This document shows, piece after piece, positions 1-64,000 of a DNA stretch of 64,000 nucleotides. The position numbers and the translations under genes were made by a program. The first letter of the stretch is position 1. Each line of letters begins with the position of its first letter. The stretch covers positions 1,010,177 through 1,074,176 of the forward strand of contig NW_003314316.1 of NCBI RefSeq assembly GCF_000143415.4, given 5' to 3'. This DNA comes from Selaginella moellendorffii (taxonomy: Eukaryota; Plantae; Lycopodiophyta). The notes under the pieces were generated by a model. It did not search any database. It saw only the letters and a program-made list of their open reading frames with translations, and was not told where the DNA came from.

Positions 1-719
1 CGGGGTAGTTTCCAGATCGACCCCCTTCCCCTTCGCTTCGCGAACTGGAGGCACTCTCAACGGCTCAATGTTGGAATATAGTTTTTGAACATCGCTGTAG
101 GTGAGGTCCGTGGATTCCATGTGATCTTCATAGACCCGCAGCGTCTTTGAAATTGTGGGCCTCCTGGACAACCTCTCCCTAGCTCCCTCTAGGAATTCCT
201 CATAGCCGCTGCCCCCCTCCGGGAAGCCGCTAGGATGTGCAAGGTGGATCTTGAAGGCGGACGCTGTCTCTACCACAAGTGCCAGTCCATATTCTTGCAT
301 GGAACTGCATGGAGTGTCTGTCACTTGGATGAGGATCCCCATGCATTCTTTTCTCCCACCATCTGTGTTGTACAGCCTCAGATCCTCGCCTTCCATCCCG
401 AAAGTCCAACTGGTGAGCTCCTCCCCCTTCTCTGCATCCACATTGACAGTGGCTGGAAGAAGAACGCAATTCCTCGCCTGTTCAGAAATGCACAACAATT
501 AGAGCTGACAGATGAAAAGCTAGCAGCTGGAAATAACGTGAGGCCACACGCCATTCACCACTGCATCAGATGTCTTGAGGCTGCATCCTAAGATGGCATG
601 AGGCTACACGCCATCTGTAACCGGACTGCACTCAAGAGCCCAATCGGTGCATGCCAATGTTGCTACTGAATGGCATGTGGCCTCATGCCATTTTCTACTT
701 GGCCTAAAAGACTTACCAT
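1..719 (-). CDS. 5' end of the accessory ParB-like gene in copy 1 (continues outside the window)
   Basis: Homologous to 21725-22443. ATG 717-719, predicted intron 478-716. Confidence 0.65.
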
Positions 720-1132
720 TTGAAGCCGAATGGAGGCCGTGACAATCAAGGCCAGACTCGCTGGCGAATGTGCACTGTGTGTGCAGCGGATCGTAGCAGC
801 AAGGCTACTCTGCCACTTACAGTTGGAGAGTGGCGCTGAAATCTCCCGGGATGCCAAGTGGGCTGCGTGTGGGTGGCGGAGTGGGCGGCGGAGTTGGCGG
901 CAAAGTTACAAACTGAAGTGGACGCCGATGCACACGAGTGCGATGCGAGCGCGAGTGTGATGCAAGCGCGAGTGGACGCCAATGCACACGAGAAACCTGT
1001 AGAGAAGGTAGATGAGCGCGAATGTGAGCGTGATCGCGAGTGGGAGCGCGATGCGAGCGCGAGTACGATGCAAAACCTAACCTCACACGCGCGAAATGTC
1101 ACGACGGTTGGTAATCCCGCCACGTCATCATT

Positions 1133-1805
1133 TGTAGCACACCTTATCTCTCTCCCCTTAAGCCAACTGGAAAAGGGGCAATTGCTTGATGAGAGAGCCC
1201 TTAGTGGCTATTTTGTCCCCATTTATCCCCCAAGGTTCCAAGGATCCACGGTGACAATATATCCAAATCTCATCCCATGATCACATGCGCTACACTCACC
1301 CCCCCTTTAGAGATGTCAATGTCCTCATTGACTATTGACTAACAACCCCTACTGAGCCAAGGGGAACCAGCACCTCCATTTCCGCACTCAATCTACCAAT
1401 CCTTCCATTGTGTAGACCAGCTATTCCATGTGAGGCAACTAGTCATCCACCCGTACCGCAGTCCCACGATGGATACCTTCGTCCGTGGATACTCCACACA
1501 AGAGGAAGGACGTACGCATGGATGTTCACTACATACGATTTCAAATTTAGGGGTAGGAATATACCTTGCTCAAGGGTATATTATATTTTAGATAGCCACT
1601 AATCAATGGGAATCGAACCCGTGCCATTTGCTCTGATACCAACTGTAGCGCACCTTATCTCTCTCCCCTTAAGCCAACTGGAAAAGGGGCAATTGCTTGA
1701 TGAGAGAGCCCTTAGTGGCTATTTTATCCCCATTTATCCCCCAAGGTTCCAAGGATCCACGGTGACAGTATATCCAAATCTCATCCCATGATCACATGCG
1801 CTACA
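1133..1805 (-). mobile_element. TRIM (miniature non-autonomous LTR retroelement, 673 bp) nested in copy 1
   Basis: 162-bp LTRs 1133-1294 and 1644-1805 (TGTAGC...GCTACA). iMet PBS TGGTATCAGAGC on the minus strand (1630-1641), PPT next to 1295, TSD TCATT (1128-1132 / 1806-1810). No recognisable retroelement coding sequence. Confidence 0.92.
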
Positions 1806-3687
1806 TCATTCCTCGGACTTGGGCGCCACCATTAATTTCTGGATCGCCGCGCGCATGCATGCACGTGAAATCCAAAAGAAATCCGCAACGTCATCATTCC
1901 TCGGACTGCATGCACGCGAAATCCAAAAGAAAGATCATGATTGGGATATCATTTAATACCCTCGCTATATTTATACCATGCATGATTGGATATTCCAAAG
2001 CATCTTGTATTTCCAAAAATGCCAGATGTTCAACTAAATAAAGAATGGTATACAATGTCCTTCTTGATGACCCTGCAAAGAAGCATCTGGATCGGACACC
2101 ACATGAGACCACACGAGCCTTACAATGTTTCAGGGGCATTTGCCACAGATCTGACCGTTATTTTGCTCCAAGATTCTACAGTTTGGTGTGCATTGACCTT
2201 TCCATCGACACTGCAAAGGGACATCACAATCAGATGCGGGATCACAAGAAACCTGTTATGAAATAAAAGGACCCTCTCTATTGAAATGTGTTTATGGTTC
2301 TAGGGGCATTGTGACATATCAAAGGATTTTACATCAAGTTCTGTATTTGCATGTTTATCAAGCTACTGAATTGCTAAACCCTAAACCCTAAACATGTGGC
2401 AAATGCTGCATGAAGAAAGATGCCCTTTCTGGGCAAATGCTGTAAGAGGCAGATGCTGAGCAGATGTATCTCAGGCTAGTGAAGGGGACAAACGAAAGCT
2501 AGCTATAAACATGACGGGATGCAAATAGATTACTAGGCTAGTCCTGCGAAAATCAAAAACCATAATTGAAAACATTGAAAATGCAAAAAGAAAGGTTTAT
2601 AATATTTTTGAATTTTAAGCAACCAAAGGAATGTAAGTAGGGCATGTGTTTGTAAGTTTAAAAATACCTCAACCACTTAAATTCCCAAGTAAATAAAGCT
2701 GTTTCTATTTTTGGTACAGGTAAACTTTATAGCGTGTGGGCTCATGCAATTTTGAACCCAAAAATGCACCAAAAAATGCTCGACTAGCATTATTCTTTGA
2801 ATGGCGTGTGGCCTTATATTGCCATAAATGGACGTACACACACAGCATAATTATTCCTTTACACGGCGAATAATCTTGGCACGGATCGCTGACATGGCAT
2901 GGCAAAGTTCGAATCACTGACATGGCACAGCTGGATCGAGGCAAGGACATGATGTGACAAAGTTCAACCTCCGACAGCAAAGTCTAGAAGCTACTCAGTT
3001 TGAAATTTGTCAGAGGAATTATAAGATCTGGTTTGTCAGAGGATTTGATGTGACGTTCAAGCGTGTGTTATTTTTGAATTCTCAAACTCATTCCTAGGTC
3101 TATCATTTTTGTGCGCCATGTTCTTGGTTCCGCTGAGCGCAGTGAGCGCTACTTGTGTAAGCGGCGTTGTGGGCTGTGGTTTATGCGTCTATGAGCGGTT
3201 GCGGCATTGCGAGCGCCATTGCGAGCGGTAGTTTATGCGAGTGGCAGTTTGTGCGAGCGGCGCTACGAGCAGTTGCGGTGTTGCGAGCGGCGCTATGAGT
3301 AGTTGCGGTGTTGCGAGCGGCACTGTCTTTGGTGTGGCTACCGCTTCCTCTTGATATTCGGCACTTGTGCTTCCTGGTATGTTCACCATGGAATGGCTTA
3401 GGACCACATTTAGAAATGGCATGAGGCCACATGCCATCTTGGGCCCTTGCAATTTCATGGCTAGCGTATTGTCATGTATGTTTTTACTTGCCTGCAGCTG
3501 TGTGTATATCAAGATGGCATGAGGGCTCATGCCAATTTTGTGAATGCGAAATTTCACGTGGGTGTCAATAGCATGTTTGAATAATGGCATGTGGCCTCAT
3601 GCTATTAAGGTTGTTTGGTATGTTATGATTTAGGCCATTCTCCCATCATTTTTTGTATAGTCTTAACTTCTTTTCTGCACTTTCAGA

Positions 3688-6569
3688 ATGGCCTCCGCAA
3701 GTGCGAGGCATGTTCCCTCCGTGGATCTTAAGAACCGTGCTACATGGATTCAGGCAAAGGTGTTTCTAAACAACCCCGAGGGGGAGGTGGTAGCTGAGGG
3801 CTTAGCCACAGTTGTCGATCCAAGAGATGCAGTTGCTAATCAAGAATTGGGCTGGGATGATATTGGAGTTGCGATTTTAGAGGTTGTTGACACAAAAGAA
3901 AACAGTCTGACTATTGGAAGCATTGTGCGGTGGAAATTGAGGCACTTAGTGTTTGAAAATGTGAAGGATTCACAATCAAACACCACTACAACTGATGACA
4001 GAACATCTCTTCATGGGAAAAGAAAGTACACCTTCCTAAAGCGCAGCCAAAGGGATCTAAGAAACGAACCGAAAAGGCAGAAAATGGCGATGGAGGTTCG
4101 AATGGTCTCGACAGTTGTTTGTTGCAAAAGGAGGTGCTGTCAACATGCTGATTGGGATGCTATTGAAGAGGAGAGAGCAAGATACAAGACATTGTCCTGG
4201 AAGGCAGCTCGCAATTTTGTGTATGAGGCATTACGGTCATCTGTTGATGCTTCAGAACATCAGGTGGGGGGCATGGTCTTCCAGAGGGGTTTGGTCTGCA
4301 TGAAGGCATGGAGAATCATTTATGGAGTCCCTCGAACCACATTCTACAGAATCAAAACTGAGTTCGAGGAACAAAGGGTTCAACAGGCAGTCCATGGGAA
4401 CGACGGTACTCACAAAACCAGGGGTCATGTTGTATATGGAGAGGCAATCTTCAAGAGGTTTGTCGAGACATGTAGCGAGCAGCAACCACATAAAACCCGC
4501 CTCTTGGAAGATGGAACTCGAGACACCCAACGAGTTCTCCCTTCCATGTATACCAAGGGGGCCATATTGGAAGATGTGAATCGGGAACTCCAGAGTAATG
4601 GCTACAGGAAGCTGAGCCAATCTAGATTTAGTAGATTGTGGAGCAACAAGTTCAGGGATGTGAGTATAGGAAAGTACTCCAGCTTTTCAAAGTGTGACGA
4701 GTGCACTGCTATGAAAATGGCTTTGTCGAAGAATTCTTGCATCGCTCAAGAGCGAGAGACGTTGGTTAGAAGGCGGCTCAACCACAACATCGAGCAAAGA
4801 AGCTGCAGGACTGCATATTATCATAACAGGATTCTCTCCATGGAGAGACCTAACTCTTACCTCTGCATCATCCATGACAAAATGGACCAGAAAAAGACGT
4901 GCTTACCTCGACTCAATCCTGCCCCCAAGGCAATCTCTTCATCCATGCAGCTGCCTGTGTCTCTGTTTGGCATAATCACTTATGGGCATGGTGCCCAGAA
5001 CTATGGGAACTTCTTTGTACCTCTATGGGGTGGCGGGGGTGCAAACATGATGATTGCATCCCTAGCAAAACACTTAAGGTCTCTGCAAAGTGCGTAGACT
5101 GAGCTGAACGGCCCTTGTCAATCGAACCCCATACAGGGTTTAGCTGGAGGAGGAGCAAAGGCTTGCAGTATCGCGTGGGGCCCCATGCCATCCCAGTGAA
5201 TATGTTGGCCGTCAGATTGTAGGGTTATCACGTGAGGCCTCATGCCATTCCGACGAGGCTGGTTGCCCGGTGAATGCACAGCCTCATCCAAACGAAGCAG
5301 AATCTCAAGGAAGTTCTTGCGGCTGATATGGCCTTCCACCCCATCTTCTGCTCCAAACAGACAATGCTGGCAGTGAGAACAAAAACATGTACGTCTTCGC
5401 GTACTTGGTGATGCTTGTTGCCAAAGGCATATTTGAGACAGTTACACTTGGCTTTCTCATGGTTGGGCACACTCATGAAGACGTCGATGCCATGTTCAGT
5501 CACTTGGCAGAGTCCCTCCGGCGATCCAATGTCCTCACCCTCCCACAACTCTACGATGAATTCCAAAATTGCATCAAAGGCACTGTTGAAGCTGCCCTTG
5601 TGACAGAGGTTCCAGACTTTAAGGGGTTTGTAAGAGGCTACATCAGGGACGGATCCAAAACGCTGATTGGCCACTCCAAGCCTCTTCAGTTTCATTTCAG
5701 CATGCGTGACGGTGCTCCAGTGATGAGGTACAAGATGAGAGAATGGGACACAGTGTGGCTGCCAGTGGACGGCATTGAACTCTTCAAGAGAGATCCCATA
5801 ACTGGGGAACCTATGATTCCTCAGGGTTCCCCACGGCCGATGCACCTGGATGGACTCAAAGACCAAGAAAGTATAGTGGCCGGGATTAGATAGCATATTG
5901 CCTTCTGGAAGAGGGGGTTGGTGTTTGGTGGAGAATCCTATTTTCAGAGGTGCAAGCCTTTGCTCGAATACTGGGAGAAGATTATATCTGCTATCCAAAA
6001 TGGGCCGGTTGTATATGAAGAATTGGAAGAGTCCTTTTGGCCAGAACCCAGAGCACCAGATAGTAGCGAAACAATGTCCTCTGGAAATGCAGTGACAGAT
6101 AACAATGTTGAGGATCACTATTGTGGGCCAAGGAACAAGAAGCCGGATTCAGCATTCAATCCAGTACAGGTCTGCAAAGGACTGGTCGTGCTTGTCAGAC
6201 CCAGTAATAGAAAACAAATGATATGGGTGGGGCGCTGCATCACTTATGCAGAGGAGGACGCGGAAACTAACTCCTTCAATGTAACTGTGGAGTGGTTCAA
6301 GCCAAGTTCCGGATATACGAAGGATTGCCTAGAAAAGAGATGGGTGCTGAATCCAAGGGATCCCAACATGAGCATATCGGTAGATAATGTTGTGCATGGT
6401 TGGATGTGGAAGCAGAGTGCCACCATCACCTTGCCAGACCATGCAAGAGATGCAGCAAGAGCATTCATAACCCGGGTTCAAGGTGAGATTCATTAATATT
6501 CCTTTACTAAGTTTCTAATGTATTTTATTTCAAGGTGAACAATCCGAATCTGAATCAGAGGAGGCGTGA
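3688..6569 (+). pseudogene. Same transposase in copy 1, disrupted
   Basis: Same motifs. TAG at 5095 (shared with copy 2), a 17-bp deletion near 5112 that shifts the frame, and TAG at 5891 (CAG in copy 2). Predicted last intron 6483-6534. Confidence 0.82.
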
Positions 6570-8103
6570 TGGCATGTGGCCTTACGCCATTCCTAGGTGA
6601 GATGATACAAATAACAAGTATAAATTCTTAGTTGTTCTAGCAAATCTTACTTAAAGTTCAAGGTGAACAAGCCGAATATGAATTCATCGGATTGTTATAA
6701 CAAATTGCGAGGTGATGGCATGAGGTGATACGCCATTTGAGAGTGGTAGCCATTCCTATATGAGGTGAGTGAAATATTTATTAGAAATACCTCATTCAAT
6801 TGTGCACTTCTAAGTCTTGGTCCACTCAGTACTGTTTGCATGTTTTTATTTTAATTCTTTCTCTAAAATGTTATTTAGCATGTGGCTTCATGCCATTGCT
6901 CTCCACAATCATGCATTGAATTTTTCTATCCTTGCATAATACTTCTCCATATATATAGCATGTGCGCACATGTGATATGGTTTATTAGGCCTGATATAGT
7001 GTGTGAGGTAAAACAAAGATGATGTGACATATGTATTTACCAATCACAGGTGCATAAATCTAATAATATGGCGTGTGGCCCATATTAATGGCACATAAAC
7101 CCATATTGTGGGCTTACGTGCTTTATGTACCATCATTCCCTTGCAGCGTGTGTGTTGGTTTCCTTTTATAACACAACGAACTCCATATTTTAGGGTGAAG
7201 AGCGTTCTCATGGCAAGCACAAAATCTGTAAGTGAGGCAGAAAAGGAGACGGAGAAGGAGATAGGTGAAGATGTAGAATATATAAGTCTTCCAAACTCCC
7301 CATACTATACTCCAGGTGATCATTTTTCTGAACAAACGGCAACATTAACAACTATCGAAAACGCCCCAGTAACGTCAGAGACAACAATCCAAAGCAAAAC
7401 AACTGACCCGGAGAAGAATGATAGTACCGCTGAGAGTACCAAAAAGGAGGTGTCCACTAGCGCTTAGGCTTATAATAGCGTGTGCCCTCATGCCATTTAC
7501 TTGATCACCAAATACCTTTTTCCCTTTGCACTAGTATATCTTAATACCGGTCTGAGAAATAGAATGGCATTTGCCCTCAGGCCTTTTACTAAATCACCTT
7601 TGAAAGAAATGCAAGCCTCTATGTCGTAAAAAAAAGGTACTAGAGAAATTCCTTAATAATATGAATGTTATTTAGTTTCATGAAAATACACTAAGGGTCA
7701 AATGAGTTAAATGACTTCTCCAGACTAGCAATGCCTCTTGCTACACCTTCACAATTAGATTCGTTAGAAAAAGATAACATTGAATAATATCTAAATGTTC
7801 TCACCATTAAGTTATATGTCTGGCTAATAGGAATGACGTTCATCTTGGAAAGCTCACCACACGCTCAATGAACAAACAAATAGTGTGTGCACGCATGCCA
7901 TCGCTCTTCTTTAGCTTCAGATTCGGCTTGTTCACCTTGACAATGAGATTTATTATACAACCAGATGGACTCAGTCTGGACACAAAGTCACCGTGCTAGT
8001 CACCATGCCCTAGATATGTCTAGCCCCTGGACAAAAAACATATAATTTCACGTCATTTTCAAATACTTGAAAATTTGTACCTAGTCCCATTTTACTGAAT
8101 AAA

Positions 8104-8127
8104 TCCCACTTTAACGAAATAGAGCTT
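8104..8127. repeat. Right terminal inverted repeat (24 bp), copy 1
   Basis: Identical to 29884-29907, and similarity between the copies ends here. Confidence 0.9.
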
Positions 8128-11100
8128 TTTTCTTCTTGGAGAGATGATTTGCAACAAGGTGTGACTCATTGCTCGTGTTCACATTATGCAATCAAGAGTT
8201 CCTACCTTGATGCATATTGGAAATGATAGTCTTACAAATGGTGAGTTATGGGATGTATAGCGGTGAAGCACTAAACCATTTTGTCTAGACTTGCTATTGG
8301 AAGACTCGGGTTACAATGCTCAATTTTTTTTCGAGGAACCTTGCTATTGCTCCTTGAGTAGCTTAGTGTTGGATTAGTGTTGAGTTTAGTCGGGTAGAGA
8401 GTGGCACGAGCTTGTCCATGTTGTGAACAAAAGTTAATGGTGTTCACTGTTATAAATCTCTATCGGTGGAGTGTGGCATTTATGTTGCATTTTGTCGAGT
8501 CGAGTTAACACTTGATACTCACATAAACCTTTGAAGTAATGGCATGGGCATTGCTCTTGGTGTTGCTCAATTAATGATCAGGTCATTGTGATACTTATAT
8601 CATATCCATGTGATAATGAGCAATGTGTTTACGAAGTTGCTTGGTTAAACGATGATCAACCCCAAAGTGGTTGATGGTGAAGCTAGTCTACTTGCATGTA
8701 GTAGCATTGTAGTAGCTTCGACTGAGTTCTCAATGGTGACTCATTATGCTAAGCTTGAGTTAGTTCCTTAGTTCCTTGAGTTTGCCTATAAGGTGTTGGA
8801 AAAATGGTTGTAGCATTCACTTACTATAGTTTATCAGTTGATCTGTTAGCACTTGGAGTAGATTGTTGGATAGAGAAAGTGTGTAGTTGAGGCATTGACA
8901 TCGCTAACACTTGTGTTAGTGGAAGTGGCATTGTTATTTTGAGTGATGAGGAATTTTCCTTAGAGCTTGATTTTTCATGTCATTTTTCTTGTTAGTGTTT
9001 TGGCTTCACATTGGATCTTGAAGGTGATTGAAGAAAAGTGTTAGTGCAATGTGGATATTCGAAGTTGTGGTCTTCGTGATCAAGCCTTGGATGTTCATTT
9101 TTCATTTTGCGGATGTCAGTGTTGGATATCGGAAAAATAGGCAAAAGATGTTCGATACTTAAGCATATTGATGGATCATGAGAATTTGTGTTGAGGTGAA
9201 TCTATGTGAAGTAGTAGGTAGGAAGAAGTTGGTTGAGTCTTGAAAGTTTGTATTCCTGGACTTAGAGTTATTCTTTCTCTAGGATGGAAAACTTTTCACA
9301 AATTTTCTTAGAATTTTCCAATGGCTGATTTGTTGATCATTTTGCTCAAAAACCATTCCGTTTTCGTAAGCTAGTACAAACTAGTGGAAAGGTTGGAGTT
9401 GACTTCGGTTGGCTTAGACCTTAGTAAGTATTTTGTATGATGCGACCCGAAAGGGATGCTAACTTTTGAGGCTAAGGCAATTGAGTTGGATAGAGTCTAG
9501 AATTGGTGTAGAAAAGTGGCCGTTGCGCTTTTCTAAGAAGGGTGACCCTTGTGCTTTTCTTTTGTAGCGTTATGCTTGGTGGCAGGTTGCACCTTGCATT
9601 TCGTTAGACTCTATGAGAGTAGTGAACTCTCACTGATCTTGACTTAGTCTTGGTGGCCCTACACCTTGGCTGAGGATAGTGATGTCCAACTTAGTTTTTT
9701 GCAGTTAAGGTGTTGGTACCCATACTATAGCTTTGTCTAAGTGGAGGTTGTGTACCAATATGAATTTATCTCATAGTCTTCACTTTAGTTTCAACTGGGT
9801 GTTGATCATGTATAGCTAGCCTCTTCAAGGCATGCTCAGAGGTACTAGCTAAATGCATTGGTGAGTTTATCGCAGTTGAGTTGGATTCGAGTGGTCATTA
9901 AGAAGTCAAGACCAAAAGTTCCAAAGTGCAATGGCTAAAAGGTGAAAGCCCAAAGCGTTTGTCTCCCAAACCCTTAGGGGTTTGGTGAGCTCCAAAAGTA
10001 TAGTAAAGGGGAGGACTCCAGTGGAGCCAGTTTGGCTAGGAAAGGCCAGTTTGGCCCAGGACGGGTATACTTAGGTGTTGGGTGATGGGATAACCACTGG
10101 GAAGTCCAAGGCTAGAGTGAATACGGACCGACAAATGAAGTAACTTGGTGAAGTATTCAAGAGCATCCTCTAGTTCCCCTGGGAGATCGAATGGTCGATG
10201 CTCCCAGTCCAAGTGTGGGTGGCACTACCTACTTGGATACCTGGCGTGGCTCAACGGAACCTCACTCTAAACCCATGGGTAGAGCACCAAAAGGCGGAAG
10301 ATGGGGAGAGTACCCATGAGGCTTGCGTAAGGCCACAGTGTTCCGAAATGTTGTCCCACAGTCTCAAACTGTGAAAAAAAAGAGGAGCAATCCTCTAGTG
10401 CAGTGACCAAGGATATGGTCACATGGTGAGGAAGTCCCATAGGATAGTGGGACTTAGAAGTCGGGCCTGTGGGCCTTGATCTAGTGGCAGTGTTGGCAAA
10501 CACAGCTATGGACAGAAAGGGACTTGGTGGGGAGAGGGAAAAGAGATATTGGGGAAGGCTATTCCTCATGTCTGTGGGCATCCTAAGGATGCTAAGGAGT
10601 GGATCTGGGATGATCACTCATGGATGGATGGCCTAGTCTTTGAGAGACGAGACTGCGATGCAGGTGGTGTTGGACCACCAGTGTAACCAAGGTAAATGGG
10701 CATGGCCTTAACGTAACAGGCTGAGAGGTCGGTGGTACCTTGGGATGTTAATCATGGGATCAGACACGTGGAGCACTTGGACCAAGTGCAAAGGTTGAGT
10801 GGCATAGATGTCATTCTCGGGGCTAGCAAACCCCAAGTCTTAAATGGGACTTATGGAGGTTGTGAATGAGACTCCTCCAAGTGGTCAAAGGTGTGGTTAA
10901 GTGACTAAAGTAGAATGGAAAAATTAATCGCTTACATTATTCCAATGGTTCCGTGTGTTGTTCCATGTACCGTAGGTGAAAGTAAACTTTCCCTGGGTTT
11001 GCAATGAGTGGCAAATAGGCTGGTCCATAGCTATTTAGCACGGCACTAGTGGATCCTTCCTAGGCATGATTATAAGTGTATCAATCAAGACTATAGGGAT

Positions 11101-14100
11101 GAGTCTATTAATTCAAGTAGTCATTACCGTGCTCTCTCATAAACTTTTCATGGATTGGACTGAAGGCAATATGAATGCAAGCTTGAAGTTTAGTCAAAGT
11201 AGAGACCGAAAAAAGAGTCATCGGGGACAAAGGATCAAACACGTAAATCATTTTCTCTCCTTGGAGATATGATTTGCAACGAAGTGTGACTCATTGCTCG
11301 TGTTCACATTATGCAATCAAAAGTCCCTATCTTGATGCATGTTGGTTATGATGGTCTTACAAATGGTGAGTTATGGGATAGATAGCGGTGAAGTGCTAAA
11401 CCATCTTGTCTATGCTTGCTATTGAAGACTTGAGTTGCAATGCTCAATTCTTTTCTGGGGAACCTTGCTATTGCTCCTTGAATAGCTTGGTGTTTGATTA
11501 GTTTTGAGTTTGGTCAGAAAGAGAGTGGCATGAGCTTGTCTGTGTTGTGAACAAAAGTTAGTGGTGTTAGGTGTTGTAAATCTCTATTGATGGGGTGTAG
11601 CATTTATGTTGCATTTTGTTGAATCAAGTTGGCACTTGATAATCACATAAACCTTTAAAGTAATGACATGGGTATTGCTTTTAGTGTTGCTCAATTGATG
11701 ATCAAGTCATTATGATTTCTATATCATATCCATGTGATAGTGAGCAATGTGTTTACGAAGTTGCTTAGTTAAACGATGATCAACCCTAAAGTGGTTGATG
11801 GTGAAGCTAGTCTATTTGCACAAAGTAGCATTATAGTAGCTTTGACTAGATTCTCGAATGGTGATCCATTATGCTAAGCCTAAGTTGGTATCTTATTTTC
11901 TCGAGGGTTTGCCCATAAAGTGTTAGAAAAAGGTTGTAGCATTCACTTGCTATAGCTTGTCAATTGATCCGTTAGCACTTGAAGTAGATTGTTGGATGGA
12001 GAAAATGTATAGTTGAGGCATTGACATTACTAGCACTTCTGTTAGTGGAAGTGGCATTGTTATTTCGAGTGAAGAGGAAATTTTCTTTAAATCTTGATTT
12101 TTCATGTCATTTTTTTTTTTTAAAGTGTTTTAGCTTCATATTGGATCTTGAAAGTGGTTGAAGAAGAGCGTTAGTGCAATGTGAATATCCGAAGATTGTG
12201 GTCTTCGTGGTCAAGCCTTGGATGCTCATTTTGCATTTTGTGGATGTCAGTGTTAGATGTTGAATATATGGGCAAAGTGTTCGAGGCTAAAGCATACTAT
12301 GGACATACCTGTTTGAGGCTAAAGCATACAGTCGCACAGTGAGGCAGTCCCAAAGGCTAGTGGACTTAGCGGTCAGGCCTGTGGGCCTTGATCTAGTGGC
12401 AGTATTGGCAAACACGGCCATGGACGGAAAGGGACTGAGTGGGGACCGGAAAAGAGATATTGGGGAAGGCTATTCCCCATGTCTGCGGGCATCCTAAGGA
12501 TGCTAAGGAGTGAATCTGGGATGATCACTCAATGAACGGATGACCCAATCTTTGAGAGATGGGATTGTAAAGCAGGTGTTGTTGGACCACCAGTATGACC
12601 AAGGTAAATGGGCATGGCCTTAGCGTAACGGGTTGATATGTCAGTGGTACCTTGGGGTGTCGATCATGGGATTGGACACATGGAGCACTTGGACCAAGTG
12701 CTAAGGTTGAGTGGCATGGATGCCATTCTCTGGGCTATCACGCCCCAAGTCTTGAATTAGACTTATGGAGTTGGTATTCTCATCACATGGACAAGTGGTC
12801 ATAAGGGGCAAAAGGTTACCCCTAAAGGACAAAATCAAGTGTCAGAGTAATACTTGCAAAGATGGTCCTTGTGAGTAGGACATGAATACAAGGAGTTGTA
12901 TTCTAGTGTGCTGGCACCTTAAGAGTAGGACCTCATAGGTCGTCGGATTAACAAGTCCAAAAAACAAGATAACTCCAATCGAGTCAAGGAATAATCCCAA
13001 GGGATTGATGGAAACATTTGGATTGAGGTGTGTGGTGCCCCACAAAAGATGGGGAGGATTTTAAAATCCAAGTATGAGAACAATGGGTATCTCATTGGTG
13101 GCAAAATATGCCATGCTAAAGTTGTGGGAAAGAGTTTCCTGGAAGAACACAACTTTGGCTAAAAGTTGTGCGTGAACTGTATGGTGTAGTGCTAATGGAT
13201 AGTTGGCATAAGAGACAATTGTAGTGGTCTTGGCAAAAGACCTAGACACAAGTAAGAAGTGTCATAAAAGTAGGTTCATTGAGCTGATGGTGTAGAGACA
13301 CCAAACATACCAAGGCGTATTGCCTTGAGGTCATGTTGACGGTTCGTAAGAACCCCTTCTAAAGGAATCCCAATAGAAATGGGAATGGCATAGCATAAGC
13401 TGGAAGGCATGTGGTTAGAGTGTGGTGACCTAGATAATGATAGAGGTATGGAAGCACCAGCAATGAGTTGTAGGACTTAACAACTATGAGGCAACTAAGC
13501 AAAAAGTGCAAAATAATTAGTTAAACTAGTAGACGGTAACTAACTTCTTATTGGGATAAAGAAGTTAGATATACCCTTATGAGGGATAAATTGCTTATGT
13601 TGCGAGATATTAAATCAATGTCGTAAAGGGAATACTCATTGCCAAAGAGGCTATCATTGGGATACCCAAGCACTCTAGAACACCAAGAGGTGGTGTTTGG
13701 GATCATGAAGGCAATGGATAATGCCCAAGGGATAAAGTTCTTAGCAAATGATGGATAGAAGGTGCTATCCAAATGTCCAAGGTTGCGGAGACGAGAGAAG
13801 TCCATCTACCCAAATTAGACAAAGCCAAAAAAGAATTTTAGCAAGGCTAGTGATGGGCATATAAAGTCCCATAAGTAGCAACAGTGATCCCAATGTGTGG
13901 GATTACAAGGTGAGCAAACCCGGATTGAGGAACCACTCCCTAGGCTGTAGGGTAGGTTCATCCCTATGAATACTTACCAAAAGCATAGTAGAAAGTGCAA
14001 AGTTATCTTCTTAGCCTAGAGGAGAATGACCGAAGGAAATGTATAAGGCCAAAAAACAAGTAGTAAAGGATAGAACCGGACCATAGGAATTGATAGGCAT
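8128..14100. repeat. Mosaic of decayed repetitive, probably retroelement-derived DNA
   Basis: Internal diverged duplications: ~8131-9170 vs ~11251-12300, ~9450-9900 vs ~31755-32200, ~9940-10935 vs ~30715-31745, ~12330-12770 vs ~31228-31670. No long ORFs. Confidence 0.6.
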
Positions 14101-14109
14101 AACCAAGAG

Positions 14110-14732
14110 ACCAGTCTAACTATCTGCACAAGAGCTGTCTCATATCCAACATGCGTTGCGCGGACATGTAACACTCCGTTTTCGTTCAGAGTCCCACCAA
14201 TGACTTTGTCACCACTTCGTTTTGCGACCAGCCGAGCTTCACCAGTGATCATGCTCTCGATCACATGACTCTGTCCCCAAATCACCTCTCCATCAGTTGG
14301 CACCTTGGAACCAAGCAAAACTTTGACGACGTCATTCCGTTGTACGAGCTGCGTAATGATTTCTCGCTCGAAAGTAATTTTCCCTTCTCGTCCAGCATCA
14401 GGAGAATGGCTGTATCAGGCGTGAGATTCATAAGCTTCGCGATGGATTCAGACGTTTTCCCTTTGGCCAGAACCTCCAGGAACTTCCCTAGTGGAATAAA
14501 AGATATGAGAATTGAACTCGTCTCGAAAAGTCTGTCCCTTCAAATGAGTCGTCGCAGATCTTAAAGCGGAGTAGACAGAGTAGAAGTCCGCAGCATTTGT
14601 CCCGAGAGCTATGAGAACGTCGATGTTGGCCGAACCATGGTGTAGAGCATTATAAGCCCCGACGTAGAACCGCCACCCGATGACGAACTGAACAGGCGTA
14701 GACAAACTCCATCTCAGTATCTCGGTGAGCAT
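14110..14732 (-). pseudogene. Captured fragment of a P1B-type copper-transporting ATPase (HMA5/RAN1-like)
   Basis: LSTPVQFVIGWRFYVGAYNAL..GSANIDVLIALGTNAA.FYSVY and KVPTDGEVIWGQSHVIESMITGEA..V.KR.GDKVIGGTLNENGVL. Frameshifted and truncated at both ends. Confidence 0.9.
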
Positions 14733-15698
14733 GGTTATGCAAGTTGGGAGTGGAGTGCAAGCAATAGGTGCTCAAGCATGTTGTTGCTAGCGATCGGGAT
14801 GCCATGGATAGTCTAAAACATGGGATAGTCCATATTAGACTATATGGCTATTGAAAAGCTTGCGAAAGGAGAGACCTTAGCAAGCTAAGGAACAAAGTTC
14901 CTTGAACGTTCCCCTAGGTAGATAAGTACCTAGACATCCAAGTGTAAATGGTTTATAGAGCGCGCGAAATCAGAGTGGCATAGCAAGAGCGTGGTCTTGA
15001 AGCTTGCCATGATGTGAGGCTATCAAGGTTAGGGAAGTAATTCCCAAGTGTTCAAAGAGAGGGCTTTGAACGAAAGTCGATGGTTAAAGACTTTCACGCT
15101 TATGCATGAACTATGTTACGGTGGCCGGATGACTTGCTAAGTGAGATTGGCAAGTCGAGGGAACGAATACCCTAGTTGAAGGAGCCAACTTCAAAGGGGT
15201 GGCCCATAGGCCAAGCATGGAGGAGTCCATGCATGATCACAGACTTGTCAAGTGAGAGGACTTGGCAGTGCAATGGAACTAGGTTCCTAAGCTGTGATTT
15301 GTAGCGTGCTTTAAGTATAAATTGGTGCACCAGCGTGGGGAGACACGCCAGGCATCCTGTGTGATGCCGTCTGTAGATGCATATACGGAGGTTGGGTTCG
15401 AGTCCCGACCCTCTAGTGCTTGGGTTCGAATCCCAACTCACTAGGGCGTGGTGATGGTTTAGAATATGAGGACACTCATATTTCGGTGGTCATGGACTCT
15501 CAGTGGGGAGACTGGCTTGGGCACACCGCCAAACGGGGGATGCTCCGGAGTCGTGATGCACGGTTAAATTGCTTAGTGTGGCTCAGCATATCTAACTTGA
15601 ACACTTTGGTGCGAAGGGCACCAAGGATGTGGTGAATGAGATGGGGACATCTAGTCTCAGTTACTATGGACCTTGGCCGGAAGGGAGATCCACACCCG

Positions 15699-16328
15699 CA
15701 TTCTCGTCGTAGCAATTGGCTTGCTCGTTGCAGCCGGTGTTTCAAGCGCCGCCGACTCTACTACTTCCACAACTCGTGTCTACAACTTCACTATAAGGGA
15801 GCTTGTTCTTTAGCGAAAGGGAATACCTCTTTGCTTGCCTGCTTTTGTTTGTTGCTCCAGCAGTAGTGACACTGTCTTGCTGCTGCTGCTGCTGCTCAGA
15901 TCCGGTCGACAAACGTGAGGCGACTTTGCAACTTGAAGTCTCTTGTCACTACTGCTGGAGCAAAGTCACAAAAGCAGGCAAGCAAAGAGGTATTCCCTTT
16001 TGCTAAAGAACAAGCTCGGTACCCCGGTCTGGTCATCTTTGCAAACCAAGGTGACCGTCTTCTCATCAATGTTACCAACAATGGACCGTATAACATCACG
16101 ATGCACTGGTGAGCTCCTTCCCCGCGTAGAGATCCTTTTCTCTCGTCGTGAACTTAAGTCGCTGGATTTCTCACAGGCACGGCATCCGGCAACTCTTCTC
16201 CTGCTGGGCCGATGGACCTGCCTATGTCACCCAGTGCCCGATCCAACCTGGGGGATCATACCTCTACAACTACACCATTGTCAGGCAGAGCGGAACTCTC
16301 TTCTATCATGCTCACGAGACTTGGCTGA
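15699..16328 (+). pseudogene. Captured 5' fragment of a laccase (multicopper oxidase) gene, intron retained
   Basis: Signal-peptide-like ILVVAIGLLVAAGVSSAA, then RVYNFTI, NVRRLCNLKSLVT and YPGLVIFANQGDRLLINVTNNGPYNITMHW. After a ~68-nt intron: [34 protein letters not shown]. Confidence 0.9.
15799..16017. repeat. ~73-bp inverted repeat (arms 15799-15871 and 15944-16017)
   Basis: gagcttgttctttagcgaaagggaatacctctttgcttgcctgc... pairs with ...gcaggcaagcaaagaggtattcccttttgctaaagaacaagctc, with few mismatches. Confidence 0.9.
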
Positions 16329-16415
16329 AGTGGTCGAATGAGTCTCTAAGTTGGAGAGACTATGCTCCTTAGAGGATGGGCAAGGCATGGTGAGCCTTCA
16401 GTATCAAACCATTGA

Positions 16416-16439
16416 AAGCTCTATTTCGTTAAAGTGGGA
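16416..16439. repeat. Left terminal inverted repeat (24 bp)
   Basis: Perfect reverse complement of 29884-29907 and 8104-8127. Confidence 0.93.
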
Positions 16440-16857
16440 ATTGTCATTATCCCACTTGTAAAATAAGGTTTCCAAACCTTTATATAGTATATAAATATAA
16501 CAAAATTCAACTGCATTGAGGCACATGCCATTTTATTTAAAACAAGGAAATGTCTACTCAATCACTTCTCCTCCCCCTGCCACTGCTTCACCTTTCTCTT
16601 CTCCTTGTCATCGTCATCCAATTTCTTTCCATCCTTTTAATATTGGCTCAGTTGCTGCGAGTCTAGGTGGAGCCCAAGTCCCCATTCAATCTTTACTTTC
16701 CCCTTATTAATAAAACAACTTCGTAGACTTCCAATAACATGCTGTAACACTTCTAGTATAATGCAAATCCTCTCAAAGAATTGTCTTTTAATATTAATAC
16801 AATGGCATGGAACCCCATGCCATAATAAGTTACATTTTTAAATAAATACATGCCATC

Positions 16858-19800
16858 TCAGACTGTTATTTTTTGCCTCCAACGCCTATACAATAATCTT
16901 GGAATTTCATCACTCTCCACACTATCAGGATTTAAACCCAATAGTAATGCCATCTCTTCTCTAATACGTCCATGCTCATGTTCAGTGGTCGAAGAACCCA
17001 TCCGGTTGAGCAGATTATGGAGATGCGGATAGTGTTTGGCTAGACAATATACATGCCATAAATGATGACTGGTGTCTGTCCGATCAAATGGCTTCTGATA
17101 TACCGTTCCATCTGCCATTTGGTTGATTTCTGCAGCCACCTCCTGGACTGGCCGGTTCTCTATCACCATCGCTCCAAGCCGTTTTGCAAGGTCCCCCAGA
17201 ACATACGGTTTCTTCTCCTTAGTTTCCATACTGCAAGAGATGGGGTGCACTGCATATGTGTGCGTGTTCGCTGCAGTTTTAATCGGCGAGTCATCGATGA
17301 TGAGGATTTCACTTGACCTAGCAGTCCGGTTCATCACTACAGCCTCTGGCTTGACGAAGATGGGCTTGCTACCCCTCACATGGACCATAGTCAAGCAATC
17401 CTCCTGCGTTAGGAGAAAGTCAAATGGTAATATTACTTGCGTCTGATCATGCATCATCTGTAGCAACGTTAATGCATTGTGGCGCATCATGGATGTCCAA
17501 ACTCCCAATTGCAAATTGAACTTGGCCCTCTGTTTTAAGTGTAGCATGGTCATTATTAGATCCCGCAGTTTCTCCCATGTGATTAATGTGAATTTGTCTC
17601 TTTTGACAAACTTGCGACCGCAGGCTTTGGAGGGTGCAGTGACATTCGAGGACGAACCACGCTCATGGGAGAAAAGGACACCATTTAGATCAAAAACGAT
17701 ACAGTACCTTCGCTGTGACTCTGAAATGAAATGCGTCATCATAAAACATGGTACAAGTCAATTTTACCATCTACAATATTAGCGAATGGTGCTCCCGATG
17801 GTCGTTGAGAGGGTTTTGGTCGAGGAAACGTGAAGGGTGGAAATACTCTCCTCTGCAATATGGGGTCAATCGCATCCGATGGCGTGTGGGCACATGCCAT
17901 TTCAGCTGTAGACTCTGGTACAACTGGCTCAACAGTGGCATGGGGTGGTTCCGATGGCGTGTGATCACACGCCATTTCAACTGGTGCCTTCGTTGGCAAA
18001 GTGGACATGACCGAACAGGCAGCAGGGGCGGTGTAGGGAGGTTCCAACGGCGCGTAGTCAGACGATTGGGCACACGTTGAGTCCGTTGGAAATGAGGATA
18101 TGACCGGCTCGGCGGCTGGGGCGGCCTCATGTGGGTCCAATGGCACCTGGTCACCGTCAGTTGGATACGTGGACAAGATTGACTCAGTGGTATAGGCAGC
18201 ATCAAGTGGAGCGTGGTCAGCTTGCTTGGCGTTGATATGGATAGTAGCCTCCACCAGCTCTGATGACTCTTGCAGGCAAGTAGAGTCCACTGGCGGATCC
18301 ATATGCATGTCCAAATATCTCCCTTCGATTGAGATGGTATCCTCCCTACTGGCTACTAAAAACAAACTCATTAGCACATTGAATCGACTATACTATATTT
18401 ACCATCAACTGCTATTGAGGAAATAGGACCGATATCACTTGGGCGCACTGCTGATTCTGAAGGATTGGACATACGTTTCGACCCTTGCTTGGCACTATCC
18501 TTCCTCGACACTAAAGGCTAGAGTTTGTATCTTAATTCAACTGAATAATCTCTACTTACCATTTGCTCTGCGACCTACATGGACAATGTTAGAAATGGTA
18601 AAAGGTTAGGAATGGATGTACTATTATTTACCTAATGGTTTGTCTTGTATGACCTTCCTCCCCTGCTCTTTGGCCACCTCAGGCTGGCCATCGTCGTCAT
18701 CATCGTCGTCGTCGTTATTGTGATCATCACCATTGTGAGGACCATCCAAGTCCTCTTCGTCCTCCTCTTCTTTGTCCTCCTCTTCGTCCTTCTGCTCTTC
18801 CTGCTCATTATCTTTCTCTGGCTCCTCATCCCCCTCCTGCATTTCTTCCATAGGCTGCTCACTTGGGAAAATCATCTGGCCGAGTCTCCATCTCAAAATA
18901 CAAGACATCCATAGCCTGTTTTAGTGCGTGACCTAGGACCGTATCCTCACCCGACTGTCTTAACATGGTTTCTGCACGTTCTTGCACCCTTCGAAGACGA
19001 CGAGATGAGAAAAACGTGGCCCTGACTTGAAAAGCATCCCTCATCCATTGTACCTCTCCATTGAGATTAGGGAAGGGGAGTCCGCCATAGGAATCTGAGT
19101 CAGGAGGTGGTGACTGGCTGCTTTCACTCAGCCCTTGATCTGCAATGAATGGCATGAGCACACACGCCATAACCGCGAGGCATTACCTATCATATTTTCG
19201 TTGCCCTTCTTCCTTTTCGAATCAAACGCCTCTGATCCCGACGACTGTCCAACGTGCTTTCGCTTTTTATAACCACTGTCAGTTTGAGCTTGGCTGGTGC
19301 TTGCCTGTTTTGCCTTTGAAGAAGTGTCTCCTGCAAGGAATGGCATGAGACCACACGCCATTGCAAATATAATTTGTACCTCCTTTTTTCCTATTGCTTG
19401 TCTGTTTGTCCTTCTTCGACGCGCCACCAGTGCGCTTTTCAGTCCTCGTGTCTGAATATTCACAACGATCTATAATCAAAATGGCGTGAGGCCTCACGTG
19501 ACCTTACCTTGTGCAGGTTGTGAGCTCGGCCCAACATGGGTATCTTCAACAGTAGCTGTTAACGCCGTTTCAGCATCTGGGGGTGGCCACGCTCCTGCAT
19601 ACAGAGCTTGTGAGATAACATTTAAACTTAAAGTGCGTACTCACCAAGTTCGCAGAGAAGATACTGTTTTTCTTTGGCAACTGTAATTATATGCTCCATT
19701 GAAGTCACCTCTTCAATGGAGTTTGTCACCGCAACACACGGGACACCCTTGAGTAGTGCGGCTTGAAAGAATAGTCCGCCGCAGTTGTACTCGACAACGC

Positions 19801-22443
19801 ATTTGCTCTTAGAGTCGGAAGCAAGTGACCCACCCGCTATTGCGTTGAAGACCCAGCTGAGCATTTCCCATGCTGCACTTGGAGCTTTTTCTGGATTCGA
19901 AAGCTCCATAGCCGTCTTCAGTTCCTCAGGCACGGGTAAATTGACCTCCCTCAGATCAATTCGATCGGCCTTGTCGAACGAAGCTGGGAAGTCACTCCAG
20001 TCCCACTCTACTGCAGGACCAATAACAAGGGTGAGTGTGAAGATGCGGACATTTGTCGGTATCTTCTTCTTAGCCATTATCCCATGGATCTCCCGCATCT
20101 CCTTGCCTTTCAACCGAGCCTTCACCTCGTTCAAGGCCTTCCAGAACTTGTGATAGGATTCAGAGTCATAGATCATATAGTGGACTAAAGATTTCACCTC
20201 CGCAAGTCCCACCATTAAGTCAATGATGGAGCTGACTTCGTCTGCATGAGTGATCTCCTCGTTTGTGAAGTCCATCACACAAAAGATGTTCTTGACCTGC
20301 TCATCTCCGCGGGAAACGATGCTCCTCCACCTTTGATCCTCATCCGAATTCACGTATACCCGGTAAGGTTCTCGATAGGCCTCTGCTGCGGGGTCAAGCT
20401 GTTTCTGAAGCCGGCGGTCGACATCCCTCTTAATGAAATTTGGATACTGATCCAACTTCTCAGCTTTACTTTTCGTGGCATCCCGCAGCAGATCGATGAA
20501 CTTGGGGGCCCCCTTCATGTACTCGTCGATGTCTTCATTTGACAACTCCAACTCTTCCATCATCTCTTGCGTGGTGTCGATGCTCACCCTCTCCACAGCC
20601 ACTTGCTCGAAGATCCAATCCTTCAATAGCGCACGAGCTCTCAGAGTCGTGCACAAGTCCTCGTATGTCACAATATGGCCGGGAGTCATTTTGGTCTTGT
20701 TGAAGACTACCTCACCACGTAGAAGAGCATTAGCCACTGTCAGAAGGTCGTCGTCGTCTAGAGACCGCGAGAAATGCAAGGCGTTGAGCTTCAAATCATT
20801 GGGCTTCCGGCCGTCCTCCACACCCATTGAGTTTAGCAACTCCCCGTCATGGTACCTCCTCAGCACATCTACCCATTTGTCAAAAACAACTTTTGTCGCG
20901 AGTAGAATGTTATGGATGCTGAGTGTGTCATTGACCCCCAATGTTTTCGAGAGAAGACTCGAGAATTCCTGCAATGGAAATGGCGTGAGGCCACATGCTA
21001 TGCCACATGCAACGAGGCTTACCTGCCAGGCGCTAGTTGCTAATGCACGTCCTTGTCCTGGTTTTTGTGGCTTCTTCAGTTGAACCCAGAGCTTCCGTGT
21101 TCGTGCCAATGTCTCATGCAGACCCGATTTGTAGCACGTTTCTTGCTTGACATTCTGCGCGTGGGAGATGTATATGATAGATCGGAGGGGCGAATTGCCT
21201 TTTATCAGGCGGACAACTCTTGTCTTGAAGACTTTCTTCACCTCCTCGCCCACTATAATATCCACAACTATCTCTTGCATCGCCAAGCTAGAATGCTGCC
21301 CGGAGACGGCATAGAACCGGATGTTCTGATCGTCCAACACCTTCCTATTGATCAAGTCTGGAAACCTCGTCTCGCCCTTCATTGTTCGGTAGTAGGGGAT
21401 CACGTCTGCGATGTCAGGTGTTACTGGACTTGCCAGCATCTTCTGCTTCAGTTTCTCCACCCACTCATCAGATACTAGCCTGTGGTTGTATTTGCTTTGG
21501 ATGTCGATACGGCTCACGTCGATTGTATATACTTTGTTGGAATAGTAACAAGTACTATTATCTACGACGATTTTTGCTGCCTCTTCTTGCTCTTTCTGCT
21601 CTTTGCGGCTCTTCTTTTTGGTGGGTGTAGTGTTCGAACCCGAGGCAATGGCATCACCGAGTAGCTTCTTTTTTGGAGCAGGAGAGTCGGACGTCGGCTT
21701 GAGCTTGACCACCCTTTTCTGCTTCGGGGTAGTTTCCAGATCGACCCCCTTCCCCTTAGCTTCGCGAACTGGAGGCATTCTCAACGGCTCAATGTTGGAA
21801 TATAGTTTTTGAACATCGCCGTAGGTGAGGTCCGTGGATTCCATGTGATCTTCATAGACCCGCAGCGTCTTTGAAATTGTGGGCCTCCTAGACAACCTCT
21901 CCCTAGCTCCCTCTAGGAATTCCTCATAGCCGCTGCCCCCCTCCGGGAAGCCGCTAGGATGTGCAAGGTGGATCTTGAAGGCGGACGCTGTCTCTACCAC
22001 AAGTGCCAGTCCATATTCTTGCATGGAACTGCATGGAGTGTCTGTCACTTGGATGAGGATCCCCATGCATTCTTTTCTCCCACCATCTGTGTTGTATAGC
22101 CTCAGATCCTCGCCTTCCATCCCGAAAGTCCAACTGATGAGCTCCTCCCCCTTCTTTGCATCCACATTGACAGTGGCTGGAAGAAGAACGCAATTCCTCG
22201 CCTGTTCAGAAATGCACAACAATTAGAGCTGACAGATGAAAAGCTAGCAGCTGGAAATAACGTGAGGCCACACGCCATTCACCACTGCATCAGATGTCTT
22301 GAGGCTGCATCCTAAGATGGCGTGAGGCTACACGCCATCTGTAACCGGACTGCACTCAAGAGCCCAATCGGTGCATGCCAATGTTGCTACTGAATGGCAT
22401 GTGGCCTCATGCCATTTTCTACTTGGCCTAAAAGACTTACCAT
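16858..22443 (-). CDS. Transposon accessory gene, 11 predicted exons, ~1630 aa: ParB/Srx-like + degenerate amino-MTase-like + low-complexity/acidic + FCP1/HAD phosphatase-like domain; one apparent 1-bp frameshift near 18865
   Basis: Predicted exons: 22443-22441, 22201-21023, 20968-19645, 19594-19508, 19451-19380, 19330-19187, 19139-18632, 18574-18560, 18510-18403, 18355-17768, 17720-16858. All introns are GT-AG, 47-57 nt except the first (239 nt). Phases are consistent except the 508-nt exon (+1 nt). Motifs: IDVSRIDI..NHRLVSDEWVEKLK..FYAVSGQHS; IVFDLNGVLF..VWTSM..ILIIDDSPIK. Confidence 0.72.
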
Positions 22444-22856
22444 TTGAAGCCGAATGGAGGCCGTGACAATCAAGGCCAGACTCGCTGGCGAATGTGCACT
22501 GTGTGTGTAGCGGATCGTAGCAGCAAGGCTACTCTGCCACTTACAGTTGGAGAGTGGCACTGAAATCTCTCGGGACGCCAAGTGGGCTGTGTGTGGGTGG
22601 TGGAGTGGGCGGCGGAGTTGGCGGCGAAGTTATAAACTGAAGTGGACGCCGATGCACACGAGCGTGATGCGAGCGCGAGTGTGATGCAAGTGCGAGTGGA
22701 CGCCAATGCACACGAGAAACCTGTAGAGAAGGTAGATGAGCGCGAATGTGAGTGTGATCGCGAGTGGGAGCGCGATGTGAGCGCGAGTACGATGCAAAAC
22801 CTAACCTCACACGCGTGAAATCTCATGACGGTTGGTAATCCCACCACGTCATCATT

Positions 22857-23529
22857 TGTAGCGCACCTTATCTCTCTCCCCTTAAGCCAACTGGAAAAGG
22901 GGCAATTGCTTGATGAGAGAGCCCTTAGTGGCTATTTTATCCCCATTTATCCCCCAAGGTTCCAAGGATCCACGGTGACAATATATCCAAATCTCATCCC
23001 ATGATCACATGCGCTACACTCACCCCCCCTTCAGAGATGTCAATGTCCTCATTGACTATTGACTAACAACCCCTACTGAGCCAAGGGGAACCAGCACCTC
23101 CATTTCCGCACTCAATCTACCAATCCTTCCATTGTGTAGACCAGCTATTCCATGTGAGGCAACTAGTCATCCACCCGTACCGCAGTCCCACGATGGATAC
23201 CTTTGTCCGTGGATACTCCACACAAGAGGAAGGACGTACGCATGGATGTCCACTACATACGATTTCAAATTTAGGGGTAGGAATATACCTTGCTCAAGGG
23301 TATATTATATTTTAGGTAGCCACTAATCAATGGGAATCGAACCCGTGCCATTTGCTCTGATACCAACTGTAGCGCACCTTATCTCTCTCCCCTTAAGCCA
23401 ACTGGAAAAGGGGCAATTGCTTGATGAGAGAGCCCTTAGTGGCTATTTTATCCCCATTTATCCCCCAAGGTTCCAAGGATCCACGGTGACAGTATATCCA
23501 AATCTCATCCCATGATCACATGCGCTACA
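22857..23529 (-). mobile_element. TRIM nested at the same site in copy 2
   Basis: LTRs 22857-23018 and 23368-23529, TSD TCATT, same PBS and PPT. Confidence 0.92.
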
Positions 23530-24136
23530 TCATTCCTCGGACTTGGGCGCCACCATTAATTTCTGGATCGCCACGCGCATGCATGCACGTGAAATCCAAA
23601 AGAAATCCGCAACGTCATCATTCCTCGGACTGCATGCACGCGAAATCCAAAAGAAAGATCATGATTGGGATATCATTTAATACCCTCGCTATATTTATAC
23701 CATGCATGATTGGATATTCCAAAGCATCTTGTATTTCCAAAAATGCCAGATGTTCAACTAAATAAAGAATGGTATACAATGTCCTTCTTGATGACCCTGC
23801 AAAGAAGCATCTGGATCGAACACCACATGAGACCACACGAGCCTTACAATGTTTCAGGGGCATTTGCCATAGATCCGACCGTTATTTTGCTCCAAGATTC
23901 TACAGTTTGGTGTGCATTGACCTTTCCATCGACACTGCAAAGGGACATCACAATCAGATGTGGGATCACAAGAAACCAACTTCACTAACTCTAGTTTCAC
24001 CAAGATCTACGTAAGGAGTTATGAAATGAAAGGACCCTCTCTATTGAAATGTGTTTATGGTCCTAGGGGCATTGTGACATATCAAAGGATTTTACATCAA
24101 GTTCTGTATTTGCATGTTTATCAAGCTACTGAATTG

Positions 24137-24156
24137 CTAAACCCTAAACCCTAAAC
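24137..24156. promoter_or_regulatory. Telo-box-like (CCCTAAA)n short repeat between the divergent transposon genes
   Basis: ctaaaccctaaaccctaaac, also at 2374-2393. Function not demonstrated. Confidence 0.35.
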
Positions 24157-25450
24157 ATGTGGCAAATGCTGCATGAAGAAAGATGCCCTTTCTGGGCAAA
24201 TGCTGTAAGAGGCAGATGCCGAGCAGATGTATCTCAGGCTAGTGAAGGGGACAAACGAAAGCTAGCTATAAACATGACGGGATGCAAATAGATTACTAGG
24301 CTGGTCCTGCGAAAATCAAAAACCATAATTGAAAACATTGAAAATGCAAAAAGAAAGGTTTATAATATTTTTGAATTTTAAGCAACCAAAGGAATGTAAG
24401 TAGGGCATGTGTTTGTAAGTTTAAAAATGCCTCAACCACTTAAATTCCCAAGTAAATAAAGCTGTTTCTATTTTTGGTACAGGTAAACTTTATAGCGTGT
24501 GGGCTCATGCAATTTTGAACCCAAAAATGCACCAAAAAATGCTCGACTAGCATTATTCTTTGAATGGCGTGTGGCCTTATATTGCCATAAATGGACATAC
24601 ACACACAGCATAATTATTCCTTTACACGGCGAATAATCTTGGCGCGGATCGCTGACATGGCATGGCAAAGTTCGAATCACTGACATGGCACAGCTGGATC
24701 GAAGCAAGGACATGATGTGATAAAGTTCAACCTCCGACAGCAAAATCTAGAAGCTACTCAGTTTGAAATTTGTCAGAGGAATCATAAGATCTGGTTTGTC
24801 AAAGGATTTGATGTGACGTTCAAGTGTGTGTTATTTTTGAATTCTCGAACTCATTCCTAGGTCTATCATTTTTGTGCGCCGTGTTCTTGGTTCCGCTGAG
24901 CGCAGTGAGCGCTGCTTGTGTAAGCGGCGTTGTGAGCTGTGGTTTATGCGTCTACGAGCGGTTGCGGCATTGCGAGCGCCATTGCGAGCGACAGTTTATG
25001 CGAGTGGCAGTTTGTGCGAGCGGTGCTACGAGCAGTTACGGTGTTGCGAGCGGCGCTACGAGTAGTTGCGGTGTTGCAAGCGGCACTGTCTTTGGTGTGG
25101 CTACCACTTCCTCTTGATATTCGGCACTTGTGCTTCCTGGTATGTTCACCATGGAATGGCTTAGGACCACATTTAGAAATGACATGAGGCCACATGCCAT
25201 CTTGGGCCCTTGCAATTTCATGGCTAGCGTATTGTCATGTATGTTTTTACTTGCCTACAGCTGTGTGTATATCAAGATGGCATGAGGCCTCATGCCAATT
25301 TTGTGAATGCGAAATTTCACGTGGGTGTCAATAGCATGTTTGAATAATGGCATGTGGCCTCATGCTATTGAGGTTGTTTGGTATGTTATGATTTAGGCCA
25401 TTCTCCAATCATTTTTTGTATGGTCTTAACTTCTTTTCTGCACTTTCAGA

Positions 25451-28349
25451 ATGGCCTCCGCAAGTGCGATGCATGTTCCCTCCGTGGATCTTAAGAACCG
25501 TGCTACATGGATTCAGGCAAAGGTGTTTCTAAACAACCCCAAGGGGGAGGTGGTAGCTGAGGGCTTAGCCACAGTTGTCGATCCAAGAGATGCGGTTGCT
25601 AATCAAGAATTGGGCTGGGATGATATTGGAGTTGCGATTTTAGAGGTTGTTGACACAAAAGAAAACAGTCTGACTATTGGAAGCATTGTGCGGTGGAAAT
25701 TGAGGCACTTAGTGTTTGAAAATGTGAAGGATTCACAATCAAACACCACTACAACTGATGACAGAACATCTCTTCATGGGAAAAGAAAGTACACCTTCCT
25801 AAAGCGCAGCCAAAGGGATCTAAGAAACGAACCGAAAAGGTAGAAAATGGCGATGGAGGTTCGAATGGTCTCGACAGTTCCTTGTTGCAAAAGGAGGTGC
25901 TGTCAACATGCTGATTGGGATGCTATTGAAGAGGAGAGAGCAAGATACAAGACATTGTCCTGGAAGGCAGCTCGCAATTTTGTGTATGAGGCATTACGGT
26001 CATCTGTTGATGCTTCAGAACATCAGGTGGGGGGCATGGTCTTCCAGAGGGGTTTGGTCTGCATGAAGGCATGGAGAATCATTTATGGAGTCCCTCGAAC
26101 CACATTCTACAGAATCAAAACTGAGTTCGAGGAACAAAGGGTTCAACAGGCAGTCCATGGGAACGACGGTACTCACAAAACCAGGGGTCATGTTGTATAT
26201 GGAGAGGCAATCTTCAAGAGGTTTGTCGAGACATGTAGCGAGCAGCAACCACATAAAACCCGCCTCTTGGAAGATGGAACTCGAGACACCCAACGAGTTC
26301 TCCCTTCCATGTATACCAAGGGGGCCATATTGGAAGATGTGAATCGGGAACTCCAGAGTAATGGCTACAGGAAGCTGAGCCAATCTAGATTTAGTAGATT
26401 GTGGAGCAACAGGTTCAGGGATGTGAGTATAGGAAAGTACTCCAGCTTTTCAAAGTGTGACGAGTGCACTGCTATGAAAATGGCTTTGTTGAAGAATTCT
26501 TGCATCGCTCAAGAGCGAGAGACGTTGGTTAGAAGGCGGCTCAACCACAACATCGAGCAAAGAAGCTGCAGGACTGCATATTATCATAACAGGATTCTCT
26601 CCATGGAGAGACCTGACTCTTACCTCTACATCATCCACGACAAAATGGACCAGAAAAAGACGTGCTTACCTCAACTCAATCCTACCCCCAAGGCAATCTC
26701 TTCATCCATGCAGCTGCCTGTGTCTCTGTTTGGCATAATCGCTCATGGGCATGGTGCCCAAAACTATGGGAACTTCTTTGTACCTCTATGGGGTGGCGGG
26801 GGTGCAAACATGATGATTGCATCTCTAGCAAAACACTTAAGGTCTCTTCAAAGTGCGTAGACTGAGCTGAACGGCCAACCCTTGCATAAGGCCCTTGTCG
26901 ATCAAACCCCATACAGGGTTCAGCTGGAGGAGGAGCAAAGGCTTGCAGTATCGCGTGGGGCCCCATGCCATCCCAGTGAATATGTTGGCCGTCAGATTGT
27001 AGGGTTATCACGTGAGGCCTCATGCCATTCCGACGAGGCTGGTCGCCCGGTGAATGCACAGCCTCATCCAAACGAAGCAGAATCTCAAGGAAGTTCTTGC
27101 GGCCGATGTGGCCTTCCACCCCATCTTCTGCTCCAAATAGACAATGCTGGCAGTGAGAACAAAAACATGTACGTCTTCGCGTACTTGGCGATGCTTGTTG
27201 CCAAAGGCATATTTGAAACGGTTACACTTGGCTTTCTCATGGTTGGGCACACTCATGAAGACGTCGATGCCATGTTCAGTCACCTGGCAGAGTCCCTCTG
27301 GCGATCCAATGTCCTCACCCTCCCACAACTCTACGATGAATTCCAAAATTGCATCAAAGGCACTGTTGAAGCTGCACTTGTGACAGAGGTTCCAGACTTT
27401 AAGGGGTTTGTAAGAGGCTACATCAGGGACGGATCCAAAACGCTGATTGGCCACTCCAAGCCTCTTCAGTTTCATTTCAGCATGCGTGACGGTGCTCCAG
27501 TGATGAGGTACAAGATGAGAGAATGGGACACAGTGTGGCTGCTAGTGGACGGCATTGAACTCTTCAAGAGAGATCCCATAACTGGGGAACCTATGATTCC
27601 TCAGGGTTCCCCACGGCCGATGCACCTGGATGGACTCAAAGACCAGGAAAGTATAGTGGCCGGGATTAGACAGCATATTGCCTTCTGGAAGAGGGGGTTG
27701 GTGTTTGGTGGAGAATCCTATTTTCAGAGGTGCAAGCCTTTGCTCGAATACTGGGAGAAGATTATATCTGCTATCCAAAATGGGCCGGTTGTATATGAAG
27801 AATTGGAAGAGTCCTTTTGGCCAGAACCCAGAGCACCAGATAGTAGCGGAACAATGTCCTCTGGAAATGCAGTGACAGATAACAATGTTGAGGATCACTA
27901 TTGTGGGCCGAGGAACAAGAAGCCGGATTCAGCATTCAATCCAGTACAGGTCTGCAAAGGACTGGTCGTGCTTGTCAGACCCAGTAATAGAAAACAAATG
28001 ATATGGGTGGGGCGCTGCATCACTTATGTAGAGGAGGACGCGGAAACTAACTCCTTCAATGTAACTGTGGAGTGGTTCAAGCCAAGTTCCGGATATACGA
28101 AGGATTGCCTAGAAAAGAGATGGGTGCTGAATCCAAGGGATCCCAACATGAGCATATCGGTGGATAATGTTGTGCATGGTTGGATGCGGAAGCAGAGTGC
28201 CACCATCACCTTGCCAGACCATGCAAGAGATGCAGCAAGAGCATTCATAACCCGGGTTCAAGGTGAGATTCATTAATATTCCTTTATTAAGTTTCTAATG
28301 TATTTTATTTCAAGGTGAACAATCCGAATCTGAATCAGAGGAGGCGTGA
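25451..28349 (+). pseudogene. Sola1/DUF7869-like DDD transposase (~948 aa reconstructed) with two in-frame TAG stops
   Basis: ORFs 25451-25843, 25847-26860 and 26882-28276 share one frame. Motifs: CCKRRC, CDEC, HDKMDQKKT, LLLQIDNAGSENKN, FLMVGHTHEDVDAMFS. TAG at 25841 (CAG in copy 1) and at 26858. A predicted last intron 28263-28314 is followed by exon GEQSESESEEA*. Confidence 0.82.
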
Positions 28350-28989
28350 TGGCATGTGGCCTTACACCATTCCTAGGTGAGATGATACAAATAACAAGTA
28401 TAAATTCTTAGTTGTTCTAGCAAATCTTACTTAAAGTTCAAGGTGAACAAGCCGAATATGAATTCATCAGATTGTTATAACAAATTGCGAGGTGATGGCA
28501 TGAGGCGATACGCCATTTGAGAGTGGTAGCCATTCCTATATGAGGTGAGTGAAATATTTATTAGAAATACCTCATTCAATTGTGCATTTCTAAGTCTTGG
28601 TCCACTCAGTACTGTTTGCATGTTTCTATTTTAATTTTTTCTCTAAAATGTTATTTAGCATGTGGCTTCATGCCATTGCTCTCCACAATCATGCATTGAA
28701 TTTTTCTATCCTTGCATAATACTTCTCCATATATATAGCATGTGCGCACATGTGATATGGTTCATTAGGCCTGATATAGTGTGTGAGGTAAAACAAAGAT
28801 GATGTGACATATGCATTTACCAATCACACATGCATAAATCTAATAATATGGCGTGTGGCCCATATTAATGGCACATAAACCCATATTGTGGGCTTATGTG
28901 CTTTATGTACCATCATTCCCTTGCAGCATGTGTGTTGGTTTCCTTTTATAACACAACGAACTCCATATTTTAGGGTGAAGAGCGTTCTC

Positions 28990-29247
28990 ATGGCAAGCAC
29001 AAAATCTGTAAGTGAGGCAGAAAAGGAGACGGAGAAGGAGATAGGTGAAGATGTAGAATATATAAGTCTTCCAAACTCCCCGTACTATACTCCAGGTGAT
29101 CATTTTTCTGAACAAACGGCAACATTAACAACTATTGAGAACGCCCCAGTAACGTCAGAGACAACAATCCAAAGCAAAACAACTGACCCGGAGAAGGATG
29201 ATAGTACCACTGAGAGTACCAAAAAGGAGGTGTCCACTAGCGCTTAG
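28990..29247 (+). CDS. Small acidic Ser/Thr-rich ORF (85 aa) near the right end of the transposon, function unknown
   Basis: MASTKSVSEAEKETEKE... is open in both copies (7210-7467 in copy 1) and preceded by a candidate ttttag acceptor. Confidence 0.3.
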   Translation: MASTKSVSEAEKETEKEIGEDVEYISLPNSPYYTPGDHFSEQTATLTTIENAPVTSETTIQSKTTDPEKDDSTTESTKKEVSTSA

Positions 29248-29883
29248 GCTTATAATGGCGTGTGCCCTCATGCCATTTACTTGATCACCAAATACCTTTT
29301 TCCCTTTGCACTAATATATTTTAATACCGGTCTGAGAAATAGAATGGCATGTGCCCTCAGGCCTTTTACTAAATCACCTTTGAAAGAAATGCAAGCCTCT
29401 ATGTCGTAAAAAAAAGGTACTAGAGAAATTCCTTAATAATATGAATGTTATTTAGTTTCATGAAAATACACTAAGGGTCAAATGAGTTAAATGACTTCTC
29501 CAAACTAGCAATGCCTCTTGCTACACCTTCACAATTAGATTCGTTAGAAAAAGATAACATTGAATAATATCTAAATGTTCTCACCATTAAGTTATATGTC
29601 TGGCTAATAGGAATGACGTTCATCTTGGAAAGCTCACCACACGCTCAATGAACAAACAAATAGTGTGTGCGCGCATGCCATCGCTCTTCTTTAGCTTCAG
29701 ATTCGGCTTGTTCACCTTGACAATGAGATTTATTATACAACCAGATGGACTCAGTCTGGACACAAAGTCACCACGCTAGTCACCATGCCCCAGATATGTC
29801 TAGCCCCTGGACAAAAAACATATAATTTCACGTCATTTTCAAATACTTGAAAATTTGTACCTAGTCCCATTTTACTGAATAAA

Positions 29884-29907
29884 TCCCACTTTAACGAAAT
29901 AGAGCTT
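29884..29907. repeat. Right terminal inverted repeat (24 bp), copy 2
   Basis: TCCCACTTTAACGAAATAGAGCTT followed by TSD TTGA. Confidence 0.93.
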
Positions 29908-30254
29908 TTGACGAATATTGGCAAGGGACCAAGGATGGAAAGGGTAATACAAATTGGTACTACTTTATAAAATAGTTTATCATTCGATGAGGACATCGAA
30001 CTTCGTCTATGGGTGGTGAAGTTGTGAGACATAAAATTCCTAGGCCCCAAAGTGGAGCCGGAAGGGTGCCACGTGGTAGTGGCCAAAGAGAAAACCAAAC
30101 GAGCGTAACATGTTTGGACTAAAAGCTCCTACTTGAAGGGTCGAGAGCGGGAGTGAAACTCCCGACGAAGTGCTCAAGGAACAAGCACGGAGCAAGCAAT
30201 AAGTGAGTCTCGAGAAAAGGGACACAAAAGGACCAACACATGACATGTGGAAGT

Positions 30255-30715
30255 GTCCGAGATGGACCCAAGATGGAGTCCGAGATGGAGTCCGAGATGG
30301 AGTCCGACATGGAGTCCGAGATGGAGTCCGAGATGGAGTCTGAGATGGACCCGAGATGAAGTCCGAGATGGATCCGAGATGGAGTCCGAGATAGACCCGA
30401 GATGGAGTCCGAGATGGAGTTCGAGATGGACCTGAGATGAAGTCCGAGATGGAGTCCGAGATGGACCCGAGATGGAGTCCGAGATGGAGTCTGAGATGGA
30501 CCCGAAATGGAATCCGAGATGGAGTCTGAGAAGGACCCGAGATGGAGTCCGAGACCGGGACCGAGACCGAGACCAAGACTGAGACCGAGATCGAGACCGA
30601 GGCCGAGGCCAAGACCGAGCCTGAGCCCAAGTTCGAGTCCGAGTCCGAGTCTGAGTCCGAGTCCGAGTCCGAGTCCGAACTCGAGTCCGAACTCGAGTCC
30701 GAGTTCAAGTCTGAG
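30255..30715. repeat. Hexamer/12-mer minisatellite: (GAGATGGAGTCC)n grading into (GAGACC)n and (GAGTCC)n
   Basis: Visible periodicity, which produces low-complexity ORFs in several frames. Confidence 0.9.
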
Positions 30716-33700
30716 AAGGTGAAAGCCCAAAGCGTTTGTCTCCCAGACCCTAGGGGGTTTGGTGAGCTCCAAAAGTATAGTGAGGGGGAGGACTGCAGTG
30801 GAGCCAGTTTGGCCAGGAAAGGCTAGTTTGGCCAGGAAAGGCCAGTTTGGCCAGGAAAGGCCAGTTTGGCCCAGGAAGGCTGTACCCAGTGTTGGGTGAT
30901 GAGCTGCCCACTGGGAAGTCCAAGACTAGAGTGAATATGGACCGACAAGCGGAGTATCTTGGTGAAGTGTTCAAGAGCCAGCTCTAGTTCCCCCGGGAGA
31001 TCGACTGGCCGATGCTCCTAGTCCAAGTGTGGGTGGCACTACCTACTTGGATACCTGGCATGGCTCAATGGAACCTCGCTCTAAGCCCATGGCTAGAGCA
31101 TCTAAAGGCAGAAGGCGGGGAGAGTACCCATGAGGCCCGCGTAGGGCCACGGTGTTCCGAAATGTTGTCCCAAAGTCCCAGACTGTGGAAGGAAGAGGAA
31201 TAACCCTTTGGTGTGGTAACCAAGGACATAGTCGCACGGTGAGGCAGTCCCAAAGGCCAGTGGACTTAGCGGTCAAGCCTGTGGGCCTTGATCTAGTGGC
31301 AATATTGACGAACACGGCCATGGACAGAAAGGGACTGGGTGGGGACCGGAAAAGAGATATTAAGGAAGGCTATTCCCCATGTCTGCGGGCATCCTAAGGA
31401 TGCTAAGGAGTGGATCTAGGATGATCACTCATGGACGGATGACCCAGTCTTTGAGAGACGGGATTGTAAAGCAGGTGGTGTTGGACCACCAGTATGACCA
31501 AGGTAAATGGGCATGGCCTTAACGTAACAGGCTGATACGTCGGTGGTACCTTGGGGTGTCGATCATGGGATCGGACCCGTGGAGCACTTGGACCAAGTGC
31601 TAAGGTTGAGTGGCATGTATGCCATTCTCAGGGCTATCAAACCCCAAGTCTTGAATTGGACTCATGGAGGTCGTGAAAAAGACTCCTCCAAGTGGTCAGA
31701 GATGTGGTTAAGTGACTAAAGTAGAATGGAAAAATTAGTCGCTTACAGCAGCCTGAAAGGGATGTTGACTTTTGAGGCTAAGGCAATTGAGTTGGATAGA
31801 GTCTGGAATTGGTGTAGAAAAGTGGTTGTTGCACTTTTCTAAAAAGGTGACCCTTATGCCTTTCTTTTAACGTTGTGCTTGGTGGCAAGTTGCACATTGC
31901 ATTTCGTTAAGACTCTATGAGAGTAGTGAGCTCTCACTGATCTTGACTTAGTCTTGGTAGCCCTGTGCTTTGGCTGAGGATAGTGATGTTCAACTTAGTT
32001 GTTTGAGGTTGAGATGTTGGTACCTGTACTATAGCTTTGTCTATGAGGAGGTTGTGTACTGACATGAGTCCATCTCATGGTCTTCACTTTAGTTTCGACT
32101 GAGTGTTGATCATGCATAGCTAGCCCCTTCAAAGCATGCTCAGAGCTGTTAGCTAAATACATTGGTGAGTTTATCGCGATTGAGTTGGATTCGAGTGGTC
32201 ATTTAGTTCATGTTTGTCTATGAACCTATATCTTATGCCTGGGGTATTACGTTCATGTTAGACATGTATATGACTCGATGACATTAGTTTAGTGTTGGGT
32301 CTTGTGAAGGCAAGTTGAAGAGTGATTATTAGTTGCTTTGTGACTAGTGATTACTTGTAAACTTTGCTAAGGACTGTTGACACTTGCTTCACTCAATGAT
32401 GATTTAGCAGTGATAGGCTTGCTTTTTCGGATGGTGTTGTGGAGGATTATGTCATTAGACTTACACGGGTTTTCCATGTTGGCATATCGACTCTACCTTT
32501 ATCGATATCTTTTGGTTGCATTTAGTCCGTAGTGTTGGATTTCATGTAGTCTTGGATATGGAGAATCACTCCTTTATTATTGAAGAATTAGTCTCAAATA
32601 CTGAGTAAAATATCTTCAACTTTGGTTAGCTTGGTTGCTAAAGAGTTTTTGAGTGGTGATTCACTCTTGCTTTCTTCTAACTTATTATGGTGTTGATGGC
32701 ATTGAAGTGATGCCTTATCGTTGATATTGTTGATGTTGAGATTCAAGTGAAATGAGATGTCTCTCCGTAGGATTGATATTGAATTTTATTAGTGTTTGAT
32801 GAATATAGTGTTGATGATTTGGCTATTGCTTTGTGTTATTGACATTTGTGCATTCGCTAGTTAGCAACTGTATTGACGTTCAATGAACTGAATGACAAGT
32901 TTAAACTTAGTTGTGATTTGGACGAGAATGTTTAGTAGGGGTTAAGCTTTGGCTTTTCCTTGAAAAGTGATTTAGTCGTAAATGACGCTAACTCTACTAG
33001 AAGAAGAGTTAATGATTGATATTGGAATGTTTGAATCCTTATTGGTTTTGAGTTGGAATATATCAATCATTGATGATTTTTCTTGTGCTTGTTATAAAGT
33101 GAGTTATGCCTTGCTATAAATGGATTCATGGAGGATCGTTTGGTGATCACTTGTTGAGCATAGCTTCATTGTGCTTAGCTTTTGGATTGATACAGTTCAT
33201 TAGTTTTGATATTATGAAGTTTTGCTTATGGATGTGTTAAGAAAAATATTATGGGTTGTACCATGATTTCTTCTTTAATATTGAAATTAGTTCATGCGAG
33301 ACTTGTGATCATTATTAGGCAAGACTTGGCTATAGGCTTTTTTGAGTTTTTGGTTCCTTGAGTTTTCATGCTCAATGTTCCATTTGTTAGAAGTTGTTGG
33401 GAAGGCATTTTGGCTCATAACTTCAATGATTGAAGTTAGTAGTTGCATCTAGCAATCATTGGTAATGATTAACTGTCATCTAGGATAATTGAATATCCTT
33501 ATCAAAAGTTTTGCTTGATTATTATTGATATGAAATGATTTGCCATTCTTCGGGATGGTGGATTTCTTCTTCAATGATGATTATGCATCTCTTTTTTGAT
33601 GGGATGATTGATGATCTTTCATGATGGTTAATTATGTTATTTGATGGCTTATGGCTTTTTGCATTACCACATGTTCTTTGTGATTTGCTTTGGATTGGTC

Positions 33701-34329
33701 TCTTAGGTTTGAGACATCAATAGGATGTTGCCGACACTTGCTTAAGCAATTTGAGTTCCTTTGTATTGTTGACCAAGATCTATTCAGATTGACTTCTGTA
33801 ATAATTGGCATAAATGGGTGTTTGTTGGTCTTACCACATTCATTCTGTTCTATTGATTATTGCTTGAGTTAATTCTGATAGGTTGGGATGTTATTTCCTT
33901 CAAGTGATACATTCGCAAGCATTTTGCTTGTTGGTTAATGATACTTTGTGTTCTTTGAGTTATCTTTAGTGAGTTGTTTAGCATGCTATCTACAATCTTC
34001 AATAGTTAAGTTTTCTCATTGAATTTATTTGATGATGTACTTGCTATTGAATTTTGTTGGATGGTGAATCCTATGTTTTCCAATGATAGTGATCTTGGTG
34101 GTTTCTATCCTATAATACTAGTTTATCGGATGATAACTTATTTGGAATACTTCTGTGTTCTAATTTAAGCTTTATTCACTGATAATTAAGTCTCTCAGAT
34201 ATCATTATTTAATGACTTTGATATTGTCCATCTATTGATCTTTGAACTTGGGCTAGTATAGGCAAACTAGCTTCACCACTTCGTGTGCATGGTGAAATCT
34301 TTAGTCATGGGGTAGCTACTGTCGACTAG

Positions 34330-35560
34330 TCACATAACCCACCTCTCTGTCGATATTCCTTATTCTATTTTAAAAGGGCGTGACCATGTAAACAACTCTA
34401 ATTGCCTGTTTACAGTAGTCTATCTAAACCTTACTGACGGGTCTGGTTTCTTTGCTCATGAGGGTTGGGGCCTCTGGCTTCTCTCTCTATGTCCTTGCAG
34501 GCAGGGGCATATCACACTTTTGTAAGCTGAGTGACACCCAAAGCAGCAAGGGTGGCTAACTCCGTTGGTCATTTCCTTATCGGCGACAGCCAGAAGATGT
34601 CTGAGATGGTAGCACATCCGCATTAAACAAAGAGGTTACCTCATAACTCATTTAAGTTGGTGCATTTCTCATATAGTGTGAATACCGTGATTTTTTTCTG
34701 AAGTTTTTTCCTTGGCGGTATTCTAGACTGGAGTATGCATCGACAAGGATGTCAATCTTCCCTAGGGGGGGAGAGTGTCGCAAATGTGATTTCGAGTATC
34801 GAAAGTTACCTGTCGGCTAATCCTTACAGATATTCTTTCTTTACTACCACGATAGCAGGAGGTCAATATTGCTAGACCCTTTATTAGTCCCTTTTGTTCA
34901 AGTGTTAGTAAACTGGACTTTGCATCTGTACTTGACCGGATGAGCATAAGGACGAAATTCCTAAATGTCTATTTAGCCAAACATACTTGGCCCAGCTTTT
35001 TAGTTCTCTTTTGCTTTGTCTTGCACTGGCTTGACAAGAACCCTCACATATTGAGATTGGTCCCTAAATATCACTGGATGATAGCTTACTGTGTTTGCCA
35101 AACACCCTCATTATCATGCCCTTTGCGTTAGTCTCATTTCGGTCCCAAATACTATTTATAGAAAGTGTCTAGATTTGCTCATTTGGCATATCTACAGAAT
35201 GTAGAGATTTGCCTGAACACAATAGTGTTCGTCCCGTGTCCAAATTCACAATCTAGTGCTATTCCATATTTAGTAAGTTTCAAGCTTGTCCCAAAGACTA
35301 ACTCCTGATACTAAGGGAGGCTTGGGGTGAAAGCCCAAAGCGTGTGTTCCTCAAGGGGGGGGGGGCTTGTGGGGGGTTCCAAATGTATAGTAGGGATAGT
35401 GGGTAGGTTGAGCATGGCTGACTAACTTGAGGTATAGTTTAGCTCATGTTTGTGTGCCTGTCCTTATTTTGCGTCCAGCTTGGGTTTAAGCCTAAGCTCC
35501 ACACCATGCTAGCTAGTAGAGTACCCATGTCCTTGTGTTAGGCCAGCAGTATGCCGAAAT
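34330..35560 (+). repeat. Diverged direct repeat (putative old LTR) matching ~38345-39550
   Basis: Colinear similarity over >1.1 kb on both sides of the gypsy pol. Ends not resolved. Confidence 0.55.
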
Positions 35561-35929
35561 AGCGCTAGACTCCATTTGGCTCCGTTTTGCATACTAGTCC
35601 TGGCAATGGGGTGTTCGTTGCTCTAGGCTGTTCCAAATTGCTTCGGGCTCCTGTCCCTTCGCTCCTTGGGCTATATGCTCGGGAGTTGCTCCATAGTTTG
35701 GTTCCGTCACTCTTTGGCTCCATGCTTAGGAGTTTGGCACCGTTCCTTTGTTCAATGGCCCAAGGCCCTAAACCTTGGGTTCCACACCACTGTCCTTTGG
35801 ACACGTGGCATGTGACATATGGCATATAACACGTGGCACATAGAGGGTTTAGGCTCTACTTCGTGGTTATCCTATGGTAAATCACTATAGGATAAAGGGT
35901 TAAAACCATGTGCACTACATCTGGCAACG

Positions 35930-38165
35930 TTCAGCACTATAATAGATAGAATATTCGGAGATTCTTTGGATGCATTTGTTGTCTTATATATCGACGATAT
36001 TCTGGTCTTTAGTGAGACGTTGGAGGATCATTTGAAACACTTGGAGCTGGTGTTTCAAAAGTTGCGCGAACACAAATTGTATGCTAAGGAAAATAAATGT
36101 GCTTTTGGACAATTGTGCATAAACTTTCTCGGACATATAATTGGTGGTGGCGTAATTGAGGTCGATCCAAAGAAGGTGGAAGTGGTGAAGTCCTGGGAAG
36201 TCCCGACCACTGTATCAAATGTTCGTTCCTTTCTCGGTTTGGCGGGATACTATCGTAAGTTTGTCCGCAATTTTGCAAGAATTGCTCTTCCGTTGACTGA
36301 GTTAACGAAGAGTAGTATTCCATTTCATTAGACACCAGCTTGTCAGCGTGCTTTTGTACGATTGAAGGAGATCTTGACGACAGTTCCTGTTCTCAGGATC
36401 CCAAATCTTGATAAACCCTTCAAAGTGCATTGTGATGCGTCTGGCTATGCTATTGGTGCCGTGTTGCAACAAGATTGTGATAAAGCGATTGGTGTTACAC
36501 TAAGGTGACATGGTTGTCCCATTGCATTCTATTCCAAAAAATTGGATGAAACTCAACGAAGATGGCCAACACATGAGAAAGAGATGTTTGCTATAGTGTC
36601 GGCCCTAGAACACTGGAGACACTACTTGGGTGGACACACCAAGGTTTATACAGATAGTAACACACTAAGCTACTTTGCTACGCAGCCTAAGTTTATGCCG
36701 AAACAGGCTCGTTGGCAAGAGAAGCTTGTTAGATATGATATTGAAATCATATATAAACCTAGTAAAGACAATATTGTCCCGGATGCATTGAGTCGTCAAG
36801 CTCAGTTCTAGGCAATATCGGCAATTAGTTCGGACTGGTTAGAGGATGTTCGGGCTTCATACGGAAGTGATCCATTGGCGAAAGCAATCTTGCACCGTGC
36901 AGAGTTGTTGAAGCAAGACGCTGCTAGCGAAGCAGCAAAAGTTGCTAGTCGAACCAATGTGAAGCTTCACTTCTCAATTCGGGATGGGCTTATATTCTAT
37001 AAGCAAGAAAGATTGTATCTTCCCTCTAAGGATTTGCAGTAGTTGTTTCTGCGGGAACATCATGATGTTCTAGTAGCAGGATATGGTGGAAAGTAGAAGA
37101 CTCTAGCTTCATTGAAAAAGGGATTTTTTTGGTCTGGTATGGAAGGTGATGTAGCAGACTATGTCTGTTCCTACCCTATATGCTAGCAATGTAAGTGCAG
37201 AACTGAGAAGCAGGCTGGAAAGTTGCAATGTATTCCAACACCAGCATGGCCATTTCAAAGTGTGACACTTGATTTCACTTGCTTTCCGAAGTCTAAGGGT
37301 TATGATACTTTGATGGTGGTTGTGGATCGGTTGTCGAAGATTGCACACTTCATTCCAACTATGGGAACAGTAAATGTGAAACAAGCAGCAAAGCTCTTTT
37401 TCCATGAAGTAGTGCAGGTTCGTGGTCTTTCTAAAGAGATGATCTCGGATAGAGATTCGAGGTTTACGAGGAAGTTTTGGGGCACATTGTTCCAGCTGTT
37501 TGGTACCAAGTTGAAGTTTAGTACGGCTTATCATCCTCAAACTGATGGGCAGACCGAACGCGTCAATGCTCAAGTTGAGGATTATCTGTAGTACTATGTC
37601 GCGGCGGACCAACGTGACTGGGTTGAGCATTTGGATACAGTAAAAATTTGTTATAACAACACATTTCACAGCACTATAGGCTGTTCTCCATGGGAGATGC
37701 TACAAGGGAATGCTCATGGGGTGTCTCAACAGATTGTTGTACCGAAACCAATGACCAAAGTGTTGGTCCCGGCCGTTGAGACTTATGCAAAGCAGCTACG
37801 CCAAGGTTGGTTTAGAGCCACTGAGGTGATGGGCAAAGCTCAGGATAGGTATCGGCATGATAAGGATCAGCATTGTCAGGATATATCCTATCAAGTGGGA
37901 GATCAAGTGTGGCTATCTTCCTGGAACTTGAATATTAAGGGATCTTTATCTCGAAAGCTGTTGCCGAAATATGTTGGACCCTATCAGGTGTTAAAACGAA
38001 TTGGTGATGTATCCTATCGGTTGGATCTTCCTACGGAGATGTCCAATATTCATAATGTATTTCATGCCAATCTATTGACTCCTTACACTATGGATGTTGA
38101 GTGCCATGGGGAAATTTGTCCACTGCTAGAAGTTGTGGATGGTGAACCTGAGTATAAGAATTGTA
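35930..38165 (+). mobile_element. Degenerate Ty3/gypsy pol (RT C-terminus, RNase H, integrase, start of a chromodomain-like tail)
   Basis: VLYIDDILVFS, CDASGYAIGAVL, HEKEMFAIV, VVVDRLSK, SDRDSRF, YHPQTDGQTERVN, KYVGPYQV, VFHANLL and DGEPEY, in RT-RH-INT order. Several stops; gag and protease are missing. Confidence 0.93.
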
Positions 38166-38344
38166 ATAAAGATTAGCTTTTGTAAATCTTGTAATAAATC
38201 TTGCAAATTAATAAAGTAATATATATTTCTATCAATCAAAGTGTCATTTCTCTCGTTCGTTAGTACTTGGGTCAGTTTTGGCAGGCTGACTTTGGCACTT
38301 TGGTGCATAGGTCCAATCCATAACCATGGGGATAACTATTATAG

Positions 38345-39670
38345 ATTGATCACAAGTCCCCACCTCTCTCTCGATGACTCATTTTTGCAAAGGGGCATGG
38401 TCGTGTAAACAACTTAATCTGCCCGTTTATAATAGTTGTCTAAATCTTCCCGATGGGGTTGATTTCTTGCTCATGGGAAGTTGGGCCTCTAGCCTTCTCC
38501 CTATGTCCCTGCGGGCAGGGATGTATCATTCCTTTGTAAGCCGAGTGGTACTTGGAGTAGTAGGGGTGGCTAACTCCGTTAGTCATTTCCTTGTCAGCGA
38601 CGGTCGGAGGGTGTTTGAGTTTTAGCATCTTTGGACGTAGAGGAGAGGTTGTTTTGTAACTCATTTAAGTTGGTATGTTTCCCATATAGTGTGCTTTCCG
38701 TTAACTTTCGGAGTTGTTTCCTTGATGGTTTGCTAGACTCAGGTATGTATCGACGAAGACGTTAATCTTCCCCAAGGGGAGGAGAGTGTCACGAATGTGA
38801 CTTCAGGTATTGAAAGATACTTGTCAGCCAATCCTTACGGACACTCTTTCCTTACTACCACAACAGCAAGAGGTCGGTACTGCTGGTCCCTTTTATGGTC
38901 TCCACTCAAGCTAGTTGAGAAACTGGTCATCACGTATGCACTTGATTAGATGAGCATAAAGACGGAATTCCTACATGCTATTTGTCAAGCATACTTGACT
39001 TGGTTAGAGAAACTCATTTGTTGACTTGCACTTACTAGTGTTAGGAACCCCCGCAATATTGAGACTATTCCCTCAATATTCGCTAAATGATAACTTACTG
39101 TGTCTGCCAAACACCCTCGCTATCATGCCCTTTGTGTTAGGCTCATTTTGATCCCAAATGTTAATTATGGAAAGTGTCTAGATTTGCTTATTTGGCATAT
39201 CTACGTAATGTAGAGATTGGCCTAAACACAATGGTGTTCATCCCATGTCCAAATTCACAATTTAACGCCATTTCATATTTAATAAGTTTCAGACTTATCC
39301 CAGAGACTAACTCCTGGTACTAAGAGAGGCTTGGGGGGGGGGGGGCTGTGGGGGGTTCCAAATGTATAGTAGGGATATTGGTTAGATTGCATGTCCGACC
39401 ACTTGAGACATTAATTTGGCTTCCGCTGGGCTGTGTCACTCCTTGTTCTGTGTCTAGCTTGGGTCTAAGCCCAAGTTCCACGCTGCTCTAGTCGGTGGGC
39501 TACCCTCCTTTTCACGTTCGGCCACCGGTATGCCAAAATTGTGCCAGACTCCATCTGACACCATTTTGTGTGCAGGTGCTACATATGGGGAGCTGGTGCT
39601 CGTGGGATTGTACCAGACCCTCGTTTCGTAGCGCAACAAGTTTGGAGTTCGGCTCTAAATTCATGTGCGC
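38345..39670 (+). repeat. Putative 3' LTR of the gypsy element
   Basis: Similar to 34330-35560. Its last ~330 bp recur at 45430-45530 plus 49736-50050. Confidence 0.55.
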
Positions 39671-39714
39671 TCCAAATGGTAAATCAAGACATTATTAGTT
39701 TTCTCAATTTCTTA

Positions 39715-39930
39715 TTATAAAATATCAGCAACAACATCCTGCTCCTGCATTTGCATAAAGAGCTTGGAAGCCACCTCCAGATCGCCGATCTCGAAACGTC
39801 TAAAGATCATAGAAGTCCACGAGGTGACATTCCTGTGAGGCATTTCTTGGAAGAGCTGCCAAGCCACCCCAGCCCCCCACCGCACTTGAAATACAAGTCC
39901 ATCAAAATATTCTCCAGCAAGATCGATGGA
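39715..39930 (-). pseudogene. PLS-class PPR fragment, repeated in every array unit
   Basis: LENILMDLYFKCG, then a frameshift to AWQLFQEMPHRNVTSWTSMI...GDLEVASKLFMQMQEQDVVA. Confidence 0.75.
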
Positions 39931-40653
39931 GAAAGCGCCGAGCTGCCGACCTCTGCCGAACATCGTAGTGAATCCTCCTCCTGCTCCCAATATCTCTCGA
40001 TCTGGCAACGCAATGTTTCAGCGCTGCGACAGTGGCTCCCATGCCCGGCGCCTGGCCGCTGCGCCGCTGCGAATCGTATGCTTGCAGCGCATTGCCGCAT
40101 CCCTCGCGAGTGCAACATCGCATTCATGGCCACAAATTTCTTTTTGAAAAAGCTTATAACATAAAGCTTCTGATTACGTTTCAAAGTCAGAGTAATTTTG
40201 GATAAGAGTGTAATTGGGAGAGGCAGGTGTGGTGTGGAAAGGTCTTTGCCAATTTAGTCTGTTGAAAGCTCGAGCAATTTGTGTTCCTGTATAGTAAAAC
40301 ATGCCCATTTACTGTAGTATGCAAAAACCATTGGTACAGCCCAGTTGCTACAAAGACACTAATAGAAATGTTGCAAACACCATTAGAAGAATTGCTAATG
40401 TATATGAATCTGACATTTTGCTTCAACATGTGAACTATCTTAAATTGGCAGAAAATAACTACAGAAAGCAAAAGCAAAGCAAAAGTTCCAGATGGCATGG
40501 GCATCCATCACGAATCTAAAATAGAATAATACAAATAATAATCTTATGGGCGCTCAATGAGCCACAAACGTCCAAACTAATGAGCTACTAACATTACTAC
40601 AGAGGAAGATTTTTCTCTTTTATTTGGCAATTTTATTTGAACCATGGAGCTCT

Positions 40654-40959
40654 TTAGCACTGGATGAAGAAGCTGTTCCATCCAAAGCCCGAGCAGTCCT
40701 GTACAGAGGCACTAAACCGTGTCTGCGCCACACCTTGGCAGTTTGCCGTGTTGTAGGCCGCAGCAGTCTGGCCCTGGTACCCAAAGCTGTAGCCGCCGTG
40801 CTGCGAGGCTCCAACATTGGTGCATCCACAAGCACTGTAGCGCACCCGCTGATTGTTACACCCGGGCCCTGCCCAAGTATCGAAGTAGCTTGCATTGGCC
40901 GTGATCATTGATCCCAAGACAATGACCGCCACAAGAACGAGCACCATTTTTCCTGCCAT
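40654..40959 (-). CDS. MiAMP1-family secreted antimicrobial peptide precursor (101 aa)
   Basis: Signal peptide, then SYFDTWAGPGCNN..RYSACGCTN...HGGYSFGYQGQTAAAYNTANCQG...QDCSGFGWNSFFIQC, the 6-Cys MiAMP1 pattern. Confidence 0.93.
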   Translation of the reverse strand: MAGKMVLVLVAVIVLGSMITANASYFDTWAGPGCNNQRVRYSACGCTNVGASQHGGYSFGYQGQTAAAYNTANCQGVAQTRFSASVQDCSGFGWNSFFIQC

Positions 40960-41720
40960 TGTCACGCAAACACAAAGCTATGCTATGATCGTCAATCAAA
41001 TGAAAACTCTCTCAAGGAAGATCCAATGAACATCTAAGAGCACACAACAGTGAGATTTATACACCACCTCTTGCACGCGCCAAACAGTCAAGGGTCATCT
41101 TTTGCATGCGCAGTCAATGACGTGCACAAGCCCTAAAATATTATCATTATTGAAAACCTAATTGTACGTAGGAAAAAATGGTGGAAAAGGCCGCTTTCCA
41201 TTGGCAGGCCAGCGCCGAGCATTTATTCGCGATCAGCCAGGACAGAAGGTGTGTGATTAAAAAGGAGAGGGAGTGTTAGAGCCACGTGGTGTACAGCCAG
41301 CTGGCTTTTGTTTTGGTCTCGTCCTGGAGTTTTCTTCTGGAATATATGGTCAAAGACAACCTTACAGGTGAATGGTAAATCAAGACATTGATAGTTTTCT
41401 CAATTTCTTGTTACAAAATATCAGCAACAACATCCTGCTCCTGCATTTGCATAAAGAGCTTGGAAGCCACCTCCGGATCGCCGATCTCGAAACGTCTAAG
41501 GATCATAGAAGTCCACGAGGTGACATTCCTGTGAGGCATTTCTTGGAAGAGCTGCCAAGCCTCCCCAGCCCCCCACCGCACTTGAAATACAAGTCCATCA
41601 AAATATTCTCCAGCAAGATCGATGGAGAAAGCGCTGAGCTGCCGACCTCTGCCGAACATCATAGTGAATCCTCCTCCCGCTCCCAATATCTCTCGATCTG
41701 GCAACACAATGTTTCAGCGC

Positions 41721-44700
41721 AGGACGGGATTGCCATGGTGACTCGTGGTAATCAGCACACACAAGCAGGGCACTCCTCTATCTTTAATCAACTTGGAAAT
41801 AAGTGCTCCAACAGCACTGAGGAAAAGCCAGCCATGAAGCGGAAATTCAATTTGAAGTGTGGGACGTGTTCAAAGCGTGGGCACCTGAGGGATTGTCCAG
41901 TGAAGAAGCAACTGTCGTGAGACAAAATTGAAAAATGAGCGTGGATCTTCCTCTAGTGCGGCACCACATTTTAAAAGTCAACACTGAGATGATGGTGACG
42001 ATGAAGACTCTTCCGCTATGGCTAATGGCTTGTCATGGATGACTCTGAGGAGTAGAGGTGGATACCACAAGCCATGTTCTTTGGCTGGATTCAGCAGCAA
42101 CGAATCACTCAACTTTTGACCGTGAGCTATTTTTGGAGATGAGGAAATGCACTGACCAAGTTCGACTCACAGATAACAGTTGAAGGTGTGGGCACGATTG
42201 AAGTGCGACTACCCACAGGCTTGGTGGTTCCAGTCAAGCATGTGTGGTACATCCCCAAGGCTCAACATTCCTTCCTTGGATGGAGCAAGGATTCAACTTG
42301 GAATTTCGTGGTGATCGTGTCAAGATCACACATCCAGAGGTTGGACATGTCGCTTCAGCAAGCACGATGGATTGCGAGGTTTGTGTTCCAGGGAAGCTGC
42401 TAGCTACGATGACAGTGGCTACTGCGAGTTCATCTTCAGGGGGAGCTGTAGATATCCAAACTTGGCATCGTCGACTTGGCCACATGAATCATAAGACGAT
42501 CCAGCAGTTGCAGCGAGACCACGTGGTTGATGGCTTGGCCATCATGTCTTTTTCAATGCTATTGCGAGCCATGCATCATGGGAAAGCAGCATCGTCAGGC
42601 ATTCAACTCTGGCGGGAGTGTTCGGGTGACAAGTCCTCTTCAGCTGGTTCACTCAGACTTATGTGGCCCTTTTCAAGTGATGACACAGCGCAAGAAGTAC
42701 TTTATTTCGTTTATTGATGATGCTACGAGGTATGTGGCTGTTAAGTTCTTAGCTACTAAGGACGAAGCTTTGCTAGCATTTAAGGCTTATAAGCATGAAG
42801 TGGAGAACCAGCTTGATTTACGCATCAAAGTGCTCCGCTCTGATGGAGGAGGTGAGTACGTGTCCGTTCATTTTTCTGATTACTGCGAGAAAGCAGGAAT
42901 TCAGCGGCAATTCACAGTTCCATACACTCCTGAGCTTAACGGGGTAGCTGAGCGGTTTAACAGGACAGTGGTGGAGCTGGCTAGGACGATGATTGCTCCT
43001 CCTAGGTTTTGGGATCATGCGATAGCCACAGCTGTCTTCATGCGTAATAGGGTGTTGACCACAGCTGTTCAAGGCAAGACACCTTATGAGGCTTGGACTG
43101 GACAACGTCCACGCATGGATATCTTACGGCGGTTTGGCTGTCTAGCCTTTTCTCATGTTCCTAATGAGCTACGCAGGAAATTGGATGTTAAATCCAAGAA
43201 GTGTGTATTTCTGGGCTATAGTGATGAGCAGCGAGGATATCGACTCCTTCATCTAGACTTGGGAAAAGAGTTTGTGAGTCTAGATGTCATCTTTGATGAA
43301 TCTCGTGTGTATTTTCAACGTCAAGTTCCTTCTACAGGTTTTCTTTGTGGAGAAAGTAGGGCGAGCTCACAGCCTGTTTTCTTTCATCCATGGGAGGATG
43401 ATCCTCTACCTCGACTTGGCTGTGCTTATGCTCCAGCTGCGGGGAGCTTCAACCTCTGCTGTGACACGAGAAATAGAGCCTGATCACGTTCCTGAGGTGG
43501 TTCCTGATCCTGAGCCCGAGCACAATATTCCTGAACCTTCCTGAACCTGTGCGTCACCGAGATCCTGATCTTATCCAGGTTTTGAGCCGCTCTGGTCGCC
43601 CTTTAACCTATATAGCGAAGGGTGAAGCTTATCAGCGAGAGCAAGCTGAGAAGCGAGCACGAGCAGCTGCTAGAGCTTCTTATTATCAGAGTCGAACGGC
43701 TATGTTCACAGCAGCAGAGGTGAAGATTCCGGTTACACTTGCACAAGCTAAGAAATCTCCTTATGCTGCTGCACGGGGTGACGCTATTGATGCTGAGATG
43801 CGAGCTCATGCAATGAATGAAACCTGGTATCTTCCTGATGAAGTTCCTGACAATGCTAATGTAGTTTCGACAAAGCTACTTTTCTGCGTGAAAGCTGGAC
43901 CTTCAGGAGAAGTGCAGCGCTTTAAAGCTAGGCTTGTGGCACGAGGCTTTACTCAGATCGAAGGCATAGACTTTACAGAAACTTTCAGCCCGGTCGTGAA
44001 GATGGCTTCTATCAGGCTGTTACTTGCTTTAGCAGCGCAACATGATCTTTATGTGGAGCAAATGGATGTGAAGACTGCATTTTTACATGGAGAAATTCCT
44101 GAGGAGGTTTACATCCAGCTCCCGACAGGCCTAGATCCAAGCCAAAGGATTTATCGGCTGAAGAAGGCTTTATACGGCCTGAAACAAAGTCCACGCATCT
44201 GGTATAAGAAAATCGATTCTTTTCTGATTTCTCTTGGATTCCAGAAAAACCATGCCGACTCAAACGTTTATATGAAGATTGAGGATGGTGCTTTGGTCAT
44301 TTTGGCCTTGTATGTGGACGATGGTATCTTTGTTTCCAACAACAGAGATCTTCTTGCTGAAATCAAGAGAAAGCTAGGAACCCAGTTTGAGATGCAAGAT
44401 CTTGGCCCCGTGCACACTTTCCTTGGGATTCAAGTTCAGTGACCACAGCCAGGAGTTGTGACACTCTCACAACGAGCTTATGTGGAGGAAGTATTGCGCA
44501 GGTTTGGCCTTGAGAACCTCAACCCTTCCATTACTTCAATGCAAGCGAGTACTCATTTGTCTGCTGAGATGTCTCTTAGTGAGGTTGAGACGCAACAGAT
44601 GGAGCTTGTGCCATATCGCCAGGTCGTTGGATGCTTAATCTACTTGGCCGTTTGTACCCGCCCAGACATTGCTTATTCTGTGGGAGAGGTGGCTAAGTAT

Positions 44701-45257
44701 ATGGCAAATCCAGGTTGGCAACATTGGCAAGTTGTGAAGCGCATCTTGTGCTATCTCAGACGCACTGCTAATTTTGGCCTAAGCTATCAACGGCAGGTTT
44801 CTGGTCACACATTTATTTTGCGAGGCTATGCAGATGCAGATTATGCAGGGGATTTAGACGACAGGAAGTCTACATCCGGCTATTGCTTTTTCCTTGGTGA
44901 TGGAGTGCTAACTTGGAGCAGCAAGTGGCAAGCTTGACAGCCTTGTCGACAACTGAAGCGGAGTATCTAGCTTTGACAGGGGCAGCACAAGAGGCAAACA
45001 TCTAGAAGTGCTTGGAGTATGCGACCTGTCCTCGCAGGGCTCTGGCTAGGTGGGCGGCAATGGTCACGCTGGTGATAAAGATCCAGAGTGTTAGAGCCAC
45101 GTGGCGTATAGCCACCTGGTTGAGTCCCATTCCTTCAGTTTAGGGCTTTCTTAGTTTTCTTTCCCATCCTGTGTGAGATCCATCCCAGGGGATTGTTCTG
45201 GGAGTGTTCTCATTCTCTATAGAGCGCTAGGTTGTGAGGGCTGGCTTCTCTCATCAC
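41721..45257 (+). mobile_element. Degenerate Ty1/copia element (gag knuckle, protease, integrase, RT, partial RNase H, candidate 3' LTR from 45089)
   Basis: CGTCSKRGH, WLDSAATNH, WHRRLGH, VHSDLCGP, LRSDGGGEY, NGVAERFNRT, FKARLVARGF, QMDVKTAFLHG, LYVDD, YADADYAGD. Frameshifts and stops present. Confidence 0.92.
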
Positions 45258-45259
45258 AA

Positions 45260-45303
<44 letters not shown>

Positions 45304-45530
45304 GGGGGGCTTGTTCTGGATCCACATTTGGAGTGATCGCCTCTTTTGCCGCTACTCCTGGCATGATCAATTAGAAAAAAAAAATCTCTCCCTCACTGAA
45401 TCAATGATAGTGAGCAAAGAATTGGATAGGGGGGCTGTGGGGGGTTCCAAATGTATAGCAGGGATACCAGTTAAATTGCATGTCCGACCACTTAAGACAT
45501 TAATTTGGCTCCCGTTGGGTTGTGTCACTC

Positions 45531-48500
45531 TCTAACGAAAGGTGAAACCGTGTGATGGTGCTCAAGAGAATGAAAAATGTACATATGTGTGACATGGTGA
45601 ACTGATGAAGACTCGTGTCTCTCCACATGGACTAGCCACGTGGCACAGGGCCACTCTCAACACTCCCACTGGCACTGTGGCCATCACGAGTGATGCTCAT
45701 CAGTGGAGAAAGTCCCAGCCCTTCGCGATGGACTTGAAATTGATCTCGGGGTAGTGCTTTTGTGAAGATATCTGCAACTTGAGTGGTCGTGTCGCAGTAG
45801 ATCAGCTCAATTGTGCCATCTTCCACTTTCTCACAAACAAAATGATGATGAATCCCAAAGTGTTTGGTGCGTGAATGAAAGCGAGGATTGGCCGCTAACG
45901 CAATGCAGCTTTGATTGTCACAGAAGAGGCGAGTGGGAGTCTTCACACTCACACCAAGGTTAGAAAGTAGTGAGCGTAACCACACACCTTCTTTGGTAGC
46001 TTGTGAGGCTGCCAAATATTCTGCTTCAGTACTAGAGGTTGCCACTGTACTTTGCTTCCTGCTGCACCACGAGACTGTCGCACTGCCCAGGGAAAACGAA
46101 TAGCCAGAGGTGGACTTGCGTGTGTCACAGTCTCCCCCAAAATCAGCATCACAGTAGCCCGTGAGGGTAAGCACTTTTCCCTGGTAGCACAATCCAAGGT
46201 AAGTAGTACCTCGAAGGTACCTGAAGATGCGTTTCACCGCTGCCCAATGTTGAGATCCAGGATTAGCCAGGAATTGGCTAACTTTGCTGACGGCAAAAGA
46301 AATATCTGGGCGCGTACAAACAGCTGGATACATGAGACTGCCAACAGCTTGTCTGTAAGGGATGGAGTCCATGGCTCTCTTGTCGTCCTCTGTCTCAGGA
46401 GACATGGCTCGTGAAAGCTGGCAGCCTAGTTCCATTGGTGTCGCCACTGGATTAGAGCTCGTCATAGAAAACCTGGCCAGCATCTCTTCTATATACTTGG
46501 CTTGGTGAAGATAGATAGTGCGTTGAGAGCGATCACGCACAAGTTCCATGCCAAGAAAGTAGGAAGCCGAGCCAAGAGTTTTCATCTCAAATTGGCTGCA
46601 AAGATCTCGCTTAACCTGGAGAAACATTAAGCGATGATTATGGATGACAAGAGTATCATCAACATAAAGAGCGATGATCACAAATGATTCACCCTCCACC
46701 CGAATATAAAGATTCGGGTCTGCCTCGCAAGATCTGGGTGCTTGTTTCAAGCCGTAGACAGCTTTCTTGAGAAGCCAGAGATGATCCTCTTTTCCAGCGG
46801 CTAGAAATCCTTCTGGCTGTGCCATATAGATTTCTTCTTCAAGCGCGCCATAAAGAAACGCCGTGGTCACATCCATCTGTTCCAGATCAAAGTCTCCCAC
46901 CGCAGCAAAATTAATCAAGGAACGAAGAGTTGAATGCTTAACCACTGGAGCAAAGGTGTCGTTGTAGTCAAGTCCAGGAACTTGTGAGCATCCTTTCGCC
47001 ACCAATCGCGCCTTGTAGCGAACCGAGCCATCAGGATTAAGCTTCAGAGCATACACCCACATGCTCTTGATAATCTGGCGATTGGAAGGCACAGTTGGAA
47101 CAAGAACATGTGTCTCGTTCTTTTGCTGTGAAGTAATCTCGGCTTCCATTGCTACACGCCAGTAAGACGCTTCCTGTGAGGCCATGGCTTCTCCATAGGT
47201 CCTCGGAACAGTAGGAGTCCCAGCTGCACGAGAGGAGACCATTGTCTCGATGAGACGCTCAGTAGGCCGCCTTGTGCGGATCGATCTGCGTAGAGGATCT
47301 GGAGGAGGCGGCGGGGTTGGTGGTGTTGGAGTAGAAGCGGGCATGGGTTGTTGTGTAGGGACTGTTTGAAGCGGCACAGTGATCGTGCCGACAGTCAACT
47401 GATCTTGTTCCGCTTCAACGTCATTTTCTTCGGTCAAGGTAGGTCTGGAAGTAGAACCTTGACTAGAAGGAAGAAACGAATTCTCGTTGAAAACCACATC
47501 TCTTCTCAGGATCTCCTGCTTCGTGATTGGATTCCAGAGACGATAGGCTTTGTGATCGAGGCTGTAGCCCACAAACACAGCCTTCTGGCCCTTGGGATCC
47601 AATTTCTTGCGCATTCCATCAGGGATGTGTGCCCACGCTTCACACCCGAATATTCTCAGATGCGTAACTGTAGGTTTCTTGCCACTCCATGCTTCTTCAG
47701 GAGTGATGTCAGCAAGGGCAGAGGTGGGGAGCCGGTTCTGGAGATAGTTCGCCGTCAAGACAGCGTGAAACCAGAAGCTGCGAGGCAAACCACTGGAAAG
47801 TAGCATTGCCCGAGCACTCTCCACTAGTGTGCGATTCTTGCGCTCAGCTACGCCATTCTGTTGTGGAGTCTCTCGCGTTGTAAGTTCTCGCACAATCCCT
47901 CCTTGCTCACACAGCTGGTTGAAAGCATTGGAAGTGTATTCGCCTCCACCATCACTTCTCAATCGCTTGAGCATTTTCCCAGTTTGTTTTTCTCCCATAT
48001 CCTTGAAAGTCTGGAAGTAGTGTAACGATTGGGATTTGCGAGCCATAGGGTAGATCATAGTCCGACGACTGTAGTCATCAATGAAACTGATAAAGTATTG
48101 GATACCTCCCACTGCTGTGGTGGCCATCGGGCCACACACATCAGTGTGTACAAGTTCCATGAGCTCTGTAGCTCGAGATGCTCCAGTCTTGGGGAAAGGT
48201 TGGCGAGTAGATTTTCCTAGCTGACAGCCCTGGCAAAATGGAAGAACGGCTCTTGGGTCCAGGTCTAGACCTTCAACCATCTGCTCGCGTGCGAGCTGCT
48301 TGATTCTATCAGCACTAGGATGCCCCAGGCGTGCGTGCCAAAGCTCCAGTGAGTGACTGGTCGTTGTCTTTTGTGCGTGTAGGCCCAGACTCCGTCCAGC
48401 AAGATCTGGCAGCATGGTAAGGCGGTAGAGGTCACGCCGTCCAGGCCGGGACGCTGTGAGGATGGCTCCTGTGGTCGAGATCAGCTGGAATTGGCGAGGT

Positions 48501-49735
48501 GTAACGGCGAACTGATACCCATCCTCAGCAAATTGTCCCACAGAGAACAAATTAGCACATAAACCAGGAATATAAAGAACCTCGTGGATCTTTACGACTA
48601 TTCCTTGTGGTAAAGTGAACTTGATGGTTCCAACTCCTTTCACAGCAAGCTGCTGGGCATTGCCAACGATGACATACTCCTCTGTGGCTGTAGGAACATA
48701 GGCTTCAAAGTACTTATCACTGTTGAACATATGGTCTGTAGCAGCAGAATCCAGGTAGATGCACTCTGCAGACAGTGCTGCCACAGCCATAGCTCGTGAC
48801 AAGATGAAGGCGTGTACCACCTTTTTCTTTGCATTGTTCCTTACAGGCTTGAGAGATGGATTTTTCACCCAGCATTGAGCTTCGTCATGGCCTTTCTTGT
48901 TGCAATGAGAACACTTGGGCTTCTTGTATGAAGAGGCTCCTTGTTTCCCTTTGTTCACTGTTTCTTTCCTGAGAGAAGAGTAGAATGCAACGGCCTCTGA
49001 TCCTGTTGTTGCTCTTCGTCTCAGATGGTAAGTCTGCTTCATGGCCTCCCACGCTTCCTTTGCACTCTTGCACCGTCCAATGCAATGGAATTCTCGCCCC
49101 TCCAGCGCTGCATGGAATTTGCCCAAAGCTCTCCAGTCCTTGCGATACTTCGCAGTTTCATCCACTGTAGCTGTATCTGGAAGTGTCTCAGTTCCTGTGG
49201 TGATGTCCCAGAGGCCTCGTTCATCCATATAGGATTCGAATTTTGTCTTCCAGAAGCGCCAGTTCCTCCCATCAAATTTTGGTGGATTTGCGTCCACTGA
49301 AATGATATCCGCTGTAGGCACAGTCGGATTTGTGATGGGAGGGGAAATAGGTGGTGGATTTGGAGGCGGATTTGTAGGAACAGTGGCTGCCATGGGTGCC
49401 GACACCCAATCCCAAGTCTAGGTCCAGGTTCTTAGTCGTCCAGTGCCTCTTGCAAGGCCTGGAGCGTTTGGATTAGGGCACGCCTCTGTCTACGTAGACG
49501 GAGGCTCCGATTCACCCTAGCGAGTGTTGCCCTGATCCTACGGTTTTGTATTCTTTGTGCTCTCCCAGGCATTGCTCCGATACCATCTAACGAAAGGTGA
49601 AACCGTGTGATGGTGCTCAAGATCCGTCATGGCATATATGGAATGAAAAATGTACATATGTGTGACATGGTGAACCGATGAAGACTCGTGTCTCTCCACG
49701 TGGACTAGCCACGTGGCACAGGGCCACTCTCAACA
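45531..49735 (-). mobile_element. Ty1/copia LTR retrotransposon, structurally complete, short LTRs with TG...GA ends
   Basis: 5' LTR 49586-49735 (150 bp), 3' LTR 45531-45662 (132 bp), PBS TGGTATCGGAGC (49574-49585), TSD CACTC (45526-45530 / 49736-49740). The empty site is visible at ~39436. Confidence 0.93.
45632..49405 (-). CDS. Copia gag-pol polyprotein (open frame, apparent in-frame deletions in gag and RT)
   Basis: CSHCNKKGHDEAQC, YLDSAATDH, WHARLGH, LRSDGGGEY, QQNGVAERKNR, YKARLVAKG, LYVDD, YCDADF, ADIFTKAL. GLKQAPRS is joined directly to CEADPNLY. First ATG at 49393. Confidence 0.9.
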   Translation of the reverse strand: MSAPMAATVPTNPPPNPPPISPPITNPTVPTADIISVDANPPKFDGRNWRFWKTKFESYMDERGLWDITTGTETLPDTATVDETAKYRKDWRALGKFHAALEGREFHCIGRCKSAKEAWEAMKQTYHLRRRATTGSEAVAFYSSLRKETVNKGKQGASSYKKPKCSHCNKKGHDEAQCWVKNPSLKPVRNNAKKKVVHAFILSRAMAVAALSAECIYLDSAATDHMFNSDKYFEAYVPTATEEYVIVGNAQQLAVKGVGTIKFTLPQGIVVKIHEVLYIPGLCANLFSVGQFAEDGYQFAVTPRQFQLISTTGAILTASRPGRRDLYRLTMLPDLAGRSLGLHAQKTTTSHSLELWHARLGHPSADRIKQLAREQMVEGLDLDPRAVLPFCQGCQLGKSTRQPFPKTGASRATELMELVHTDVCGPMATTAVGGIQYFISFIDDYSRRTMIYPMARKSQSLHYFQTFKDMGEKQTGKMLKRLRSDGGGEYTSNAFNQLCEQGGIVRELTTRETPQQNGVAERKNRTLVESARAMLLSSGLPRSFWFHAVLTANYLQNRLPTSALADITPEEAWSGKKPTVTHLRIFGCEAWAHIPDGMRKKLDPKGQKAVFVGYSLDHKAYRLWNPITKQEILRRDVVFNENSFLPSSQGSTSRPTLTEENDVEAEQDQLTVGTITVPLQTVPTQQPMPASTPTPPTPPPPPDPLRRSIRTRRPTERLIETMVSSRAAGTPTVPRTYGEAMASQEASYWRVAMEAEITSQQKNETHVLVPTVPSNRQIIKSMWVYALKLNPDGSVRYKARLVAKGCSQVPGLDYNDTFAPVVKHSTLRSLINFAAVGDFDLEQMDVTTAFLYGALEEEIYMAQPEGFLAAGKEDHLWLLKKAVYGLKQAPRSCEADPNLYIRVEGESFVIIALYVDDTLVIHNHRLMFLQVKRDLCSQFEMKTLGSASYFLGMELVRDRSQRTIYLHQAKYIEEMLARFSMTSSNPVATPMELGCQLSRAMSPETEDDKRAMDSIPYRQAVGSLMYPAVCTRPDISFAVSKVSQFLANPGSQHWAAVKRIFRYLRGTTYLGLCYQGKVLTLTGYCDADFGGDCDTRKSTSGYSFSLGSATVSWCSRKQSTVATSSTEAEYLAASQATKEGVWLRSLLSNLGVSVKTPTRLFCDNQSCIALAANPRFHSRTKHFGIHHHFVCEKVEDGTIELIYCDTTTQVADIFTKALPRDQFQVHREGLGLSPLMSITRDGHSASGSVESGPVPRG

Positions 49736-51028
49736 CACTCCTTGTTCTGCGTCTAGCTTGGGTCTAAGCCTAAATTCCATGCTGCTTTAGTCGGTGGGCT
49801 ACCCTCTTCTTCGCATTAGGCCACCTGTGTGCCAAAATTGTGCCAAACTCCATTTGACACCATTTTGTGTGCAGGTGCTAGATATGGGGAGCTGGTGCTC
49901 GTGGGATTGTACCTGCTAGATATGGGGAGCTGGTGCTCGTGGGATTGTACCTGCTAGATATGGGGAGCTGGTGCTCGTGGGATTGTACCAGACCCTCGTT
50001 TCATAGCGCAATAGATTTGGAATTCGGCTCTAAATTCATGTGCGCTTCAAATGGTAAATCAAGACATTATTAGTTTTCTCAATTTCTTATTATAAAATAT
50101 CAGCAACAACATCCTGCTCCTGTATTTGCATAAAGAGCTTGGAAGCCACCTCCGGATCGCCGATCTCGAAACGTCTAAGGATCATAGAAGTCCACGAGGT
50201 GACATTCCTGTGAGGCATTTCTTGGAAGAGCTGCCAAGCCTCCCCAGCCCCCCACCGCACTTGAAATACAAGTCCATCAAAATATTCTCCAGCAAGATCG
50301 ATGGAGAAAGCGCCGAGCTGCCGACCTCTGCCGAACATCGTAGTGAATCCTCCTCCCGCTCCCAATATCTCTCGATCTGGCAACGCAATGTTTCAGCGCT
50401 GCGACAGTGGCTCCCATGCCCGGCGCCTGGCCGCTGCGCCGCTGCGAATCGTATGCTTGCAGCGCATTGCCGCATCCCTCGCGAGTGCAACATCGCATTC
50501 ATGGCCACAAATTTCTTTTTGAAAAAGCTTATAACATAAAGCTTCTGATTACGTTTCAAAGTCAGAGTAATTTTGGATAAGAGTGTAATTGGGAGAGGCA
50601 GGTGTGGTGTGGAAAGGTCTTTGCCAATTTAGTCTGTTGAAAGCTCGAGCAATTTGTGTTCCTGTATAGTAAAACATGCCCATTTACTGTAGTATGCAAA
50701 AACCATTGGTACAGCCCAGTTGCTGCAAAGACACTAATAGAAATGTCGCAAACACCATTAGAAGAATTGCTAATGTATATGAATCTGACATTTTGCTTCA
50801 ACATGTGAACTATCTTAAATTGGCAGAAAATAACTACAGAAAGCAAAAGCAAAGCAAAAGTTCCAGATGGCATGGGCATCCATCACGAATCTAAAATAGA
50901 ATAATACAAATAATAATCTTATGGGCGCTCAATGAGCCACAAACGTCCAAACTAATGAGCTACTAACATTACTACAGAGGAAGATTTTTCTCTTTTATTT
51001 GGCAATTTTATTTGAACCATGGAGCTCT

Positions 51029-51334
51029 TTAGCACTGGATGAAGAAGCTGTTCCATCCAAAGCCCGAGCAGTCCTGTACAGAGGCACTAAACCGTGTCTG
51101 CGCCACACCTTGGCAGTTTGCCGTGTTGTAGGCCGCAGCAGTCTGGCCCTGGTACCCAAAGCTGTAGCCGCCGTGCTGCGAGGCTCCAACATTGGTGCAT
51201 CCACAAGCACTGTAGCGCACCCGCTGATTGTTACACCCGGGCCCTGCCCAAGTATCGAAGTAGCTTGCATTGGCCGTGATCATTGATCCCAAGACAATGA
51301 CCGCCACAAGAACGAGCACCATTTTTCCTGCCAT
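51029..51334 (-). CDS. MiAMP1-family peptide, identical protein
   Basis: Same translation as 40654-40959. Confidence 0.92.
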   Translation of the reverse strand: MAGKMVLVLVAVIVLGSMITANASYFDTWAGPGCNNQRVRYSACGCTNVGASQHGGYSFGYQGQTAAAYNTANCQGVAQTRFSASVQDCSGFGWNSFFIQC

Positions 51335-52690
51335 TGTCACGCAAACACAAAGCTATGCTATGATCGTCAATCAAATGAAAACTCTCTCAAGGAAGATCCA
51401 ATGAACATCTAAGAGCACACAACAGTGAGATTTATACACCACCTCTTGCACGCGCCAAACAGTCAAGGGTCATCTTTTGCATGCGCAGTCAATGACGTGC
51501 ACAAGCCCTAAAATATTATCATTATTGAAAACCTAATTGTACGTAGGAAAAAATGGTGGAAAAGGCCGCTTTCCATTGGCAGGCCAGCGCCGAGCATTTA
51601 TTCGCGATCAGCCAGGACAGAAGGTGTGTGATTAAAAAGGAGAGGGAGTGTTAGAGCCACGTGGTGTACAGCCAGCTGGCTTTTGTTTTGGTCTCGTCCT
51701 GGAGTTTTCTTCTGGAATATATGGTCAAAGACAACCTTACAGGTGAATGGTAAATCAAGACATTGATAGTTTTCTCAATTTCTTGTTACAAAATATCAGC
51801 AACAACATCCTGCTCCTGCATTTGCATAAAGAGCTTGGAAGCCACCTCCGGATCGCCGATCTCGAAACGTCTAAGGATCATAGAAGTCCACGAGGTGACA
51901 TTCCTGTGAGGCATTTCTTGGAAGAGCTGCCAAGCCACCCCAGCCCCCCACCGCACTTGAAATACAAGTCCATCAAAATATTCTCCAGCAAGATCGATGG
52001 AGAAAGCGCCGAGCTGCCGACCTCTGCCGAACATCGTAGTGAATCCTCCTCCCGCTCCCAATATCTCTCGATCTGGCAACGCAATGTTTCAGCGCTGCGA
52101 CAGTGGCTCCCATGCCCGGCGCCTGGCCGCTGCGCCGCTGCGAATCGTATGCTTGCAGCGCATTGCCGCATCCCTCGCGAGTGCAACATCGCATTCATGG
52201 CCACAAATTTCTTTTTGAAAAAGCTTATAACATAAAGCTTCTGATTACGTTTCAAAGTCAGAGTAATTTTGGATAAGAGTGTAATTGGGAGAGGCAGGTG
52301 TGGTGTGGAAAGGTCTTTGCCAATTTAGTCTGTTGAAAGCTCGAGCAATTTGTGTTCCTGTATAGTAAAACATGCCCATTTACTGTAGTATGCAAAAACC
52401 ATTGGTACAGCCCAGTTGCTGCAAAGACACTAATAGAAATGTCGCAAACACCATTAGAAGAATTGCTAATGTATATGAATCTGACATTTTGCTTCAACAT
52501 GTGAACTATCTTAAATTGGCAGAAAATAACTACAGAAAGCAAAAGCAAAGCAAAAGTTCCAGATGGCATGGGCATCCATCACGAATCTAAAATAGAATAA
52601 TACAAATAATAATCTTATGGGCGCTCAATGAGCCACAAACGTCCAAACTAATGAGCTACTAACATTACTACAGAGGAAGATTTTTCTCTT

Positions 52691-53002
52691 TTATTTGGCA
52701 ATTTTATTTGAACCATGGAGCTCTTTAGCACTGGATGAAGAAGCTGTTCCATCCAAAGCCCGAGCAGTCCCGTACAGAGGCACTAAACCGTGTCTGCGCC
52801 ACACCTTGGCAGTTTGCCATGTTGTAGGCCGCAGCAGTCTGGCCCGTGAGGCTCCAACATTGGTGCATCCACAAGCACTGTAGCGCTCCAGCCGATTGTT
52901 ACACCCGGGCCCTGCCCAAGCATCGAAGTAGCTTGCATTGGCCGTGATCATCGATCCCACCACAGTGATGGCGACAAGAACGAGCACCATTTTTCCTGCC
53001 AT
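52691..53002 (-). pseudogene. Diverged MiAMP1 paralog with a net 28-bp deletion and frameshift
   Basis: The N-terminus differs (AITVVG, DAWAG, RLER). The frame shifts after NVGAS. Confidence 0.88.
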
Positions 53003-53607
53003 TGTCACACAAACACAAAGCTATACTATGATCGTCAATCAAATGAAAACTCTTTCAAGGAAGATCTAATGAACATCTAAGAGCACACAACAGTGAGATT
53101 TATACACGAGGAGTCAGCTCTTGCATGCGCGCCACGAAACAGTCAAGGGTCAAAGGTGGTAAAAAAAATTCTAACCCTAAACAACGTGCACAAACCCTAA
53201 AATATATCTTTGGACGACAAAATATTTGGCTTTGGACGACAAGCATTATCATTATTGAAAACCTTTGGCGAATTGTACGTAGAAAAAAATGGTGGAAAAG
53301 GCCGCTTTCCAGCGCCGAGCATTATTCGCGATCAGCCAGGAGAGAAGGTGTGTGATTAAAAAGGAGAGGGAGAGAGAGAGAGAAAAGGGGGGCTCGTTCT
53401 GGATCCACATTTGGAGTGATCGCCTCTTTTGCCGAAAGCTACTCCTGGCATGATCCATTAGAAAAAAAAAATCTCTCCCTCACCTAATCGATGATAGCGA
53501 GCAAAGAATTGGAGCCTTCCTCTTTCTCCCTTGGGATTTTTCCTTTCTTAAATCCCAGCGATCGTTCAATCCTCCTTGATCCATTCAACTCAATCCTGAA
53601 GAATTCA

Positions 53608-56109
53608 ATGCTAGCGCTCGCGATGCTCAGACATTTATCCCCAATGCTCGTCGCAATCTCCATCCTCGTTTTCCTCCCAATCGCTCTGGGCGGAGCTTCT
53701 TCCCGGATTGGCTTCGCGGAGGAGAAAGAGGTCCCGGTGTGGCCCAAGCCCCACTCACTCCTCGCCAGTGGCTCGGGGTCGCTGGCATTGGCCGAGAATT
53801 TCACGCTGCGCTCGTCGCCGGACTCGATCGCGACGCTGAGCAGCGCATTCGCTCGATACCGCGAGATTATCTTCCTCCACCACTCGATCTTCCTCGCCTC
53901 TCGCCAGATCCCCGAGAGCATACCACAGCTCCAGGCGCTCAGCGTTCGAATCTCATCCCCGGACGAAACAGTGAGTCAAAATCTCCCTCCATAGCCAGGG
54001 TTTTTAGTCTGGAAATATTTTGCGCCATGGGCGCTCTCGATCAAGGGAGGCGCGCGAGCCGCGCCGAGCTCGATCGAGGCGCGGGGCATGGTATTCTTGC
54101 GATCGATCGTTTCTTGCGCCTCTGGTCTTACTCCTAAGCTCTCTCGCAGCTCCAAATCGGCGTGGATGAGTCGTATCGCCTCCAAATCCCGGATCCCGAC
54201 GATGCTACTGCCGCATTGCTCACGGTAAATCCCAGCGCTGCTCCTTCTTGATGGAAATTTGATTGTTCTTTCGTGGGATTCTCCTCTTTCAGGCAGAGAC
54301 TGTGTATGGAGCCCTACACGGATTGGAGGTAATGTACGGACATTGATAGTCTCTGGAGTGAAATTTTCGTGTTCTTGGTGCTCTCTCAGACGTTTAGCCA
54401 GATCTGCGCGTTCAATTTCACGACGAAGATGACGGAAGTGCGATACATCCCAGTGGACATCGTCGATCGGCCGAGATTTGAGTATCGAGGTCTCTTGATT
54501 GGTACGATGATTAGCTTTCTTCGTGTGTCTGTCTCTTCACTCATTGTAAGCTTTTCTTTTTTATCACAGACACTTCGAGGCACTATGAGCCCCTCAAGAT
54601 TGTCCGGAGCGTCATTGATTCCATGGCCTACGCCAAGCTGGTGAATACTTAAAACTTTCATCATACTGTTGGTGTTGACGGATTTTTTTACGTGTTTCTA
54701 GAATGTTTTGCACTGGCATATTGTCGACACCCAATCGTTTCCTTTGGAGATTCCTTCCTTTCCTAAGCTTTGGAATGGAGCGTATACCGGAGCCGAGCGC
54801 TACACTCTAGAAGATGCCAAGGGTATTGTCGAGTAAGTCCACAATTTTTGTCCCTTTCACGTGCCAAACAAATTTTGGAATTTCGGATTGTCAGATACGC
54901 GAGGCTAAGAGGAATCAATGTGATGCCAGAGCTTGATGTTCCCGGTCATGCTGCATCCTGGTCTGATTCTCTTTTGCGTTATCAATAAGATAGATTGCTT
55001 CAATTGTGCCGGATCAACAGGGGCGTAGGCTATCCGGAACTGTGGCCCTCCGGGAACTGTACGCAACCTTTGGATGTAAGCAGTGAGTTCACTTTTGAGG
55101 TCATCGAAGGGATCATTTCGGGCAAGTAGTGATAAACTTCCGGAGGCAGCAAAGCATTGACTCTGTTTTCCTGTAGATTTTGCAAAGACCTTTCCTTTCA
55201 AATTCATGCACCTTGGTGGTGACGAAGTCGATACAAGTAAGCCACAGAAATACTTCCAAGTTTCTCATGTTTGATGTTTAGCCTGCTGGAAGAAGACGCG
55301 ACATATAGCCAGATGGTATGTAGTCAAGTTTCGGGATCAAGTTTCGGCTTATTCTAACATGCAGGCTTGCACATAACAATTTCACCGCCAAGCAAGGCTA
55401 CGAATACTTTGTTCTACGCGCGCAAAAGATTGCCCTGAAGTACGGGCTTACTCCCGTGAATTGGTAAATTCTAAAAGACTTTCTGAACTTTATAAAGCTG
55501 ACAATAACAATGCCAATGCAGGGAAGAGACTTTTAATAACTTTGGTAGCAAACTCAATAACGAGACGATCATTCACAACTGGTCTAAGCTTTATCCTTAC
55601 GTTTTCTTAGGATACTCACATTCCTGGAACTTACTTTTCAGGATAGGACCTGGTCTGGCGCCACTCGTTGTAGGAGCAGGTTTCAAGTGCATCGTGAGTG
55701 ATCAAGACGTGTGGTATCTGGATCATCTCGACGTACCATGGCAAAGCTTTTACAAGAACGAGCCACTCACAAACATAACGGGAGAGCATGAGCAGAGTTT
55801 GATAATTGGAGGAGAAGTTTGCATGTGGGGCGAAACTGTGGATCCAAGCGACATACATCAAACAATCTGGCCTCGAGCGGCAGCTGCAGCCGGTGAGTCC
55901 GGGTCTCGGCCGTGTTTCTCACTCACATTTGAGCTTTTCTAGAACGCTTGTGGTCTCCGAGGAGCTTCACGGACCAGGGAACTTCGCAAGTCCATTCGAG
56001 GCTCAAAACTTTCAGGTGTTTGCTACAACAGCGAGGGATCCCTGCAGCTCCAGTAGATGAGCTTGGGCGGGTGTCTCCGCCGTATCCAGGTTCTTGTTAC
56101 GACCAGTAA
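53608..56109 (+). CDS. Beta-N-acetylhexosaminidase (GH20, HEXO1/HEXO3-like), multi-exon
   Basis: Signal peptide, VWPKP, GVDESY, DRPRFEYRGLLID, LHWHIVD, VMPELDVPGHA, HLGGDEV, WYLDH, GGEVCMWGE, IWPRAAAAAE, ending GSCYDQ*. Many short GT-AG introns. Confidence 0.92.
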
Positions 56110-56182
56110 AGTATCGCAGAATTTTTATGTAGCGTGTTAATTTACTTGCTTCTCAACAATCTCAGTGTGTACATTGCAGCTT

Positions 56183-56507
56183 TCAATGGTTATTATAAGA
56201 AGTATGCGCAAGCAGGAGATACGCTCCAGAGTTTCCTGGCTCGAGCTTGACAGCCTCGTCCACAACTTGGTTGGCTCGATGCAAATCCCCGTGAGTCCGA
56301 CAGGCGCCCAGAACACTTGTCCATCCCACTGCCCCCAGCAGCTTGGACGTTTTCATCACGAGCTCCTCGGCGTCCCGCAGCCGTCCAGCTCGTCCCAGCA
56401 GATCAATCACGCAGACGTAGTGCTCCTCCCGCGGCTCGACTCCAAAGTCCTCGGTCATCGACACAAAGTAGCTCCAGGCCTCGTCCACCATCCCTGCGTG
56501 AGCACAC
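56183..56507 (-). CDS. 3' end of a PLS-E class PPR gene (5' part lost in a gap)
   Basis: CAHAGMVDEAWSYFVSMTEDFGVEPREEHYVCVIDLLGRAGRL...WTSVLGACRTHGD...LEPGNSGAYLLL. Confidence 0.85.
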
Positions 56508-56607
56508 NNNNNNNNNNNNNNNNNNNNNNNNNNNNNNNNNNNNNNNNNNNNNNNNNNNNNNNNNNNNNNNNNNNNNNNNNNNNNNNNNNNNNNNNNNNNN
56601 NNNNNNN
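56508..56607. other. Assembly gap (100 N); further gaps at 59550-59649 and 61328-61563
   Basis: N runs. Confidence 0.99.
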
Positions 56608-56795
56608 AAGCAAAAGCAAAGCAAAAGTCCCAGAAGGCACGGGCATCCACCACGAATCGAAAATAGATTAATACAAATAATAATCTTATGGGCGCTCAAT
56701 GAGCCACAAACGTCCAAACTAATGAGCTACTAACATTACTACAGAGGAAGATTTTTCTCTTTTATTTGGCAATTTTATTTGAACCATGGAGCTCT

Positions 56796-57101
56796 TTAGC
56801 ACTGGATGAAGAAGCTGTTCCATCCAAAGCCCGAGCAGTCCTGTACAGAGGCACTAAACCGTGTCTGCGCCACACCTTGGCAGTTTGCCGTGTTGTAGGC
56901 CGCAGCAGTCTGGCCCTGGTACCCAAAGCTGTAGCCGCCGTGCTGCGAGGCTCCAACATTGGTGCATCCACAAGCACTGTAGCGCACCCGCTGATTGTTA
57001 CACCCGGGCCCTGCCCAAGTATCGAAGTAGCTTGCATTGGCCGTGATCATTGATCCCAAGACAATGACCGCCACAAGAACGAGCACCATTTTTCCTGCCA
57101 T
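56796..57101 (-). CDS. MiAMP1-family peptide, identical protein
   Basis: Same translation. Confidence 0.88.
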   Translation of the reverse strand: MAGKMVLVLVAVIVLGSMITANASYFDTWAGPGCNNQRVRYSACGCTNVGASQHGGYSFGYQGQTAAAYNTANCQGVAQTRFSASVQDCSGFGWNSFFIQC

Positions 57102-58457
57102 TGTCACGCAAACACAAAGCTATGCTATGATCGTCAATCAAATGAAAACTCTCTCAAGGAAGATCCAATGAACATCTAAGAGCACACAACAGTGAGATTT
57201 ATACACCACCTCTTGCACGCGCCAAACAGTCAAGGGTCATCTTTTGCATGCGCAGTCAATGACGTGCACAAGCCCTAAAATATTATCATTATTGAAAACC
57301 TAATTGTACGTAGGAAAAAATGGTGGAAAAGGCCGCTTTCCATTGGCAGGCCAGCGCCGAGCATTTATTCGCGATCAGCCAGGACAGAAGGTGTGTGATT
57401 AAAAAGGAGAGGGAGTGTTAGAGCCACGTGGTGTACAGCCAGCTGGCTTTTGTTTTGGTCTCGTCCTGGAGTTTTCTTCTGGAATATATGGTCAAAGACA
57501 ACCTTACAGGTGAATGGTAAATCAAGACATTGATAGTTTTCTCAATTTCTTGTTACAAAATATCAGCAACAACATCCTGCTCCTGCATTTGCATAAAGAG
57601 CTTGGAAGCCACCTCCGGATCGCCGATCTCGAAACGTCTAAGGATCATAGAAGTCCGCGAGGTGACATTCCTGTGAGGCATTTCTTGGAAGAGCTGCCAA
57701 GCCACCCCAGCCCCCCACCGCACTTGAAATACAAGTCCATCAAAATATTCTCCAGCAAGATCGATGGAGAAAGCGCCGAGCTGCCGACCTCTGCCGAACA
57801 TCGTAGTGAATCCTCCTCCCGCTCCCAATATCTCTCGATCTGGCAACGCAATGTTTCAGCGCTGCGACAGTGGCTCCCATGCCCGGCGCCTGGCCGCTGC
57901 GCCGCTGCGAATCGTATGCTTGCAGCGCATTGCCGCATCCCTCGCGAGTGCAACATCGCATTCATGGCCACAAATTTCTTTTTGAAAAAGCTTATAACAT
58001 AAAGCTTCTGATTACGTTTCAAAGTCAGAGTAATTTTGGATAAGAGTGTAATTGGGAGAGGCAGGTGTGGTGTGGAAAGGTCTTTGCCAATTTAGTCTGT
58101 TGAAAGCTCGAGCAATTTGTGTTCCTGTATAGTAAAACATGCCCATTTACTGTAGTATGCAAAAACCATTGGTACAGCCCAGTTGCTGCAAAGACACTAA
58201 TAGAAATGTCGCAAACACCATTAGAAGAATTGCTAATGTATATGAATCTGACATTTTGCTTCAACATGTGAACTATCTTAAATTGGCAGAAAATAACTAC
58301 AGAAAGCAAAAGCAAAGCAAAAGTTCCAGATGGCATGGGCATCCATCACGAATCTAAAATAGAATAATACAAATAATAATCTTATGGGCGCTCAATGAGC
58401 CACAAACGTCCAAACTAATGAGCTACTAACATTACTACAGAGGAAGATTTTTCTCTT

Positions 58458-58769
58458 TTATTTGGCAATTTTATTTGAACCATGGAGCTCTTTAGCACTG
58501 GATGAAGAAGCTGTTCCATCCAAAGCCCGAGCAGTCCCGTACAGAGGCACTAAACCGTGTCTGCGCCACACCTTGGCAGTTTGCCGTGTTGTAGGCCGCA
58601 GCAGTCTGGCCCGTGAGGCTCCAACATTGGTGCATCCACAAGCACTGTAGCGCTCCAGCCGATTGTTACACCCGGGCCCTGCCCAAGCATCGAAGTAGCT
58701 TGCATTGGCCGTGATCATCGATCCCACCACAGTGATGGCGACAAGAACGAGCACCATTTTTCCTGCCAT
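58458..58769 (-). pseudogene. Second copy of the frameshifted MiAMP1 paralog
   Basis: Same deletion, offset 5767 from the first copy. Confidence 0.85.
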
Positions 58770-59374
58770 TGTCACACAAACACAAAGCTATACTATGATC
58801 GTCAATCAAATGAAAACTCTTTCAAGGAAGATCTAATGAACATCTAAGAGCACACAACAGTGAGATTTATACACGAGGAGTCAGCTCTTGCATGCGCGCC
58901 ACGAAACAGTCAAGGGTCAAAGGTGGTAAAAAAAATTCTAACCCTAAACAACGTGCACAAACCCTAAAATATATCTTTGGACGACAAAATATTTGGCTTT
59001 GGACGACAAGCATTATCATTATTGAAAACCTTTGGCGAATTGTACGTAGAAAAAAATGGTGGAAAAGGCCGCTTTCCAGCGCCGAGCATTATTCGCGATC
59101 AGCCAGGAGAGAAGGTGTGTGATTAAAAAGGAGAGGGAGAGAGAGAGAGAAAAGGGGGGCTCGTTCTGGATCCACATTTGGAGTGATCGCCTCTTTTGCC
59201 GAAAGCTACTCCTGGCATGATCCATTAGAAAAAAAAAATCTCTCCCTCACCTAATCGATGATAGCGAGCAAAGAATTGGAGCCTTCCTCTTTCTCCCTTG
59301 GGATTTTTCCTTTCTTAAATCCCAGCGATCGTTCAATCCTCCTTGATCCATTCAACTCAATCCTGAAGAATTCA

Positions 59375-59549
59375 ATGCTAGCGCTCGCGATGCTCAGACA
59401 TTTATCCCCAATGCTCGTCGCAATCTCCATCCTCGTTTTCCTCCCAATCGCTCTGGGCGGAGCTTCTTCCCGGATTGGCTTCGCGGAGGAGAAAGAGGTC
59501 CCGGTGTGGCCCAAGCCCCACTCACTCCTCGCCAGTGGCTCGGGGTCGC
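59375..59549 (+). other. Duplicate of the hexosaminidase 5' end running into an assembly gap
   Basis: Matches 53608-53782, then N-run. Confidence 0.8.
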
Positions 59550-60799
59550 NNNNNNNNNNNNNNNNNNNNNNNNNNNNNNNNNNNNNNNNNNNNNNNNNNN
59601 NNNNNNNNNNNNNNNNNNNNNNNNNNNNNNNNNNNNNNNNNNNNNNNNNACACTCTCGCCTTTACCCGTACTTGTTTCGCGATCAGCCAGGACAGAAGGT
59701 GTGTGATTAAAAAGGAGAGGGAGTGTTAGAGCCACGTGGTGTACAGCCAGCTGGCTTTTGTTTTGGTCTCGTCCTGGAGTTTTCTTCTGGAATATATGGT
59801 CAAAGACAACCTTACAGGTGAATGGTAAATCAAGACATTGATAGTTTTCTCAATTTCTTGTTACAAAATATCAGCAACAACATCCTGCTCCTGCATTTGC
59901 ATAAAGAGCTTGGAAGCCACCTCCGGATCGCCGATCTCGAAACGTCTAAGGATCATAGAAGTCCACGAGGTGACATTCCTGTGAGGCATTTCTTGGAAGA
60001 GCTGCCAAGCCACCCCAGCCCCCCACCGCACTTGAAATACAAGTCCATCAAAATATTCTCCAGCAAGATCGATGGAGAAAGCGCCGAGCTGCCGACCTCT
60101 GCCGAACATCGTAGTGAATCCTCCTCCCGCTCCCAATATCTCTCGATCTGGCAACGCAATGTTTCAGCGCTGCGACAGTGGCTCCCATGCCCGGCGCCTG
60201 GCCGCTGCGCCGCTGCGAATCGTATGCTTGCAGCGCATTGCCGCATCCCTCGCGAGTGCAACATCGCATTCATGGCCACAAATTTCTTTTTGAAAAAGCT
60301 TATAACATAAAGCTTCTGATTACGTTTCAAAGTCAGAGTAATTTTGGATAAGAGTGTAATTGGGAGAGGCAGGTGTGGTGTGGAAAGGTCTTTGCCAATT
60401 TAGTCTGTTGAAAGCTCGAGCAATTTGTGTTCCTGTATAGTAAAACATGCCCATTTACTGTAGTATGCAAAAACCATTGGTACAGCCCAGTTGCTGCAAA
60501 GACACTAATAGAAATGTCGCAAACACCATTAGAAGAATTGCTAATGTATATGAATCTGACATTTTGCTTCAACATGTGAACTATCTTAAATTGGCAGAAA
60601 ATAACTACAGAAAGCAAAAGCAAAGCAAAAGTTCCAGATGGCATGGGCATCCATCACGAATCTAAAATAGAATAATACAAATAATAATCTTATGGGCGCT
60701 CAATGAGCCACAAACGTCCAAACTAATGAGCTACTAACATTACTACAGAGGAAGATTTTTCTCTTTTATTTGGCAATTTTATTTGAACCATGGAGCTCT

Positions 60800-64000: not shown

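What the first reader, a model, noticed from the sequence alone, without database searches (positions are those of the whole stretch)
16416..29907. Complete 13.5-kb Sola-like transposon built as a three-part system: transposase, ParB-type multidomain partner and dispersed palindromic sites
Seen: perfect 24-bp TIRs, a 4-bp TSD, two divergent genes and about 25 internal palindromes. Established: a DN..ENKN / F...GHT..D DDD core with a 4-bp TSD fits Sola1-type elements, which are usually a few kb long and encode mainly a transposase. Inference: this is a large cargo-bearing plant family whose second gene and repeated sites work together. The layout recalls bacterial ParB/parS and might serve synapsis of the ends, autoregulation or anti-silencing. 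I do not know of a description of this architecture, but could not check.
Basis: partly seen in the sequence, partly recalled or inferred. Interest (0 to 1): 0.92.

Follow-up and report, generated by a model that had tools for sequence, protein, structure and literature searches.

The report
Sola1 transposon carrying ParB-like partner gene
This is a 13.5-kb cut-and-paste transposon of the known Sola1 kind in a non-seed plant genome; besides its now-broken transposase it carries a large second gene with a bacterial ParB-like fold and about two dozen copies of one 22-bp palindrome, which looks like a built-in protein/binding-site module that I could not find described.

Summary
The element at 16416-29907 has perfect 24-bp TIRs, a TTGA duplication, two divergent genes and about 24 copies of one 22-bp palindrome found only inside this family. 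A second, truncated copy (97.7% identical) lies at 1-8127. "Complete" is true of the structure only, because the transposase ORF has two in-frame TAG stops.

The transposase is Sola1-type: Pfam DUF7869, a DN..ENKN/GHT..D core matching published Sola1-1_AP, and a 4-bp TSD.

The partner is one long multi-exon gene (22222 to 16858, minus strand). It has eight predicted phase-1 mini-introns, three of which consist mostly of a palindrome. It encodes a ParB/sulfiredoxin-fold domain, a degenerate N6/N4 DNA-methylase-like remnant and an FCP1/NIF-like domain. Riccia has the same architecture in one annotated protein.

Every relative of the partner gene with enough flank sits among its own multi-copy palindromes. 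Two of three transposase-only relatives do too, and one of them has a clearly homologous ATGGC-type site. The two genes were never found together elsewhere.

The palindromes are therefore most likely cis sites for an element-encoded protein, but which protein binds them is unresolved. Verdict: a known superfamily with an undescribed accessory module. It is interesting, and the function is unproven.

The parts
16412..16415 (.). Left copy of the 4-bp target-site duplication, TTGA
   Evidence: identical to 29908-29911
16416..16439 (+). Left 24-bp terminal inverted repeat
   Evidence: 0 mismatches to the right TIR
16858..22222 (-). Accessory (partner) gene, multi-exon. The 864-codon first ORF (19628-22222) continues through predicted introns to 1059 codons. 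After one unresolved frame break at about 18860-18908, a further 616-codon spliced ORF runs to the stop at 16858.
   Evidence: Riccia homologue P0064 has the same domains in one annotated protein.
21023..21550 (-). ParB/sulfiredoxin-fold domain of the accessory protein (residues about 225-400). The conserved motif F.A(I/V)SGQHS is at 21287-21316 and lacks the arginine of ParB GxxR / DndB DGQHR.
   Evidence: alignments A1/A2; AlphaFold + Foldseek; no Pfam, NCBIfam or PDB sequence hit
19775..20284 (-). Degenerate beta-class (N6/N4) DNA-methylase-like remnant. FCVMDFTNEE (20255-20284) sits where DPPY is expected. VVEYNCGG..ALLKG (from 19798 downward) sits where the SAM-binding motif I is expected.
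   Evidence: Homologues P0064 and the L010 ORF hit Pfam N6_N4_Mtase at 5.8e-4 and 1.6e-3, and M.RsrI (1eg2) at 0.007. No (D/S)PP(Y/F) motif occurs in any family member. The window protein itself gives no hit.
19140..19644 (-). Four predicted GT-AG phase-1 mini-introns: 19644-19595, 19507-19470, 19379-19331 and 19186-19140 (50, 38, 49, 47 nt). The last three each consist mostly of one palindrome.
   Evidence: removing them keeps the ORF open to codon 1059
17721..18631 (-). Four more predicted GT-AG phase-1 introns: 18631-18575, 18559-18511, 18402-18356 and 17767-17721. They join the acidic tract, a 15-nt micro-exon, a proline-rich region and the NIF-like exon in one frame.
16858..17720 (-). FCP1/NIF-like (CTD-phosphatase-like) domain, last exon. 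The catalytic motif reads DLNGV at 17671-17700 (second Asp replaced by Asn). The DD motif is at 17284-17307.
   Evidence: Pfam NIF 2.5e-5, 24.5 bits against a cut-off of 21.8; motif coordinates
22257..22415 (.). Cluster of three palindromes just upstream of the accessory gene
25179..25368 (.). Cluster of three palindromes 80-270 bp upstream of the transposase ATG
17879..17975 (.). Two palindromes inside coding sequence of the accessory gene, each read as EMAC(D/A)HTPS
20980..21001 (.). Single palindrome inside the first exon of the accessory gene. Other single sites lie at 16802-16823 and 24492-24513, and a weak one at 16510-16531.
26950..27028 (.). Two palindromes inside the variable linker of the transposase coding sequence. 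Calypogeia L006 has one in the same linker.
28349..29681 (.). Seven palindromes in the 3' part of the element: 28349, 28495, 28655, 28735, 29255, 29344, 29660
22852..23534 (-). Nested TRIM-like miniature LTR retroelement. It has 162-bp LTRs (22857-23018 and 23368-23529, 99.4% identical, TG..CA ends), the PBS TGGTATCAGAGC and a 5-bp TSD TCATT. Copy A has it too, so it is part of the family.
25451..28276 (+). Sola1-type transposase, a single exon of about 941 codons. It is broken by TAG at 25841-25843 and at 26858-26860. Cys-rich motif 25883-25909; HTH-like GVPRTTFYRIK 26087-26119; DDD core: D1 26630-26659, D2 27134-27166, D3 27245-27268.
29884..29907 (-). Right 24-bp terminal inverted repeat
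29908..29911 (.). Right copy of the TSD, TTGA
1..8127 (+). Second copy of the same family (copy A), cut off by the window start. It is 97.7% identical to 21725-29907 and its right TIR is at 8104-8127. It has more stops in the transposase and deletions of 39 and 17 bp.

Best explanation
The region is one integrated Sola1-superfamily cut-and-paste DNA transposon of a non-seed land plant. A DDD (RNase-H-like) transposase acts on the 24-bp TIRs and makes a 4-bp duplication. That much is shown by anatomy and homology.

The element also carries a second, multi-exon gene. Its product combines a ParB/sulfiredoxin-fold domain with a following helical region, a catalytically degenerate N6/N4 DNA-methylase-like remnant, acidic and proline-rich linkers, and an FCP1/NIF-like domain with an altered catalytic motif. 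The domain calls are shown; any activity is inferred.

The roughly 24 dispersed 22-bp two-fold-symmetric sites (ATGGCGTG-N6-CACGCCAT) are inferred to be cognate binding sites for a dimeric element-encoded protein. The accessory protein is the slightly favoured binder. On this reading the module works like plasmid RK2 KorB with its dispersed OB operators, or like ParB/parS. The protein would load on site clusters at the two divergent promoters and on sites spread through introns, exons and the 3' region. It would then set the transcription of both genes and/or gather the 13.5-kb element into one nucleoprotein complex that helps pair the distant ends. The CTD-phosphatase-like tail is a plausible link to RNA polymerase II.

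This particular copy is no longer autonomous, because its transposase has two nonsense codons. The family was recently active: copies differ by about 2%, and an internal-deletion derivative exists.
For: Transposon identity:
- TIR, TSD and boundary.
- DUF7869 and Sola1 core.
- Deletion derivative L001.

One integrated unit rather than a nest: the same palindrome occurs in both promoters, in introns and exons of the accessory gene, inside the transposase coding linker and near the right end.

ParB/Srx fold: the full-length model has pLDDT 70-94 over residues 220-610, and the top 30 PDB matches are all ParB/Noc/KorB/Srx/PadC. The domain model has pLDDT 79, pTM 0.68 and rmsd 3.5-4.4 A over 110-134 columns.

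Architecture conserved in Riccia P0064 (ParB-like + N6_N4_Mtase part + NIF).

Link between partner gene and palindromes. Every locus with a relative of the partner gene and at least 2.1 kb of sequence has its own multi-copy palindrome:
- L009: CTTCGGGACGCGTCCCGAAG, 14 copies.
- L010: GCCTCGAGAnnnTCTCGAGGC, 14 copies.
- L005: GCTCGAGAGnCTCTCGAGC, 7 copies in 2.1 kb.
- L002: one copy.
L009 and L010 have no transposase within +/-10 kb. Palindrome type tracks the ParB-like subgroup: the three CTCGAGA-type loci have the most similar proteins, at 44-46% identity.

Site clusters lie within about 300 bp upstream of both genes.
Against: - Two transposase-only relatives also carry multi-copy palindromes without any detectable ParB-like gene. 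L008 has 20 copies, and its site ATGGCTATGTGGCCAT is clearly homologous to ATGGCATGTGGCC here. L006 has 7 copies, one in the same transposase linker. This fits the transposase as the binder at least as well.
- The two genes were not found together in any other locus.
- No sequence-level match to ParB exists, and the conserved motif lacks the Arg needed for CTP binding in ParB.
- The methylase remnant has no catalytic DPPY. The NIF motif is DLNGV.
- No binding, expression or splicing data exist, and the introns are predictions.
- Between the two window copies the palindromes have diverged at least as fast as the rest (9 differences in about 352 bp against 1.6% overall). This is expected for dead copies but gives no sign of constraint.
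Confidence: 0.4

Rival explanations
1. The palindromes are binding sites of the Sola1 transposase itself, through its N-terminal Cys-rich/HTH region. They would act like the repeated subterminal motifs of En/Spm or Ac. The ParB-like gene is cargo with another role, or none, and the liverwort ParB-like loci are non-autonomous relatives that keep the cis sites.
For: ATGGC-type palindromes are shared by this element and by L008, whose transposase is 40% identical. L008 shows no ParB-like gene in 5.1 kb upstream. L006 has 7 palindromes with an ATGG core and no ParB-like gene within 8-10 kb, and one of its sites lies in the same transposase linker as here. The transposase has a conserved HTH-like segment.
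Against: The TIRs contain no half-site, and the sites are spread over the whole element rather than concentrated at the ends. L009, L010 and L005 have palindromes with a ParB-like gene and no transposase. The distant transposase relative L007 has no palindrome family.
Confidence: 0.35
2. The accessory gene is a passively carried, decaying acquisition (a captured or horizontally acquired ParB-methylase-like gene) with no role in the element. Its association with palindromes reflects only shared descent of whole elements.
For: Catalytic motifs of all three domains are degenerate. The gene has hardly any detectable relatives: 16 hits, best 4e-10, among 1.84 billion representatives. There is one unresolved frame break.
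Against: About 1,650 codons stay open across eight introns in a copy whose transposase already has two stops. The domain order is conserved between this plant and Riccia at about 25% identity. Copy A keeps the first 166 codons open.
Confidence: 0.12
3. The palindromes act at the DNA or RNA structure level. They could be cruciforms or hairpins that define mini-introns, trigger or evade small-RNA silencing, or spread as tiny insertions. No dedicated binding protein would be involved.
For: Three consecutive 38-49-nt introns consist mostly of one palindrome each. Sites inside coding sequence are always read in one frame per gene.
Against: There are no duplications or extended homology around the sites. 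The half-site consensus has a fixed spacing. Clusters lie upstream of both genes. Different families keep different but equally symmetric motifs.
Confidence: 0.08
4. This is a chimaera: two unrelated mobile elements, one nested in the other, that only look like one unit.
For: Relatives of the two genes occur apart in liverworts. One true nested element, the TRIM, is present.
Against: The same palindrome family is found on both sides and inside both genes. No internal TIR or TSD pair separates the halves. Copy A shares the same junctions over 8.1 kb.
Confidence: 0.05

Closest known systems
Sola1 DNA transposons (Sola superfamily; Bao et al. 2009, as cited in PMC3845634, PMC9033089, PMC9804982; RNase-H clade E.10 of Majorek et al. 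2014)
   Same: The DDD core has DNxGxxN(K/R)N and GHT motifs. The TSD is 4 bp. The TIR shares TATTT..AAAGTGG with insect Sola1 TIRs at the same offset from the end. The family occurs in non-seed plants.
   Different: It is 13.5 kb rather than a few kb. It has a second, roughly 1,650-codon multi-exon gene and about 24 internal palindromes. The target TTGA (other flanks TTTT, AAAG) does not fit the AWWT preference reported for insect Sola1.
En/Spm (CACTA) two-gene system: TnpD transposase plus TnpA, which binds repeated 12-bp motifs (own knowledge)
   Same: A transposase plus a second element-encoded protein, with many copies of a short motif in the element, often as inverted pairs. Autoregulation and end-pairing are the proposed roles.
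   Different: It is a different superfamily with a 3-bp TSD. The En/Spm motifs are subterminal only. TnpA is not ParB-like, and both En/Spm products come from one transcription unit.
Plasmid RK2 KorB with its dispersed OB operators, and ParB/parS or Noc/NBS systems (PDB 8qa8/8qa9, 6sdk, 7ol9 among the fold matches)
   Same: ParB/Srx fold followed by a helical region. Many copies of one short palindrome are dispersed over a mobile replicon, some promoter-proximal.
   Different: There is no sequence-level homology. The Arg of the CTP-binding GxxR motif is absent. The host is a eukaryote. The protein is fused to methylase-like and phosphatase-like parts. Binding is untested.
Phage and plasmid ParB-DNA-methylase fusions and their eukaryotic descendants (Iyer, Zhang and Aravind 2016, PMC4738411)
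   Same: A ParB-type module is linked to an N6/N4-type methylase module. Independent transfers of such genes into eukaryotes are documented.
   Different: The documented eukaryotic cases are in haptophytes, chlorophytes and chytrids and belong to other methylase clades. Here the catalytic tetrapeptide is lost, the gene sits in a land-plant transposon, and it ends in an FCP1-like domain.
PIF/Harbinger elements (transposase plus Myb-like DNA-binding partner; own knowledge)
   Same: Two separately encoded proteins, one being a DNA-binding helper.
   Different: The partner fold is different, there are no dispersed palindromes, and the TSD is 3 bp.

Membership tests
Sola1 transposons | DDD transposase with the Sola1-type RNase-H-like core | tested here: met
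   Pfam DUF7869 at 5e-40. A 49-aa Sola1-1_AP core fragment from the Majorek 2014 supplement hits only DUF7869 (E 0.0056) and aligns to DNAGSENKN...GHTH. The D1 context IIHDKMDQKK..P resembles FDLEKVLTTP of Sola1-1_AP.
Sola1 transposons | 4-bp target-site duplication | tested here: met
   TTGA on both sides of the only copy with both ends. The boundary is fixed by three insertions.
Sola1 transposons | AWWT target preference (called a hallmark in PMC3845634) | tested here: inconclusive
   None of three flanks (TTGA, TTTT, AAAG) fits AWWT. Three sites cannot establish a preference, and the rule comes from animal families.
Sola1 transposons | Sola1-like termini | tested here: inconclusive
   The local alignment to the insect Sola1 TIR (TATTT..AAAGTGG..GT.CATT) is reached by 158 of 5000 shuffles.
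Sola1 transposons | Placement inside the Sola1 clade in a tree with Repbase/Dfam entries, and whether this family is already catalogued | not testable with these tools
   Repbase and Dfam are not available here.
ParB/sulfiredoxin superfamily | ParB/Srx N-terminal fold | tested here: met
   Foldseek on two models gives ParB, Noc, KorB, PadC, Srx and SbnI for almost all top 40 matches, with probability up to 1.0 and rmsd 3.5-4.4 A.
ParB/sulfiredoxin superfamily | Sequence match to ParBc-type profiles | tested here: not met
   No hit in Pfam, NCBIfam, PHROGs or PDB-sequence searches, with single sequences or with profiles.
ParB/sulfiredoxin superfamily | Arginine of the GxxR / DGQHR nucleotide-binding motif | tested here: not met
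   The family motif is (S/D)GQH(S/T/L), with no Arg in 12 of 12 aligned sequences.
ParB/sulfiredoxin superfamily | Specific binding to a palindromic centromere-like or operator site | not testable with these tools
   Only co-occurrence with family-specific palindromes could be shown.
Beta-class N6/N4 DNA methyltransferases (Pfam N6_N4_Mtase) | SAM-binding motif I region (HP.qKP ... DPF.GSG) | tested here: inconclusive
   Riccia P0064 scores 5.8e-4 and the Calypogeia L010 ORF 1.6e-3, both below the Pfam cut-off. M.RsrI scores 0.007. The window protein keeps only VVEYNCGG..ALLKG and gives no hit.
Beta-class N6/N4 DNA methyltransferases (Pfam N6_N4_Mtase) | Catalytic (D/S)PP(Y/F/W) motif | tested here: not met
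   Absent from all family members; D(L/F/A)T stands in its place.
FCP1/SCP (NIF) phosphatases | NIF domain match above the curated cut-off | tested here: met
   24.5 bits against 21.8, E 2.5e-5. The Riccia homologue scores 24.8 bits.
FCP1/SCP (NIF) phosphatases | Catalytic DxDx(T/V) motif | tested here: not met
   It reads DLNGV: the second Asp is Asn. The later T/S, K and DD motifs are present.

The most novel reading that the evidence does not exclude
A lineage of plant Sola1 transposons has taken up a prokaryote-style ParB/parS-like module. A ParB-fold, methylase-derived, CTD-phosphatase-like protein recognises family-specific palindromes that the element plants in its promoters, its coding linkers and even its own mini-introns. 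The element uses this to control its transcription, pair its ends or escape silencing. The same gene-plus-palindrome module also lives on its own in liverwort genomes.
Probability: 0.3. Interest if true: 0.85.

Novelty: new variant of a known kind. Interest (0 to 1): 0.66.

Why it matters
Sola is one of the least studied cut-and-paste superfamilies, and nothing is known about its accessory factors or cis requirements. If the partner protein or the transposase really binds these palindromes, this would be a tractable eukaryotic case of a transposon with a dedicated multi-site DNA-binding system. It would have a clear bacterial analogue (KorB/OB, ParB/parS) and possibly a bacterial or phage origin (a ParB-methylase fusion).

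It would also give a concrete example of binding sites housed in mini-introns. The CTD-phosphatase-like tail suggests a direct handle on the host transcription or silencing machinery. All of this can be tested with a 22-bp oligonucleotide and two recombinant protein fragments.

Tried and rejected
1. Introns as the explanation for the two transposase stops. Rejected. Copy A has CAG at the first stop, and two other copies (P0017, P0056) have CAG at both. The region around the second stop is conserved as protein in 40-44%-identical homologues.

2. An upstream exon of the transposase, suggested by the first 83 residues of P0056. It is not present in the window.

3. The k-mer homologue search with the 864-aa ORF found nothing. 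The exhaustive search gave only 16 weak hits.

4. Sequence and profile searches of the partner protein against Pfam, NCBIfam, PHROGs and PDB gave no ParB hit.

5. More copies for TSD statistics. The TIR scan of metagenome contigs found nothing. P0056 is not on record.

6. More loci of the partner gene from metagenomes. Alignment A1 was too divergent. With A2 there were 124 pattern matches and none was confirmed.

7. Element ends in the liverwort loci. The TIR+TSD search gave only artefacts inside long inverted repeats. No nucleotide similarity exists between any two loci.

8. The NIF-like ORF has one weak homologue only and no tblastn similarity to the Riccia NIF exon.

9. No tRNA genes were found. 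The 4-mismatch palindrome hit at 23330 is the tRNA-like part of the nested TRIM.

10. The frame break at about 18860-18908 could not be closed by any GT-AG intron I tried.

11. Host species were not identified. The best clues are the liverwort and Selaginella relatives and the very short introns.

Full report
**Observation.** The coordinates are right. A perfect 24-bp inverted repeat (AAGCTCTATTTCGTTAAAGTGGGA) lies at 16416-16439 and 29884-29907, and TTGA flanks the element on both sides. The same terminus occurs a third time at 8104-8127. Window positions 1-8127 are a second copy of the family, cut off by the window start and 97.7% identical to 21725-29907. A third, internally deleted copy was found in a public read assembly (L001, run ERR10900155). 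There the transposase gene is joined directly to the last ~150 bp of the element. The three right ends all stop at ...GAGCTT and continue with different DNA (TTGA, TTTT, AAAG). This fixes the boundary and, with it, the 4-bp duplication.

Of the 134 substitutions between the two window copies, 123 are transitions. This is the signature expected of methylated, silenced plant repeats.

**The palindromes.** With the pattern ATGGCRTGNGNNCNCAYGCCAT and up to 2 mismatches there are 33 sites in the window, all inside the two copies, against none in shuffled sequence. With looser matching there are about 24 credible sites in 16416-29907.
- The consensus is aATGGCRTGWGG|CCWCAYGCCATt.
- Nothing is conserved beyond one base on either side, so these are discrete sites and not pieces of a longer repeat.
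- The R/Y positions are CpG/TpG alternatives, so the ancestral half-site was probably ATGGCGTG.
- The 8-mer half-site is about 15 times denser inside the element than outside.

The sites are placed as follows:
- three within about 200 bp upstream of the minus-strand gene (22257-22415);
- three 80-270 bp upstream of the transposase ATG (25179-25368);
- two inside the transposase coding linker (26950, 27007);
- seven in the 3' part of the element;
- the remainder inside the minus-strand gene.

**The transposase.** ORFs 25451-25843, 25847-26860 and 26882-28276 are in one frame. The two TAG codons between them are nonsense mutations and do not mark introns. Copy A has CAG at the first. Two further copies (P0017; P0056, UniParc UPI0003239915) have CAG at both. 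The protein around the second stop is conserved in 40-44%-identical homologues. This copy therefore cannot make transposase, and copy A is more decayed still.

The C-terminal half is Pfam DUF7869 (5e-40). Homologues are mostly unnamed metagenome or Logan proteins plus liverwort proteins from Riccia sorocarpa and Calypogeia fissa.

The link to Sola1 comes from the alignment supplement of Majorek et al. 2014 (PMC3985635). It gives the core of Sola1-1_AP as ...FDLEK...SDNCGGQNRN...LERGHTQS. A 49-residue piece of it hits only DUF7869 in all of Pfam, and it aligns to DNAGSENKN...GHTH here. The Sola2 and Sola3 cores in the same file look different.

The TIR also resembles the insect Sola1 TIR given in PMC3845634 (TATTT..AAAGTGG at the same distance from the tip). 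Statistically this is only suggestive: 158 of 5000 shuffles reach the same score. The AWWT target preference reported there is not seen in the three flanks available. Sola elements in non-seed plants, including Physcomitrella Sola1, are already in the literature.

**The partner gene.** The 864-codon ORF (19628-22222, minus strand) has no Pfam, NCBIfam, PHROG or PDB-sequence match. It has only 16 weak relatives among 1.84 billion representative proteins.

The relatives share a block with the pattern IPV..I...P....R.....V......M....P..AD.(V/I)P......F.A(I/V)SGQHS..AA. An AlphaFold model built on this alignment is confident over residues 220-610. A 176-residue domain model has pLDDT 79 and pTM 0.68. 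In both, nearly all the best PDB matches are ParB, Noc, KorB, PadC, sulfiredoxin or SbnI, with rmsd 3.5-4.4 A over 110-134 positions. Two caveats apply: there is no sequence-level match, and the arginine of the ParB GxxR motif is missing.

The gene is much larger than the ORF. On the minus strand the stop at 19628 lies in a 50-nt GT-AG intron. Three more introns of 38, 49 and 47 nt follow, and removing them keeps the frame open to codon 1059. Each of the last three introns consists mostly of one palindrome. Further downstream four more GT-AG introns (57, 49, 47, 47 nt) join four segments into one 616-codon frame:
- an acidic tract;
- a 15-nt micro-exon;
- a proline-rich segment containing two in-frame palindromes, each read as EMAC(D/A)HTPS;
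- the NIF-like ORF at 16858-17742.

All eight predicted introns are phase 1 with G before the donor. One frame break at about 18860-18908 remains unexplained.

Independent support for the single-gene model comes from Riccia sorocarpa KAL3675584.1 (P0064, 1064 aa). It belongs to the same 90% cluster as a ParB-like hit and contains, in this order, the ParB-like block, a match to the C-terminal SAM-binding part of Pfam N6_N4_Mtase (5.8e-4; M.RsrI 1eg2 at 0.007) and a NIF domain. A Calypogeia ORF next to a ParB-like exon gives the same methylase match (1.6e-3).

In the window protein only VVEYNCGG..ALLKG remains of this motif. No family member has the catalytic DPPY. The NIF domain passes the Pfam cut-off, but its catalytic motif reads DLNGV. 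The product therefore combines a ParB-fold domain, a methylase-derived and probably inactive part, and a CTD-phosphatase-like and possibly inactive part. ParB-methylase fusions are typical of phages and plasmids and have entered eukaryotes several times (PMC4738411), which suggests where the gene came from.

**Do the three parts belong together?** I looked at eight related loci.

Relatives of the partner gene:

| Locus | Source | Palindrome | Copies | Transposase nearby |
|---|---|---|---|---|
| L009 | Riccia | CTTCGGGACGCGTCCCGAAG | 14 | none within +/-10 kb, even with a profile HMM |
| L010 | Calypogeia | GCCTCGAGAnnnTCTCGAGGC | 14 | none within +/-10 kb, even with a profile HMM |
| L005 | 2.1 kb contig | GCTCGAGAGnCTCTCGAGC | 7, flanking the ORF on both sides | contig too short to tell |
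| L002 | 1.6 kb contig | related in sequence | 1 | contig too short to tell |
| L004 | 2 kb contig | none | 0 | contig too short to tell |

The three CTCGAGA-type loci (L010, L005, L002) have the most similar ParB-like domains.

Relatives of the transposase:

| Locus | Source | Palindrome | Copies | ParB-like gene |
|---|---|---|---|---|
| L008 | transposase 40% identical | CCTATGGCTATGTGGCCATAGG, partly in a 153-bp tandem array | 20 upstream of the gene | none detected |
| L006 | Calypogeia | CACGAACCATGGTTCGTG | 7, one in the same transposase linker as here | none detected |
| L007 | Riccia, 25% identical | none | 0 | none detected |

The L008 site matches the site here in 13 of 14 positions (ATGGC-ATGTGGCC).

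Family-specific palindromes therefore go with each gene separately, and the two genes were seen together only in the window's family. Within that family they form one unit, because the same site occurs in both promoters, in both genes and near the right end.

**Mechanism.** Shown:
- a Sola1-type cut-and-paste element, recently active and now with a dead transposase in this copy;
- a conserved multi-domain partner gene;
- a dense, element-specific set of symmetric 22-bp sites, with clusters in front of both genes.

Inferred: the sites are bound by a dimeric element-encoded protein. I slightly favour the partner protein as the binder (0.40). The reasons are that ParB-fold and methylase-derived proteins are classic readers of palindromes, and that its relatives carry palindromes even where no transposase is near. 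The closest working model is KorB with its dispersed operators on plasmid RK2. The transposase as binder is almost as likely (0.35), because the ATGGC-type site is conserved in an element that shows no partner gene. Structural or RNA-level roles, passive cargo and a chimaeric nest are less likely. Each is given with its evidence in the rival list.

**Comparison and novelty.** Membership in Sola1 is well supported, and Sola1 is a known superfamily already reported from non-seed plants. I found nothing in the searchable literature on three features:
- the ParB-fold/methylase-like/FCP1-like partner gene;
- the family-specific dispersed palindromes;
- the palindrome-filled mini-introns.

I could not consult Repbase or Dfam, so the family may be catalogued there. 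I rate the finding as a new variant of a known kind. It is interesting because a 22-bp oligonucleotide and two protein fragments would settle the mechanism.

**Host.** Not identified. The clues are the closest transposase relatives in liverworts, the best hit of the partner protein in Selaginella moellendorffii GL377575.1 (a fragment between ordinary genes), introns of 38-57 nt, and about 45% G+C. Together these point to a lycophyte or bryophyte.

Noticed in passing
window 22852-23534: A 673-bp TRIM-like miniature LTR retroelement is nested in the spacer between the two genes, on the minus strand. It has 162-bp LTRs with TG..CA ends (1 difference), a tRNA-iMet-type primer-binding site followed by a tRNA-like stretch, and the 5-bp duplication TCATT. 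It is shared by copy A (1133-1805), so it travels with the family.
   Followed up: partly
window 1-8127: A second, truncated copy of the same Sola1 family lies 8.3 kb upstream in the same orientation. It has 134 substitutions (123 of them transitions), deletions of 39 bp (corresponding to 23978-24016) and 17 bp (26873-26889), and three extra stops in the transposase.
   Followed up: yes
window 16858-19644: All eight predicted introns of the partner gene are phase 1, 38-57 nt long and preceded by G. Three of them are little more than a palindrome between splice sites. It is unexplained whether the palindromes created these introns or were placed in them.
   Followed up: partly
window 18860-18908: There is a frame break between the 1059-codon and the 616-codon parts of the partner gene. 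No GT-AG intron I tried closes it. It is either a frameshift in this copy or a splice I missed.
   Followed up: partly
window 45632-49405 and 42527-44442: A copia-type LTR retrotransposon has an uninterrupted 1257-codon gag-pol ORF on the minus strand. Beside it is a second, fragmented copia pol on the plus strand (rve, SH3_retrovirus, RVT_2).
   Followed up: partly
window 30040-30772: A low-complexity stretch directly right of the element gives long ORFs of Ser-Asp / Leu-Gly repeats on the minus strand. It is probably a microsatellite-like array and not a gene.
   Followed up: no
L001 1-3577 (Logan ERR10900155): An internal-deletion derivative of the same family. The transposase gene, truncated after about 630 codons, is joined to the last ~150 bp and the right TIR (2193-2216). 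Such derivatives are typical of abortive gap repair after excision.
   Followed up: partly
L008 2768-3957: In a related Sola1-like element the palindromes sit in a tandem array of about 153-bp units upstream of the transposase. In L005, L010 and L009 the partner-gene palindromes form arrays with 27-, 35- and ~59-bp spacing.
   Followed up: partly
L009 3530-5023 and 15632-17505 (Riccia sorocarpa CM100801.1): The Riccia ParB-like/NIF gene is flanked by an inverted duplication of about 1.5 kb (73-87% identical) that includes NIF exons, so a second NIF gene faces it. These could be long terminal inverted repeats of a carrier element. L007 (the Riccia DUF7869 locus) also has two nested pairs of long inverted repeats.
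   Followed up: no
L003 9983-11425 (Selaginella moellendorffii GL377575.1): An annotated 451-aa gene between ArfGap and VQ genes matches only the tail of the ParB-like domain and the C-terminal half of the partner protein. It has no palindromes and no transposase nearby, so it may be a domesticated or decayed fragment.
   Followed up: partly

Follow-up and report, generated by a model that had tools for sequence, protein, structure and literature searches.

A 22-bp palindrome dispersed along a Selaginella DNA transposon is a candidate binding site for the element's predicted ParB-like accessory protein

Known transposons with ParB-like or family-specific binding proteins

The closest described layouts, as given in the accessible parts of their sources, come from algae. 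In the giant DNA transposon Sola1-1_Ec32 of Ectocarpus, an accessory gene that runs opposite to the transposase encodes ParB-like and N4C/N6A methyltransferase domains, and the authors propose self-binding and self-modification (PMC12477816). Red-algal Plavaka (EnSpm) elements encode PAG3, a ParB-like accessory protein for which inverted repeats are proposed as binding sites, and elements with PAG3/PAG2 also carry a PF01555 methylase (bioRxiv 10.1101/2025.02.11.637652). In Arabidopsis, VANC is encoded by VANDAL elements and binds family-specific motifs in introns, between genes and in non-coding DNA at the termini (PMC5735166).

Here we describe a transposon in a 64-kb stretch of the Selaginella moellendorffii genome (64,000 nucleotides, hereafter the window) that carries 25 copies of a 22-bp palindrome. 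Like Sola1-1_Ec32 it is a giant transposon with an accessory gene opposite the transposase and with ParB-like and methylase-type parts. It differs in belonging to a land plant, in having a methylase part that lacks catalytic motif IV and is followed by an FCP1-like domain, and in its 25 mapped dyads, some of which lie in mini-introns; the likeness is drawn from the descriptions. The accessible part of the Sola1-1_Ec32 description makes no mention of a palindrome (PMC12477816). The PAG3/PAG2 elements, as far as their source is available, likewise combine a ParB-like accessory protein, inverted repeats and a PF01555-type part, but their repeats form tandem arrays adjoining PAG3 whereas the sites here are dispersed across the element, and their effector is a 2OG-oxygenase, with the methylase a separate gene, whereas the present element has a DUF7869 transposase. 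VANC shares with our locus an element-encoded protein and family-specific motifs in non-coding DNA, binding here being predicted. Its motifs, in contrast, are 8–9-bp, non-palindromic and tandemly repeated, demethylation is shown for VANC where here anti-silencing is suggested by likeness, and the available part of its description reports no ParB fold (PMC5735166). By language-model features the nearest clusters are the DUF3723 auxiliary genes of fungal Starships (Atlas score 0.97), which also reside on giant transposons in the accessible accounts; the accessory protein, however, has no Pfam match to DUF3723, and the element class differs.

Compared in this way by description, the window combines a large DNA transposon, which carries a gene for a ParB-like accessory protein, with inverted repeats specific to the element. 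Algal transposons with this layout have been described before, so that the element is likely to be a land-plant variant of it and not a new kind; none of the literature matches listed describes such an element in land plants. In the accessible algal literature the ParB-like accessory genes are known and their targets proposed, whereas here there is a precise 22-bp candidate site. On balance we lean towards the palindrome being a family-specific self-tag that is bound by the transposon's own accessory protein, the predicted binder.

A decayed DNA transposon with a DUF7869 transposase

The transposon spans 13,492 bp (16416–29907) and is a decayed copy of a multi-copy family. It is bounded by 27-bp terminal inverted repeats (TIRs; left 16416–16442, +; right 29881–29907, −) and flanked by the target-site duplication (TSD) TTGA (16412–16415 and 29908–29911). 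Contigs of sequencing run X1 contain the empty-site joint (16411 to 29908, with a 4-base ambiguity), which together with the TIRs and TSD identifies a TIR DNA transposon. Sola1 and Sola2 elements make 4-bp TSDs. We take the element to be Sola-like from motif likeness, its sequence match being only to DUF7869. Judged by its letters the TIR is unrelated to the palindrome, the best ungapped match between the left TIR and the dyad being 7 bases.

The transposase gene (25451–28276, +) matches PF25273 (E = 5e-40) and its product is 33–42% identical to proteins P0001–P0015. This copy has two stops where the family majority reads C, and 244 bp of the family form are missing at 25457. A nested TRIM with 162-bp LTRs (22850–23528) is present in both window copies of the family and is skipped in contigs of runs X1, X5 and X19. 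The second copy (1–8128, +) is partial, being left-truncated by the window start, and is 97.7% identical to 21725–29909. A short unexplained ORF (about 28990–29247) is flanked by palindrome sites of the right arm.

A 22-bp palindrome with a conserved centre

A symmetric position weight matrix (PWM) built from 21 seed sites, and so trained on the same sites that it scores, identifies 25 palindromes between 16510 and 29681 at a score of at least 8. This is far above the simulated null (mean 0.45, maximum 4 in 40 order-2 Markov simulations), and 23 of the sites reach at least 16, where the null is 0. A first-pass annotation of the window had estimated about 25 copies along the whole element, and both the number and the spread agree with our scan: 22 of the 25 sites lie more than 500 bp from an element end, and only three within 500 bp.

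Selection on the arms alone yields 24 sites at a spacer of 6, against 0–2 at spacers 2–5 and 7–10; a further 12 matches at spacer 11 are, on our reading, an artefact of the ATG repeated within the arm. The fixed spacing claimed in that annotation for the arms ATGGCRTG and CAYGCCAT is thus upheld, but both 8-bp arms are exact in only 8 of the 25 sites. The 22-mer in its originally written form has no exact occurrence, the best copies having one mismatch, and the central 6 bp, thought to vary, are instead conserved as WGGCCW (G in 43 of 48 at position 10 and 33 of 48 at position 11; arm-selected sites, both strands). C5 is kept in 44 of 46 half-sites, while position 6 is A or G. The dinucleotide counts (CA 26, CG 17, TG 2 and CC 1; n = 46) rule out CpG decay as the only cause of this A/G position, and an asymmetry between W9 and W14 was rejected (14 versus 6, p = 0.12).

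Mirrored positions 6 and 17 read A–T in 7 sites, G–T in 7, G–C in 4, A–C in 4 and otherwise in 1 (n = 23; Fisher p = 1). The arms therefore show no covariation, as is more in keeping with binding of double-stranded DNA than with a hairpin, and fixed-spacing dyads of this kind fit the dimeric DNA-binding protein that had been postulated.

The PWM scan finds 17 sites in the second family copy, none in the nested TRIM and none in the remaining 42,379 bp of the window, as the first-pass annotation had noted for full-length copies. Confinement to the family therefore holds within the 64-kb window, but runs X1 (12 and 10 contigs) and X5 (1 contig) show site 25277 joined to different flanks. The exact degenerate motif is absent from the viral contigs and prokaryote genomes searched, and the best PWM score in 80 related loci is 10.1. 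Occurrence with other flanks in this species' DNA is what might be seen if a host transcription factor or chromatin protein bound the dyads and the element had gathered them for its expression, and the clustering of sites in first introns and between divergent genes points the same way. We nevertheless consider a host factor quite improbable, given the empty 42,379 bp outside the family and the unrelated dyads of related elements. For a host factor, moreover, a 22-bp dyad constrained at nearly all positions is long.

Between the two window copies the sites differ at the background rate (8/374 versus 120/7,074), consistent with the sites being neutral relics of local duplication. Such decay is expected anyway in dead copies, however, and for most sites the flanking sequences show no relation to one another. 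The sites keep out of conserved coding sequence (see below), and across 25100–27400 the only family-majority difference within a site (25182) restores the consensus. These observations make neutral relics extremely improbable.

A predicted accessory protein with a ParB/Srx fold

On the strand opposite the transposase (−) we predict a single spliced accessory gene encoding a ParB-N domain, a helical region, a degenerate N4C/N6A-methyltransferase-like part, an acidic and Pro-rich linker and an FCP1-like phosphatase domain. AlphaFold2 models the ParB region (21023–21586, −) with a pLDDT of 77.6 from an 11-row alignment, compared with 32 for a single-sequence fold. Foldseek places Noc, ParB and PadC in its top rows for this model (best Noc 7ol9, E = 1.2e-4), and VIA returns PadC (Z 9.0, rmsd 3.1, 100 aligned) and KorB (Z 8.3), so that the N-terminal part of the protein is predicted to adopt a ParB/Srx fold. 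Sequence searches of Pfam, PHROGs, NCBIfam and the PDB give no ParB match for the protein, a word-indexed protein search with the ParB ORF returns nothing and a profile search returns one known protein; no viral relatives of the ParB profile were found. A helix-turn-helix of the ParB type was sought with a five-row profile of the conserved region after the ParB domain, which matches no ParB chain in the PDB.

Bacterial ParB, Noc and KorB, which act with parS and NBS sites, resemble this system in their ParB/Srx N-terminal fold (predicted here) and multiple dyad sites, and the bacterial ParB arginine patch is given as GERRxRA in the accessible part of the source (PMC7333895). In our protein, by contrast, SGQHS replaces the patch (as it does in 9 of 10 homologues, the tenth having DGQHT), there is no ParA partner, the site is 22 bp and extra C-terminal domains follow. 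A parS site is 16 bp. Since the arginine patch is missing, a CTP-loaded sliding clamp formed by the accessory protein is doubtful. For the ParB-like protein, one of the two candidate binders named at first pass, the predicted fold is in favour and the helical-region profile counts against it.

The ParB domain is followed by an exon (19645–20968, −) for the helical region and then a degenerate beta-class amino-methyltransferase-like part, with a motif I-like sequence near 19790 and no DPPY/SPPY. This part aligns with Selaginella XP_024528744.1 (P0086) at motif I (E = 0.02), the SAM-binding motif that beta-class enzymes have at the C-terminal end of the domain, of which the window has a divergent equivalent and for which P0086 has an Atlas lead of 0.84. 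The Riccia homologue P0096 matches PF01555 with E = 5.8e-4 (20.3 bits, under the Pfam cut-off of 26.7) and M.RsrI with E = 0.18. Catalytic motif IV of beta-class methyltransferases is (D/N/S)PP(Y/F/W); at the place picked out by eye, MDFTN stands in the window, and PPY is missing from the homologues as well. The predicted last exon (16858–17720, −; splice chain predicted) encodes a NIF/FCP1-like HAD phosphatase domain matching PF03031 (E = 2.6e-5, 24.4 bits versus a cut-off of 21.8), with the motif DLNGVL. FCP1/SCP phosphatases have the catalytic motif DxDx(T/V), where this copy reads DLNGV. Both catalytic motifs, methylase and phosphatase, look degenerate.

In P0096 a single chain unites, in the same order, a ParB part that is homologous (tblastn E = 3e-12), PF01555 and PF03031, although its NIF domain and that of the window give no pairwise alignment (best E = 0.64). 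No algal names occur among the 10 homologue clusters looked up.

Sites lie in introns and other non-coding DNA

Three sites (22257, 22317 and 22394) fall in the predicted first intron of the accessory gene (22202–22440, −), right after the ATG (22443–22441). Site 20980 lies in a 54-nt intron (20969–21022, −) that is confirmed by protein homology: P0086 shows a gap of exactly 18 aa there, and for the Calypogeia protein P0079 splicing improves the alignment (181 versus 159). Further mini-introns (all −) are predicted at 19595–19644 (50 nt, no palindrome, CTCAC at the same branch distance), 19470–19507 (38 nt, site 19481; 56 nt with the alternative acceptor, 19452–19507), 19331–19379 (49 nt, site 19340) and 19140–19186 (47 nt, site 19149). 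Four more without a palindrome (18575–18631, 18511–18559, 18356–18402 and 17721–17767, −) belong to one of 374 frame-keeping chains. The predicted Pro-rich linker exon (17768–18355, −) contains two coding sites, 17879 and 17954. A splice-signal score without the motif term ranks the five upstream introns within the top 6 of 153 candidates; no sequencing run found to contain the element is registered as RNA, and contigs of X19 and X20, two runs guessed to be RNA that may be DNA, have no splice joints and bear on splicing neither way.

Beyond the predicted stop of the accessory gene, sites 16510 (weak) and 16802 occupy the left end (16510–16823). Sites 24492 and 24564 (weak) lie between the two divergent genes (24492–24585), and seven (28349, 28495, 28655, 28735, 29255, 29344 and 29660) are in the right non-coding arm (28349–29681). 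Upstream of the transposase ATG are sites 25179, 25277 and 25347 (25179–25368), which a 5' intron with donor candidate 25140 and acceptor 25449 likely contains. The remaining two, 26950 and 27007 (26950–27028), are in frame in an insert of the transposase core that is poorly conserved; an intron covering them was rejected, as the insert is about equally long in homologues and the reading frame stays open in the family.

On the predicted gene model, 21 of the 25 sites are non-coding, compared with 38% of bases (p = 2.6e-6), and 7 of the 9 accessory-gene sites are in introns that make up 677 of its 5,586 bp. The dyads thus avoid conserved coding sequence on that model, and their gathering in introns and non-coding DNA, as in VANC-bound regions, bears out the VANC-like precedent drawn at first pass.

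Four of the nine predicted mini-introns contain a site. In these 38–56-nt introns the acceptor lies 9–11 nt downstream of the site, and the right arm (CTCAY) reads like a branch site. Such a position would suit RNA or single-strand hairpins that aid tiny-intron splicing, or footprints of a small introner-like insertion, and two such introns outdo most of their shuffles in folding (z −2.5 and −1.7). The homology-confirmed 54-nt intron, in contrast, has z +0.45, and homologues from other plants share its position, so that the intron is older than its site. Five of the nine mini-introns have no site, 21 of the 25 sites lie elsewhere, the arms lack covariation and there is no Rfam match. We reject the RNA hairpin on covariation, folding z-scores and Rfam, and consider the hairpin and introner explanations together very improbable.

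A possible self-recognition mechanism

If the palindrome is a self-tag, a dimer of the accessory protein would bind the dyad as double-stranded DNA. Given the lost CTP-binding arginine patch, ParB-style loading and sliding is unlikely, and many dispersed sites may take the place of spreading. The protein would thereby cover its own family's copies and fix the state of their chromatin or transcription, with anti-silencing or autoregulation, VANC-like in logic, as the expected outcome. Sites would be kept wherever they are cost-free: in UTRs and long introns, in variable linkers, and in tiny introns, in which the CTCAY arm could double as the branch site.

More tentatively, early-diverging land plants may possess a ParB/parS-like code for transposon self-recognition, in which each family has its own palindrome hidden in introns, even as a branch site, and the ParB–methylase-fold–FCP1 fusion brings a polymerase-II phosphatase-like domain to the family's own DNA and controls silencing. 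Such a code, if real, would be, independently of VANC and TnpA, a further anti-silencing system, and the domain fusion, on the predicted splicing, points to transcription control. Recognition and protection of a transposon's own copies become testable with one binding assay, and if binding holds, the system could supply orthogonal protein–site pairs for plants.

Related loci and the transposase as an alternative binder

Among the 10 closest loci only 3 singly exceed shuffles in dyad counts, and 3 control regions score 3 each, which makes counts of 3–4 weak. Some related elements carry their own, different palindromes: the dyads of L004 and L001/L002 are unlike that of the window and offer a natural specificity series, and there are also named land-plant homologues. 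Of the 10 closest loci, 2 contain a 15-bp core of the right TIR, with one mismatch in L004 and two in L007 (null mean 0.09, maximum 1 in 100 shuffles). As L004 shares this core and has a different dyad, the end motif seems to evolve separately from the dyad.

The ParB-like profile has no match in 80 related loci, 12 of them longer than 10 kb. Two of these, L014 (10 kb) with 11 dyads and L050 with 5, have dyad families and no detectable ParB gene. These loci, the presence of a site in only four of the nine mini-introns, the weak counts of 3–4, the degenerate look of the catalytic motifs, which blurs the effector step, and the lack of alignment between the two NIF domains count against the accessory-protein self-tag.

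L014 and L050 also favour the transposase as the binder, with the dyads predicted to be extra sites that help bring a long element's ends together or help switch on its own copies. A 2026 preprint, in its accessible part, describes a transposase that alone binds and activates cognate copies. There, however, binding is at TIRs or termini, far from where most sites lie here, and our dyad resembles neither the TIR nor the dyad of L004, which shares the TIR core. We regard transposase binding as unlikely, though a serious contender. Dyad type follows the transposase clades, the four TCAAA-type loci forming a 100/99 clade, as would fit a transposase binder; 90 of 500 shuffles do likewise, and this tracking is compatible with either protein.

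A palindrome repeated along the element

The DUF7869 (Sola-like) transposon at 16416–29907 is bounded by 27-bp TIRs and a TTGA duplication, and run X1 contains an empty insertion site with a 4-base overlap. Its 22-bp palindrome is a real feature. A symmetric PWM identifies 25 sites at 16510–29681 (null mean 0.45, maximum 4, 40 simulations), in line with the roughly 25 copies of the first-pass annotation, and only 3 lie within 500 bp of an element end, bearing out the description of copies spread along the element. The consensus is ATGGCRTG-WGGCCW-CAYGCCAT. The annotation had described conserved arms at fixed spacing around a variable centre. The 6-bp spacer holds for 24 sites chosen by their arms alone, but both arms are exact in only 8 of 25 sites, the 22-mer as then written has no exact copy, and the supposedly variable centre, WGGCCW, is conserved as well.

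A PWM scan found no site in the nested TRIM or in the other 42,379 bp of the window, as had been claimed, and a second, partial element copy at 1–8128 carries 17. Confinement to the element thus stands inside the window, but one site (25277–25298) is joined to different flanks in X1 and X5 contigs, which makes it probable that a further repeat of the same genome carries the motif. At these loose ends the site lies beside a second site-like end and different flanks, which may point to an additional repeat in which dyads are closely spaced. Small deletions in X1 DNA contigs, at 19112–19172 and 19432–19495, end at or within palindrome sites.

Sites lie mainly in non-coding sequence

Non-coding sequence holds 21 of the 25 sites (p = 2.6e-6, a value that depends on the predicted gene model); the four coding sites fall in a Pro-rich linker and a poorly conserved transposase insert. 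Within the accessory gene 7 of 9 sites are intronic, and 4 of 9 predicted mini-introns hold a site. All four site-bearing mini-introns carry the right arm as CTCAY on the sense strand, 16–18 nt before the intron end, which we take to fit the branch-site consensus. In the palindrome-free 50-nt intron, CTCAC stands 17 nt from the end, suggesting that the dyad right arm likely doubles as the branch site of mini-introns. Mirrored dyad positions show no covariation and mini-intron folding is inconsistent from intron to intron, which argues for a dyad read as double-stranded DNA rather than as a hairpin. The sixth position (position 6) is A or G with C5 retained, a pattern that does not amount to simple CpG decay. 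One idea is that the putative binder might treat T and 5-methyl-C alike at this position.

The minus-strand accessory frame is predicted to span 1,035 aa once a 239-nt first intron and five GT–AG introns (54, 50, 38, 49 and 47 nt) are removed, and retention of any intron of non-multiple-of-three length truncates it. Frame alone is weak evidence for this chain, because 5,602 chains keep one. A splice score that contains no motif term, constructed by hand once these introns had been seen, places all five among the best 6 of 153 candidates. It puts the chosen chain second of 5,602, behind one that differs only in using a 56-nt version of the 38-nt intron. The 54-nt intron coincides with a gap of exactly 18 residues in the Selaginella homologue XP_024528744.1 (P0086, RefSeq), several homologues begin or end close to its junction, and by sequence comparison it is independently confirmed. 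Four more minus-strand mini-introns, predicted, palindrome-free and one of 374 chains, would connect an acidic and Pro-rich stretch to the NIF/FCP1-like domain. In the copy at 16416–29907, a 29-bp deletion at 18861 puts the two halves of the gene out of frame with each other.

The accessory protein as candidate binder

Named homologues come from Selaginella, Calypogeia and Riccia; together with the tiny introns, a plant-type telomere motif and the primer site of a TRIM, they suggest that the host is probably a non-seed land plant. In the Riccia protein (P0096), a single chain combines the ParB part with PF03031 and a weak methylase match (PF01555); the NIF domain of P0096 gave no pairwise alignment with that of the window. 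Modelled together with 10 homologues (pLDDT 77.6), the N-terminal domain resembles Noc, ParB, PadC and KorB in structure comparison. According to PMC7333895, the GERRxRA arginine patch of ParB binds CTP; this position reads SGQHS in the window protein and 9 of 10 homologues. The catalytic motifs of the methylase-like and phosphatase-like parts appear degenerate. In a search for a ParB-type HTH, a 5-row profile of the region after the ParB domain matched no ParB chain in the PDB.

On balance we lean towards a mechanism in which the accessory protein would bind the dyads as a dimer and so mark copies of its own family, whose silencing or transcription would then be regulated; the many dispersed sites would take the place of sliding. 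The main rival, that the transposase itself binds the dyads, seems to us less likely. Transposases can activate cognate copies according to the accessible part of a preprint, but those transposases bind at termini.

Some related loci carry dyads of their own

Among the best 80 of 192 metagenome matches, taken as relatives, the window motif reaches a PWM score of at most 10.1 in any locus. L004 bears 12 sites, set in unrelated flanks, of a different dyad centred on GGCCATATGGCC. A GCTCAAAC-type dyad is common to L001 and L002 and also occurs twice in each of L005 and L006, and L050 and L014 have other dyads again. The PWMs for these dyads were trained on the very sites they score; unaided, 3 of the 10 closest of these 80 loci exceed shuffles, and controls reached 3. 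The TIR core recurs in 2 of the 10 closest (L004 and L007; null mean 0.09) and in 0 of the other 70. An 11-sequence profile detected no ParB-like gene in the 80 loci. The contigs of the close loci are not long enough to extend to such a gene. At 10 kb, L014, which has its own dyads, is long enough, and this counts for the transposase as binder.

A 16-bp palindrome, GGTGTTTATWAACACC, lies at L001:4429, L003:4029, L004:5170, L007:2128 and L010:3620 and 3664, and is absent from the window at up to 2 mismatches. The five carriers span different transposase clades, and in L001, L003 and L004 it is 3' of the transposase match. L043 and L044 are compact 2.8-kb DUF7869 elements with 120–130-bp TIRs, too small for an accessory gene.

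Comparison with known systems

The general layout is already known from algal elements, for which self-binding has been proposed. Ectocarpus Sola1-1_Ec32 has an opposite-strand gene encoding ParB and an N4C/N6A-methylase (PMC12477816), red-algal PAG3 adjoins inverted-repeat arrays (bioRxiv 10.1101/2025.02.11.637652) and VANC is a functional precedent (PMC5735166). Compared with what these papers describe, the window element differs in several respects: a likely land-plant host, a predicted FCP1-like tail on the accessory protein, degenerate catalytic motifs, dyads partly in predicted mini-introns, and separation of dyad and end motif.

Other features of the element and its surroundings

The plus-strand transposase is 33–42% identical to 15 homologues. 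The copy at 16416–29907 has decayed, as its two transposase stops read T where the family majority has C. The TRIM (22850–23528; ~1126–1805) is common to both window copies and skipped in X1, X5 and X19 contigs, which indicates that a TRIM-bearing subfamily kept transposing. A short acidic, Thr-rich plus-strand ORF at 28990–29247, downstream of a plausible acceptor at ~28972, had no match in Pfam and is possibly a third gene. A separate motif recurs as inverted pairs in the right arm of the element (28310–28371, 28438–28462 and 29659–29720). The flanking repeat hosting the element contains a tandem array of 11–12-bp units at 30200–30730. Further along, 39700–64000 contains a Copia-type pol ORF (45632–49417) as well as repeated segments that form a long array with three N gaps.
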